A model generated the notes under the pieces. The model made no database searches, was not told where the DNA came from, and worked only from the letters and a program-made list of their open reading frames with translations. A stretch of 63,926 bases of DNA, the filler included, from Octopus bimaculoides (Eukaryota): the NCBI RefSeq assembly GCF_001194135.2. It is 8 parts of 8 records of this genome, joined end to end, with 100 filler letters (N's around TTAATTAATTAA, not from the genome) between each part and the next. Parts side by side here need not be neighbours in the genome. Positions count along the whole stretch, not along the records: positions 5,217 to 36,620 come from NC_068998.1; 7 more parts are not named here. One strand, written 5' to 3'. The first letter of the stretch is position 1. Each line of letters opens with the position of its first letter. Positions 1 to 63,926 of the stretch are shown in pieces. A program made the position numbers and the translations under genes.

Positions 1-113
1 ATATATATATATATATATACACACACATACATTCACACATGCATGAACATGGTCATATACACACATGCATGCCCTGTCTTATTACATATATGCCTCTCTA
101 CCTCTCTCTCTTT

Positions 114-158
<45 letters not shown>

Positions 159-849
159 CGCTGAGGAGGACAATCATCACAAACTTTAGTCTACGAGACA
201 CTCCCATCATTAGTTCCACAGTGTACATCAACCAGTTTCCCTTTCTCTCTCCCCCCTCTCTCTCCTTGCATTTCTCCCCCTCTTTCTAACACCCCAACGA
301 GACCCCTCCTTCCACTGGCGCCAACTTCCATCGTCAATGTAACTTTACAACAAATAGTTACAAAACCATGGATAGGTTTCACCCTGTGTTGTAATTAGCA
401 ACAAAATAAAGATATATTTTAAAAGAATAGTTTTTAGTTCTGCTCCTATTTTATTTTATTTTATTTTTCCTTCTTTCTTTTTTCGTTTTAACCAAAATTT
501 CTTCCAAGTGCCAACGCTCACGAAATAACACAAAAACACAAGAAGACACGCTGAAGAATCTAATGCTACAGTATTTTCACCAAATATTTCACCAGATTTT
601 CTAGCTAGTTCCATGCTATGATTCTTAGACAAAATACTTCTCGCTTTAGAAGTGGTTATACAGCGGAGGAAATCGAGGAATATTTGATATTTGATTTTTT
701 TTTTTTTTTACTATTTGTTTTCAATCATTTGGGTAGCGGCCATGATGGAGCACTGAAGAGTTTAAGGCAAACAAAGCTGTTGACCCCAGTACTTTTTTTA
801 TCGATTTATTTATTTATTGTGTGTGTGTGTGTGAGAGAGAGGGGGGACA

Positions 850-884
<35 letters not shown>

Positions 885-1319
885 NNNNNNNNNNNNNNNN
901 NNNNNNNNNNNNNNNNNNNNNNNNNNNNNNNNNNNNNNNNNNNNNNNNNNNNNNNNNNNNNNNNNNNNNNNNNNNNNNNNNNNNNNNNNNNNNNNNNNNN
1001 NNNNNNNNNNNNNNNNNNNNNNNNNNNNNNNNNNNNNNNNNNNNNNNNNNNNNNNNNNNNNNNNNNNNNNAGAGAGTGTGTGTGTGAGAGAGAGAGAGTG
1101 TGTGTGTGTGTGAGAGAGAGAGAGTGTGTGTGTGTGTGTGTGTGTGTGAAGCCTGATTCGAAAATTTTATTATTAGCATATAATATTGAAATTCATGTAG
1201 AAATATTCTTAACTAATCCTCGTATTATCGAGGGTGGACGGTGGGATGCTACATATAGGAATTGTTTCAGGTCCTAGATGGGCAGTTATACGTAACAATG
1301 AAACCAGTTGCAGAGGAAA

Positions 1320-2184
1320 GCAGGACATTCTGTTCTGGAGAGGGGTCTGCGACCAACCTGTAGAGCATAATGAGGAAGTGGAGTGGCTGCATGAAATCCA
1401 AGACAGGTTGTTGAGAAATATAGAAAGCCAAGAAGACATGAAAATAATAACACAAATGATAAAAAAGCAGTTAAGAAAATTCTCAAATTGGAAGAGCCCA
1501 TGACTGGATGGGGTCCAAGGTCATTGGATGAAGAAGTTGAGAGGTATCCATGAAAGGATAGTGCAACAGCTAGATGAGTGCTTGCAGGAAGGCGCAGTGC
1601 CCAACTGGATGACAAAGGGAGAGACATTGTTATGTGCCAAGGATCCTGGAAATGGAAATGTTGCATCCAACTTGAGACCAATAACATGCCTTCTGCTAAT
1701 GTGGAAACTAATTTCAGGTGCTTTGGCCGCTGAACTGTACAGACACTTGCGAAAAAGTGGTATGCTACATACTGAACAGAAAGGGTGCCGAAAGAGGAGC
1801 CGGGCAACGAAGGATCAGCTCTTAATTGATTATCTAATTATCAGGAACTGCAAGAGAAGACACACAAACCTGAGGAAAAGATAGAGAAATACAACCCTCT
1901 AAAGTACGAAGTAGCCCGGCTATGGAAAATGAAGGTGAAGATAGTGCCAATTATTGTTTGATCTTTGGGAACAGTATCAGAAGGCATCAAGAGGAATATA
2001 AAGGAAATCGGAATCGAGTGTCCAGTAGAACTGTAACAAAAAGGTTTGCCTCCTTGGCACGGCCAGAATAATCAGGAAAATGTTAGCTGAAAAGAATGGA
2101 TAGCATGGTACAGTAGGCTGCCGGTAGCAAGTCCGCTACGCATGTAAGACTCCAAGAGCTCCAGCAAACCCTGTGATAAAGAGA

Positions 2185-2185
<1 letters not shown>
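1320..2185 (+). mobile_element. Internally deleted, decayed R4/Dong-like (RLE clade) non-LTR retrotransposon
   Basis: FWRGVCDQPVEHNEEVEWL, WKSP*LDGVQGHWMKKL, LRPITCL, EQKGCRKRSRATKDQLLID (RT N-terminal part), fused at ~1875 directly to the C-terminal EKIEKYNPLKYEVARLWKMKVKIVPIIV...LLGTARIIRKML. Short 3'UTR then a (TAA)n tract. Stops at 1501 and later. Confidence 0.88.
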
Positions 2186-2244
<59 letters not shown>

Positions 2245-2245
<1 letters not shown>

Positions 2246-2545
2246 TCTTAGCAAAGGAATTTGAAAGACTGTCGAAATATAAAGAACCTTGAGATTGAGA
2301 TATCTAGGACGTGGCAATTAAAAACCAAAACCATCTCTGTTGGGAATGATCAAAAAAGGTACTGATACATTTTTTGACTAGATCCCTGCGAAACGAACAA
2401 TCTATGAGACTCAAAAAATTGTGTTGACATCAACCGCCCACATTCTCACGAAGTTTCTCTCTATCTAATATATAAACGTGCCTTAGGTCTCTGGTTGAGA
2501 CCCAGTCGGAAGACGAAATAAAATGCAATTCAATCGGAAAATGAT
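2245..2545 (+). mobile_element. 3' end of a second, diverged R4/Dong-like LINE
   Basis: KEFERLSKYK/DLEIEISRTWQLKTKTI...IYETQKIVLTSTAHILTKFLSI* with frameshifts, followed by (CAA)n(TAA)n. Confidence 0.75.
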
Positions 2546-4088
2546 AAGAACAACAACAACAACAACAATAATAATAATAATGTTTTCAAATTTTAGCACC
2601 AGGCCAGCAATGTCGGGGAAGGGGATTAGTCAAGTGAATCGACCCCAGTATTAAAACTGGTATTTATTTTATCGACCCCGAAAGGATAAAAGGTAAAGTC
2701 GACATTGGTGGAATTTGAACTCNNNNNNNNNNNNNNNNNNNNNNNNNNNNNNNNNNNNNNNNNNNNNNNNNNNNNNNNNNNNNNNNNNNNNNNNNNNNNN
2801 NNNNNNNNNNNNNNNNNNNNNNNNNNNNNNNNNNNNNNNNNNNNNNNNNNNNNNNNNNNNNNNNNNNNNNNNNNNNNNNNNNNNNNNNNNNNNNNNNNNN
2901 NNNNNNNNNNNNNNNNNNNNNNNNNNNNNNNNNNNNNNNNNNNNNNNNNNNNNNNNNNNNNNNNNNNNNNNNNNNNNNNNNNNNNNNNNNNNNNNNNNNN
3001 NNNNNNNNNNNNNNNNNNNNNNNNNNNNNNNNNNNNNNNNNNNNNNNNNNNNNNNNNNNNNNNNNNNNNNNNNNNNNNNNNNNNNNNNNNNNNNNNNNNN
3101 NNNNNNNNNNNNNNNNNNNNNNNNNNNNNNNNNNNNNNNNNNNNNNNNNNNNNNNNNNNNNNNNNNNNNNNNNNNNNNNNNNNNNNNNNNNNNNNNNNNN
3201 NNNNNNNNNNNNNNNNNNNNNNNNNNNNNNNNNNNNNNNNNNNNNNNNNNNNNNNNNNNNNNNNNNNNNNNNNNNNNNNNNNNNNNNNNNNNNNNNNNNN
3301 NNNNNNNNNNNNNNNNNNNNNNNNNNNNNNNNNNNNNNNNNNNNNNNNNNNNNNNNNNNNNNNNNNNNNNNNNNNNNNNNNNNNNNNNNNNNNNNNNNNN
3401 NNNNNNNNNNNNNNNNNNNNNNNNNNNNNNNNNNNNNNNNNNNNNNNNNNNNNNNNNNNNNNNNNNNNNNNTATATATATGCAAATATTAGACTACGGTC
3501 ATGCTGAGGCAGTGCCTTGAAGAATTTTTAGTCGAATGTATCGAAGCCTGGTGCTTCTTCTATCACTCTCTTCTGCCGAACCACTAAGTTACGGAGACTT
3601 ATCTACACCAGTACCGGTTGTCAAGTGGTTTAGGGAGTCAAGCACAGGCACAAAGACACACACACATACACATATATATTTATTCAGCGGGCTTCGTTCA
3701 GTTTCTGTCTGCCAAATCCTCTTACAAGGCTCTGGTCGGCGAAAGGCTATAGATGAAGACACTTGCCCAAGGTGACACTTGCTCGACCGCTGTTATGTTA
3801 TATATATATTATGTATATGTATACAAACGCTCATGCTTACTCAAATATGTACACACATATGTACGCACAAACACACGCACACACATACACGCGCATACAC
3901 GCACATGCATGCACATACAAACACACACACGCACACACATACGCACACACACTCAGACACACACAAATGCACACGTACACATACATACAGTGATGATTGA
4001 CAATCGTTCTTCAAATCAAACGTTTATACACACAACACGCGCATACATACACACAACACGCACACACACATTCATGTAGATATATAGC

Positions 4089-4134
<46 letters not shown>

Positions 4135-4790
4135 TAGTGACCAGCCAATAGATAGATAGATAGATAGACAGATGGACGGAGGGTCGGATTGATGGACACA
4201 CACACTCACATACAAACAAACATACATGCATATACATAAATAGAAGTATATATACCCGTATATTCGCGTGTATATATATATATATGTATGTCTCCAAGTA
4301 TTCCCTGGGTATGTATCTGTGTATGTGTGTGCGTTTGCGAGATTACCCAATCATTTGTCAATCTGTCAACATAGAAGAATTTCGTATTTTTCTAACAACA
4401 AATGGATCAATGGACTTAATGGATTATTGTACAGTGAAATATTTCATCTAGATTAGCACCCGGGGTATGCTGGATGCTGGCTAAATGATTGATCGATAAC
4501 GAATGGATGTTTGGTTGATTGGCTGGACTCGTTAGGAAATCTAGATACAATGAAAGTAGCGGAGGGTGGAGTTTCAATGTCTGCGATATGTGTTTGTATG
4601 TATGTGCGTATGAATGAATGTATGTGTCTATATATGTATGAATGTTTTTTATGTATGCGTGTGCATGTTTATGTGTTTGTATGTATACGTTCATATGTGT
4701 GTGTGCGTGTGTTTGTGTCAGTGCCTACATGTGAAATCTCACACCCACTCACATGTTTATTTTTATATATGTATATATATATATATATAT

Positions 4791-4835
<45 letters not shown>

Positions 4836-4845
4836 NNNNNNNNNN

Positions 4846-4887
<42 letters not shown>

Positions 4888-5160
4888 CACACATAAATCT
4901 GTGCATATGTATATATATATATATATATATATATTTGTAAGTGTATATGTATATATATTTATACATATGTATGCGTGTGTGTGTGTATATATACATATAT
5001 ATATATATACATATATATACATATATATATACATATATCTATACATATATATATACATACATATACATATATATACATATATATACATACATATACATAT
5101 ATATATATATATATATNNNNNNNNNNNNNNNNNNNNNNNNNNNNNNNNNNNNNNNNNNNN

Positions 5161-5172
5161 TTAATTAATTAA
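5161..5172. other. Assembly gap linker TTAATTAATTAA (artefact)
   Basis: Embedded in N44-linker-N44 100-bp gaps; also at 36665, 47042, 52071, 54417, 57537 and 62688. Confidence 0.95.
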
Positions 5173-5216
5173 NNNNNNNNNNNNNNNNNNNNNNNNNNNN
5201 NNNNNNNNNNNNNNNN

Positions 5217-5249
<33 letters not shown>

Positions 5250-5356
5250 CAATATATATATATATAAATATATATATAAGCATATATATATATATATATA
5301 AGCATATTTCTATATATATATCATATAATCCACACACACACACACGCACATATACA

Positions 5357-5420
<64 letters not shown>

Positions 5421-6006
5421 TACACACATATATATGTATATATATATTTTTTTCTTATCTTTGTTGAATGTGTCTATATAAGTAGACCTTGCAAAAAGAG
5501 AATAACATAATCTAAATTTACGTATGCATGCAAAGATTGACATAAGTGTTTGTGTGTCTGTGTGTCTCTGTGTGTGTGTTCAATTTTTGCCTATCTCTAT
5601 ACATATCTTTGAATGCATCTTTTTCTAATCCTTGTCTGTTGTCCATGTGTAGTGTGAGTTTGTAAGCATATATGCAAATCTGTGTACATTTCTGAATATA
5701 AATTACTAACTTTTATTTTATTAAACCTTCACAGCCCCACTACATGCTACATTCTTTATTGACATCCCTACCCGTAAACCCGTCATCCCTATACACTCCT
5801 CAGTTCCGTTCCACTCTCCCTCATTCTATAGACAATTACCATTTCTTGCTTTTGTTTGCATTTAACTTTTTCTACAATATATTTCTATCGATTCTTGCTG
5901 CTTTAAGTAGAAACAACTTTTGATAAGCTATAGCTGACTACAAAATTTGATGGTCAAACAAATATCCTTGATTTGATTGGTGTTTTACGCGTGTGTATAT
6001 GAATTT

Positions 6007-6070
<64 letters not shown>

Positions 6071-6474
6071 CTGTGTGTGTGTGTGTGCGTGCAGGGGTTT
6101 ATATAAATGTGTGCATGTGAGCATGCATGCTGTGTATGCATGCACACAGATATACACATGCACTTTAAGTTGCAAACAAGGAAAAGGCGATATGGCTGAG
6201 TTTATTTGTTCATATGAAGTCAATTATTCGCTCCCTCGCTGCCCATAGTTTCATACAACATATTTATTTCAGTTACATGTTAGGGAATATACACATTTGT
6301 GCATGTGTTTGTCTATTTGTGTATGTGTATATGTGCACATGTATGCACACTGTGTATAGGTGTATGTATACATGTATGTCTGTATATATGTGTCTTTATA
6401 TACACATATCATCATCATCATCATCCTTTAATATCCATTCTCCATGAGGCATGGGCTGGATATATAAATATACT

Positions 6475-6523
<49 letters not shown>

Positions 6524-6949
6524 NNNNNNNNNNNNNNNNNNNNNNNNNNNNNNNNNNNNNNNNNNNNNNNNNNNNNNNNNNNNNNNNNNNNNNNNNNNNN
6601 NNNNNNNNNNNNNNNNNNNNNNNNNNNNNNNNNNNNNNNNNNNNNNNNNNNNNNNNNNNNNNNNNNNNNNNNNNNNNNNNNNNNNNNNNNNNNNNNNNNN
6701 NNNNNNNNNNNNNNNNNNNNNNNNNNNNNNNNNNNNNNNNNNNNNNNNNNNNNNNNNNNNNNNNNNNNNNNNNNNNNNNNNNNNNNNNNNNNNNNNNNNN
6801 NNNNNNNNNNNNNNNNNNNNNNNNNNNNNNNNNNNNNNNNNNNNNNNNNNNNNNNNNNNNNNNNNNNNNNNNNNNNNNNNNNNNNNNNNNNNNNNNNNNN
6901 NNNNNNNNNNNNNNNNNNNNNNNNNNNNNNNNNNNNNNNNNNNNNNNNN

Positions 6950-7153
6950 GCATGTTATAACTGCATACTTTATTCCGACATATGTTTCGAAGAATTACAA
7001 TTTATGCGATCCATAGGAATCAGCGATGTTAAAAATGTAAACTTCTCCTCAGGGAAATGCATGGGAATCATCTTAAACGTAAGACATTATGACCCGCATA
7101 AATTGTAATTCTTCGAAACATTTGTCGGAATAAAGTATGCAGTTATAACATGC
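6950..7153. repeat. MITE-like inverted repeat
   Basis: 59-bp arms 6950-7008 and 7095-7153 are reverse complements with one mismatch; the left arm abuts a gap. Confidence 0.85.
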
Positions 7154-7974
7154 GTTTTCTCCATTCCTTAAATTTATATATATATATATATATATATACT
7201 GGAAAATGTGTGAGATCGTTGGTACACTTAGGCATATTTGAAAAAAGAGAAAGAATAAGATTAGAATTACCAGTGGATTTGCTCTTTTTTCTTTTACAAA
7301 TATATATACATATGGTATAATTTATAAACAGGGCAAATTATAGCCATTTCTCTGCAGATTGAAAAAATGTTGAACATACATACATACCCATACGTATGTA
7401 TGAACATATACACACACACATACATATACATATGTATGTATGTATAGACATACATAGACATGCATAGACAAATGCACACACCCATACTACATATGTAATT
7501 AGATAGAAAGGTGGATATGTAGACATACTGTCGTGGCCAACAGTTTGGAACAAATTTTTTTAAAAATTAAAATTGCTTTGCCCAAGTACAATTCAATCAA
7601 AATATATACAATGCATATATTTGGACATTTGATATAAAAATTCTAATTTTCAGATCTATGTTCCAAACTTTTGTTCGAGTAACATATTGCAAATTGAATA
7701 TAACTTTGGGAGTCTAATATAAAAGTTCTAATTTTCAGACCTACATTCCAAACATTTGGCCGTGATTGTATATATTTACAAGTGATGGGCTCAATGGCAT
7801 TGCCTAACTTCTGCTCCTCAAAAGTGTTGACCTTGTGCCTAAATCATAAGCAATCATCATCATCATCACCATTATTATTATTATTATTAAGGCAGTGAAC
7901 CAATGGAATCATTGCTGTGTCAGACCACCTCCTCTATCTCTATGTAAGATTAGGGTTTCCGTTCCCTAATACGT

Positions 7975-8124
7975 TAACGACAACAATTATAACGATGACT
8001 ACTACTACTACAGCTACTACTACTACTACTACTACTACTTCTATTACTACTACTACTACCACCACTACTACTACTGCTACCGCCACTACTACTACTACTA
8101 CTGCTACCGCCACTACTACTACTG

Positions 8125-8174
<50 letters not shown>

Positions 8175-9145
8175 ACCGCCACTACTACTTCTACTACCAT
8201 TACCACCACTTCTCATCACTACTACTACTATAATGACGACAATCATAACACTGACAGCTACTACTACTACTGCTGCTGTTGCTAATTACTACCATAGTTC
8301 TCCTGTGTTAGTATGGGTTAACGAGAAAGCTGTTTGGGGTTGTATTTTTATGACTAGTTGCTTTTCCTGTCACCAACACTTAACTATTCTTGAGCAAAGT
8401 ACTTCACTGCACATTTCTCCAATCCATTCCACTGGAAAACACAAACAATTCTGTGATGAGCTGGTATCTTGACCAGCTGAGGAACATATTCCCTACGGAA
8501 TCCAAGAAACTGGTCTTATGAACATATATCTCAGAGAGAACATTTGACTCCCTTTTCTATCTTTTTTTTGTTTGCATTTATCAATGAGTCTTTAATGTTG
8601 TTGTTGTTGATCTCAACCTTTTATTTGATGTAACTCTTTCACGGTTTCTGGTTTATTTTTTTTCCTAAAAAAATAGTTAAGTGTTGGTGACAGGAAGAGC
8701 AACCAGCCAGAAAAATACAACCCCAAACAGCTTTCTCGTTAACCCATACTAACACAGAAAAACTATGGTAGTAATTAATAGTAGTAGTAGTAGTAGCCGT
8801 CGTTATAATTGTTCTCGTTATCGTATTACTATTATTATTATTATTATTAGTAGTAGTAGTAGTAGTAGCTGTCAGTGTTATGATTGTCATTATAGTAGTA
8901 GTAGTGGTGGGAGGTGATGGTAATGGTGGTAGTAGTAATACTGGTGGTAGTGGAAAGTGGTGGTAATGGTTGTAGTAGTAGTGGCGGTAGCAGTAGTAGT
9001 AGTAACGGTGGTAGTAGTAGGAGTAGCCGTCATCGTTATGATTGTCGTCTTTATAGTAGTAGCAGTAGCAGGTAGTAGTAGTAGTGGTAGTTATCATCGT
9101 TATGATTGTCATCATTATAGAAGTAGTAGTGGTAGCAGTAGTAGT
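7975..9145. repeat. Large foldback: (CTA)n-rich left half, (TAG)n-rich right half, with unique inverted core
   Basis: Non-microsatellite block 8283-8388 is the reverse complement of 8672-8777 (about 90% by eye); spacer ~283 bp. Confidence 0.85.
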
Positions 9146-9680
9146 TTTATGTTAGTTGTTTGCTTTCTGGTTGAATTTGTATTGTATGCTATTTCATTGA
9201 TTTATATTGTAAAACTCTCACTTGCTTATTCTGCAATTTTCTTTTTTTTTTTTTTGGAATCTTTTAATGTAATTTTTGTGAAAGAAATTAAATATTTAAA
9301 TATATTCAAAATAGGAAAACCATATGACTTATAGTTCTTAGTTCTTTTTATCATTCGATCTTCCAAATTTGCCTTTCATCTCATCTGATTCGATAAAAAT
9401 AAAAAACTTAAAATATAAAATGTCAGGATAGATTTAATCATCAGAGTATTTTCCTTCCTTTATGAAGATTAAGCACAAACATTAATGACGTATTATCATC
9501 ATCATCATCGTCATTGTCAGCATCATCATCCCCATGGTGATGAACATTATCACCATTGTTGCTGTCGTTGCCACCATCATTGTGGGCAAGTGGCATCTAC
9601 TTTAGTGTCTTCTACTTTAGCCTTGGGATGACCAAAGCTTTGTGAGTTGATTTGTAGATGGAAACTGAAAGAAGCCCGTC

Positions 9681-9732
<52 letters not shown>

Positions 9733-10199
9733 GTATATGTTTGTGTGTCTGTGTTTGTCCCCCTACCATCGCTTGACAATCGATGTTGGTGTGTTTAGGT
9801 CCCCATAACTTAGCAGTTCGGCAAAAGAGACCAATAGAATAAGTACTAGGCTTACAAAGAATAAGTCCTGGGGTCGATTTGCTTGACTAAAGGTGGTGCT
9901 CCAGCATGGCCACAATCAAATGATTGAAACAAGTAAAAGAATATAAGGATAGCATTTGACAAAGCAGTCTGAATGCAAAAGGGTTAATATAGTAACGGAA
10001 TGGTTAGAATCCTATCACTGGTGATGCCATCTGCATTTCACAAATTCCTACCTTCTTCTCCACTGACAAGGCTTTGGTATCCCAAGTCTATAGTAGAAGA
10101 CACTTGGCCAAGGTGCCACACGGTGGGACTGAACCCAGAACCATGTGGTTAGTAAGCAGCTTCTTTATTTCAATAATTCGCCATTAACGGTGTTACATA

Positions 10200-10810
10200 G
10201 AGGAGGCCATAAGGAACTACTCGCACACGCCGAGTAGCTTCTTTCTTGGCCACATAGCCACTGTTCCAATTAATGCTGTTTTCCTGGTGGCCTGTATTAC
10301 ACAATGGGAGCTACTTTCTTCTTCCTGTGAATTCCTGTAACTCTATCTTTCTTCAGTTCCAAAAAGAAACGTCTCAGCACAGGCTTGGCCTACATATTGA
10401 TTGTGTCAATGGCATTACCTCCAATTAGTCCTAATTCAAAGACATTATTAATCCTTCTCTTGTACTCTTTGGAGACATCCTTTCTCATTTCATTTCTCAT
10501 TATCTTATCAGCCTGCAACATCCCTAGATACTTGAATCTCTCATTTTTCATTGATCGAAATCAGATTGTTTTCTGGCATCTTTATTCTATCAAATTTAAT
10601 CTTGCAACTTCTCTTCGGAATTAATACTCTACACTTATTCACTTGTTTACCCCAAAATGCTTTTCAATATCCTCGCTAAATATCCTTCCTGTATAAACAA
10701 GAGAATCTAGGGTTTCTTTTTTTTCCCATTCATTGGTATTGTGCAATTTGAGGTCAGCCATATAAATCAGATTATTATTTTTTGTTTTCCTTGTTCTTAG
10801 CAAGCTAATA
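10200..10810 (-). mobile_element. Decayed R4/Dong-like reverse transcriptase fragment
   Basis: NNLIYMADLKL (LxYMDDLKL-like), IFSEDIEKHFG, FKYLG-like gattcaagtatctaggg, KEYKRRI; many stops and frameshifts. Confidence 0.78.
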
Positions 10811-11342
10811 TGCTGGATTTTCCTGCTACTGCTACTACACTTATTTTTATTGCATAGTTTTGGTATGCAATCAAGTGCAACATTATCTGCAGTTGGTACA
10901 ACTAATATGAATGAAGAATTATGTTTGTTTATTAAAATATATACACTCATACACACGCTCATGCATATATAGTATTGTCTTTATTACTATAACAATGGAT
11001 TTCATTTATTTCACTTGTTAGATAAATCTGATTAAGTATATTAGTTTTATGTGCATATGTGTGATTTGTGCTTATATGCTTCCATACACATGAAAGCACA
11101 CACGCACACACACACACAGATATACATGAACATATATGCATATATATAAACATATATACATACATATATATATTCATATCATACATATATGTTTGCTTGT
11201 ATAATTTTATATGTAGCTGTTTGCCTATATGTATGTATTTGTGATTTTCTTTCTTAGCTTCTCACTATATATATATATGTGCACATGTGTGTTTGTTTGT
11301 GTTCGTATATATATGTGTGTGTGTGTGTGTGTGTGCATGTTT

Positions 11343-11396
<54 letters not shown>

Positions 11397-12246
11397 CAAG
11401 ACAAAAATGGAACAAGAATGTAACAGGGAATAACAAAACATTCGGACAGTTAGACAATACAAAAAAGGACAGTAAAAAACAAGGATGAGTCATTCAGAGC
11501 TTTCAGTCTTCAGTCGAGTACCAGATCATCATTGCAGTTTCAGCCNNNNNNNNNNNNNNNNNNNNNNNNNNNNNNNNNNNNNNNNNNNNNNNNNNNNNNN
11601 NNNNNNNNNNNNNNNNNNNNNNNNNNNNNNNNNNNNNNNNNNNNNNNNNNNNNNNNNNNNNNNNNNNNNNNNNNNNNNNNNNNNNNNNNNNNNNNNNNNN
11701 NNNNNNNNNNNNNNNNNNNNNNNNNNNNNNNNNNNNNNNNNNNNNNNNNNNNNNNNNNNNNNNNNNNNNNNNNNNNNNNNNNNNNNNNNNNNNNNNNNNN
11801 NNNNNNNNNNNNNNNNNNNNNNNNNNNNNNNNNNNNNNNNNNNNNNNNNNNNNNNNNNNNNNNNNNNNNNNNNNNNNNNNNNNNNNNNNNNNNNNNNNNN
11901 NNNNNNNNNNNNNNNNNNNNNNNNNNNNNNNNNNNNNNNNNNNNNNNNNNTTAAGAAGTAGAATTATTTATTTTAGGAAGTAAGGATTAAGGTATATTTC
12001 TTATGAAATTATTTCTAAGATCTCTATTCAAATCCTTCTTTATCTGTATTTTTTTTTTAAAGTTTGGTTTAGTTTATTTATTTGTCTGTTTTTCTTTTCT
12101 TTTTTTTTTTTCCAAGTGAAATATTTCTTACCTGAAGTTGTGAGAGATTAAATATATTCTTAGAATCATGTGTATACAAATGAACGGTGTATCCGTAATA
12201 TATTCCGTCCTTTTTCCAATTTGTTTTTTTTTTTTGCTGATTTTTA

Positions 12247-12277
<31 letters not shown>

Positions 12278-13212
12278 CTGCAATGGAGCTAACTTGGTTC
12301 AACATACTTCCTCTATAGTTTTCAAGTCTTTGCTTAGTAGAAACTATATTTTAGAAAGAGGCAAACTGAAACAAGACAAACCGTTACCATCCTCGTCTAT
12401 TTACGGAAACAAGAAGTTACGTTTGTTCTGTTTCTCAGCTTGCCATTTCATGGATTGATTGACTGACTGTTTCCATGATGCCAAAACAAGAAGAATACTT
12501 ATGTTGCTACACTTTCTTACTCACAGAGCGTTGAAGCTGTTGGAGGATTGCTGTTGCTGCTGTTGTTGTTGTTTGTATTTGGCATGTCTTTCGTAATAAT
12601 AATGATTTCTTACAATCTACACAACATCGTACATTTGTAGGAAAGGAATACAGTTGATCGAATTTTATCTGCTGTTTAACTTGTATTTATTTGCTTTTGG
12701 ATAGACGGAAAGGAAAGCCAATGCAAGTTAGCATTTTAAACTGGGAATATAAGCAATTTAAGAAATGGGACATCATGTAGATGATTTACATGCTAGAAAT
12801 AACAGCTAAATCTTCACAAAATTTCACTTTCCCATTTCAAAATGGAGCTTGATGTTGTCCTAGATACAGTAAACCTGGATTAAAGATTACATGTTTATGG
12901 CTGGTACATCTTTGATCATTTATCTTCTGAATCGGGGATTATCTGGAAAGGAGAACTTAACATCCCACTTCTGGGTACAGTCCCACTGCATTCCACCTTG
13001 GGCAAGTTTCTTCTGCTATAGCCTCGGGCTTACCAAAGGCTTGTGAGTGGATTTGGTAAACAGAAACTGAAAGAATTCCATCATGTATATATATATATAT
13101 ATATATATAAATATCATGTATATATATATATATATATATACATATCATGTATATATATATATATATATATATAAATATCATGTATATATATATATATATA
13201 TATCATGTATAC

Positions 13213-13247
<35 letters not shown>

Positions 13248-15257
13248 GTATATGTTTGTGTGTCTGTTTGTAATGCTCTCCATCCATTATACATCCATGT
13301 ACACACATGCATGCACACACACACACACACATGCGCACAAACACACACATGCATGCACATGCACATATATAGTTCTATTGTTGGATTTTCCTAGATTACA
13401 ACCTGGTCCCTGTCCTGAATAAGAAAACACATTTTGTTCTCAATGATGATTGAAGACATCTTTACAGACTGAGTTCAAATTCCACCAAGGTTAAACTTTG
13501 AAATTTATTCTTCCAGGGTCACTAAAATAATTTGAGCACTGGCAACAATATAGTTAACTGTTATTCATTCTTCCAACAAATGCTGTGACTTTGTTCTAGT
13601 AATAAAGATATATATTTACTTGTATTATTTCTATTGTAAATTAATGTTTTTTTTTTGGTTCTTTATTGGTGGTGGGGTAGCAAGGGATAGGGAGATTTGA
13701 TCAAAAATTGTTTGCTGTCACAGACAATAACACACAAAGGCAGAATAAATGGACACATACTGAGGAAACAAGTTGTTAAAGCAGCCACGCTGTGGTGATC
13801 ATGATAAAAATATCATCTTTTAAATTGATTGTCTTGTTCACACAATATACATAGCAATATGCAAGAGATATCATCATCGTTGTCATCATCGTCATCATCA
13901 TCATCATCGTCGTCATCATCATCATCGTCGTCCTTTAACGTCCATTTTCTGTGCTGGCATGGGTTGGATGGTTTTACAGGTGCTGGCAAGCTGAGGGACT
14001 ACATCAAGTTCTACTGTCTCTTTTAGCATAAATATATAAACAAATTTTATCGAACACTGAATCTGTTGAAAATACATACAAGCTTTCCATTCTTGCTATT
14101 TATATCTGACATGGAGTTTCATTTTTATGAAAGCTTAATATAAATTTTGGAGGAGGAGGCAATGGTGCTAACAGTGACAGTGGAGAATATAAAAGAAGTT
14201 TTTATACAAGACAAGTAATGAAATTTTCTCTGAAATATAAGACAAATAAACTCATTTATATTCATACTATTCTCTCTTCGCAAAACTCAATATTGAACAA
14301 CCAAATTTTTACAAATTCTTCTGATTGCTTTCTGGTGGGGAAAAAAAAATCACTCATTTTTCTTGTCTTGTTTTCTCTTTTTATTATTCTTTATATTATC
14401 CATGTATTCTGAAAAAGTATATATCTGTCAAAATATTTGAACGAGTGAACTAAAACAAAAAGTGGATATTTCTTATGGAGCTGTTAATGCCTTAAAGTTA
14501 AAGCTGGCCTTGAGCAACACTCTTAACTTAAGCCACATAATCTCTTCTAGCATTTTTTGTAGAGTATCTTAATGTCCAAAACTATAAAAACATCACATTT
14601 TACCAAAATGTTCTAACATGATTATTAAGTCAGACTACAATATTATTATGTTTTAGTCAATGTAATATATCGTGTACTATGTTCTACATTCAATGTTTGT
14701 TAAATCGTCTGTAAATACTGTGGATCAAATTATGACAAGCAGTGGCTTATAAGGCCTTCTGCCAGGAAATACTTGCTCATGCATGGGACCAAGTTTATTG
14801 TGTAGCTTATCATATGGTTCTGAGTTGTAAATGTGTATCTTATTACTGCAAGGATGATCACATGTAGATCAATGAGGATGTATGTAAATGTACATATGCA
14901 CATGTGTTGAGGGGCTTTTGCACTACTGATTGTAAGATAGTGGTTTTTCTTGATTCCTGGACTTCATGATGCATCGTGTTCTTGGGCAAAACTCTTTATT
15001 TTACATCGCTCCAGTTTATTCCTCTGGTGAAAATGAGTAGTCCTGTAACGGATCAGCATCCAATCCATGAAGCAGAGAATATAAATGTGCTGTGAAATGT
15101 AGAAAACCAGCCTTATGGGCTTACAACTCACAGAGAAATTTTCACCCATATTTGTTGGGTTTTTTTTTTTTTTTTTGTGTGTGTTTGTATGCAGATATTC
15201 ATCCCTGTTGTTATGCTGTTGGAGATTGTGTTTTATAGGTAAAAATTAAGTAGTGTT

Positions 15258-15560
15258 TACAAGACAGAAAAGTTCCATTATGATAGAAAGATCCTTTATG
15301 TGGCTGCTGCACTTTCCAGTATTAGCAGTCAAATTTTGTTGAAATTGCTTCTTACTGCATTGAGGANNNNNNNNNNNNNNNNNNNNNNNNNNNNNNNNNN
15401 NNNNNNNNNNNNNNNNNNNNNNNNNNNNNNNNNNNNNNNNNNNNNNNNNNNTACAAGACAGAAAAGTTCCATTATGATAGAAAGATCCTTTATGTGGCTG
15501 CTGCACTTTCCAGTATTAGCAGTCAAATTTTGTTGAAATTGCTTCTTACTGCATTGAGGA
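15258..15560. other. Unmerged contig overlap (artefactual duplication)
   Basis: An identical 109 bp (15258-15366 = 15452-15560) sits on both sides of an N gap. Confidence 0.85.
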
Positions 15561-16440
15561 GAATAATATCTTTCGTCAAATCACAATGCTCTCTAGAAGA
15601 AAAGAATAGGGACAGTTTAAACAACTTTGATTGCATGTCTTCTCACTCAGTACTGACATTGGCGATAATCAAGAATAACACTTCTTTAAAGTGTACAGCA
15701 TTCAAGCACTTATATTGTATTCCAGTAATAAAGTTATTATCTAACAAGTAGAAAAACCAGGCAAGTATGCAAGAGCTGTTTTCACCCTTCCATGGACACT
15801 GGACAGCGCTAATTGTGATTGAAAGAGGGACCTCATACATTGGTGGTGAAAATCTAATATCATGGATTGGTGAGCACTTACATTTGAAATCAGATAGAGA
15901 AAAAGTTTTCAATTGATATAGGATGTGTATATTTTATTAAAAGTTGAAGTTTCTCAATTTTTTTTTTTTTTTACTAAGAGCTTCAACATACCCAAATACT
16001 CCAATTGTATGGACAATCAGCAATGTAAAATTTAAAGTTGTGATTTAATAAACTTCCACAGAAAATAGGATTTAGTCATATATGTGTCGGACACAATACA
16101 TTCAGAACAATCTAATCCGAACCAATACACGATAACGTACTCAATAAATAGCCGACACTAAGTTAGGTTAGTTAGAGTCCCAATATTGGTCTACATGACA
16201 AATGTGTTTAAAAAAATCAGAAATATCACATAAAACATACACACAGTGACACATGGACACACACACATACACTTATGTATCGTTTTGTGTGTATGTGTGT
16301 GTGTGTTTAGTAACAAGACACACTCAAATCTCTCCAGGCATATTACAGTTCATCTCCTTGAAGCATTTATTCAATGAAGGAGCTTCTTTAGCTAATTAGA
16401 AACTGTTTGGGATATGGCCAGTGTCTATGTGAAATAAATG

Positions 16441-16830
16441 TGGAGGCGTAATGGCCTAGTGGTTAGGGCAGCGGACTCGCGGTCATAGGATCGCAGTTTC
16501 GATTCCTAGACCGGGTATTGTGAGTGTTTATTGAACAAAAATACCTAAAGCTCCACGAGACTCCGGCAGGGGATAGTGGCGAACCCTGCTGTACTCTTTC
16601 ACCACAACTTTCTCTCACTCTTACTTCCTGTTTCTGTTGTGCCTGTAATTCAAAGGGTCAGCCTTGTCACACTGCGTCACACTGAATATCCCCGAGAACT
16701 ACATTAAGGGTACACATGTCTATGGAGTGCTCAGCCACTTGCACGTTAATTTCACGAGCAGGCTGTTCCGTTGATCGGATCAACTAGAACCCTCGACGTC
16801 GTAAGCGACAGAGTGCCAACAACAACAACA
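16441..16830 (+). mobile_element. tRNA-derived SINE with Deu/Nin-like central domain
   Basis: Head GGAGGCGTAATGGCCTAGTGGTTAGG...GTTTCGATTCC; central TTGCACGTTAA motif; (CAA)n tail; near-full second copy at 56318-56683. Confidence 0.85.
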
Positions 16831-17128
16831 ACATGTGAAATAAATAAACAGAATGAAACTTGAATATATACATATCTTTTATGTTTTAGCTTGTACTTGC
16901 TTTAATCATTGGACAGCAGCCATGATGGGACATTGCTTTGAAGGGTTTTTAATCAAATGCATCAACCCCATACCTATTCTTTTTAATACCTGGTATTTGT
17001 TTTACTGGTCTTTTGGCTGATATGCTAAGCTACAAGGATGTAAACAAACAAACACCATGTGTCATGTTGTGGTGGGAAACAGACACAAAAACTTATACAC
17101 ATAGGAACATACATACATATTTACATGT

Positions 17129-17240
<112 letters not shown>

Positions 17241-18026
17241 GCGTGTGTACATACGTATATTTGTATGCACATGTGTGTGTGTGTGTGTGTGTGTGTGTAC
17301 ATACGTATATATAAATAAAGCAGGCTTTCAATTTTCAGCTGTCTAACCTACTTGCAATTCTTTGGTGATCCCAGTGGTGTACTAGAAAACACTTGTTCAA
17401 GGTGCCACTCATAGGGACACAACCCAGAACCCAGAGAGAGAGAGAGAGAGAGAGAGAGTAGGTGGTTGGGAAGTGTTGAAAATCAAGCCACCAGATTGTA
17501 CAAGGGACACTTCAGAGCAAATGCCCTTCTATAAATCTGAATAAAATCCTACCAGACTAAGCTAGGGTTTTAACCTAGGAAATATATTGAGAAGACTTAA
17601 AATATAATTGAGTGACTTATGGGGTAACTACATACACATGAATGTACTGAAGAACATATTAATTTATCTAATTCGGGAATTTATTTATTGAGTGAGCTCT
17701 AGAAGTTATTTGGGGCTATGTTAAAATAAAGTAATGTAAGCAATAATTCTTCAATTTACCCATCAAACACTGTAGTTGAATGTGCATATATATGTAGGGG
17801 TTGCACCAGGTTCCATTGTCCGTTTTGGATTGGTTTCTGCAAATGGGTGCCCTTTCTAATGCGAGCCACTTCACATAGTGTATTGGATACTTTTTTTACA
17901 TGGCACCATCACCAGTGCTTTTGGTGGGTAGGTTTTGATTCATTCCATGTCTTCATGGGTCTCCCTCTGCCACAACTTCCCTACACACACACACACACAC
18001 ACCAATGCACACATATATACCTAAAG

Positions 18027-18058
<32 letters not shown>

Positions 18059-20676
18059 CAATGAAAAGTGTAAGATATGGATTCAGAGGATTGTGTATCA
18101 CAGTAAGATCACACAAAATTTCATATCTCTTGACATTATGTTTATATATATATATATACACACACATATGCATACATACAGACACAGACACATACCTATA
18201 TATTGTATTTTTTCTGTTTCCCATGATAACTTGGCTTTTATCTTCTGAGATCAATAAAATATTATCTGTCACTTGCTGGAATTCATTTTATTAACTACAT
18301 CCTCGAAGGTAATGTTTCACCATGGCTACAGTTCAATGACTGGAACTAATGAACTAAAAAAATAAATGGTTACACTTTACATGGTCACAGCTCATTTTAA
18401 GAACCCATTATTTTATGGTGGAACAGATTAAAAAGTTCTGTAGAAGACTGAATAAAGGGATTAGTTGATGCTAGGCTGAAGTATCTATTCATGGGCCATT
18501 TGGTAATTAAGTATTATGTCTGTGAATTCTCAGTGTAGCAATACTGGTTTTGGATTCTTTAGCCATCAAACGTTGAGACACTATAAATCTGGTGAAACTG
18601 TGACTCTTGTTGAAGCAATAGCAATTTTAGCATAAAATTGGCGATAAAAATGCAAATGATGAATAATTAATTATTTAAATTACTGAAAATAAAACAAAAA
18701 TATTTTTTGCAACGCAAAGTTTTAAAATACTGGACAATCAATGCGAAATTTAAATTTTGATTTAAAAATACAATAGGTATTAACTCGACTTTTGATTTGT
18801 AATTGCAAATTAAATAAAAAATTTAAATAGAATTGATATTCAATTATGTACATAGAGTTTTTTCTTTGAATACTTCTTTTTTTTATTCTGCTTTATTTCA
18901 AAGTCTATTTATTTATTTTATTTTATTATTATGAGGATTCTCATGTTCTGATATGATTACCATTTGAAAGTCATTTATTCAAATAAGAATCTTTTAAAAC
19001 AAATAAAGAAATCGATTTATTACAGTTGAAATTATCAATTAAGTTTTTATTGTTGTTTGAGTTTAATATTAGGTCTTATATAGCTGAAACGTTGCAGTAG
19101 ATAAACGCTATATTGATACATAACTCTGTTATTATTGTGTAACACAGTTTAAAATAAACAACAAACTGCCTTCTTCTGTCATTAGTTTGCCCCCAATTAG
19201 TTTATTTCCTCACAGAATTAAGGAAATGAATTGGCATAAAATATAAAATGAAGAACTAAATATCTTGTACCATTTAACTTTATATCCTCTCAGTTCTGAG
19301 TCCAAAGTCAGCAGTGGTTTGTTAATTATTCTTCAAGTCAACTCTGGTCAAGTGAACTCACATTTAAAAGCCATCATTATCATTTAATGTCTGTTTTCCA
19401 TGCTCCAGTCTGATCTGGCTGTGTTTCTACAGCAGGATACCCTTCCTAATGCCAACCACTCCGTGAGTGTAGTGGGTGCTTTTTAAGTGCCACTGGCACA
19501 TGGGCCAGAGGAGGCTAGCAATGACCATGATCGGTTGGTATTTTTTATGTGCCACCAGCATGGAAGCCAGTTAAGCATCGGCCATGTTCAGATGGTGCTT
19601 TTTAAGTGCTTCCGGCATGGGGATCACAACTACAATTTCCATTTGAATTTTATGTACTTGACTCAGTAGGTCTCCTCAAGCACAGCATGTCGCCCTATGA
19701 TCCAAGGTACTTTCGAGTGGGCTGGGGCTGGTTATGCAACACTGGTGTAGGTTTCAGCTGTGAACTCACTTTATTTGCGGGTCTTTAACATCCCAGATAT
19801 GATGCAAGGCTGCAGTGCCCTAACAACCCCTAAGGCATTAAGGGATTCGTCAATAGGGGCATACAGTCCCCCATCATGTTTGCCATTGTGTTGAAAGTGC
19901 TTTGTCTGCTTGATCAAGGCTAATTTTTTATTAAACAGCCAAAAATCATAATAGTTTAGGACAGATTCACTCCAACAAATGAATATAACCAATATCTGGT
20001 TAAACTGAAATAAATGGTAGTAAGGTATGGGAGGGGTAGTGAATGTGACTAATATTCATACTTTCATTCTCTCATCTTTATAACGATAATACTAAAACTA
20101 ATAGTAATGATAATAATAATAATAAGAAGAAGAAGAAGAGGAAGAATTGTTTCTAATATAATATAATAATTAGTTATTAACACTAAACATGATTAGCTAA
20201 GAGAAAAGATAATGGCTCACTTAGAGAAAAGATAAAACTGTAGCAAATCACTATAAACTATAACAAACAAAAAAAAAAAAGCTAAAACAAAACAATAACA
20301 GGATTAGAAAAACAGCTCAGCTTTAGATCGTTGTTTAATTTTTTTGTGTGATTGATTATTTAATTAGTTATTTATTTATTGGATGTACTGGTTTTCTTCA
20401 GATTAATCACACTAGTATTTTTGTTGTTCAAAGATTTTGAATTCAGATCCCATCACAGTGGCCAATAAATGGTCGTTCTTTGAGCATCACAAAAGTAAGG
20501 TGCACACATGGCCCTATGGTTAAGCATTTCATTTTGAAGTTGTATGGTTCTAGTTTCAATCTCATTCTTTGATATCTTGAGGAGAAAATAAGTTCTGCTA
20601 TAGTCTTGATTTGACTAATATCCGTCGAATGTAAATAATATACATAATTCCTCATCTCTTAAATATAGAACTGTAG

Positions 20677-20834
20677 TGGCTGTGTTGTGTGGTAAGTAGC
20701 TTGCTTACCAACCACATGGTTCCAAGTTCAGTCCCACTGCGTGGCACCCTGGGCAAGTGTCTTCTACTATAGCCTCGGACCGACCAAAGCCTTGTGAGTG
20801 GATTTGGTAGACGGAAACTGAAAGAAGCCCGTCG

Positions 20835-20881
<47 letters not shown>

Positions 20882-20925
20882 TTGTGTGTCTGTGTCTGTG
20901 CCCCCAACATCGCTTGACAACCGAT
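20677..20925 (+). mobile_element. Abundant tRNA-derived SINE family A (internal TA/TG microsatellite)
   Basis: GTGTGGTAAGTAGCTTGCTTACCAACCACATGGTTCC..GTTCAGTCCC...TTGGGCAAGTGTCTTCTACTATAGCC...GGAAACTGAAAGAAGCCCGTCG. Other copies or fragments: ~695-800(-), 3480-3800(-), 9600-9945(+), 10040-10165(-), 12960-13080(+), 16880-17090(-), 17330-17430(-), 28575-28735(+), 31845-32060(-), 32915-33075(-), 41425-41610(-). Confidence 0.85.
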
Positions 20926-21907
20926 NNNNNNNNNNNNNNNNNNNNNNNNNNNNNNNNNNNNNNNNNNNNNNNNNNNNNNNNNNNNNNNNNNNNNNNNNNN
21001 NNNNNNNNNNNNNNNNNNNNNNNNNNNNNNNNNNNNNNNNNNNNNNNNNNNNNNNNNNNNNNNNNNNNNNNNNNNNNNNNNNNNNNNNNNNNNNNNNNNN
21101 NNNNNNNNNNNNNNNNNNNNNNNNNNNNNNNNNNNNNNNNNNNNNNNNNNNNNNNNNNNNNNNNNNNNNNNNNNNNNNNNNNNNNNNNNNNNNNNNNNNN
21201 NNNNNNNNNNNNNNNNNNNNNNNNNNNNNNNNNNNNNNNNNNNNNNNNNNNNNNNNNNNNNNNNNNNNNNNNNNNNNNNNNNNNNNNNNNNNNNNNNNNN
21301 NNNNNNNNNNNNNNNNNNNNNNNNNNNNNNNNNNNNNNNNNNNNNNNNNNNNNNNNNNNNNNNNNNNNNNNNNNNNNNNNNNNNNNNNNNNNNNNNNNNN
21401 NNNNNNNNNNNNNNNNNNNNNNNNNNNNNNNNNNNNNNNNNNNNNNNNNNNNNNNNNNNNNNNNNNNNNNNNNNNNNNNNNNNNNNNNNNNNNNNNNNNN
21501 NNNNNNNNNNNNNNNNNNNNNNNNNNNNNNNNNNNNNNNNNNNNNNNNNNNNNNNNNNNNNNNNNNNNNNNNNNNNNNNNNNNNNNNNNNNNNNNNNNNN
21601 NNNNNNNNNNNNNNNNNNNNNNNNNNNNNNNNNNNNNNNNNNNNNNNNNNNNNNNNNNNNNNNNNNNNNNNNNNNNNNNNNNNNNNNNNNNNNNNNNNNN
21701 NNNNNNNNNNNNNNNNNNNNNNNNNNNNNNNNNNNNNNNNNNNNNNNNNNNNNNNNNNNNNNNNNNNNNNNNNNNNNNNNNNNNNNNNNNNNNNNNNNNN
21801 NNNNNNNNNNNNNNNNNNNNNNNNNNNNNNNNNNNNNNNNNNACTGGGTTTTGACAAGAAACAGCTGTAAGTCATATTATTATTATATATGCAGTAGTGA
21901 TACGATG

Positions 21908-22148
21908 AAGTAGTTGTATGCTGCCAACTTAATGTGACAGTCCCCTGAAGGGAATAATACTACTGTTGGTTAGACCTAGGAAGCTGCACCACTTACTGTC
22001 GGCCTTGACACATTTCCTGTGTCCTTATGTGTCAAGGCTGAAATGTCTCAAAGCCAACAGGAAGCGGTGCAGCTTCCTAGGTCTAACTGACAGTAGTATT
22101 ATTCCCTTCAGGGGACTGTCACATTAAGTTGATAGCATACAACTACTT
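21908..22148. repeat. MITE-like hairpin element
   Basis: aagtagttgtatgct...ttagacctaggaagctgcacc pairs with ggtgcagcttcctaggtctaa...agcatacaactactt; inner stem ccttgacaca/tgtgtcaagg. Confidence 0.85.
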
Positions 22149-22274
22149 GATATTATTATTGTTGGATATACCCAAAACAGCTGTAAGACTTTGTAAGATT
22201 TTTTCTAATAGTAATATTGTATATGACTTGAAATGTTTGCCTTGCCTTAATGTTTGTTGTCCTCTTTAGCAATA

Positions 22275-22305
<31 letters not shown>

Positions 22306-22752
22306 TATACACACACATATATATATGTCACTAGGTTGTGGCTAAGGGTGCCAACACACTTACATTGCTAGAAAGGAGAGTTAAAATACTCTTAATGCCA
22401 CATTGCAGTTAGCTGTTTATATTAATTTTTTATATAACCATTAGCATTCAACTAAACCATCCATAAATTTTCATGGTAGATATGTATATGCTGACAGGTG
22501 GAATTAGCCAAACATGTGCCATTTTAGCAGTCCTCAGTGATGAGATCTACGGAATAGACAAGACTGAGGAGTTACAAGTTTGCATGGAGTGTTTGGTTCC
22601 CCCGTTAGCATATATCTACACTCTTCCCATAACATTAAGAGTATTTTAGCTCTTACTTTTTAGCAATGTAGGCGGATTGGCACTCTTAGTCACACCTAAT
22701 GATGACTGAATTTTTTCCTTTATGGTATCGCATAATAGTTAGCTGTTTATAT

Positions 22753-22799
<47 letters not shown>

Positions 22800-23116
22800 T
22801 ATACAGGGCAGGGAATCGTCAATTAGTAATAAAATTAATAATTAACAATTTTGCCGGGTAGCTCAGTATGAAAAAACCTTATCGGTAAAACCATCTATAA
22901 TCATAAATATATAGGGATTAGCATTATCATGCTTCTCCAACTAAAGGCAAGTTGTTTTTTTACTCTTCTCTTCTGTTTTTTGTTCTGTGTACCATGAATA
23001 TCGCTATCAATTTAGAGAAAAATTTGTAGTTTTGGAATCAGTAGTTCTTTGGCTGCTATTTCTGAATTCTCAGTATGTTGGAAAAGCATGATAATGCTAA
23101 TCCCTATATATTTATG

Positions 23117-23153
<37 letters not shown>

Positions 23154-23849
23154 TCAGTCAACACAGAATTGGAATTGCTGTGTAGTTGAGACATTCCCTT
23201 TACAACCATGTGATTCACGATACATTAGCTGTGTATTGACTAATGACTCATAAGTAGAATTCAAGGGATGGAAAGTGTATTGATGTCTGTTGCAATATAG
23301 ATAATTAGATATAAAATACTCATGTTGATGTGTATCTTTAGTTCGTTATTCATATCCTTCTGCAAAGTATATGAATAAAGCATTAAAAGAATATGTGCTT
23401 TACAAGTGAAATTCTTTGAGATATTTGTGTTATGCATTGGGTTTACAAGAGTTCCCTTGTTACTCTTGCCGTCAGAAATGCAGTGAACCAGGGATGCTAT
23501 TGCTTGCAAATTGTAACATATAATCCGCACAATGAAGGCAAATTGGCAGAATCATTAGCATGCCAGTGAAAATGCTTAGTGGCATTTCATCCATCTGTAG
23601 GTTCTGAGTTCAAATCCCTTTCAAGGCAAGGTTGACTTTGCCTTTCATCCTATGATAAAATAAGTCCCAGTTGAGCGCGGTGGGGTGATGTAATTGCCCT
23701 ACACCTCCCTCGAAATCTCTGGACTTGTACCAAAATTTGAAACTAATAAAGTTTGTAATGCAATTAGGCAATGATAAGATTTGGACTCAGAAGGAGATGA
23801 AATAAATTCAAGAAGGCACACGCGCCAACATTCCTATAGTTCCATCACT

Positions 23850-24267
23850 CAGTTCTATATTTAAGAGATGAAGAATTATGTACATTATTTACATTTGATG
23901 GATATTTGTCCTCATCTCGTTTGTTGTTAACACATTTCAGCTGATATACCCTCCAGCCTTCATCAGGTGTCTTGGGGAAATTTCGAACCTGGGTTCTCAT
24001 TCCTAAGATATTTTTCAATGTTGTTATTATTATTATTATTATTATTATTCAGGTCACTGCCTAGAATCGAACTCAGAATCTTGGAGTTAGTAGCTCGCAT
24101 TCTTAACCATAGTGCCATATGAGAAAAACACCTTAGGAATGAGAACCCAGATTCAAAATTTCCCCGAGACAACTGATAAAGAAAGGCTGGAAGGTGTACC
24201 AGCCGAAACACTATGTTAACAACAAACAAGATGAGGACAAATATCTGTTAAATGTAAATAATGTAAA
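23850..24267. mobile_element. Same composite family: minus-strand copy (23850-24121) followed by an inverted partial copy (24131-24267)
   Basis: Shared terminus cagttctatatttaagagatgaag; tRNA-like head at 24051-24120 (-) with B box GTTCGATTC; the CCTTAGGAATGAGAACCC...ATGTAAATAATGTA block is present in both orientations. Confidence 0.8.
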
Positions 24268-24668
24268 TGATGTTCCACCAATCAGTTGCCCTAGGTCTAT
24301 ACCTTTTTATTAACCTAAAAAAACAAAGTTGATCGCCAGGGGATTTGAACTTGCAGCAAAGAGATTCAGAACAAAAACAATGAAGTATTGTATCCAGTCC
24401 CCTAATGACACTGTGCTTTTGGCTAAAAACCATCAGTCATATTTGAAGTTTCATTACCATGGGATTGATAGTATAGTACTAATATGGTTTGATCCAATGA
24501 AATATAGTTTTTCTCATCTATAAAAGCAAATTGGTTTTATGCTTATTTAAGAAATCAATAATACAATGTGTCTATAAAGATGCTTAATCTTGTTTTGAAG
24601 ACAGTTTTAGAGTAATTCCTAAGTTAACATGTGATCTGCAACTGCACTACCAGATTTATCATTATTAT

Positions 24669-24717
<49 letters not shown>

Positions 24718-24723
<6 letters not shown>

Positions 24724-24990
24724 TCCGCCTTGTTTGTTTGTTTGTCCATGGACAAGTTATCTCAAGATCAGCTGGATGGATTCAGATGAAACTTTCAGGG
24801 ATGTTTGGCCTCGTGATGGGCACAAACTGATTAGATTTTGGGATCGATCTGGTACCAAACAAGGATCTGAGATTATTTTTCTGGTTTTTCTTTTTTACTT
24901 AATTTTTGAGAGCGATTGGGTTCATTTCTAGTATTCTCGTTTGTGAGAGCAGTTGAGTTTATCTGAGATATTCTCTTCTTAAAAATCATC
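24718..24990 (+). mobile_element. Unclassified dispersed repeat, probably Helentron-associated
   Basis: Starts ATTACCTCCGCC after (ATT)n, followed by GGATGGATT...TGAAACTTTCAGGGATG, as in DINE-like elements (by recall). Confidence 0.4.
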
Positions 24991-26228
24991 TCTGGCCCAT
25001 CATTGAGAGGATGTTGGTGTTGCCTTGGTGGAGGGTTGCACTCCCTGAGTGCTCTTATTATTATTGTTGTTGTTGTTAGGGGCCATGCTGGCAGAACTGT
25101 TACCACACTGGGCAAAATGCTTAGCGACATTTCGCCCCTCTTTACATTCTGTCTTCAAATTCAGCCAAGGTCAACTTTGACTTTCATCTTTTAAGGGTCG
25201 ATAGAATAAATACCGGTTGATCATTCACATTGATGCAATCACCATTTACCCCTTCCCTAAAAAACTACTGGCCTTTTGCCCAAATTAGAGACCATTATTA
25301 TTATTATTAGTATTATTATAATAGTTGTTATTTAGAATTCATTCAGGTTTAATAAGCGATGTACTCTAACTCCGTTGTTAACACCATGTAAAGATTGCAG
25401 TTATATCAAGACTATTGTAGCATTTTGACAAAACTGCTAAGCATTTCCCCCCCCCCCCCAATCTATCTTCACAGCAAGACAGTGTTTACACACTCAAAAA
25501 CAAGCTAAATATAAATAGTCATTCAAAAAAAGCTAAAAATAGAAGCTAACTCTGACTAAAATCACACTCTGCAGCCTTTAAAAAAAAACCCAGAGACATC
25601 AGTATGCAGGGTAATGCAGTCCTGGATACGTTATTTCTAAAAGGTGGGCTTGTCATACATTCCATGCAATCAGGGCTGGCTTAGAGCTTAACAACAATAA
25701 ATACAACTGCTTAGTTTACATGTCTTTTGGTATGCTGTATACATAAGCAAGGCAGCATTTTTGTTTTATCTTTTTATAAGCAACATCACACAGCATATTA
25801 CAAAATGTTTATATGGCATCTCTACCTATAACAGAGAACATGTGACTTGTATATAGTGGAGTGCTGCAGGAAGTCTACAGAAAGTAAAAATTACAATAGT
25901 AGAGACAGTTGTTGATCTAACCTCTAGCAGTCTTCACAACAATACTGATCGTGTTTGCATTCATGAAAGAGATTTCTTTCATATGCTGTGAGGTATAATT
26001 TACAGTTTAATTTCAAAGATAAATATTATTACTTTTGCAAAGTAAGGCATTTGGGTGTATAAAATGTAAATTTGCAGCAAACCGAAATAAAGTTCCATTT
26101 CATTTATGTTATATACATGTCTTTGAAAAAAGCATTTTTGTTGCATCTTCTATTTGGCACTCATTCCACCAACTTAGAAAAAAAAGGTAAAATGTGGAAG
26201 GCAGCAAACCTATAACAACAGGGAGTAA

Positions 26229-26516
26229 CATCATCATCATCATCGTTTAACGTCCGCTTTCCATGCTAGCATGGGTTGGACGATTTGACTGAGGACTGGT
26301 GAAACCGGATGGCAACACCAGGCTCCAGTCTGATTTGGCAGAGTTTCTACAGCTGGATGCCCTTCCTAACGCCAACCACTCAGAGTGTAGTGGGTGCTTT
26401 TACGTGTCACCTGCACGAAAACGGCCACGCTGGAAATGGTGTCTTTTATGTGCCACCCGCACAAGCCAGTCCAGGGGCACTGGCAACGATCTCGCTCGAA
26501 AATCCTACGGGAGCCA
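26229..26516 (-). mobile_element. RTE-type 3'UTR / tail repeat
   Basis: catcatcatcgtttaacgtccgctttccatgctagcatgggttggac end. Related copies at ~6415-6460, 13860-14010, 19370-19790 and 36290-36620. Confidence 0.7.
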
Positions 26517-26761
26517 NNNNNNNNNNNNNNNNNNNNNNNNNNNNNNNNNNNNNNNNNNNNNNNNNNNNNNNNNNNNNNNNNNNNNNNNNNNNNNNNNNNN
26601 NNNNNNNNNNNNNNNNNNNNNNNNNNNNNNNNNNNNNNNNNNNNNNNNNNNNNNNNNNNNNNNNNNNNNNNNNNNNNNNNNNNNNNNNNNNNNNNNNNNN
26701 NNNNNNNNNNNNNNNNNNNNNNNNNNNNNNNNNNNNNNNNNNNNNNNNNNNNNNNNNNNNN

Positions 26762-26957
26762 CTCTCTTGCACGCCACAACTGATGCTTCTAATGTTCAGC
26801 TTTTCTCTCAAGATACTTACACTCTGACGGGTATTCACATTGACATTACACATCCAACGGAGCATACTGGCTTCATTCCTTGCGAGCTTACGTATGTCCT
26901 CAGCAGTTACAGCCCATGTTTCACTGCCATGTAGCATGGTTGTTCGTACGCATGCCA
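26762..26957 (-). mobile_element. RTE-clade LINE fragment (post-RT region)
   Basis: ACVRTTMLHGSETWAVTAEDIRKLARNEASMLRWMCNVNVNTRQSVSILREKLNIRSISCGVQE. The matching 3'UTR with (GAT)n tail lies across the gap at 26229-26516. Confidence 0.85.
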
Positions 26958-27306
26958 TAGTTCTATATTTAAGAGACGAGGAATTATGTACATTATTTAC
27001 ATTATTTACATTTGACGGATAGTTGTCCTCATCATGTTTGTTGTTAACACAATGTTTCAGCTGATACACCCTCCAGCCTTCATCAGGTGTCTTGGGGAAA
27101 TTTAGAACCTGGGGTCTCATTCCTAAGGTATCTTTTAGTGTTATTATTATTATTATTATTCAGGTCACTGCCTGGAATCGAAATCAGAGTCTTGGGGTTA
27201 GTAGCCTGTGCTCTTGGCCACTATACCATATGCCTGTGGGCAATTATGGAATGAATTTTAGGGCTTATGAATCTAATATTTTCCTATCTTCTTAAATATA
27301 GAACTG
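26958..27306 (-). mobile_element. Composite non-autonomous element: inverted termini, tRNA-like head, (AAT)n, hammerhead motif
   Basis: Both ends share AGTTCTATATTTAAGA in inverted orientation. Internal A box TGGTATAGTGG, B-box-like ATTTCGATTCC, and CTGATGA...GAAAC core. Related copies at 23850-24267, 50081-50242 and 20617-20673. Confidence 0.8.
27046..27091 (-). ncRNA. Minimal type I hammerhead ribozyme motif (slightly decayed)
   Basis: GACAC-CTGATGA-A-GGCTG-GAGGGTGTAT-CAGCT-GAAAC-ATT-GTGTT. Stem I GACAC/GTGTT present; the differences from the 50081 copy look like CpG-type transitions. Confidence 0.6.
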
Positions 27307-30199
27307 TATAAATATTATTACTTCGTTTCATGTTGCTGCAGACCACACAGCTGGCAAAAGTGAGCAATACTGCGATAGACTGGTGTCCCATCCAGGTGGG
27401 GAATATATATACAATGGAAACCTGGAAGCCAGCCCTTGTGAGTCTATATACTCGGGCAGGAACTTTGGCTAAGAGGGTCCATCCAAATAAAGCAGGAATC
27501 AAAGGAGTCCAGTCCACAGGGAAAAAACGGTTGGAAAACACTGCTATAAATTGATAGCATTGATCAGAGATACTTCATCAGAGCAAATCAAATACTTAGA
27601 AGTTGTCTATAAATGCTTGTACCCTAAATTTTGCTTTAGTAGCTTGTTGTACATTCAGCTATGCCGTCACGGTTGGCTGACTGAACGGGTAGCCATGAAG
27701 TAGTCAGGGCATGACGAATCTACTTCGCTATCCCTCTGGTTGCTTGGTATGGATAAGGTTGATTTAGTTCATGGTCTAATTTGCTTAAACTGAACAATGA
27801 TTTCAAGATAAAAAAAATCTGAGAACGTTTATTCAGCCAGCTCTGTTGCTAGTGTGATGATTGATTGCAATAATTAATGCAAAAGCCCTCATCATATAAA
27901 AGTGAATAGAATTGTTTTGATTATTGAGCTTGTGATCAGTGAGTGTATATAAATATATGAGTAATTGGTGTAAATCTAATAAAGTTCTATTATTGATGGC
28001 ATGAAATATGGAAGCAGCCTCATTAATAGCTTCTGTTACAGTTTCAACAAGAAACCAGCTTTTCAAATTGATATTGTCTTAAGTTAAACTGTGTTACATG
28101 CTTCTACTCACTTCTTATTGTATTATAGATACTGGTCAATGTGATGCCCTGTTTGTTATAAAGCAGATTGATACCATCTCTGTGTCTGACTTGTTTAAAC
28201 ACGAATTGCATTGCCCTGTTTTAGAAACCATTCTTTATATCAGAATTCTGGCAGCTTAAACTATGCACGTAAAACTATATGGCTGCTTGGTCTAAACAGA
28301 ATACATTGTATTCATCATTGTATTCATCATTCATTTAACAGTAGGAATAATAATTACCGTGTCACCTGAGAGTGTTACCTGCTGTAGATGAACAAATGAG
28401 ATACCCTAGATTAGCTAGAAATAACAAACAACTTTCCTTTAAATCACACTCTTATAGCTTAGAAAAAGAAGAAACATAGTGGATAGAGTGTTTCTAGATA
28501 CAATGTATGCAAGAACAAGATTTAAGACAGGATAGTCGCGACTGGATTGCATATTTGCTCATAGATCCACTTTCTCAGAGTTGACTTGGGATGAGCAACT
28601 TAGCGGTTCAGCAAAAGAGATGGATAGAATAAGTACTAAGCTTACAAAGAATAAGTCCTGGGGTCGATTTGCTCAACTGAAGGTGGTGCTCCAGCATGGC
28701 CACAGTCAAATGACTGAAACAAGTAAAAGAGAACTAACAGTAAAATGGAAAACAATGTTTATTTTTGTAGAGTTCCACTTTATTTGTATTTGAAAAGTTT
28801 GCTCCTGCCTTCTTTTTAATAGCAAAGTCTTTGATCAGATCCTCACTATGGCACCATGAACACTTTGAAATTATATTTCTGATCATATAAACCACTTTGA
28901 ATATTATTTTAGCAAGTTTAAAGTGATTTCTTTTGTGCTGTAAACTATTTACCATTTCTGTGGTAACCCCTCCCATGACGCCCAAAGCACAAGCTCATTT
29001 TGCATAATGGTTAATCCAGCACTGTTTATGCTCTGAGTTCATATTCTGCCAAGGTCAATTTTACCTTTCATTCTTTTGGGGAGGAGAAGCAAATCAACAG
29101 AGTAAAATAAATACCAGTTGAGCACTGAGGCCGATGTAGTTGACTTATCCTCTTCACCTGGAATTGTTGGGCTTGTGTCAAAATTTGAAATCAATATTTC
29201 CCTTTCAAATACTAAAAGAAAAATCTAATTAGATAGTAATCACATAAGTTGCTACTAGTTATACACACCTAGCACACCTTCCTAGGTTCACCATTGCCCC
29301 CACCACTATCATAAAACAAAAAAAGAAAAAGAAGAGCATGTGACAGGATTAATTGAAACCTGAAGGTACATACTTGAAACAATTCTGTATCAATTTAACT
29401 CACAATTTTCAATATACAAAATTGTAATATTGCACACTATACGACTTAGTTTAATTATCTTCTGTCATTTGGTTTTATATCCTGATATTTTGAAACATGC
29501 AATATTTATAATTTTTATTACGTTTTTATGAGAGAATATCATCCCCCCCCCTCATAATCTTTTTTATTGACAAGATATAAAAAAGAAAAAAATTTTCAAT
29601 AAATATTCAAAATTACATTTAGTTCAGTTCATCTTTAGTCTTTTAACTTCCTGCATTTGGTGTAAAAATCTTTTATTCATTTATTTCATTCCATAATGAA
29701 TTCATTCTTGGTGGTGGATATTTTTCATTTACTTCTTTTGGATTAAAAGGGTTTTTTCTTTTTTTTTAATCTTATTTTTATAGCAAAGGTATTTCAGAAC
29801 CGTTTTGTATTCTGAGCTTTGTTTGTCTTTCATTGTTCTAGTGTTTCTTTTTTCTATTTAATACCATTGTTATTATTTTGTTTTGTCTTTTCTTTAGCAA
29901 ACTTTCTCTCCTTTTCATAGTTTGCTTGTTGTTTATTGTCCATTTTTGTTTTGTCTTCTTTACATTGTTATGAAAAACTATTGTATTTTGAATTTTTCTC
30001 TATATTCATTCAATCTTTCATAAAAAAGTAATATAATGCATGGAATTGCTAACAATATGACAGTGTATTGCAGTACATTGATATGGTATTAAGTGATATC
30101 ATGTATTGAATTATTTGACTACACCACTAGTTAGAGATTTTCCTGATGGTATACTAAACGAAGGAACAATATATATATATATATATGTTTAAAGCTTAT

Positions 30200-30235
<36 letters not shown>

Positions 30236-30240
30236 ATTTA

Positions 30241-30370
30241 TAATTATAAGCTTTAAATTAATAAGCATTCACCATGTATTGGCCATAGAAAATAGTTTAA
30301 TATTGGGCATATAGACTATTTTCTATAGTCAATACATGGTGAATACATATAAGCTTAAAACTTATAATTA
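30241..30370. repeat. Imperfect AT-rich hairpin
   Basis: taattataag...attcaccatgtattg.ccatagaaaatagt pairs with actattttctatagtcaatacatggtgaat...cttataatta. Confidence 0.75.
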
Positions 30371-30411
30371 TTATTTACAGAATTTTCATTCATCACCATT
30401 TCTTCATTTAA

Positions 30412-30448
<37 letters not shown>

Positions 30449-32068
30449 TTTTGAGATTGCTAATCCTTTTAACCCCCACATGTGTGAGAACACCCATACT
30501 AAAATGCTCAAATTCAAAGTTGAATGTCTATGAAAATGTCGTTATAACATGAATATTATGAGGTTTCAGGTAATCAGTTATGCATTACGTCATACAGTAT
30601 ATGACATAAGTGTAAAAGAGATAAGAAATAGCAAAACTGGAGCAATGCCATAGATATATATATGTATCATTAACAGAATTTTGAATGATATATTATGATC
30701 AATATATTATGTGCCTGAAAAGTTTTTGCACAGCATCTGTTGATATTCCCACTGTGGAAAAATACTGAATGTAAAATGAAAAGTTATATTTCTGAAAAGA
30801 TTTTGGCTTATCACATTTGATGTTATTTCTCTTCTCTACACAGCTCAGCTAAAACTTTCAACAAAGCATTGCTGTTATATCAAGGGCTGTGCTCTTACTA
30901 CACACACAAGCAGCCAAGAATGCTTCCATAGAAATGCCACTTGGTTGTTTAGCATAAAATCTCTCACAGACATTCCTCTTCTGGCATCAGCGTTGGATTA
31001 ACCATTAAGCAAAATGACAAAATGAGCATGTGCTTAGGGCATCAATGGAAAGAGGGGGCACCACAGAAATGGTAAATGGTTTAAGGCACAAAAGAAATCA
31101 CTTTAAACATTTCTAGAATGATATTCACGGTGGTTTATATGATCAGAAATATAATTCCAAAGTGTTCTTGGTGTCATAGTGAAGATCGATCTGGGAAAAA
31201 ACTTTGCAATTAAAAACAGTAGGGAAAAACTTTTCAAATATAAAGAAAGTGGATGTCTACAAAAATAAACACTATTTTCCATCTTACTGTTAGTTTTATT
31301 CCAATTTGAAAAATAAAGATTTATCTTATGGTTTATTATAGCTTATCTTTTGAATTACATACATGTGGGGCACCAAAATCTTTTAAGTACTAAGATCCTC
31401 TGTGGGTTTTAATCCAGTCTTTTTTGGCATACATATGTACTGTCACCTTTCTTTGCCTTTCCTCTTTCAACTACAATGTGTTCTGCTCCTTGGAGTTGCT
31501 GGCTTTGTACCATTTAGGCACTCTTGACTTACCCATCTCATCCCTACCGTGAAGACTCCACATGAACCACAGATTCCCAGTCCTTCTTCTTCTGAATGTT
31601 AACTCTCTGTAATTACCTCCTGTTGATGTCAACTTTGAACAGCTTAAACAAAGCATAAACAGCATCAGTCTTACTTCTCTTGGAAGGCCTGTGAAGTTCA
31701 AGGACATTGCTCCTTCCTCCTGACCTATCTTATACAAATTAAGACCAGCCTTGGCCAAACAGAAATATCTTCATGGCATTACAGTCAACCACTCCATTGG
31801 TTTGTATATCAATACTCTTTTACTCTCTTTTTTTTTTACTCTTTTACTTGTTTCAGTCATTTGAATGTGGCCATGCTGGAGCACTGCCCTTAGTCAAGCA
31901 AATCGACCCCAGGACTTATTCTTTGTAAGCATAGTACTTATTCTATCAGTCTCCTTTGCCGAACCGCTAAGCTACAGAATGTAAACACACCAGCATAGGT
32001 TGTCAAGCGATGTTGGGGGGACAAACACAGACACACAAACATATGCACACACACACATATATACATAT

Positions 32069-32852
32069 AGGAAAATAAAATAATAATAATAATAATAAGG
32101 CAGAATGCTAAAATGAAAGCATATTTTAATATAGATGCGTATAAGAAGGATTAAAAAGGATTTCTAACCAGCTTTCATTGCATGGCAAATTTTCAAGATG
32201 AGGGAAAATGAAAATAATGCTTTTTACAAAAAAACTAAAATATATATATAAAAAAAAAAAGAATATATATAAAAAAAATAAATATACAAATACATTATTT
32301 TGTCCTTGAGTTTTTAAAGTTCAATAGTAATCCATGTAGATAATTATTAGAAAGATTAGGATGCATGTAATAAAGAATGGTGTTTGTTTAAAAAAGGCTA
32401 AGAGTTTATGTTAAACAGGAAATGTGGTGCCAAAACAGGAAGTGTGTATAAGGGAAGACAATTCCGTGGGTTTTATACTCTAACTCACAGAATTGTCTTC
32501 CCTTACACGCACTTCCTGTTTTGACACCACATTTCCTGTTTAACACATAAATTCTCAGCCTTTTTCAAACACAACACCATTCTTAATTATGTCTCCTAAT
32601 CTTTCTAACAATTATTTACACGGATTACCATTGAACTTTAAAAACCCAAAGACAATATGATTTACAGGTATATTTATTTTTTTAATAATTTTTATTTTTT
32701 GTAAAAAACATTTTCATTTTCCCTCTTCTTGAAAATTTGCCATGCAATGAAAGCCAGTTAAAAATCCTTTTTAATCCTCCTTATACACATCTATATTAAA
32801 ATATGCTTTCAGTTTAGCATTCTGCCATATTATTATTATTATTTATTTTCCT
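32069..32852. repeat. ~780-bp imperfect palindrome (foldback / MITE-like)
   Basis: Arms pair along their whole length, e.g. acaggaaatgtggtg / caccacatttcctgt and gctttcattgcatggcaaattttcaag / cttgaaaatttgccatgcaatgaaagc; 9-nt loop at 32473-32481. Confidence 0.9.
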
Positions 32853-34913
32853 ATTATTTCTCCACGTGTGGTTAACACAACCCCACCATTTACTGATTTA
32901 TAAATATATATATATACGACGGGCTTCTTTCAGTTTCCGACTACCAAATCCACTCACAAAGCTTTGGTCAGTCCAAGGCTATAGTAGAAGACACTTGCCC
33001 AAAGTGCCACACAGTCAGACTGAACCCAGAACCATGTGGTTCGTAACCAAGCTACTTACCACACAGCCACTCCTATGCCTAATGTATGCTTCTCTATTTA
33101 GCATGAGATTTGAAGAAAATTTTGCTACTATTTCTAGAAGAATGAATGATTACCTAGAGGTTCCTTTGCTTAGACTTATTAATGCTATTAACCTATTGAT
33201 GTCATTGTTTTCTTTGGTTATTTATCTCCGTGAATTGTCTTGCATTACATTGTCTTTGAGCAAACAGTGTAAAAATAGTGTTATGGGAGGTGTTAAAGAG
33301 TGATAAACTTAAAGTAAGATGTGACTGCACTACAAATTTTATTCCTGGTTTAGCTATTTTCTTTTCCCTTCTCTTACTCTTCATCCTTGTGATTTACTAA
33401 ATCTGAAAAGAAATGAGTTCTGCCAGATTGAGCTGCTCATCATGATATGTTACAAAGTACAGAGAAACAAGGATCTGAAATTTTCAGAAGTTGTTGCTGT
33501 TTTGGTTCAAGGTCAGCGCTCATTGAACAAACCTGGAAAGGTGTTAGTCAATAACCATCAACCCCAGTAATCGACAGCTATTTGTATGTAATTCAAAAGA
33601 TAAGGGATGAAAAGCTAAGTTGACCTCAGCAGGATTTGAAATGTAAGGAGCTGGAAGAATTACTTGCTGCAAGGCATTTTTTTTACCAATACTCTTACCA
33701 CTACTACTACAATTATTTTTCTCTTATTTCTACATTTTTCTCATCTTCTGTAATCTTGATTTTTTTTCATCTTTTTCCATGAGCTACTTTTGTTACCTTT
33801 TCCATATGCTTTTATTTTCACTTTCATTTCTTAAGCTTCTTCATACGTTTTTTCTACAATTTTTTTCAAATCCTGTCTTTTTATTCTTCAAATTTTTGCT
33901 TTTCATTTTCCTTTTTTTACTGTATTTTTCATCATTTTTTTTTTATCCTTTTCAAAATATTCTTTTCATTTGCATTCTGTCTCTTCTTCTGCTTTCTTTT
34001 TTTTTTTTTATTTCTTCCTCTGTTTTCTCTTATTATTTTGTCTATCTTCTTTCTTCTTGTTTCGTTTGTCTATCTACATAAAGACACTTCATCATGTGTA
34101 ATTGAAAGGATAGTTTAAATGGCTTGAGAGTCTTTATTATGCTAAGAACATGAATCAGTGAGGATAGGCTTTACCTAAGGTCCAACAATTGTTAAAATTA
34201 CAACATGTAAAGAATAATGACAATTTTGATACATAAATAAAAAAAGGAAAACAAGGTCAAACAGTTTCCTTTCAGATAGCATGTTCCATTATTTTGAAGT
34301 TGTTGTATGTTCAGAGCTGAAAAGACTCTGATTGGATTCGTTCAGTTAAGAAAACTTCCAACGAAGAAGGCCAAGAGGACAGAGGCTTTTAGAAAAAGAA
34401 ATGTTGCTGTTTAAGGAAGTATGGGTGAAATAGCAGTGAGCTTCCAGGTTTTAGAACGTTTAAGGAGAATATCATCTGATATCTTCATTTTATGCTATTC
34501 TTTTTAATCTTTCACTGTTATCAGTTATAATAATTGTCATTAACATCACCATTGCCACTTTTATCATTATTCTCATTACATAAACAGACACACTCGCTAA
34601 CACACATACACACACACACACACACGCTCTCACACACACACACACACACATGCACACAAGCACATTTGGAAATATGACTGTGTTCCAGTCAAAAATTTTA
34701 TTGGAATTATTTCATATTTTCGTTTGAGTGCCTTGCTGTGTATTTGGAACAAAAAATAAGTTACTAAACCAACCATCATTTTTAGACTTTCTTTCAGCTG
34801 ATGTGTGCAATTGCATTTTCTGATGTAGTTAAATGTATACATAGGTATATATTTATGTATATGTTATTTTCATTTTCATGTAATTTAGATGTGAATATAT
34901 TCGCTACACCCTG

Positions 34914-34964
<51 letters not shown>

Positions 34965-35542
34965 NNNNNNNNNNNNNNNNNNNNNNNNNNNNNNNNNNNN
35001 NNNNNNNNNNNNNNNNNNNNNNNNNNNNNNNNNNNNNNNNNNNNNNNNNNNNNNNNNNNNNNNNNNNNNNNNNNNNNNNNNNNNNNNNNNNNNNNNNNNN
35101 NNNNNNNNNNNNNNNNNNNNNNNNNNNNNNNNNNNNNNNNNNNNNNNNNNNNNNNNNNNNNNNNNNNNNNNNNNNNNNNNNNNNNNNNNNNNNNNNNNNN
35201 NNNNNNNNNNNNNNNNTATATATATATAACACAAATAATAAATGAGTATATGCATATATACGTACAGGTATGCGCATACCTACGTCTACCTGTATATATA
35301 GGTGCATATCTGGGTACAGCACATTGCAAACAAAACGTAGACAAGAAAATAATAATAACCAGAGTACAGAAAACATACAGGCCGGCCGGATAACTGAACA
35401 GATGTTGGCATGGGTTCCCACCCTGGCATCCGAAACTCGGAGTTTTATCATGGCTACCGAATAAGTGTTACATATTTTTACAAATAAATTCCTCTATTTA
35501 CATAATATTGAGGTCTCTTTCTTTTTTTTATTTTCCTCCTAT

Positions 35543-35588
<46 letters not shown>

Positions 35589-36289
35589 GGCAACATGAAC
35601 AATACAGAAAAGCATTTAAATATTGCAATAGTAAAGAATGCCTTTAATTGTAAGTGCTTTTCCTATAATCTAATATGCATAATTTTTCTAAACATCTTCT
35701 TTTTCTCATGTATATAAATAGTTAAATAGCTAAATGTCATGACACAGAATTTCTAAGTTTTTATTCTTTCATTATCTACTGCTATCATCAAAAGTTTAAA
35801 TACTAAACTGGCTTTTCTTAGAATATAACATTTCTTAATAATGTTCCTTTTGTATGCGTTCATGTATTAGATATAATATCTCAATCCACTTTGAATTTAA
35901 CCAGTTCGGATTACCCTGATAACATTGTGTTAGCCTAAATTCTTGGATATATTGATTCAACTTGTATTATGTACCATTTTTCCATATCTAAATATGCTAA
36001 CACAATAGAAATGATCTCTGGTAATGTATGGTGTAATTATCAATCAAAAATGTGATTTTCTCCATTCTTGTTCTTGTTGTCATACACTCTGATTTCTTGA
36101 AATTCTTTCTAAACGATATTTGGATTTATCAAACATGAGGAATTACCTTGGATGTTAATTCTATTCGAATCTGTTGATATCTGATTGTTTGGTGCATGTA
36201 ACCAAGTTCACTCAATACCGAGTGATTTCTAGCCATCTGCCTGGATTTATTAATCTCCTTTACCTCTCATTTTTATAACATCATCGTCG

Positions 36290-36324
<35 letters not shown>

Positions 36325-36761
36325 GTTGTCATCATCGTCATCATCCTCATTTAATGTCCGTTTTCCATGCTGGCATATGTTACCTGAACTAGAAGACCAG
36401 AGAGCTGCATCAGGTACCAGGCTGATTTGACTTGGTTTCTATTCTTTAGCTTGATGCCCTTCCTACATTAACCAGTTTACTAAGTGTATTCCATGCTTTT
36501 TACATATTACCTGCTAAGACCCCTTTTGGTCATGACTGACCATGGGATTGCACCTAGAAAGTTACCCTCCAAGGCACAAGTCCGGGCAAGGTTTTTTATG
36601 GAAGACCAGCAGTCGCCTATNNNNNNNNNNNNNNNNNNNNNNNNNNNNNNNNNNNNNNNNNNNNTTAATTAATTAANNNNNNNNNNNNNNNNNNNNNNNN
36701 NNNNNNNNNNNNNNNNNNNNTATATATATATATATATATACGTATGTATGTATGCATGTAC

Positions 36762-36814
<53 letters not shown>

Positions 36815-36894
36815 CGCATGTATGTATGCATACATATAAGCACCCTATTTATAAATATGCGTATATGTACGTGCATGTATGCATATATGTATTT

Positions 36895-37465
36895 CATTAT
36901 TCAGTTTTATTTCAAGTTTTTTGCCAATAGAGAAAGAGCCGGTTTCTAAACTAGATCCATGGCTCCTTCACTGGAATTTCGATAACATCAACAAGGTATG
37001 TATGTATGTATGTATGTATGTGTTTATGTATGTGTGTGACCAAACACCATTCAATTTTTTTTCTCCGTGTTTTTCTCCTTGTTTTCTCCGTATTCTTTCT
37101 GTTGAAGAGCGTAGCTCGAAACGTTAAAGACTTTCTGTATTCCCGAGCGTCAAACTAATACATCCTTTTGTTGTTTACACCACCTGTCCTCGTCTGTTGT
37201 TGTTTTTTCGTACATTTTCCCATATGTATGTATGTATGTATGTATATATGTATATATGTATGTATGTATTTGTGTGTATGCTTGTTTGTATATATATGTA
37301 CATATTTGTATGTTTTGTTTTATGCATGTATTCTTATGCATATAGGTGCATGCATGCATGCCGTTATTCTGTTTATTTCAAGATTTCTTGCCTATCGAGA
37401 AAGAACCGGTTTCTAACCTAGATCCAAAGCTCCTTTATTGGAATTTCAACATCAATAACAAGGGT
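36895..37465 (+). repeat. Direct-repeat-flanked dispersed element (possible PLE pseudo-LTR derivative)
   Basis: ~95-bp block ttatttcaag...gagaaaga(g/a)ccggtttctaa(a/c)ctagatcca...ggaatttc at ~36895-36995 and ~37365-37465; reverse-strand copy at ~54030-54125. Confidence 0.6.
37094..37130 (+). ncRNA. Hammerhead-like motif with variant core (CUGUUGA)
   Basis: TCTTT-CTGTTGA-A-GAGC-GTA-GCTC-GAAAC-GTT-AAAGA: stem I TCTTT/AAAGA, stem II GAGC/GCTC, palindromic AACGTT. Confidence 0.55.
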
Positions 37466-37592
37466 ATTTTTGCATGCATACCTGTATGTATGTGTGCATG
37501 CATGCATGCATTCATGCATGCATGTATGTATGTATGTTTTATGTATATATTCTCATGCATATAGTCGCATATCTAGACATGTTCATATATAT

Positions 37593-38160
37593 TTAAATGG
37601 TAAACTTCTGGAAATTTTTACAGATTTTTACAATTCCAATGATGGATTGGATCTGTAGTCTTCGAATTAGCTCTCTCCTTTCTGGTTTTGAGAAGCCTAC
37701 TTTCTCAAGATTGGTATTTAGGCAGTGTGTTACATATCCCAGGGTCCCAATAATTACAGGTATAAACCTGAACTTGTAATCTGGATAGAGTAACTTCAGA
37801 TTTCTCAATAGTCCAGCATAGGTGTTCTCTTTTTCACTGATCTCCAGCTTTATGTTAACATCCGCTGGGTAGCTAATTTCCACAACTGTGCACAGTTTCT
37901 TTTCTTTATCCCAAATCATTATATCAGGTCTGTTGTGCTTACATTTTATTGAGGTCTTCACTAGGACATTCCACCAGTATTCCTTTTTATTATAAGCGGC
38001 TATGGCTTCTCCCATATTTCTTTCTCCTCGGGATTATCCTTCAACGAATTTCCTTATAGAGCGTCCTAGTTACAACATCATGTCTCCTCGATGGATGATA
38101 CCGTGATGACATTTTCGGACAACTACTTATGATGTGGGTGATATCTTCAGTGTAACTCCA
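37593..38160 (-). mobile_element. R4/Dong-like LINE 3' fragment: CCHC knuckle remnant plus restriction-like endonuclease
   Basis: EDITHIISSCPKMS...RRHD, then WWN...HNRPDIMIWDKEKKLCTVVEISYP...EKENTY...FIPVIIGTLG; stop at 37593. Confidence 0.88.
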
Positions 38161-38211
38161 CAAAGTATGTATGTATGTATGTATGTATGTATGTATGTAT
38201 GTATTATGTAT

Positions 38212-38714
38212 GTACTCTTTCACTTCCGGGGCGATTTCGTTTCGCCTAGCGTTCAGATATTCTGTGTTGTTAGACATTATACGTCATTAAAGGGATCAAT
38301 ACAGGTAGAAGTATGGCAGCTTTACAGCATTTAAAAACTTACGTACATTAAATATGTCATTGATAACGTTCACATCATTTAAGCTGCTTCTAACAAAGAT
38401 TCGAGTTTTGTTTTCCTTGTGCGATGCATCTGTACATTAGCAAATAGCTTTCACGCTATTTGTATATCTGACCGGAGCAGATAGATTCGGTGATGGATGA
38501 TTGAGTGTGGCACTGAGGCGTTAAAATCACAGCGAAATATTGATATGTGTCACTCTCTTTCACTTTCAGAGCGACTTCGTTTCGCCTATCTTTGAAGCAT
38601 GCTCTGGATTTAAACACAATACGTCTTTAAAAAGATCCATTGAGATCTAAGTACTGCAGCTTTACAGTATTTAACAACGCACGTACATTAAATCATAGTA
38701 ATAACGTTTACATT
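38212..38714. repeat. Diverged direct duplication (~165-bp unit, 340-bp offset)
   Basis: ctctttcactt...gcga(t/c)ttcgtttcgccta...gcagctttacag.attta...acgtacattaaat...ataacgtt at 38212-38375 and 38552-38714. Confidence 0.8.
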
Positions 38715-41700
38715 ATCTAAACAAATATTCAACACACACACACACANNNNNNNNNNNNNNNNNNNNNNNNNNNNNNNNNNNNNNNNNNNNNNNNNNNNNN
38801 NNNNNNNNNNNNNNNNNNNNNNNNNNNNNNNNNNNNNNNNNNNNNNNNNNNNNNNNNNNNNNNNNNNNNNNNNNNNNNNNNNNNNNNNNNNNNNNNNNNN
38901 NNNNNNNNNNNNNNNNNNNNNNNNNNNNNNNNNNNNNNNNNNNNNNNNNNNNNNNNNNNNNNNNNNNNNNNNNNNNNNNNNNNNNNNNNNNNNNNNNNNN
39001 NNNNNNNNNNNNNNNNNNNNNNNNNNNNNNNNNNNNNNNNNNNNNNNNNNNNNNNNNNNNNNNNNNNNNNNNNNNNNNNNNNNNNNNNNNNNNNNNNNNN
39101 NNNNNNNNNNNNNNNNNNNNNNNNNNNNNNNNNNNNNNNNNNNNNNNNNNNNNNNNNNNNNNNNNNNNNNNNNNNNNNNNNNNNNNNNNNNNNNNNNNNN
39201 NNNNNNNNNNNNNNNNNNNNNNNNNNNNNNNNNNNNNNNNNNNNNNNNTATATATATATATATATATATTCATGCAAGTCAAGCTGGGCCGAGTTTGTGA
39301 CTAGCATGAATATTTGAATATTTCGTGTGCCTGTAAAAGATATATAGACGTAATGTTTTGACTGTTTGAGTTTAAGAATGGAATGAGATTCTTTAAAATA
39401 TATTTACTTGGCTTTCACTGAAAGTGTTTAAGAAATATACCAGAATATTGGATAGACTGAATAAACATATATCAGACAAATAAATTGTTATAAACTATTG
39501 TGAAAATGCTCGCCAGTCGTGTTATAGAATATCATGTATACCAAGGGGATTTATTTTCATTCACTATTCTCTTGTTTAATATATAATAGGCTATAAATAA
39601 AGAATGAAATCTGTCACAGTTCTTAGTAAACGCAAAAGTAATAGATGTAGACCAACGGGTTATTTATAACGAATAATGTACCTTGGCATAAAGATACAAT
39701 ATAAAAGTTTCACTTGGTTTGTGAAAATGATTGTTACGGAAAAAATCAATTACATCGGATATTATATTGCCTTTTATCGTGATGCTTGATTAAAGATCAT
39801 ATGTGAATAATTATAAGAAATCTGAAATATCGAATTCTTCAAAACAACGCAGTGCAAAAGCCAGCCAAATTTCACACTGAGATTTCCGCCTTCATTTTTA
39901 GTATTTATTTTACGAATGGTTTTGTAAATAAAAACTGAGCTTCCTCTATCTTTAGCTGGAAATCAGTCCCGAGTGTTTATTAGAGACAAGATAATGAGAT
40001 TTTGAAATCTTCAACATACAATACTTGCGAGATTTATTATTCGGCTTCGTTTCGCAAAATAACCATTTGATATTTTTGAGCCTCCTAATTATTAAATTTG
40101 ACAAACTTGTGACATTGGTTCTAACGTGGGATCGAAATTAATGAAAATGCTGAGAGTATTTTGTTTTCGAAAATTTTTATATCAATCCACTCAATGATTT
40201 CGAACTATTCACCATTACCTGTTAAATAATATCTTTAGTAGTAAGTCGAGTCAAGTGGTTATTCATTCCAGTTTTACTATTACAGCGGAATCATACTGTT
40301 CGGCTCTATTCACATTTATCTCGTACTAAATATGGTAGAGGTTGATATTCGTAAAGACTTCTTAGAGAAATTGGGAGATTTGGCAATCGAACGACAATAG
40401 TATCTAAAATCAAACTGGCTAAAACAAGGGGTTTTTTTTTTCCTTTGTATCTTTTAGTTAGAGACTGAAGCCGGGTAATAACATTAGTATTTTTTTCAAA
40501 GTGGTAAATGTAATGCTATCCTAATTTGGAGAATTTTTTTATCTGGAATATATTTGCTAATTGATTCCAATATTCGTTTTAGCTGAGTTTCATGCGTCTA
40601 TTGTTAGATAGCACTTCCTTTTGATGTATTTTACTCACATATGAGGTTTCTTTCTTATCGCACCGTTTTCCGATTTTAACTTCAATTTTAAAATCCTCGC
40701 CTAAACCAAATCTCTTTAAATTTTATATTACCTCTATTCCGCATACTACAGATCTCTTTAGTTACATGTGGTAATTCAGTTACACCTTATTCATAAGAGA
40801 CCGTAATTTATCTGCCTGAGTTTTTATCAAAGGAACTCTCTTATATTCAACAATATAGTGAGTATATTGTTTTAAATATTTTACTAAAATGATCTGAAGT
40901 TCGTTTTATTTTTTTACTAGAATAATTTTAAAGTAAATATACGATTTAATCTTATATATTCATTTGCTTTGAAAGTTATCGTATTAACACATATTTTGAG
41001 GATATATATATGACATTATTGCAAGCTAATTATTTAAGATTCGAAACAAAATTATCTATTAGGGTCCTTTAGTCACCTAGACAGGACAATCTTACAACTT
41101 TTTAATTGCTTCTTCGTCATAGTTTCCGTATAAGTAAAGAAGAAAATTTATATTTTTATTCGAAATATTTATCACCTCTCTCCTAATTATTTCTATTCAA
41201 GGTTATGAATATTTTATGAATTAAAAAAAATAAAAAATCTTTTAATGGTGTTATATACCTTTTAATAGTGATATATAGTTAATGAAAACCGTTATACATT
41301 TATTTTACTGAAATCAAATACTTCACATAGAGTAGATAACTGTTTTATAAATGTAGTTTTCTAATATCACAGTGCTCTTTTTATTTTTTTTCTGCTTATT
41401 TATATCTTTGGTAAATGTTTTTTATTTGTTTCAGTCATGGGACTGCAGCCATGCTGGAGTACACCTTTGGCGGGCTTAGTCGAACAAATCGACCCTATTA
41501 CTTATTATATCGGTCTTTCTTTGCCGAATTGCCAAGTCACGGGGACGTAAACAAACCAACACTGGTTGCCAAGTGATGTAGAGACAGACTCAAAAGCAAA
41601 GACACGCACATACATGTTATAACAGCATTCACTCAGAATGGTATATATATATATATNNNNNNNNNNNNNNNNNNNNNNNNNNNNNNNNNNNNNNNNNNNN

Positions 41701-42994
41701 NNNNNNNNNNNNNNNNNNNNNNNNNNNNNNNNNNNNNNNNNNNNNNNNNNNNNNNNNNNNNNNNNNNNNNNNNNNNNNNNNNNNNNNNNNNNNNNNNNNN
41801 NNNNNNNNNNNNNNNNNNNNNNNNNNNNNNNNNNNNNNNNNNNNNNNNNNNNNNNNNNNNNNNNNNNNNNNNNNNNNNNNNNNNNNNNNNNNNNNNNNNN
41901 NNNNNNNNNNNNNNNNNNNNNNNNNNNNNNNNNNNNNNNNNNNNNNNNNNNNNNNNNNNNNNNNNNNNNNNNNNNNNNNNNNNNNNNNNNNNNNNNNNNN
42001 NNNNNNNNNNNNNNNNNNNNNNNNNNNNNNNNNNNNNNNNNNNNNNNNNNNNNNNNNNNNNNNNNNNNNNNNNNNNNNNNNNNNNNNNNNNNNNNNNNNN
42101 NNNNNNNNNNNNNNNNNNNNNNNNNNNNNNNNNNNNNNNNNNNNNNNNNNNNNNNNNNNNNNNNNNNNNNNNNNNNNNNNNNNNNNNNNNNNNNNNNNNN
42201 NNNNNNNNNNNNNNNNNNNNNNNNNNNNNNNNNNNNNNNNNNNNNNNNNNNNNNNNNNNNNNNNNNNNNNNNNNNNNNNNNCCTCCACAGGATCAACATG
42301 ACTTCTTGGTCTCTTGTCTTGAAAGACATTTGTGTGTGTGTGTATGGATATATGTATGTATGTACGTTCGTATGTATGTTTGTATGTATGTATGAATTCG
42401 TGTGTGCATGTATGAATAAATATATGAACATTATCCATGCATAGATGGGCACATATATATGAATACATATATATATAAATAAATGTATATATAAACATGT
42501 GTGCGTATACATACATATATGCATGCATGCATGCATAGAAACATACATACATACATACATACATATATGCATGCATGCATACAAACATACATACATACAT
42601 ACATACATACATACATACATACATACATACATACATACATACACAGAAACATCACGACTGTGTTTTATATGACCATTTTTCGAACGAAATTTAAAGAACG
42701 GACCAGTGAACTGTTTTCAAGAGTATTCAGATATCAATAAGTTTTTCATCAGTTGCATAAGTAAGAGAGATTTGAAATGAACTTTAAAAGATATTTCATC
42801 GCCAGCAGATGCAAAGATATAAATCAGCCAATTAAATAACAAATGAATAACGCCGTCATAAATAACTGTACAATTCCTTCAAGTTATTTAAGACATATAC
42901 ATACAAACACACATACATTCAGATATACACGCATGCATACATACATACATGCATACAAACATACATATACATATAAACACACACACACACACAC

Positions 42995-43049
<55 letters not shown>

Positions 43050-43732
43050 NNNNNNNNNNNNNNNNNNNNNNNNNNNNNNNNNNNNNNNNNNNNNNNNNNN
43101 NNNNNNNNNNNNNNNNNNNNNNNNNNNNNNNNNNNNNNNNNNNNNNNNNNNNNNNNNNNNNNNNNNNNNNNNNNNNNNNNNNNNNNNNNNNNNNNNNNNN
43201 NNNNNNNNNNNNNNNNNNNNNNNNNNNNNNNNNNNNNNNNNNNNNNNNNNNNNNNNNNNNNNNNNNNNNNNNNNNNNNNNNNNNNNNNNNNNNNNNNNNN
43301 NNNNNNNNNNNNNNNNNNNNNNNNNNNNNNNNNNNNNNNNNNNNNNNNNNNNNNNNNNNNNNNNNNNNNNNNNNNNNNNNNNNNNNNNNNNNNNNNNNNN
43401 NNNNNNNNNNNNNNNNNNNNNNNNNNNNNNNNNNNNNNNNNNNNNNNNNNNNNNNNNNNNNNNNNNNNNNNNNNNNNNNNNNNNNNNNNNNNNNNNNNNN
43501 NNNNNNNNNNNNNNNNNNNNNNNNNNNNNNNNNNNNNNNNNNNNNNNNNNNNNNNNNNNNNNNNNNNNNNNNNNNNNNNNNNNNNNNNNNNNNNNNNATA
43601 TATATATAAACAAATTAAAAGGGTAAAGGATTATCAATTTATTAATTAATAAATCAATTAACAATTAACAATTTTTACCAAGCCCATCGGTATGAAAGCA
43701 CCATTATTGGTGGAGAACTTATTTAAAAGCTC

Positions 43733-43781
<49 letters not shown>

Positions 43782-44709
43782 TGTATATACATATACGGGG
43801 TGGGTGAGTAATTGTCTATTGCAAGGCATTCCATACCTCAATGTAGGTTTCATACGTCACTAAGATACAAATATCAAGTATTTTTATTTGGGCTGCGAAA
43901 AATAAAAATATCAGGCGGTGCTACTACGTACAGATAAAAATAAAGTTCTTGTTATAGTCGTCGGAGGTATTATAAAAAGTGTAGAGCGTGGCTTCAAATA
44001 GTTTATTGACAGAAAGCCACTACCTCGGTACAGAATTAACATTGAATTATTCATAGATTTTCAGTAACCCTAAACATCAAAATATCTTCAGAAACATATT
44101 CCATATTTTCGTTGTACCATTTGGCGAAACCATTGAACAATGTGTCATATAAACTTACTCTATGACAACGTGTAAGTCGCTCAATTGTTGCTCTTCTCTC
44201 GAGAAATGGCTGCACAAGTCTCCCTCATATCATATCCCATCCCCTTAAAATTATGAAGGACGCAATGTAAAATGTAGTCCATTGTACACAGTTAGAATTG
44301 AAACGGGATTATTGAGGCTAGGGTTCTTTTGATCAGGATGTGTCTTCTGGATCAGGACTAAACTTCTACAAATCAACCACGACATTATAAAATTTTAAGG
44401 AAAAGCACGATCTCAACCAGCAGGTGTCATTATTTATTCTTTAAATAAGTATGTCTACATGTATACGCGCGCGCACGCACACACACACACACATACACAC
44501 ACACACACATACATACATTTATCTAATAACACTTTGAATCAACTCCACATTACTGAAGTTTTTGCGGGCATAGAACACATTTACATTATCAGATGAGGTT
44601 GACTTGTTCTACAGCTCAGAAACTTCAAGTAATCTGGAGTTCAGTCAAACATGTAACTCGTACCAAATGTGTTAAATTCTACTTCTGTTTGTTTACTCAC
44701 TAGTATATA

Positions 44710-44790
<81 letters not shown>

Positions 44791-45029
44791 GTGTGTGCGC
44801 GTGTTAGTATGTGTGTGTGTTAGTATGGGTGTGAGTTAGTATGTGTGTATATGCGCGCGCATGTATTGTGTGTTGTGTGATAATTCGTTAAGTCGCTATT
44901 TGAAGCTTTTTACTTGTTTGCGTTCATTTAGACGGTGTGCAATCAAAAGTCAGAATAGCGGGAAGATAGATCATCAGTTTGAAAGAATACACACCCATAC
45001 ACTCACTGACACACACCCATACACTCACT

Positions 45030-45087
<58 letters not shown>

Positions 45088-45241
45088 TACATACATACAC
45101 ACATACATTCACATACAATACACATACATGCACATATACATATATCTATGCGTTTAAAATGGCTCATTGAAAAAACGTACACACTCACACACGCACATCT
45201 CGCTCAGACATTTAAGATTGAATTTAATCTTTGTAACCTAC

Positions 45242-45533
45242 CTTGAGGCTTTGTAAGTAAACTTGTCTGGTTATCCAGTTTTGCTTCCATTCTGGTTAAA
45301 TCAGCTATAAGACGATGTTCGACGAGTCCTGTGTGGTTTTCTAAAATTGTATCGAGTACATTGAAGTAAACACGAAGTCGTACTTCTACAGCTTCTGCGA
45401 TAACGTCAACTAGTTGCCCTATACTGACGACGTTGCGTGGTCGACGGTCTAACACCCCTCTCACATACTGGCTTCCTCCTGTGGATGTTAAGATATATAC
45501 TGTAAAGGTTACCCACCACAGAAAACGGTACAT
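45242..45533 (-). CDS. First coding exon of an unidentified secreted protein (signal peptide plus helical/coiled-coil-like segment)
   Basis: AAAATG start at 45533; 97 codons MYRFLWWVTFTVYILTSTGGS-QYVRGVLDRRPRNVVSIGQLVDVIAEAVEVRLRVYFNVLDTILENHTGLVEHRLIADLTRMEAKLDNQTSLLTKPQ; donor CAAG|GTAGGT at 45242/1 (phase 1); N-glycosylation sequons NHT and NQT. Non-repetitive composition. Confidence 0.72.
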
Positions 45534-46956
45534 TTTATTGCCGTCGTTCAAATGTCGGTTGCTTGTTATGTTGTTCTTATGTGTATCTTGTGTTTAGTTA
45601 ATAGCTTTAGAGTCATACGTTTCTCAGTAAATTATTGGGGAATTAGCAGCTTAAGAAATCTCAGTACCGAAATTCGTTTATCAATAATGTTATTGGTGCT
45701 TTTGTTTAAAAGTTTTCAAAATCTTTTGTCTTGATTAACGTCATTCATATTACACGATGCCATGGAGATTTGTTTGAGGCCTAAAACGTAACATACACTT
45801 CTTTTTTCCTTTCTCCTCCATTCATTTGAGTAGTTAACGAAGCTAGTCAAACACACCTTATGAAAATTTGTTTTCAATATAATTTAGAGATCATCCAGAG
45901 ACTTTGCACTTAGCCACATAGGTAAATTTTCATAAAGATAAATCTTTGGTTTTTCATCAGGTTTTTCCATCCAGAAAAATGTCTTTTTGGTATAGTTTTA
46001 ATTGATCAGTTCATAGCAATTATTAAAACAAAATAGAAGTATAATAAATAAGGGCAACAGGGACATTAGACAGTAGACCTTTTGTTGTTGTTGTTGTTTC
46101 AAATTTTTCCTTGGAAAAACTGTATTTGTTTAGGTAAAACTGAAAGCTCGTAATTTAAGAAAGGTAATAATCGCTCAAAGTATCATTTCATTATGATGCT
46201 AATTAGATTTCGTCATCTCCCATTCAAACTATAATTTGAGGAACGTATCGTTTAAGAAGTAATTAAATAGAATTCTTCAGCTGGAGAATAATCTTATTTT
46301 GTTAAAGCAACAAATTGAAAATCTTTGATAGTCGTTTGAATAAGGATTATTCCAAGGACATTGTATTTTGCCAGAACTGCATTGTTTGTTACTCTCCTGG
46401 TATTTGAATTCAGAATTTTAGCCCGAAATATCAAAAGAGTTCATTCAGAAGGAAATTCTTTGAGCTTTTATGAAAAAGCATTTACTATCATAATTATATA
46501 TTGTGGCACCACGTCGTTGTAATTGATCTATTTTTACTTTATGTACGTCGATGATTCTAATTAAAAAGTCACGTTTTATCACATTCGAAAGTTTCTTTCT
46601 ATTTTTCCTTCATGAACATAGTTCGCGATGGCAATAAAGTTCCTGTGAGATAAAATTCACCAAACATAGACGATGTTAAACCAAGAAAACATTGTTCTTT
46701 CCAAGGATAACTGAGGTTGTGCTTCAAGTTTCTGTCAGACAATTATTTGTTTTCAATAATGTACCCACCTTGCGACTGTCATTTAACCAACTACCCAATG
46801 CCCTGTTAAAAGACCTACCCACCTGGTAAGGGGCTAAAGACTTCCTTTACAACCAATAAATGTAACGTACATTTCATCAGACTCCTCCTCTTCTTTCCAT
46901 TTCCCCCTCTTTCTCCCTCACTATGTACATTCGTGTGTGTGTGTGTGTGTAGTGTA

Positions 46957-46997
<41 letters not shown>

Positions 46998-47097
46998 NNN
47001 NNNNNNNNNNNNNNNNNNNNNNNNNNNNNNNNNNNNNNNNNTTAATTAATTAANNNNNNNNNNNNNNNNNNNNNNNNNNNNNNNNNNNNNNNNNNNN

Positions 47098-47370
47098 ACC
47101 ATATGATGAGACACCTGCAGAACCAGGTAACTTTTATCGAAACATAACATATAAATGTAATTACCTTTATTACTGTAGGACAATATATAATGTTATGCTT
47201 AGTGTAATATGAGATCAATGTTTCTGTCTTTATATATTGGAGTTGTTATATTGAAATGTAATTTGTGTTTGTATATTTGATATTTTGCAGAATATACCAA
47301 TGACAATCCAGTTGCAGCCACAATACTAAAGGGACAACAAATACAAGATACCTATCTACAGCCAACATAG
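47098..47370 (+). CDS. Two 3'-terminal coding exons (47098-47126 and 47291-47370) of a gene whose body lies in or before the gap; possibly a protocadherin cytoplasmic tail
   Basis: Donor CCAG|GTAACT at 47126/7 and acceptor tattttgcag| at 47290 are phase-1 compatible, giving PYDETPAEP-EYTNDNPVAATILKGQQIQDTYLQPT* (TAG 47368-47370). AT-rich UTR-like sequence follows, with AATAAA near 47852. Confidence 0.6.
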
Positions 47371-48419
47371 TAGATGTTCCATGACTATTGTTAACTGATT
47401 CTCTCACACACCAAATCTTATACAATACTTTATATTCATATAAAAATATCAACTCTATGTTTCTTTCATACATCACACATAAAAGGCCTTACTGTGGCAT
47501 TTATTATGACCCCCAATTTGTAGCAATGATACATTAAATACTACAAGCAACTTACTTTACATTTCCAACATTCATTATTATGAAATAGTTCTCTTCCTCT
47601 CAGTCTTAGTATATACATTTCACTAAACATATACAACTTAATCTGAGTCATTCTCCGAAGTTTAGTTATAGAATTTTTATCTTGATACAAATTTTACCAT
47701 TTAATAATATCGTACTCACTTTTACCATTGTTTTATTTTATTTGCATTTCCTCTTTTGTTCACACCACTTTATCTTTTATGTTCAATGTATATTAGATTT
47801 TATTGATCAATACCAGCATAGATGGATAAGTGTTGATTCCCACAACATCCAATAAAGTGTTGTCACCTATATTGGTAACATACTAAACTTACCGACATAT
47901 TTATAAAGTTTTTTTATGTATTAAAATTTAAATTTTTTATATTTTATGAAATATGACATAAAAAATATCGGAATATCATGTCTTTTTAAAATGGAAATAG
48001 TTTGGCTTCTCTTAATTTACTTTCCTTCCAGTTTCTCTAATCATGTGAACTTCTTAAATAATTATGTTTGTTGACTTATTCTAAAATCGATTTGTTTCTG
48101 ATAGAAATCTCGAATATGTATTCTTATAGTCAAGTTTATAATAATCCATCAAATATCAAGAAATATTATTATAAATATATATAAATCTTATTTCCTAACA
48201 TTTAAATATGTAATGTAGAATTTTTATTAAAAAGAAAAAGTGATGTTGCTTCTGTTTAACATGACTTCTCTTATTTGATGTGTTTGTGTGACACAGACAA
48301 TATTGCAATAATTTCCTATTGGATGAGAGAGATTTTCTAGATTTCTTTGAATATTGAAAGTGAGGCTGATAGCTTTTTTCTTTGTTCATCATACACACAA
48401 TTGTGTGTGTGTGTGTGGA

Positions 48420-48694
48420 GGACATAGAGTTGTAACTAGCACACACCAGCATCTGGCTAACATCTCACCTCCCACTACATACAGCAACTGTCACACTATT
48501 ATATCAGCAGTTACACAGGAACACCACCACCACTATAACAACAGCAGTAGCAGCAGTAACACAGGAACACTACTACAACAGCAGCAGTACCACTATAATA
48601 CCACTACAGCAGCAGCAGCAGTTAGAGTGGAACACTACAGCAGGATACACATCATCCATCACACACAACTACAGTGAAGGATTAAACAATGCAG
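48420..48694 (+). other. Putative non-coding 5' exon of the protocadherin (start coordinate approximate)
   Basis: CAG/CAC/CTA-rich segment ending in a consensus donor GCAG|GTAAGT (intron 48695-50685), 2 kb upstream of the Pcdh acceptor. Pairing with that acceptor is inferred. Confidence 0.6.
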
Positions 48695-49291
48695 GTAAGT
48701 CTATCTCTCTCTTTATTATCTTTTCATATTCATTATAACATTTATATTATATGTGTTTCTAATGAAAGACAGGGTAAGGATAATATCTAAAGTGTCTGCC
48801 ATGTTGTATATATATATATACACAGGGACTGGAACAGTGGAGGATCGAGAGATCTAGCCATCACTTCCACCATTAACAACAACTGCAGTCATTGTAATAC
48901 AATTACTTCAAACTGCATCTTTTAATGTCAGAATCACACAAGACAACATTATACAAGATATATTAAACTATATATATTGCTAAAATATGTTTTACATATA
49001 GTATTGATATAATATTGTCCAAACTAGGTGCATATATATTTAACTGTCAGAAATCATTAGATTGATAGCAAATAAGTGTAGGGGTTAATGATTTAAATCA
49101 ATATAGTTTATATCTGTTTTGTTGTAAAAATTCAATTGCTTTAATTAACTGAAATCGACTACTAATATCATCATCATCATCATATATATGTATGTAGGTA
49201 GATAGATAGATAGACAGATAGAGATATACTCTGTTAAATATCCATTATATTTTTTTTCTATATGATACATTAAGAATGTTTCATTATTATT

Positions 49292-49505
49292 GAGGCAGTG
49301 AGCTGGCAGAATTGTTAGCACACCAAGTAAAATGCTTAGCAGCTTTCATTTGTCTTCATGTTCTAGGTTCAAACTTTACTATGATTGACTTTACCTTTCA
49401 TCCTTTCGGGGTTGATAAAATAAATGTCAGTGAAACATTGGGATCGATGTAATCGACTAGCCCCACTCCCCCAAATTTCAGTCCTTATGCCTATAGTAGA
49501 CAGGA
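49292..49505 (+). mobile_element. tRNA-derived SINE family B (Meta-like central domain), in the Pcdh intron
   Basis: GGCAGTGAGCTGGCAGAATTGTTAGC...GGTTCAAAC...GACTTTACCTTTCATCCTTTCGGGGTTGATAAAATAA; ends in (ATT)n. Other copies: 2583-2722(-), 23540-23745, 25075-25285, 29030-29195, 62375-62540, 62991-63130. Confidence 0.8.
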
Positions 49506-50080
49506 TTATTATTATTATTATTATTATTGTCATCATTCAGATGACAATAAATATAGTATAGTGTAGATTTGTTATTTAGTGTGAGATATAAACTGATGAT
49601 ATTGTCATGTGTTGTGAAGATATATTAACTCTCTGACAACAATCGATGAATGTTGAGAATTGATCAGAAATATATCACCGTCTTTCTACAAACTAACATA
49701 CATCACATCATTATAGTTGTTCTTCATTAAATATAATGTAAAAAAAATATTTTTTATGTATAAAATCTATGTGTTGTATGTAAATAGGGATTAAATAAAT
49801 TTTATTACAATTAATTCAATAAGAAAGAGTTCTACATATTTTATGAAGATAATTAATACATATTTTTCCATCAACAACATTCACTCCATCATTCTATGAT
49901 CCTCATCTTTGTATCTAGTTAAAAATATCTTTGTAAAATATTTCCACATAAATTTATAAAGTATTCTGTCTTTGTTATTAATACGACTGTTAAGTCTTTA
50001 TAATTATTTTTATCAACATATTTTCAACATTTTATTACATTTAAAGTTTAATATAAAATATTCTTGTAAAATATTGGTTA

Positions 50081-50121
50081 AACGTTTCGGCTGGTATACC
50101 CTCCAGCCTTCATCAGGTGTC
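50081..50121 (-). ncRNA. Minimal type I hammerhead ribozyme motif (core intact, stem I 3' strand lost)
   Basis: GACAC-CTGATGA-A-GGCTGG-AGGGTATA-CCAGCC-GAAAC-GTT: conserved core, perfect 6-bp stem II, palindromic AACGTT stem III. Confidence 0.65.
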
Positions 50122-50242
50122 TTGGGGAAAGAAGGCTGGAGAGTATAACAGCCAAAACATTGTGTTAACAACAAAGATGGGGACAAATATCCGTCAAATG
50201 TAAATAATGTACATAATTCCTCATCTCTTAAATATAGAACTG
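50081..50242. mobile_element. Same composite family, inverted fragment pair in the Pcdh intron
   Basis: Minus-strand hammerhead block 50081-50130 abuts a plus-strand block 50131-50242 that ends cttaaatatagaactg|TA. Confidence 0.8.
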
Positions 50243-50723
50243 TATAAACCATAAGCTGTTAAGAATATAGATTTAGAAACCATGGCAAGTGAAGCATGTT
50301 CCACTGCCTACGTGTAGGAAGGTAGCCACTCCAACTGGTTTCATTACCTTTCGGAGAAAAATACTTGACTGAATTCTATCAATATATATTTTTAATTCAA
50401 CATCGAATTTCTAGCAGTTCTATATTGAAACTATCATGGAATGTCAAGAACTTTGGTCTTTACTGTTCCCTGGTTTTTCTTTCCTGTCATCCATTTGGCC
50501 ACCACATCACACCCAAGATGTAACTGTCTTCAGAAGAGAAAAGTTGACACATTTTAAATAGTTCTGATGAGTCTAATAGTATATATTTGAAGATGAAAAT
50601 AATATTTACAAAGTAGTTTTTGCTTTTATGTCATATTTTGTTTTAATTCTACATAAGCTTTAAATATTTCTTTTGTCTTTTGTAGACATTTCTCCTGCTA
50701 AAGTGTGATGAAGAATTCCAGAC

Positions 50724-52026
50724 ATGACAGCATATATTGGTCTACTGTGTCTTCTACATTTACTGATCACCCTTGTACTGTCCATAGATATTACATACCA
50801 TGTCAAGGAAGAAGACAGTCCTCACACCTATATAGGAGACATTGCTGTTGACTCCAACTTATCACACCCTCTCACACATCAACAACACACTCTCATTACA
50901 TTTACACAACTACAAAGGACAGTCGAGAGTGGTTCTCACTTATTTAATGTCACCAACTCAGGAAAACTATACACTACTCAGACACTGGATGCTGAGTCTC
51001 TGTGTACATACAACAAAGAATGTTCCAGAATTGTTAAGGTAGCAGTGAGGAGAGGAGAAACTTTTATGAAAATATTAAAAATTAAAATATTAGTAGAAGA
51101 CGTCAATGACCATTCTCCAGAATTTCCACAAAATGAAGTTGAAATTGAAATTTCTGAAAGGGAGAGTAAAGGTACTAAAATCCCTCTTCTAAATGCCATT
51201 GATGAAGATATTTCAATACAGAATTCTCAAATTACATATATGCTTAAGAAAAGTAAAAGAGAACCATTTTCTCTCTCATTTGAAAAGCGTTATGATGGTG
51301 TTTTCATACCTACTCTAGTTTTAGGAGACAAATTGGACAGGGAACTCAAAGACTCATATATGTTGACCCTGGAAGCTAAAGATGGAGGGAACCCTCCCAA
51401 AACAGCTACACTCAAGGTACACATATCTGTGACAGATGTCAATGATAACGTACCTGTATTTTCACAGAAACTCTACAACATATCTATTAATAGTTCACAT
51501 CAAAGACATTTACCAATTCTTACTTTAAAAGCCTCAGATCAAGATTCTGGACAAAATGGAAAGATATCTTTTTATTTCAACCACAAAACATCTCGAAATA
51601 TTCAGAAATATTTTGTATTAGATAAGAAAATTGGAGATTTATTTTTACATGACGATTTTCATTTTAGTAAAAAGCAGTCATATAAATTATTTATAGAAGC
51701 ACGAGATGGAGGAAAACCTCCCCTCAGTTCTGTAACTAAAGTCCAGATTCACATTATTAATAACAGGAATACTGCTCCATTGATAAACATAGATTTTGTA
51801 TCTCCTTTATCAGAGAGCTCAGCAGCAGTTTCAGAATCAAGCAAAATTGGTAGTTTTATAGCTTATGTTATGGTCACTGACACTGACAGTGGACCTAATG
51901 GTGAGGTTATCTGTGATTTAAAACATGATAAGTTTAAACTTGCCAAAATAGATTCAAAAGAATATAAAATGATTGTTAAGGGACATCTTGACAGAGAGAT
52001 AAGGGACCACTATAAAGTATCTGTTG
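50724..52026 (+). CDS. Pcdh: Protocadherin (cephalopod-expanded type), N-terminal part: signal peptide, EC1-EC3 and most of EC4; truncated by assembly gap
   Basis: Open frame of ~434 codons before the Ns. Hydrophobic signal peptide MTAYIGLLCLLHLLITLVLS; cadherin motifs LDAE, DVNDHSPEF, AIDED, LDRE, AKDGG, DVNDNVPVF, ASDQD, VTDTDSGPNG, LDRE; protocadherin EC1 C-x5-C motif (CTYNKEC). Acceptor ttttgtcttttgtag ends at 50685, 38 nt before the ATG. Symbol is family-level only. Confidence 0.96.
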
Positions 52027-54810
52027 NNNNNNNNNNNNNNNNNNNNNNNNNNNNNNNNNNNNNNNNNNNNTTAATTAATTAANNNNNNNNNNNNNNNNNN
52101 NNNNNNNNNNNNNNNNNNNNNNNNNNATGTATGCATCTGTGGGAATATAGTATATACAGTGTACCCCTGCTTATTTGTGGTTCAGTATTTGCAGTCCTGG
52201 TTATTCATGGAACTGATAATTGTTTGCAGTAACCACCACATATTTGTGGAATTGTAAATATCGTCCGTGATGTTTCATGGCATTTTCCATGGTAATATAT
52301 ACATTTCCACACTTTTTAAGGCTAAATTATTAATAATATTATATCGTATTTGCCAGTTTTCTGGACGCCCCTTCACAGCTGAAGGTCCCTCTGATTAGAA
52401 TAACTGCGCATCAAGTCGCTTGATTTTTGTTTTTAGATACTAGTACGCTATATCTTGTATGTCTTATTCTTGCTCTCAATGAAAGCTTGCTAATTAATAT
52501 AGCGACATCTGTTTATATTTCATGCATACACTCTCTCTGTCTCTCTCACTGTATTTATCTCTCAACAACAACAACCTATCATTGAAGTGAAAGTATATAC
52601 ACACATACACACACATATATATATATACATACATACAGTGGTGGGCATTGTTAATCGAAAAGTTAACTTTGTTCATTGTTAAACCATTAATTCATTGCAA
52701 ATTTAACAGAAGTTAACATTAATCCATTAACGTTAACTTTCATTGAAAAAGCATATCTATAGTTTAATACCTCACTGACTGTGTTACCTTATAACTTCCA
52801 GAAAAATGGATACTTTTTAATGAAATTTTCACCATATCATTGCTTATAACCTGTAGATTGGGTGTCTGTGAAGATTTGTAGGAATGAAATTTTTTTAGGG
52901 GTTGGAGAGAGGAGTTTCAGAAAATTCACAGGATCTGACATTTTTCCCCTCATAACTTTCTGGAAAATAGGATGTTTTAATGAAATTTTTTACAAATACC
53001 TTCTAAATGGTATTTACATTGCAAAGAAATATGTTGGTAAAATTTTTGGAAGTGGGCAGATGGGTGGGGGTAGTTTCTGGAAAATGGAGTTTCGGATCAG
53101 ACAGCCCATATATGTTGGAAGTTCTCCATTTTGACGTGGATATTTTCGAATGTTTTTCACCTAAGTCTTCAGAATGATGGGAGGCATCTTTTCACAGAAA
53201 AGAAGAAAAATATTTTGAAAATTTATTTCCTTTCACTCCCGCCACCCCAGTCTGAAACAATTTTGGTTGTTTTTTTGTTTTTTTTCACTACGCACTTAAA
53301 CTCGTGAGAGAAACATTTTCAGTTTAAAAGAAAATTGTTAATTATCCAAGAGGTGAAAGAGTAATTTAAGGGAAATCAGGCTGTTGTTTCTAGCACATCT
53401 TAAACCTCTCTCCTCGTTTCTTTCTCACTCATGCATCTATTGATATTTTTCAATATCTTTCTCCCCATAAACAAATCTTATGGAATGATGATGTCAAAGT
53501 AACACACGTGTAGTCCCAACCAAGTGAGCCCGTGCTATGTGTGTAATAGGAAAAAAAAAATCACCTAAAGTCATCTTTAGTGTACATATCAATATGTCAA
53601 AAGTAATGCTTATGTGTTTGTTATTTTGAATTATTCAGGTTCAAGAGGGTTGTTGTCAATATTTGTTTGTAACTTTGTACATGCAGATTTGCAATTTTGT
53701 CAGTGGGTGCTTTATATACCACTGGTTTATAATTTTGTAATTTTAGCTGATCTTGCTGAGTAAATTTGACTTTTATGGGCAGGTAAATTTAATTAACTGG
53801 TGTAAAAGAAATAGCATTATGGATAAACACTAGTATTGAAATTCTTAATGCATCTTAACTGTTTGATTTGTTACTAAAATAATACCAGATTGCAACTGAC
53901 AAAATTTTGCCACTTTTCAAGATGATGTACCTGCATTTAAACTAATTGAAATGCAGATACATGCATAAAACAAAACATACAAATCTGCACATATACATAC
54001 ATAGACACATACATACATAGAAACAAAAATACCCAGTTGTTAATGTTGAAGTTCCAATGAAGGAGTCTTGGATCTAGGTTAGAAACTGACTCTTTGTCTA
54101 TTGGCAAGAAATCTTGAAATAAAACTTAACATTAACATACATAAATACATATATATGCCTATTTCTGTCGTGTGTTACAGTCAATATCTTTTATTCTAAA
54201 TTTGTCATTATCTCCCCATCCTTATCCTCCTCCTAACCTATAATCACCATTGATACCAATTTCTTTTGTCATTTCCAGTTTTTGCAAAAGTTGATTGTGG
54301 ACCACCAAAAGACATTGCTGGTGCTTCAAAGTCCTATAAAAGCACTACCTATAAATCTAAAGTAACCTACACNNNNNNNNNNNNNNNNNNNNNNNNNNNN
54401 NNNNNNNNNNNNNNNNTTAATTAATTAANNNNNNNNNNNNNNNNNNNNNNNNNNNNNNNNNNNNNNNNNNNNACCACCCTGTTCATAACTACAAACATCA
54501 CCACCAATACTATCACTGCCAACAACACTTCGACCCTACCCCCACCATCACGAACGCCACAACTACCACCATCGTCACCATAGCCACGGCGACAGCTCAT
54601 CACCATCCTCACCACCACCGCCTTCACTGTCATCCTCATCACCATCACTGCAACCATCAACACTAACCAACGCAACCACCATTAGCACAGATGGTCCTCA
54701 GGAGAGTATCAAAGTTTAACCTGATAAAAATCAACAGGACACATCTATGGCAAAGAAAACGTCCCAAAAAATAGGCAAAACAACCGTAAACAACTCGCAA
54801 AAGTCAATAA

Positions 54811-54878
<68 letters not shown>

Positions 54879-56197
54879 AAGAAGAAGAAGAAGAAGAAGA
54901 AGAAGAAGAAGAAGAAGAAGNNNNNNNNNNNNNNNNNNNNNNNNNNNNNNNNNNNNNNNNNNNNNNNNNNNNNNNNNNNNNNNNNNNNNNNNNNNNNNNN
55001 NNNNNNNNNNNNNNNNNNNNNNNNNNNNNNNNNNNNNNNNNNNNNNNNNNNNNNNNNNNNNNNNNNNNNNNNNNNNNNNNNNNNNNNNNNNNNNNNNNNN
55101 NNNNNNNNNNNNNNNNNNNNNNNNNNNNNNNNNNNNNNNNNNNNNNNNNNNNNNNNNNNNNNNNNNNNNNNNNNNNNNNNNNNNNNNNNNNNNNNNNNNN
55201 NNNNNNNNNNNNNNNNNNNNNNNNNNNNNNNNNNNNNNNNNNNNNNNNNNNNNNNNNNNNNNNNNNNNNNNNNNNNNNNNNNNNNNNNNNNNNNNNNNNN
55301 NNNNNNNNNNNNNNNNNNNNNNNNNNNNNNNNNNNNNNNNNNNNNNNNNNNNNNNNNNNNNNNNNNNNNNNNNNNNNNNNNNNNNNNNNNNNNNNNNNNN
55401 NNNNNNNNNNNNNNNNNNNNNNNNNNNNNNNNNNNNNNNNNNNNNNNNNNNNNNNNNNNNNNNNNNNNNNNNNNNNNNNNNNNNNNNNNNNNNNNNNNNN
55501 NNNNNNNNNNNNNNNNNNNNNNNNNNNNNNNNNNNNNNNNNNNNNNNNATACACACACACTCTCACACACACACACTCTCTCACACACACACTCTCGCAC
55601 ACACACACTCTCTCACACCCACATACATATATATAATGAAATGTTAAGAATATTTTGTTCGTGTTAATTGTTTTGTTTCACGAGTTATTATTTTTTCTTA
55701 TTCACGAAGAGAAAAGAAAAACACCATAAACATTTCCTTAAGAAGTTCCATAAATGCAACATAAACGAACGTAAATATCTCCGTTTCACTAAAATAGCTC
55801 ACTTTTATCCCAGTCCCGCCATCATTGTTTGATGTCGTATGCACAGGTTAGCCATTAAAGCTCTTCTTAACGACCACACCAACCGATAATGGGACATTGG
55901 TGTGTGTTTAAAATTTTTCATTTGTTTTCGTGTGTTTTTATCTGTGTGTTATTCTTTCTTTTCTGTGTGTAAGCGTCTGTATGTGTAGTTAGAGGTTAAC
56001 GGTTTTAAAATTCTAATATATTGCTTAAATGGAAAATGGCGGTTTCGTTCAGTAGTATGGCTATGGATCGCTTCTCATGGATTTCCGATTTTGCCTTCAC
56101 TTTTATTTTTGCTATAAACGTTCAGACATATATACTTGCATGCATAATGTCATACATACGTACGTACACACACAGGTGTCTATCTATCTATCTATCA

Positions 56198-56244
<47 letters not shown>

Positions 56245-56261
56245 CAGCTATCTATCTCTAA

Positions 56262-56301
<40 letters not shown>

Positions 56302-56317
56302 ATGTGTGTGTGTGTGT

Positions 56318-56683
56318 GGCGACGCAATGGCTCAATGTTTAGGGCAGCGGACTCGCGGTCGTAGGATCGCGGTTTCGATTCCCAGACCGGGCGGTTTGAG
56401 TATTTATTGAGCGAAAGCAATTAAAGCTCCACGAGCTTCCAGCAGGGGATGGTGGCAATCCTGCTGTACTCTTTCGCCACAACATTCTTTCACTCTTTCT
56501 TCCTGTTTCTGTTGTACCTGTATTTCAAAGTGTCAGCCTTGTCACAGTGTGTCATGCTGAATCTCCCCCGAGAAATACGTTAAGGGTATTTGTGTCTGTG
56601 GAGTGCTCAGCCACTTGCACGTTAATTTCACGAGCAGGCTGTTCCGTTGATTGGGTCATCTGGAACCCTCGTCGTCGCAACCG
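56318..56683 (+). mobile_element. tRNA-derived SINE, same family as 16441-16830
   Basis: Colinear similarity along the whole length with the 16441 copy. Confidence 0.85.
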
Positions 56684-56685
56684 TA

Positions 56686-56717
<32 letters not shown>

Positions 56718-56722
<5 letters not shown>

Positions 56723-57094
56723 ACAGACTTACTTGCAAAAAGGACGTGTGCGTTCAATAATTTAATAATACAAAGAATATATATGCATATATACACACAT
56801 ATATGTACATACTTACATCTACATGTGTATATAGATGAGTATCACGGAACAGGACGTTAGAACAATCAACTACAGACAACGGAACAAACACATAGGAAAA
56901 GTGGCTTTCCGTTTTCCTATGTGTTCGTTCCGTTGTCTGTAGTTCATTGTTCTAACGTCCGGTACCCTGATATGCATCTATATACACATGTAGATGTACG
57001 TATGTACATATATGTGTGTATACATGCATATATATTCTTTGTATTATTACATTATTGAACGCACACGTCCTTTTTGCAAGTAAGTCTGTACTTT
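56718..57094. repeat. ~377-bp near-perfect hairpin element
   Basis: aaagtacagacttacttgcaaaaaggacgtgtgcgttcaataa ... ttattgaacgcacacgtcctttttgcaagtaagtctgtacttt; inner arms actacagacaacggaac / gttccgttgtctgtagt. Confidence 0.9.
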
Positions 57095-57592
57095 ATTATT
57101 CTGACGTGACTCTATCTTTCTATCTATCTATCTATCTATCTTTCTATCTATCTACCTATCTATTTATCTATCTGTCTTCCTCTATCTTTCTATCTATCCC
57201 TCTATCTACCTATCTATCTTTCTTCTTACCCATCTCCCCTCTTGCTCTGCTCCCTTCTGTTGTCCTGGCTTCTACTTCACTGCTATACACTTCTGTCTCT
57301 TCCTCCTTGTTCCACTTCCTCCCTCCACCATCCTCTCTGCTCTCAAGTGACCTGTGGTCAACTTTCTTTTCACTCCAGCCGCTGTGAAGGCAAGACGAAC
57401 TACTAGCGTTCTACATCAGATTCGCGATTGGACGTACGGCTTTTTAATGTTTTCCCTGTTCAATTTTTCCTGTCTTGGTTTGTGCTTGCCACNNNNNNNN
57501 NNNNNNNNNNNNNNNNNNNNNNNNNNNNNNNNNNNNTTAATTAATTAANNNNNNNNNNNNNNNNNNNNNNNNNNNNNNNNNNNNNNNNNNNN

Positions 57593-57960
57593 GTTCGTTT
57601 ACACGCTCAGCCAAACTTCTTGCCGTTTCACCTATGTACGTCGTGTTTCTGTTTTTACACTCACCATCCATACAGCTTATTTTGTAGACTACATTTCTGG
57701 CTTTGCAGTTGGCACCAGGACTATTTTTGCACACAATGCAACTCTCCTCAACACACCTTGTTCTCCTGAAGGGATATGTTTTACATATTATTGATCTAAT
57801 GGATCTCCCTGGTTTTTCTATAACATTTATCCTCAACTTCGTACTTTTGAGGATTTTTCGAAATCTGCGGGCCAGTTCTCCGTGTGGCGTGGCGTCCACA
57901 AACATTACTCCCTGTCGGTATTGTACGACGTGGTCTTTTTGTTTGTTTTGTCACTAATTG
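57593..57960 (-). mobile_element. Penelope-like element fragment: Cys-rich linker plus N-terminal half of GIY-YIG endonuclease
   Basis: VMFVDATPHGELARR...VIEKPGRSI...PFRRTRCVEESCIVCKNSPGANCKARNVVYKISC...YIGETARSLAERVNE, ending at a gap. Confidence 0.88.
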
Positions 57961-58282
57961 TATTTCTTTCAACACACGTATCCACATCAAGAATCTTGCA
58001 CACGAAATACACACACGAAATATATATATATATATATATATTTGAATATGATGACCTCTCCTGTCAAAGACGACGCATAAGCGAGCTAACTGCACAGATA
58101 ATTCGTTTATAGTAATCAAACGTTTGTACCACACATTCACTCACACTCTCCATCGAATCGACTTTGTCTGAACAGGTGCACTGTGTGCCACACGCCATGT
58201 ATCGAAATGATGTATGTATGTGTGTGATGTGTGTGTGTGTGTGTGTGTGTGCGTGAGTGTGTGTGTGTGTTTGTGTGTTTGT

Positions 58283-58320
<38 letters not shown>

Positions 58321-58802
58321 ATAACAAGACGTAACAGGAGTTAATAAATTCTGCCAGATATAGTCAAGTATATATATATATTACTTAATGTTATATAATA
58401 TATTATATGGTATAGTATTTACAAACAAGAGTATGATGCCTCAATTACAGAAATAAACGAATAGATATAAATATGTAAATATTATTGGGGCATAAAACCT
58501 GTTTCTACGATCAAGCTGACCCTGTTAAACATATGTACATTTGCGTCTTAAGAAAATGTACGTATGCTTTACAGGTTACACACCTGCAAATGTTAATCAT
58601 CTATAATGTTATGCAACGTTTAGTGAAGTCGGTACAAATCCACGTACAAACATACGGACTTACGTATATTTGTAGGTGGAGGAGGTGGGTTATATGTGGC
58701 TGCACGTATGTATGTTTGTATGTATGTATTTATGTATGCATAAATACACGTATTAAGGCATATTTATATATGTATATGTATGCATAAATTCAATTTATAC
58801 GC

Positions 58803-58845
<43 letters not shown>

Positions 58846-59843
58846 NNNNNNNNNNNNNNNNNNNNNNNNNNNNNNNNNNNNNNNNNNNNNNNNNNNNNNN
58901 NNNNNNNNNNNNNNNNNNNNNNNNNNNNNNNNNNNNNNNNNNNNNNNNNNNNNNNNNNNNNNNNNNNNNNNNNNNNNNNNNNNNNNNNNNNNNNNNNNNN
59001 NNNNNNNNNNNNNNNNNNNNNNNNNNNNNNNNNNNNNNNNNNNNNNNNNNNNNNNNNNNNNNNNNNNNNNNNNNNNNNNNNNNNNNNNNNNNNNNNNNNN
59101 NNNNNNNNNNNNNNNNNNNNNNNNNNNNNNNNNNNNNNNNNNNNNNNNNNNNNNNNNNNNNNNNNNNNNNNNNNNNNNNNNNNNNNNNNNNNNNNNNNNN
59201 NNNNNNNNNNNNNNNNNNNNNNNNNNNNNNNNNNNNNNNNNNNNNNNNNNNNNNNNNNNNNNNNNNNNNNNNNNNNNNNNNNNNNNNNNNNNNNNNNNNN
59301 NNNNNNNNNNNNNNNNNNNNNNNNNNNNNNNNNNNNNNNNNNNNNNNNNNNNNNNNNNNNNNNNNNNNNNNNNNNNNNNNNNNNNNNNNNNNNNNNNNNN
59401 NNNNNNNNNNNNNNNNNNNNNNNNNNNNNNNNNNNNNNNNNNNNNNNNNNNNNNNNNNNNNNNNNNNNNNNNNNNNNNNNNNNNNNNNNNNNNNNNNNNN
59501 NNNNNNNNNNNNNNNNNNNNNNNNNNNNNNNNNNNNNNNNNNNNNNNNNNNNNNNNNNNNNNNNNNNNNNNNNNNNNNNNNNNNNNNNNNNNNNNNNNNN
59601 NNNNNNNNNNNNNNNNNNNNNNNNNNNNNNNNNNNNNNNNNNNNNNNNNNNNNNNNNNNNNNNNNNNNNNNNNNNNNNNNNNNNNNNNNNNNNNNNNNNN
59701 NNNNNNNNNNNNNNNNNNNNNNNNNNNNNNNNNNNNNNNNNNNNNNNNNNNNNNNNNNNNNNNNNNNNNNNNNNNNNNNNNNNNNNNNNNNNNNNNNNNN
59801 NNNNNNNNNNNNNNNNNNNNNNNNNNNNNNNNNNNNNNNNNNN

Positions 59844-59912
<69 letters not shown>

Positions 59913-60597
59913 ACAGCTATATATATCCAACATGAAACGAATGGAGACATGCTGTACAAAATGAATCAGACCTCCATGGTGATTTACAGTTGAAATCATC
60001 ACGTATATAATTTCTTATAATAACAGCTTATTGTAAACAAATAGAAATATATGTAGCTGCGTAATTATCTTAGATTTCACCAATAGATCGTATCGAGCTG
60101 TAAACAACACCTGCTGTCATATTTGATAAACAAAAATTAACGGGACTTTTGTATGAATACTACATCGGACAACTGTCATAAGTTATGCTTACACGCCCAC
60201 GCACACGCATATGGATGTCGCTATAATTATATATAAATATATACATACCTATATTTTTTATTAATATTTAGCAGAAGCAAGAGAGTGACTCAAGGATCCC
60301 TAAATCTATTTGAAACGTATACATATACTCATATTTTAAAATCTGTTTTTCTTGTCTGCATCACCATACGCACCGCATTATATATATATATATATACNNN
60401 NNNNNNNTACATACACATATATACTTATGTGTCTGTACGTATGTATTTGCGTGTGTATGTGTGATTTTGTGTACGTACGTATTTATTTTTCTCTAAAATA
60501 TACATACATAAACATATATAATGCATTTATATATAAATCTATTTAAATATATAGATGCATGTATGTACGTATATATATATAAACATTTATATATATA

Positions 60598-60794
60598 AGG
60601 AACAGATTCGCTTCCCCCAGTACAGGCAAATTGCACTGAGCGCACATATTGACAGATGCGCAGGTGATAAAACGCCGAAGTTCCTTATCTTCCCCCTGTA
60701 CCAGTGCAAAGATTCAATTTCAGTGCAAGAACGACTAATTAAAGAGAACTTATTCATTCAAAAATATAAACCACACCTCAATAATCAAATCTGA
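60598..60794 (+). mobile_element. Penelope-like element fragment: C-terminal end of GIY-YIG endonuclease
   Basis: KEQIRFPQYRQIALSAHIDRCA...FLIFPLYQC...RLIKENLFIQKYKPHLN* matches, by recall, the typical PLE endonuclease terminus (E..FI..(F/Y)KP.LN). Confidence 0.72.
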
Positions 60795-61572
60795 CAACAT
60801 TTAAAAAAACTATGCTAAGGAATCAGTTATCCCCCTTGATACCCATTACCTCCCTTGGTTCACTCCTTAAACCCTTCCTTATTTTTCAAACAGCCAAGAT
60901 GGTGAACCCACCTCATCATGCGAATTAATCATTAATCACTATACAATGACCCTTGAAAATGTAATTTAAATAGCAAAAACCGGTTGGATTTTACAACACC
61001 CATATAATATGTACATATTTATATAAAAAGAATATTGAACTATGTGAAACGAAGGCATTTTTCTTCATCATTCTTTACATTTTTCAACTCATAATTTTAC
61101 TACGTGTTGTTACTGAATCTCCAGTATTTTGGCTCCTTATATTTCTGTCTCTCTGTCCCTCTCTCTNNNNNNNNNNNNNNNNNNNNNNNNNNNNNNNNNN
61201 NNNNNNNNNNNNNNNNNNNNNNNNNNNNNNNNNNNNNNNNNNNNNNNNNNNNNNNNNNNNNNNNNNNNNNNNNNNNNNNNNNNNNNNNNNNNNNNNNNNN
61301 NNNNNNNNNNNNNNNNNNNNNNNNNNNNNNNNNNNNNNNNNNNNNNNNNNNNNNNNNNNNNNNNNNNNNNNNNNNNNNNNNNNNNNNNNNNNNNNNNNNN
61401 NNNNNNNNNNNNNNNNNNNNNNNNNNNNNNNNNNNNNNNNNNNNNNNNNNNNNNNNNNNNNNNNNNNNNNNNNNNNNNNNNNNNNNNNNNNNNNNNNNNN
61501 NNNNNNNNNNNNNNNNNNNNNNNNNNNNNNNNNNNNNNNNNNNNNNNNNNNNNNNNNNNNNNNNNNNNNNNN

Positions 61573-61627
<55 letters not shown>

Positions 61628-62542
61628 GTATATATGTATGTATATATATTTGCATACACGCTGGTGCAGTATACCTGACATATCACCCATATTTTCTGCA
61701 TCTGTTCTAAAATGCCTGCGAGACAGGACCAAACTTTAAGACATAATATATATTTTCAAAACCTTTTTACAATGCCAACCACAATGAAAATAACCAAGGC
61801 GGGTACATTAAGTTTACACCAAAACCAGAACGTATTAATACATTTCTAAACGAGTTATGCCACATCGCAAAATCTCATCACGTTGGGCCATTACATCTCT
61901 ATGCTAGTGTCAGCAAGTGCTCTATCTTTCTGAAAATAGATATACTATAATTAGACCTGAAATGGTAGAGGCATAGAATAAACGCCGTTGCCACTGTCAT
62001 TTCTTATAGAATCGTAAACTCAATTTTAATTTTTTATTATCACATCTTGAAGAAGATGTGGAAAGGAGTAGAGTAGGTAAAATTTTCGAAAATATACATA
62101 TATATAAATAGCATGTGATATAACTTATACTGTGGTTTACCAACCTTGTTGTCGAATTTTACAATTGAGTTCATATACCATTGTCTTAATTGGGTTTGAT
62201 ATCCGCTTACACGTGATTTTAGCTATCCGTCTTAAACAATAAAACACTCAAATTCCGCAAAAGTGGAATCTCATCCATTTAAAGTTAATAAAATTAGTAC
62301 CAGTGAAACAATGCAGTCGATGTAATTGACTAGTGCCTTCTCCAAAATTTTAAACCTTGCACCTACAGGGCACAGCGGCATTTCGCTTGTCTTTACCTTT
62401 TGAGTTCTAATTCTTCTAAGGTCGATTTTGCCTTCCATACTTCCGTGGTCGACAAAATAAGTACTAGTTGAACATTGAAGTGGGGGCGATGTAATCTAAC
62501 GCCCTACCCTTAATGTCAGCGTTTGTGCCTATATTAGAAAGG

Positions 62543-62623
<81 letters not shown>

Positions 62624-62743
62624 TAGTTTTATTTTTATAACGTNNNNNNNNNNNNNNNNNNNNNNNNNNNNNNNNNNNNNNNNNNNNTTAATTAATTAAN
62701 NNNNNNNNNNNNNNNNNNNNNNNNNNNNNNNNNNNNNNNNNNN

Positions 62744-62990
62744 AAGATATACTGGGATTGATTTGTTCAACTAAAACCCTTGAAGGTGGTGCCCCAGCAT
62801 GGCCACAGTCCAATGACTGAAACAAGTAAGAGATAAAAGATATACTGGGATTGATTTGTTCAACTAAAACCCTTGAAGGTGGTGCCCCAGCATGGCCACA
62901 GTCCAATGAATGAAACAAGTAAAAGATAAAAGATATACTGGGATTGATTTGTTCAACTAAAACCCTTCAAGGTGGTGCTCCAGCATGGCC
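62744..62990 (+). repeat. Tandem 93-bp repeats of a SINE/LINE 3' tail
   Basis: Units start at 62744, 62837 and 62930; each contains GGTGCCCCAGCATGGCC..AGTC.AATGA.TGAAACAAGTAA, also seen at SINE family A ends. The third unit is truncated after CAGCATGGCC. Confidence 0.85.
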
Positions 62991-63249
62991 ATGACTTTGC
63001 CTTTCATCCTTTCAGGGTCGATAAATTAAGTACCAGTTATGCACTGGGGTCGATGTAATCGACTTAATCCCATTATCTGTTCTTGCTTGTCCCTTCTATG
63101 TTTAGCCCCTCGTGAGCAATAAAGAAATAAATATCTTCAGTTATGTACAAGAATCTCCTTTAATAATACACTTGTGTTTTTCTCCGTCACAACATATGAA
63201 TGAGAAAGGAAGGGGTGATAGATGAATAAGGAAGGAAGGGGTGATGGCA

Positions 63250-63355
63250 AACTTGGTAGTGGGATGATGGAAATTCTGTGGTGAAAAAACAAAAAAATCA
63301 AACATTTCAATTCTGTGTGAGTATATGTGTGTGTATATAAAAGGGAAGTACATGA

Positions 63356-63387
<32 letters not shown>

Positions 63388-63510
63388 ATGTGTGCATTGG
63401 AAGTGGGATGGTGAACATTCAACACTGAAAAGAAAAATCAAACAGCATTTCAACTCTGTGTGAGTATATGTGTGTGTATGTAAAAGGGAAGTGTGTGAAT
63501 GTATGTGTGA
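63250..63510 (+). repeat. ~145-bp diverged tandem duplication
   Basis: gtgggatg...aaaaatcaaac...catttcaa(t/c)tctgtgtgagtatatgtgtgtgtat.taaaagggaagt occurs twice. Confidence 0.7.
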
Positions 63511-63640
63511 ACCAGCATTCTTTCAGTAACAAATGATGATCAATGTCACATCTCAAAAGAAGCCATTAGATATCATTGACAAGTGTATTGATTTGAATAA
63601 CTCTCCATATTCTATCTTTTGTCCTTATTTATATATAAAA

Positions 63641-63734
63641 TACTAGCAGAAATACCCGGCGTTGCCCGGGTTAAAGAGAATAATGAAATCTAAAAACGCC
63701 GTCTAGACTACGCATCATCTTTATATATAGAGAT
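63641..63734 (+). mobile_element. Helentron/Helitron-like non-autonomous element end
   Basis: TACTAGCAG...ACCCGGCGTTGCCCGGGT palindrome and terminal TCTTTATATATAGAGAT resemble DINE/HINE-type ends (by recall). Confidence 0.55.
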
Positions 63735-63926
63735 GTATATACACACACGCACCCAAACACACGTATATATATATATATCAATATAAATATATGAAAGTCA
63801 ATGAAGTTTCGGAAAAGAAGGTGATCATGTACATACTTTCTTGCTGTTGTGATTATAACACCTCGTAAACAATGTTCCTTGTTTTCCCTTGTGGAGCATA
63901 TACAAATAGGTTTTTTTTGCTGCCCA

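What the first reader, a model, noticed from the sequence alone, without database searches (positions are those of the whole stretch)
26958..27306. Chimeric ~350-bp element: inverted termini + tRNA-like Pol III head + hammerhead ribozyme
Seen: on the minus strand the order is terminus CAGTTCTATATTTAAGA, spacer, tRNA-like head (A box TGGTATAGTGG, B-box-like ATTTCGATTCC; GTTCGATTC in the 24051-24120 copy), (AAT)n, then GACAC-CTGATGA-A-GGCTG..CAGCY-GAAAC-RTT-GTGTT, then the inverted terminus, with CTG|TA at three ends (20673, 27306, 50242). Established: CUGANGA/GAAA with stems I-III is the hammerhead core; Penelope-like elements carry minimal type I hammerheads with palindromic stem III thought to act as dimers; an extra A after A9 occurs in the CChMVd(+) hammerhead; Schistosoma SM-alpha is a tRNA-derived SINE with a hammerhead. 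Inference: this is a cephalopod retrozyme/SINE-MITE hybrid that may be Pol III transcribed, self-cleaving, and mobilised by PLE RT or by a Tc1/mariner transposase (CAGT ends, TA flanks). I do not know of a description of this combination in octopus.
Basis: partly seen in the sequence, partly recalled or inferred. Interest (0 to 1): 0.85.

Follow-up and report, generated by a model that had tools for sequence, protein, structure and literature searches.

The report
Octopus SINE-like element with Penelope-type hammerhead
This 349-bp stretch is an old, mutated copy of a short non-coding jumping element that joins a Pol III-promoter-like head to a Penelope-type minimal hammerhead ribozyme module; its inverted ends look like a by-product of how Penelope-like elements insert, not the ends of a DNA transposon.

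Summary
The hammerhead-like motif is far beyond chance: one hit in the piece, none in 300 simulated sequences.

The motif matches the published "minimal hammerhead" of Penelope-like elements (PLEs). It has a short helix I, an extra base between A9 and G10.1, and no helix III. An 18-copy consensus from octopus, Logan contigs and an unidentified eukaryote is a perfect minimal hammerhead. Most copies are decayed, and this one has lost the ACGU helix-III palindrome.

A head with A- and B-box-like motifs precedes the module in 10 of 10 copies long enough to show it. tRNA detectors never recognise that head.

The "inverted termini" match the PLE insertion signature:
- an inverted, 5'-truncated second copy abuts the direct copy;
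- a 31-nt tail is optional;
- copies are 5'-truncated but share a 3' end;
- 7-11 bp target duplications enclose whole inverted-plus-direct composites.

The MITE/Tc1-mariner reading is rejected. Copy 1 also lies, with a truncated LINE, between two perfect 16-nt direct repeats. Covariation is not significant. Pol III transcription, PLE dependence and self-cleavage are all inferred.

Verdict: a new variant of a known kind, of moderate interest.

The parts
27281..27306 (-). 5' 'terminus' (p1-26). It is an inverted copy of the last ~26 nt of the element's own 3' tail: 17 nt perfect, then one indel.
   Evidence: Matches the reverse complement of 26959-26974 and of 20648-20673. The inner extension is not significant.
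27250..27280 (-). Filler of unknown origin (p27-57). No other copy has it.
   Evidence: No other copy in the window or in the fetched loci. Family similarity starts at about p58.
27161..27249 (-). Head: a short leader, the A-box-like TGGTATAGTGG (27218-27228), the B-box-like GATTTCGATTCC (27174-27185), and CAGGCAGTGACCTG.
   Evidence: Homologous heads in copy 2, L051 (x2), L059 (x2) and L068, and heads of the same architecture in L058 (x2) and L067. Not detected as tRNA.
27141..27160 (-). Internal (AAT)n tract between head and body.
   Evidence: Also present in copy 2, L056, L048 and L063, and short or absent in the ENA subfamilies.
27092..27140 (-). Linker between (AAT)n and the hammerhead. 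It holds the ATG (27118-27120) of a 50-aa ORF that runs through the module.
27046..27091 (-). Minimal type-I hammerhead motif. Helix I is GACAC/GUGUU. The core is CUGAUGA, followed by an extra A. Helix II is GGCUGG/UCAGCU, then GAAA. A15.1-C-A-U16.1-U17 gives a predicted cleavage site after 27051.
26990..27045 (-). Rest of the conserved module (AACAACAAAC..GATGAGGACAA..TCCG..(AATGTAAAT)n).
   Evidence: About 80% identical to the 129-nt unit of the ENA subfamilies.
26958..26989 (-). Optional ~31-nt 3' 'tail' (ACATAATTCCTCGTCTCTTAAATATAGAACTA).
   Evidence: Present in copies 1, 2 and 4, both L046 copies and P0001. Absent in copy 3, L051dir, L048 and L063, which end at p315-320. L059dir aligns to ~p328.
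23850..24122 (-). Copy 2: head, (AAT)n, hammerhead module (23929-23971, with a 3-nt deletion after GAAA) and tail. It has no 5' inverted terminus of its own.
24124..24273 (+). Copy 3: an inverted, 5'-truncated copy (p172-317) lying head-to-head with copy 2. Its core is mutated (CTGATAA plus a 4-nt insertion), helix II is GGCTGG/CCAGCC, and it ends at the short 3' end.
24272..24282 (-). Left copy of the candidate target-site duplication (ATTGGTGGAAC) of the copy 3 + copy 2 composite.
   Evidence: 9 of 11 identical to 23839-23849; empirical chance about 1%.
23839..23849 (-). Right copy of the candidate target-site duplication (AGTGATGGAAC).
20613..20673 (+). Copy 4: a 5'-truncated solo copy (p279-348) that keeps the same 3' end.
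27308..27323 (-). Left copy of a perfect 16-nt direct repeat, AAGTAATAATATTTAT, one base from the element's 5' end.
26019..26034 (-). Right copy of the same 16-nt repeat. The pair encloses copy 1, a 5'-truncated LINE (26236-26957) and 195 nt of unique DNA.

Best explanation
The feature is one old copy of a SINE-like, non-autonomous retroelement family. Each element has two parts.

- **Head.** About 90 nt carrying Pol III type-2 promoter-like A and B boxes.
- **3' module.** About 135 nt: a Penelope-like-element (PLE) type unit that contains a minimal type-I hammerhead and ends in an optional ~31-nt tail.

**Proposed life cycle**
1. The head drives transcription. This step is inferred.
2. The RT/GIY-YIG endonuclease of an autonomous PLE recognises the 3' module, in the way a LINE-derived tail serves an ordinary SINE. 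This step is inferred.
3. The PLE enzyme primes reverse transcription on both cleaved target strands and from two neighbouring start sites. That behaviour is published for a lizard PLE.

The resulting anatomy is seen here directly:
- a direct copy is abutted at its 5' side by an inverted, 5'-truncated copy;
- 3' ends are either long (with tail) or short (without tail);
- partial tandems occur;
- short target duplications of varied sequence enclose the whole composite.

On this reading the 'inverted termini' of the finding are the shortest possible inverted partner, consisting of the tail alone.

The hammerhead would cleave after GUU only when two units pair through the ACGU palindrome, that is, as a dimer. 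This copy has ACAU and is probably inactive. The ribozyme's role in the element's cycle is unknown.

Copy 1 itself seems to have reached its present site as part of a larger retro-insertion that also carries a truncated LINE.
For: **1. The hammerhead motif**
- It is unique in the piece and absent from 300 simulations.
- It matches every non-descriptor hallmark listed for PLE minimal hammerheads (PMC4209133), at least in the family consensus: a base between A9 and 10.1, G10.1-C11.1, a palindromic 15.2-16.2, helix I of 4-5 bp, and a long helix II. In this copy 10.1-11.1 is a G-U wobble and 15.2-16.2 is not palindromic.

**2. Family consensus**
- A profile of the ORF running through the module found 138 predicted peptides.
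- DNA for 13 of them was fetched.
- The 18-copy alignment has the consensus ACAC-CTGANGA-A-GGCTGG-AGGGTATA-TCAGCC-GAAA-CG-TT-GTG.
- N7, the one free core position, varies as T, A or C between lineages.
- 75.7% of cells pair, against 16-45% when partners are slid.
- One C-G to G-C swap occurs in helix II (L059).

**3. Head plus module as a unit**
- This order is seen in W copies 1 and 2, L051 x2, L059 x2, L058 x2, L067 and L068.

**4. Inverted partner abutting the direct copy**
- W copy 3/copy 2, W copy 1 (tail only), L046, L051, L059, L057, L058, L067 and L068.
- Partial 129-nt tandems occur in L057 and L067.
- This is the published PLE arrangement (PMC8557442).

**5. Optional 31-nt tail and two classes of 3' end**
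-.
- This matches the PLE-specific 'tail' explained by two RT start sites, and cleavage and extension of both strands (PMC11167929).

**6. Target duplications around whole composites**
- L058 CCAAAGAG; L067 TTAAAAA(C/T)TG; L057 TACATTT.
- W copy 3 + copy 2: 9 of 11, chance about 1%.

**7. 5'-truncated solo copy**
- Copy 4 keeps the common 3' end.

**8. PLEs in octopus**
- PLEs, including recently active families, are reported in Octopus vulgaris (PMC13282606).
Against: - No PLE reverse transcriptase is in the window, and no autonomous PLE sharing the module was found. The only RT near a related copy (L057) is a LINE.
- Covariation is not significant: score 0.209 against a shuffle mean of 0.194, with 116 of 500 shuffles as high. 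The commonest double change (U-A versus C-G) could be produced by CpG decay on both strands.
- Only 4 of 18 copies pass the whole descriptor.
- Rfam hammerhead models give no hit, even on intact copies.
- The head is not recognised as tRNA by any tool.
- Depletion of T4 runs on the sense strand is not significant.
- Copy 1 has no target duplication of its own. It sits inside a 16-nt direct repeat together with a LINE fragment, so a LINE enzyme may have placed this particular copy.
- PLE hammerheads show low activity in vitro and were not needed for insertion in vitro.
Confidence: 0.65

Rival explanations
1. It is a miniature inverted-repeat DNA transposon (MITE), moved by a Tc1/mariner transposase. 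That enzyme would recognise the CAGT... terminal inverted repeats and duplicate a TA target.
For: - A 17-nt perfect inverted repeat begins with CAGT.
- TA adjoins the long end at 27306 and at 20673.
- Tc1/mariner elements are active in octopus (PMC13282606).
Against: - Copy 2 has no 5' terminus, and copy 4 is only the last 61 nt, yet both keep the same 3' end.
- The inverted part is 26 nt here, 150 nt in copy 3, 108 nt in L046, and 230-330 nt in L051, L058 and L067.
- Ends at 26958 (ACT|ATG) and 23850 (CTG|AG) lack TA.
- Duplications around composites are 7-11 bp of varied sequence.
- The TA at 27307-27308 belongs to a 16-nt repeat plus one base.
Confidence: 0.04
2. It is an ordinary tRNA-derived SINE mobilised by a LINE. 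Its conserved central domain merely resembles a hammerhead. The inverted pairs would come from LINE twin priming or later rearrangement.
For: - The head-body-tail layout, an A-rich sense strand and short tandem (AATGTAAAT)n near the 3' end.
- Copy 1 is fused flush to a 5'-truncated LINE. Both lie within a 16-nt direct repeat typical of LINE-type insertion.
- Conserved SINE bodies of unknown origin are common in molluscs (PMC4758252 and PMC5786205).
Against: - In twin priming the inverted segment comes from sequence 5' of the direct segment. Here both outer ends are 3' ends of the element.
- Partial tandems and an optional 30-40-nt tail are PLE signatures, not LINE ones.
- The element has no poly(A) or terminal simple repeat.
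- The consensus reproduces the whole hammerhead core, with only N7 varying.
- The window's LINE 3' end is unrelated to the element's tail.
Confidence: 0.17
3. It is a chance nesting of independent repeats: a head-only SINE with an (AAT)n tail, into which a separate hammerhead-bearing short PLE fragment inserted, since PLEs favour microsatellites.
For: - PLEs show an insertion bias for microsatellites.
- The module also occurs without a head: copy 3, L046, and the L057 tandem.
Against: - The same head, linker and module order and the same junctions recur in 10 copies, from the window, Logan contigs and three subfamilies of an unrelated genome. Several of these have no (AAT)n tract.
- No head-only copy was seen in the 31-kb piece.
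- Head-less copies are explained as 5'-truncated or inverted partners.
Confidence: 0.05
4. The conserved part is a small protein-coding gene or exon (MRTQVRNFPKTPDEGWRVYQLK.CVNNK.DEDKYPSNVNNVHNSSSLKYRT), and the RNA motif is incidental.
For: - The ORF is open in copy 1, copy 2 and P0001.
- It is annotated as a protein in UniProt (A0A0L8FV75).
- A module-derived peptide lies inside RefSeq XP_052825882.1.
Against: - Frames are broken in copy 3 and many other copies.
- No Pfam family and no long homologue appeared among the 138 hits.
- Conservation tracks the ribozyme core, with CpG-decay substitutions changing amino acids freely (YRPKR to YQLKH).
- The sequence is multicopy, truncated and inverted, as expected of a repeat.
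Confidence: 0.02

Closest known systems
Minimal hammerheads (min-HHR) of Penelope-like elements (Cervera & de la Pena 2014, PMC4209133)
   Same: - Type-I topology.
- Helix I of 3-5 bp.
- A conserved unpaired base between A9 and G10.1.
- G10.1-C11.1 in the consensus.
- Helix III reduced to a palindrome (ACGU) that can only pair between two molecules.
- Thousands of mostly solo, decayed genomic copies.
- Pairs on opposite strands 100-700 bp apart.
   Different: - Here the motif sits in a ~135-nt module joined to a head with Pol III boxes, not in the pseudo-LTR of an RT-encoding PLE.
- No autonomous partner carrying it has been identified.
- This family and octopus were not found mentioned in the papers searched.
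Schistosoma Sm-alpha, a Pol III-type SINE-like repeat with a hammerhead (from my own knowledge; cited in PMC4209133 and PMC7229834)
   Same: A short non-autonomous repeat that combines A/B-box promoter motifs with a type-I hammerhead downstream.
   Different: - Sm-alpha carries a canonical hammerhead with loop-loop contacts and a small helix III.
- The octopus family has the minimal PLE-type motif.
- The PLE-like insertion signatures shown here (inverted partner, optional tail, composite target duplications) are not something I know to be described for Sm-alpha.
Animal non-LTR retrozymes (PMC7229834; bioRxiv 10.64898/2026.07.22.740005)
   Same: - Short non-coding repeats carrying type-I hammerheads.
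- Proposed to be non-autonomous derivatives of PLE pseudo-LTRs.
- Solo monomers are common.
- The ENA subfamily forms 129-nt partial tandems.
   Different: - Retrozymes are defined by tandem arrays of 170-400 nt units and circular RNA.
- The octopus copies are single units with a head.
- The unit is shorter (129-140 nt).
- Circular RNA was not tested.
Short non-autonomous Penelope elements and the generic PLE insertion architecture (PMC8557442, PMC11167929, PMC6685494)
   Same: - 5' truncation.
- Partial tandems.
- An inverted 5'-truncated copy at the 5' side, giving flanking inverted repeats.
- An optional 30-40 bp tail.
- Short, hard-to-see target duplications.
   Different: - No sequence link to an RT-encoding PLE was shown here.
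- The Pol III-like head is not a described part of PLE derivatives in the papers read.
Bacterial and phage hammerheads with the same helix II (loci L007-L045)
   Same: CUGAUGA, then one extra base, GGCUGG, a loop beginning AGG/AUGG, CCAGCC, then GAAAC.
   Different: - They have a full helix III hairpin and a GUC site.
- They lie in Clostridia, Paenibacillus and phage DNA.
- The resemblance was partly forced by the search pattern and may be convergent.

Membership tests
Hammerhead ribozyme, minimal PLE type | Catalytic core C3-U4-G5-A6-N7-G8-A9 ... G12-A13-A14 in the right order | tested here: met
   - CTGATGA at 27080-27086 and GAAA at 27055-27058.
- Both conserved in the 18-copy consensus, with only N7 varying.
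- 11 of 18 copies keep CUGANGA.
Hammerhead ribozyme, minimal PLE type | Helices I and II flush with the core; G10.1-C11.1 | tested here: met
   - Helix I is 5 bp (GACAC/GUGUU, one G-U).
- Helix II is 6 bp.
- 10.1-11.1 is G-U in this copy and G-C in copy 3 and the consensus.
- The minimum-free-energy fold forms both helices.
Hammerhead ribozyme, minimal PLE type | Unpaired base between A9 and G10.1 | tested here: met
   An A is present in 17 of the 18 aligned copies (L051inv, whose core is decayed, has none). It is T or C in the copy behind P0001, as inferred from the peptide DDGW.
Hammerhead ribozyme, minimal PLE type | A15.1-U16.1, H17, and a palindromic 15.2-16.2 allowing a dimeric helix III | tested here: inconclusive
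   - A...U-U is present.
- This copy has C-A (ACAU), which is not palindromic.
- The consensus, and 8 of the 18 copies by the sequence test GAAACGT, have ACGU; the pair count gives C15.2-G16.2 in 9 of the 16 copies without a gap there.
Hammerhead ribozyme, minimal PLE type | Compensatory covariation in the helices | tested here: inconclusive
   - The covariation score is 0.209 against a shuffle mean of 0.194, with 116 of 500 shuffles as high.
- U-A/C-G alternate at one helix-II pair, which CpG decay could explain.
- One C-G to G-C swap was seen.
Hammerhead ribozyme, minimal PLE type | Match to a curated covariance model | tested here: not met
   No Rfam hammerhead hit at the gathering score or at E<=10. 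The intact ENA copy in L058 gives none either, so the models evidently do not cover helix-III-less variants.
Hammerhead ribozyme, minimal PLE type | Self-cleavage | not testable with these tools
   Needs in vitro transcription of monomer and dimer.
PLE-type (Penelope-like) insertion or non-autonomous derivative | 5' truncation with a common 3' end | tested here: met
   Copies 2, 3 and 4, and copies in the Logan and ENA loci.
PLE-type (Penelope-like) insertion or non-autonomous derivative | Inverted 5'-truncated copy abutting the 5' side; partial tandems | tested here: met
   - Inverted partner in 9 insertions.
- Tandems only in the ENA loci L057 and L067, not in the octopus window.
PLE-type (Penelope-like) insertion or non-autonomous derivative | Optional 30-40 bp tail (two alternative 3' ends) | tested here: met
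   - Ends at p315-320 or at p348 in the octopus-type copies.
- Ends at q308-322 or q355-357 in the ENA copies.
- In W copy 3/copy 2 and in L058 the short end adjoins the target duplication directly.
PLE-type (Penelope-like) insertion or non-autonomous derivative | Sequence shared with the pseudo-LTR or 3' end of an RT/GIY-YIG-encoding PLE of the same genome | not testable with these tools
   No octopus genome or repeat library was searchable. The window holds no PLE ORF. The L057 RT is a LINE.
tRNA-derived SINE | Internal Pol III A and B boxes at tRNA-like spacing | tested here: met
   - TGGTATAGTGG and GATTTCGATTCC start 43 nt apart.
- GAGTTCGATTCT in copy 2.
- TGGCGTAACGG ... GGTTCGATTCTC in L058.
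tRNA-derived SINE | Recognisable similarity to a tRNA (cloverleaf or sequence) | tested here: not met
   - ARAGORN finds none, even at 80% thresholds on L058.
- The Rfam tRNA model is silent at E<=10 on five stretches.
tRNA-derived SINE | 3' tail shared with a partner LINE, ending in poly(A) or a simple repeat | tested here: not met
   - The element ends in ...TCTTAAATATAGAACTG.
- It has no similarity to the LINE 3' ends in the window.
- The (AAT)n tract is internal.
Non-LTR retrozyme | Tandem array of 170-400 nt units, each with a type-I hammerhead; circular RNA | tested here: not met
   Single units in octopus. Only 2-3 partial 129-nt units in the ENA loci. Circular RNA is not testable here.
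MITE (Tc1/mariner-type) | Both terminal inverted repeats in all full copies, uniform length, TA target duplication | tested here: not met
   see the rival explanation.

The most novel reading that the evidence does not exclude
This may be a conserved family of Pol III-driven SINEs that parasitise Penelope-like elements rather than LINEs, shared by octopus and at least one genome with no other detectable repeat similarity to it. The 129-140-nt hammerhead-containing module would serve as the unit recognised by the PLE reverse transcriptase/endonuclease. That would make it the first clear SINE-PLE partnership. It would also offer a compact natural substrate for asking what the PLE hammerhead is for.
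Probability: 0.4. Interest if true: 0.7.

Novelty: new variant of a known kind. Interest (0 to 1): 0.5.

Why it matters
SINEs are taught as parasites of LINEs. A short element with a Pol III-type head that instead carries a PLE-type hammerhead module would extend that paradigm to the third class of retroelements, particularly because it inserts with the PLE signature of inverted partner, optional tail and composite target duplications.

It would also give a 130-nt natural substrate for two open questions:
- What does the PLE enzyme recognise in its RNA?
- Does the minimal hammerhead have any role in the cycle?

Practically, the result shows that 'terminal inverted repeats' on short cephalopod repeats can be insertion by-products. 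Such repeats may be misfiled as MITEs, or left as 'unclassified SINEs'; 893 such families with recently active insertions are listed for O. vulgaris. The element's open frame also leaks into protein annotations.

If the PLE link fails, what remains is an ordinary decayed SINE with a conserved body.

Tried and rejected
- **Rfam.** Searched at the gathering score and at E<=10 on the element, copies 2/3, L051, L059 and L058. No hammerhead or tRNA was found. The only hits were sub-threshold miRNA-precursor matches caused by the long hairpin of inverted copies.
- **ARAGORN.** Nothing found.
- **Metagenome scan.** The exact-pattern scan of JGI metagenomes gave six chance hits and no octopus DNA.
- **Genome and viral scans.** These found only bacterial and phage hammerheads.
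- **Protein searches.** The search with the adjacent LINE fragment found nothing.
- **Contig look-ups.**
  - P0001 is not on record.
  - P0021 lies in a 132-kb gene, so no DNA was returned.
- **Literature string searches.** Searches for the element's sequences and for the run and assembly accessions returned nothing.
- **Long TIRs.** The idea that the 5' 72 nt is a long diverged inverted repeat was rejected, because the inner part is no better than shuffles.
- **Pol III terminators.** Depletion of T4 runs on the sense strand (1 real TTTT against 21 AAAA) is within what the A-rich composition predicts.
- **Covariation.** Not significant.
- **Fold energies.** Those of the 46-nt motif are unremarkable, with z between -1.2 and -1.7.
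- **RT near a related copy.** The RT in L057 is a LINE, not a PLE.
- **Known SINE domains.** The Ceph-domain fragment quoted in PMC5786205 is a different sequence, so there is no sign that the module is the Ceph domain. Nin-DC could not be compared, because the papers read quote no sequence for it.
- **Source organisms.** The source of ENA assembly ERZ21867824 and of runs SRR118693xx could not be identified. Apart from this family and microsatellites, those loci share no repeats with the window.
Full report
**Observation**

I read the element on the minus strand and mapped its features. Here p is the position in the 349-nt element.

| Part | Window coordinates | Element positions |
|---|---|---|
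| CAGTTCTATATTTAAGA (5' terminus) | 27306-27290 | p1-17 |
| Unique filler | 27280-27250 | p27-57 |
| Head: A-box-like TGGTATAGTGG (27228-27218), B-box-like GATTTCGATTCC (27185-27174) | 27249-27161 | p58-146 |
| (AAT)n | 27160-27141 | p147-166 |
| Linker | 27140-27092 | p167-215 |
| Hammerhead-like motif | 27091-27046 | p216-261 |
| Conserved stretch, then TCTTAAATATAGAACT(A) | to 26958 | to p349 |

The hammerhead-like motif reads GACAC-CTGATGA-A-GGCTGG-agggtgta-TCAGCT-GAAA-CA-TT-GTGTT.

ARAGORN finds no tRNA in the piece. Rfam finds nothing at the gathering score over the piece, and nothing at E<=10 over 26700-27500.

A relaxed minimal-hammerhead descriptor of my own required four things:
- CUGANGA, with 0 or 1 extra base;
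- helix II of at least 4 bp, flush with GAAA;
- A, then 0-4 nt, then U-H;
- helix I of at least 4 bp.

It finds exactly this one site in the 31.4-kb piece. It finds none in 300 second-order Markov simulations, both strands.

**Copies in the window**

Self-BLAST, reading and alignment give four copies.

- **Copy 1.** 26958-27306, minus strand.
- **Copy 2.** 23850-24122, minus strand, 85% identical. It has the head, (AAT)n, the module and the same 3' end, but none of copy 1's first 57 nt.
- **Copy 3.** 24124-24273, plus strand. It covers p172-317, lies head-to-head against copy 2, and stops about 31 nt short of the usual 3' end.
- **Copy 4.** 20613-20673, plus strand. It is only the last ~61 nt and has the usual 3' end.

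Variable 5' ends with a shared 3' end point to reverse transcription from the 3' end. They do not fit cut-and-paste transposition.

Copy 1's 5' terminus is an inverted copy of its own last 17 nt, or 26 nt with one indel. The similarity does not extend inward: the inner part scores 14 against a shuffle mean of 14.2.

**What kind of hammerhead**

Cervera & de la Pena 2014 (PMC4209133) describe 'min-HHRs' in the pseudo-LTRs of Penelope-like elements (PLEs), and thousands more scattered in metazoan genomes. Their features are:
- helix I of 4-5 bp;
- a long helix II;
- a conserved unpaired base between A9 and 10.1;
- G10.1-C11.1;
- no helix III, only a palindromic 15.2-16.2, so the motif can work only as a dimer;
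- weak cleavage in vitro;
- pairs of motifs 100-700 bp apart on opposite strands.

The octopus motif has all of these except two. In this copy the palindrome reads ACAU, not ACGU, and 10.1-11.1 is G-U. Both differences are single CpG-type transitions from the family consensus described below.

**Getting more copies**

No octopus DNA was present in the metagenome, genome or viral collections.

A 50-aa frame runs through the module and is open in copies 1 and 2. It matched one UniProt entry from Octopus bimaculoides, A0A0L8FV75. This places the window in or near that species.

A profile of the three peptides was searched against 1.84 billion representative proteins and returned 138 hits. They fall into three groups:
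- an octopus-like group (MRTQVRN..PDEGWRVYQ.K.C.N.K.DED.YPSNVNNV...);
- a large group (..QTPEEGRRTYRPKRCGNNNKDEDNSPKTLNDKNHQASSQKFRQ), sometimes in 43-aa tandem repeats;
- a smaller third group (..PEEG.SV.R.KHCDKHGDKDEDNSPKNVNNVHNTSSQKYR..), to which L068 belongs.

These are translations of repeat copies, not a protein family. They come from Logan contigs of runs SRR118693xx and from long contigs of ENA assembly ERZ21867824. One hit is part of O. bimaculoides RefSeq XP_052825882.1.

I fetched DNA for thirteen of them.

**Family consensus**

Eighteen module copies were aligned: 3 from the window, 8 from Logan and 7 from ENA. The majority consensus is ACAC-CTGANGA-A-GGCTGG-AGGGTATA-TCAGCC-GAAA-CG-TT-GTG. 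That is a complete minimal hammerhead with the ACGU palindrome.

N7, the one core position free to vary in hammerheads, is T, A or C in different lineages. The octopus YQLKH reading (CAG CTG AAA CAT) is the CpG-decayed form of YRPKR (CGG CCG AAA CGT).

On the named structure, 75.7% of cells form standard pairs, against 16-45% when partners are slid by 1-3 columns. Column shuffles give 74.8%, and the covariation score is not significant (0.209 against 0.194).

Helix II alternates U-A (octopus type) with C-G (ENA type). CpG decay on both strands could produce that change without any selection. One C-G to G-C swap in L059 cannot be explained that way, but it is a single case.

Among the 18 copies:
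- 11 keep CUGANGA;
- 8 keep ACGU;
- 4 pass the whole descriptor, including copy 1.

The structural support is therefore a pairing-competent, core-perfect consensus shared between genomes that share no other detectable repeats. It is not statistical covariation.

Rfam also fails to see the intact ENA copy. Its silence reflects missing coverage of helix-III-less variants.

**Head and module are one unit**

The same head precedes the module in:
- copies 1 and 2;
- both copies in L051;
- both copies in L059;
- both copies in L058;
- L067;
- L068.

That is ten copies, and every copy long enough to tell. The L068 head aligns with the octopus head (CCCGAAGACTGTGAGTTTAATACCTGG..GGCAGTGGAG against CCCCAAGACTCTGATTTCGATTCCAGGCAGTGACC). 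The L058 head has clean boxes (TGGCGTAACGG ... GGTTCGATTCTC).

No tRNA model recognises any of these heads. 'tRNA-derived' is therefore unproven, and 'Pol III-box head' is the safe description.

Sense-strand T4 runs are rare, but not more so than the A-rich composition predicts.

**The inverted termini**

In nine insertions a direct copy is abutted on its 5' side by an inverted, 5'-truncated copy.

| Insertion | Inverted partner |
|---|---|
| Window copy 3 / copy 2 | 150 nt |
| L046 | 108 nt |
| L051 | 230 nt |
| L059 | about 87 nt |
| L057 | joined inside the helix-II hairpin, followed by 2.5 tandem 129-nt units |
| L058 | 329 nt |
| L067 | 311 nt, followed by three tandem units |
| L068 | 147 nt |
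| Window copy 1 | 26 nt |

Both outer ends of each composite are therefore 3' ends of the element. That automatically gives 'terminal inverted repeats'.

This is the arrangement described for PLEs: 5' truncation, partial tandems, an inverted 5'-truncated copy at the 5' side, and an optional 30-40-bp tail (PMC8557442). A purified Anolis PLE protein cleaves and extends both target strands. It starts reverse transcription at two neighbouring internal sites, and this explains the tail (PMC11167929).

The family shows the tail.
- Copies end either at p315-320 (copy 3, L051dir, L048, L063) or at p348 (copies 1, 2 and 4, both L046 copies, P0001).
- L059dir aligns to about p328, which falls between the two classes.
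- In the ENA copies, inverted partners end at q308-322 and direct copies at q355-357.

**Target duplications**

Whole composites are flanked by short direct repeats of varied sequence:
- CCAAAGAG in L058;
- TTAAAAA(C/T)TG in L067;
- TACATTT in L057;
- in the window, ATTGGTGGAAC (24272-24282) and AGTGATGGAAC (23839-23849) around copy 3 plus copy 2.

The window pair is 9 of 11 identical, with an empirical chance of about 1%. Each composite is thus one insertion event, and the duplications are not TA.

**How copy 1 got where it is**

Copy 1 has no target duplication of its own. Its 3' end is fused flush to a 5'-truncated LINE: ORF2 C-terminal region, then 3' UTR, then a (GAT)n tail, at 26236-26957.

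A perfect 16-nt repeat, AAGTAATAATATTTAT, lies one base upstream of the element (27308-27323) and again at 26019-26034. These are the only two matches in the window even when 2 mismatches are allowed.

The pair encloses copy 1, the LINE fragment and 195 nt of unique DNA. The simplest reading is a single larger retro-insertion, either a chimeric or a read-through transcript copied by a LINE-type enzyme, in which copy 1 was a passenger. I could not resolve this further.

Two consequences follow:
- The TA before CAGT is not a mariner footprint.
- Copy 1's inverted tail was probably already present in the transcribed source locus.

**Comparison with known systems**

The ribozyme is a member of the PLE minimal-hammerhead class, and the insertion anatomy is PLE-like.

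The element as a whole works like a SINE whose partner is a PLE rather than a LINE. It fails the SINE tests of tRNA similarity and of a LINE-type tail. It also fails the retrozyme test of tandem arrays in octopus.

The nearest precedent for 'Pol III boxes plus hammerhead' is Schistosoma Sm-alpha. That element carries a canonical hammerhead, not a minimal one.

Short non-autonomous Penelope elements are known (PMC6685494). Vertebrate retrozymes have recently been argued to derive from PLE pseudo-LTRs (bioRxiv 10.64898/2026.07.22.740005).

No paper in the searchable library mentions hammerheads in octopus repeats. For O. vulgaris, 893 SINE families with recently active insertions are listed as unclassified, alongside active Penelope families.

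**What is shown and what is inferred**

Shown:
- the motifs;
- their non-random nature;
- family membership;
- the core-perfect consensus;
- linkage of head and module;
- the inverted-partner, tail and truncation signatures;
- composite target duplications.

Inferred:
- Pol III transcription;
- use of a PLE enzyme, since no PLE sharing the module was available to compare;
- dimeric self-cleavage after GUU;
- any role of the ribozyme.

**Verdict**

This is a real feature. It is best filed as a new variant, with a Pol III-box head, of the known PLE-type hammerhead-bearing non-autonomous elements. Interest is moderate.

Noticed in passing
window 27308-27323 and 26019-26034 (minus strand): A perfect 16-nt direct repeat, AAGTAATAATATTTAT, encloses copy 1, a 5'-truncated LINE and 195 nt of unique DNA. 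It looks like the target duplication of one larger chimeric or read-through retro-insertion.
   Followed up: partly
window 26236-26957 (minus), N gap 26516-26761; also 19373-19571, 36340-36465, 13924-13977: LINE fragment: ORF2 C-terminal region (MACVRTTMLHGSETWAVTAEDIRKLARNEASMLRWMC...), then a 3' UTR ending in a (GAT)n tail. Three further 3'-end fragments of the same LINE family lie in the piece.
   Followed up: partly
loci L007-L045 (GTDB genomes and IMG/VR contigs): 39 bacterial and phage loci (Clostridia, Paenibacillus, Oscillospiraceae, phage contigs) carry what look like genuine hammerheads, judged by eye only. Their form is CUGAUGA-(U/G)-GGCUGG-loop(AGGGAUA etc.)-CCAGCC-GAAAC plus a helix III hairpin and GUC. 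They share the extra base and helix II with the animal minimal motif.
   Followed up: partly
P0001 (UniProt A0A0L8FV75_OCTBM) and P0021 (RefSeq XP_052825882.1, 'dystrobrevin beta isoform X1', O. bimaculoides): The open frame through the hammerhead module is annotated as a protein. A module-derived peptide (GEGWRVYQPKCCVNNKQDEDKYPSK) also sits in a predicted dystrobrevin isoform. This is either exonisation of the repeat or an annotation artefact.
   Followed up: no
window 23937-24206: The head-to-head copies 3 and 2 form a ~270-nt hairpin. It scores against several plant/animal miRNA-precursor models in Rfam, well below gathering scores (MIR7533, 78 bits against 230). This is an artefact of the long inverted repeat, though such hairpins could feed small-RNA pathways.
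   Followed up: no
window 20674-20850 and 32904-33065 (inverted, 91%); also 12969-13112: Another SINE family begins right after copy 4. Its head has GGTTCCAAGTTCAGTCCC and a CCTGGGCAAGTGT stretch reminiscent of CORE-SINEs.
   Followed up: no
window 24310-24400 (minus): A tRNA-like 3' part (GCAAGTTCAAATCCCCTGGCGATCAAC) is followed by TTTGTTTTTTT, a Pol III terminator-like run. It lies just upstream of the copy 3 / copy 2 composite and is not called by ARAGORN.
   Followed up: no
window 32077-32252 / 32673-32848; 21886-22016 / 22040-22170; 8220-8391 / 8669-8840; 28599-28762 / 31808-31971 / 9806-9946: Several long inverted-repeat pairs (131-176 nt arms, 82-91% complementary). They could be foldback or MITE-like elements, or oppositely oriented SINE copies. 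They were not examined.
   Followed up: no
L057 10100-10200: The junction between the inverted partner and the direct copy falls inside the helix-II hairpin of the hammerhead (..TTTTGGCTGATGTGTCCTCCGGCCGAAAT..). This suggests snap-back or template switching at that hairpin.
   Followed up: no
L057, L058, L067, L068 (ENA ERZ21867824, contigs of 267-525 kb): An assembly filed among metagenomes holds long AT-rich eukaryotic contigs full of LINEs, microsatellites and three subfamilies of this element. The host organism could not be identified.
   Followed up: partly
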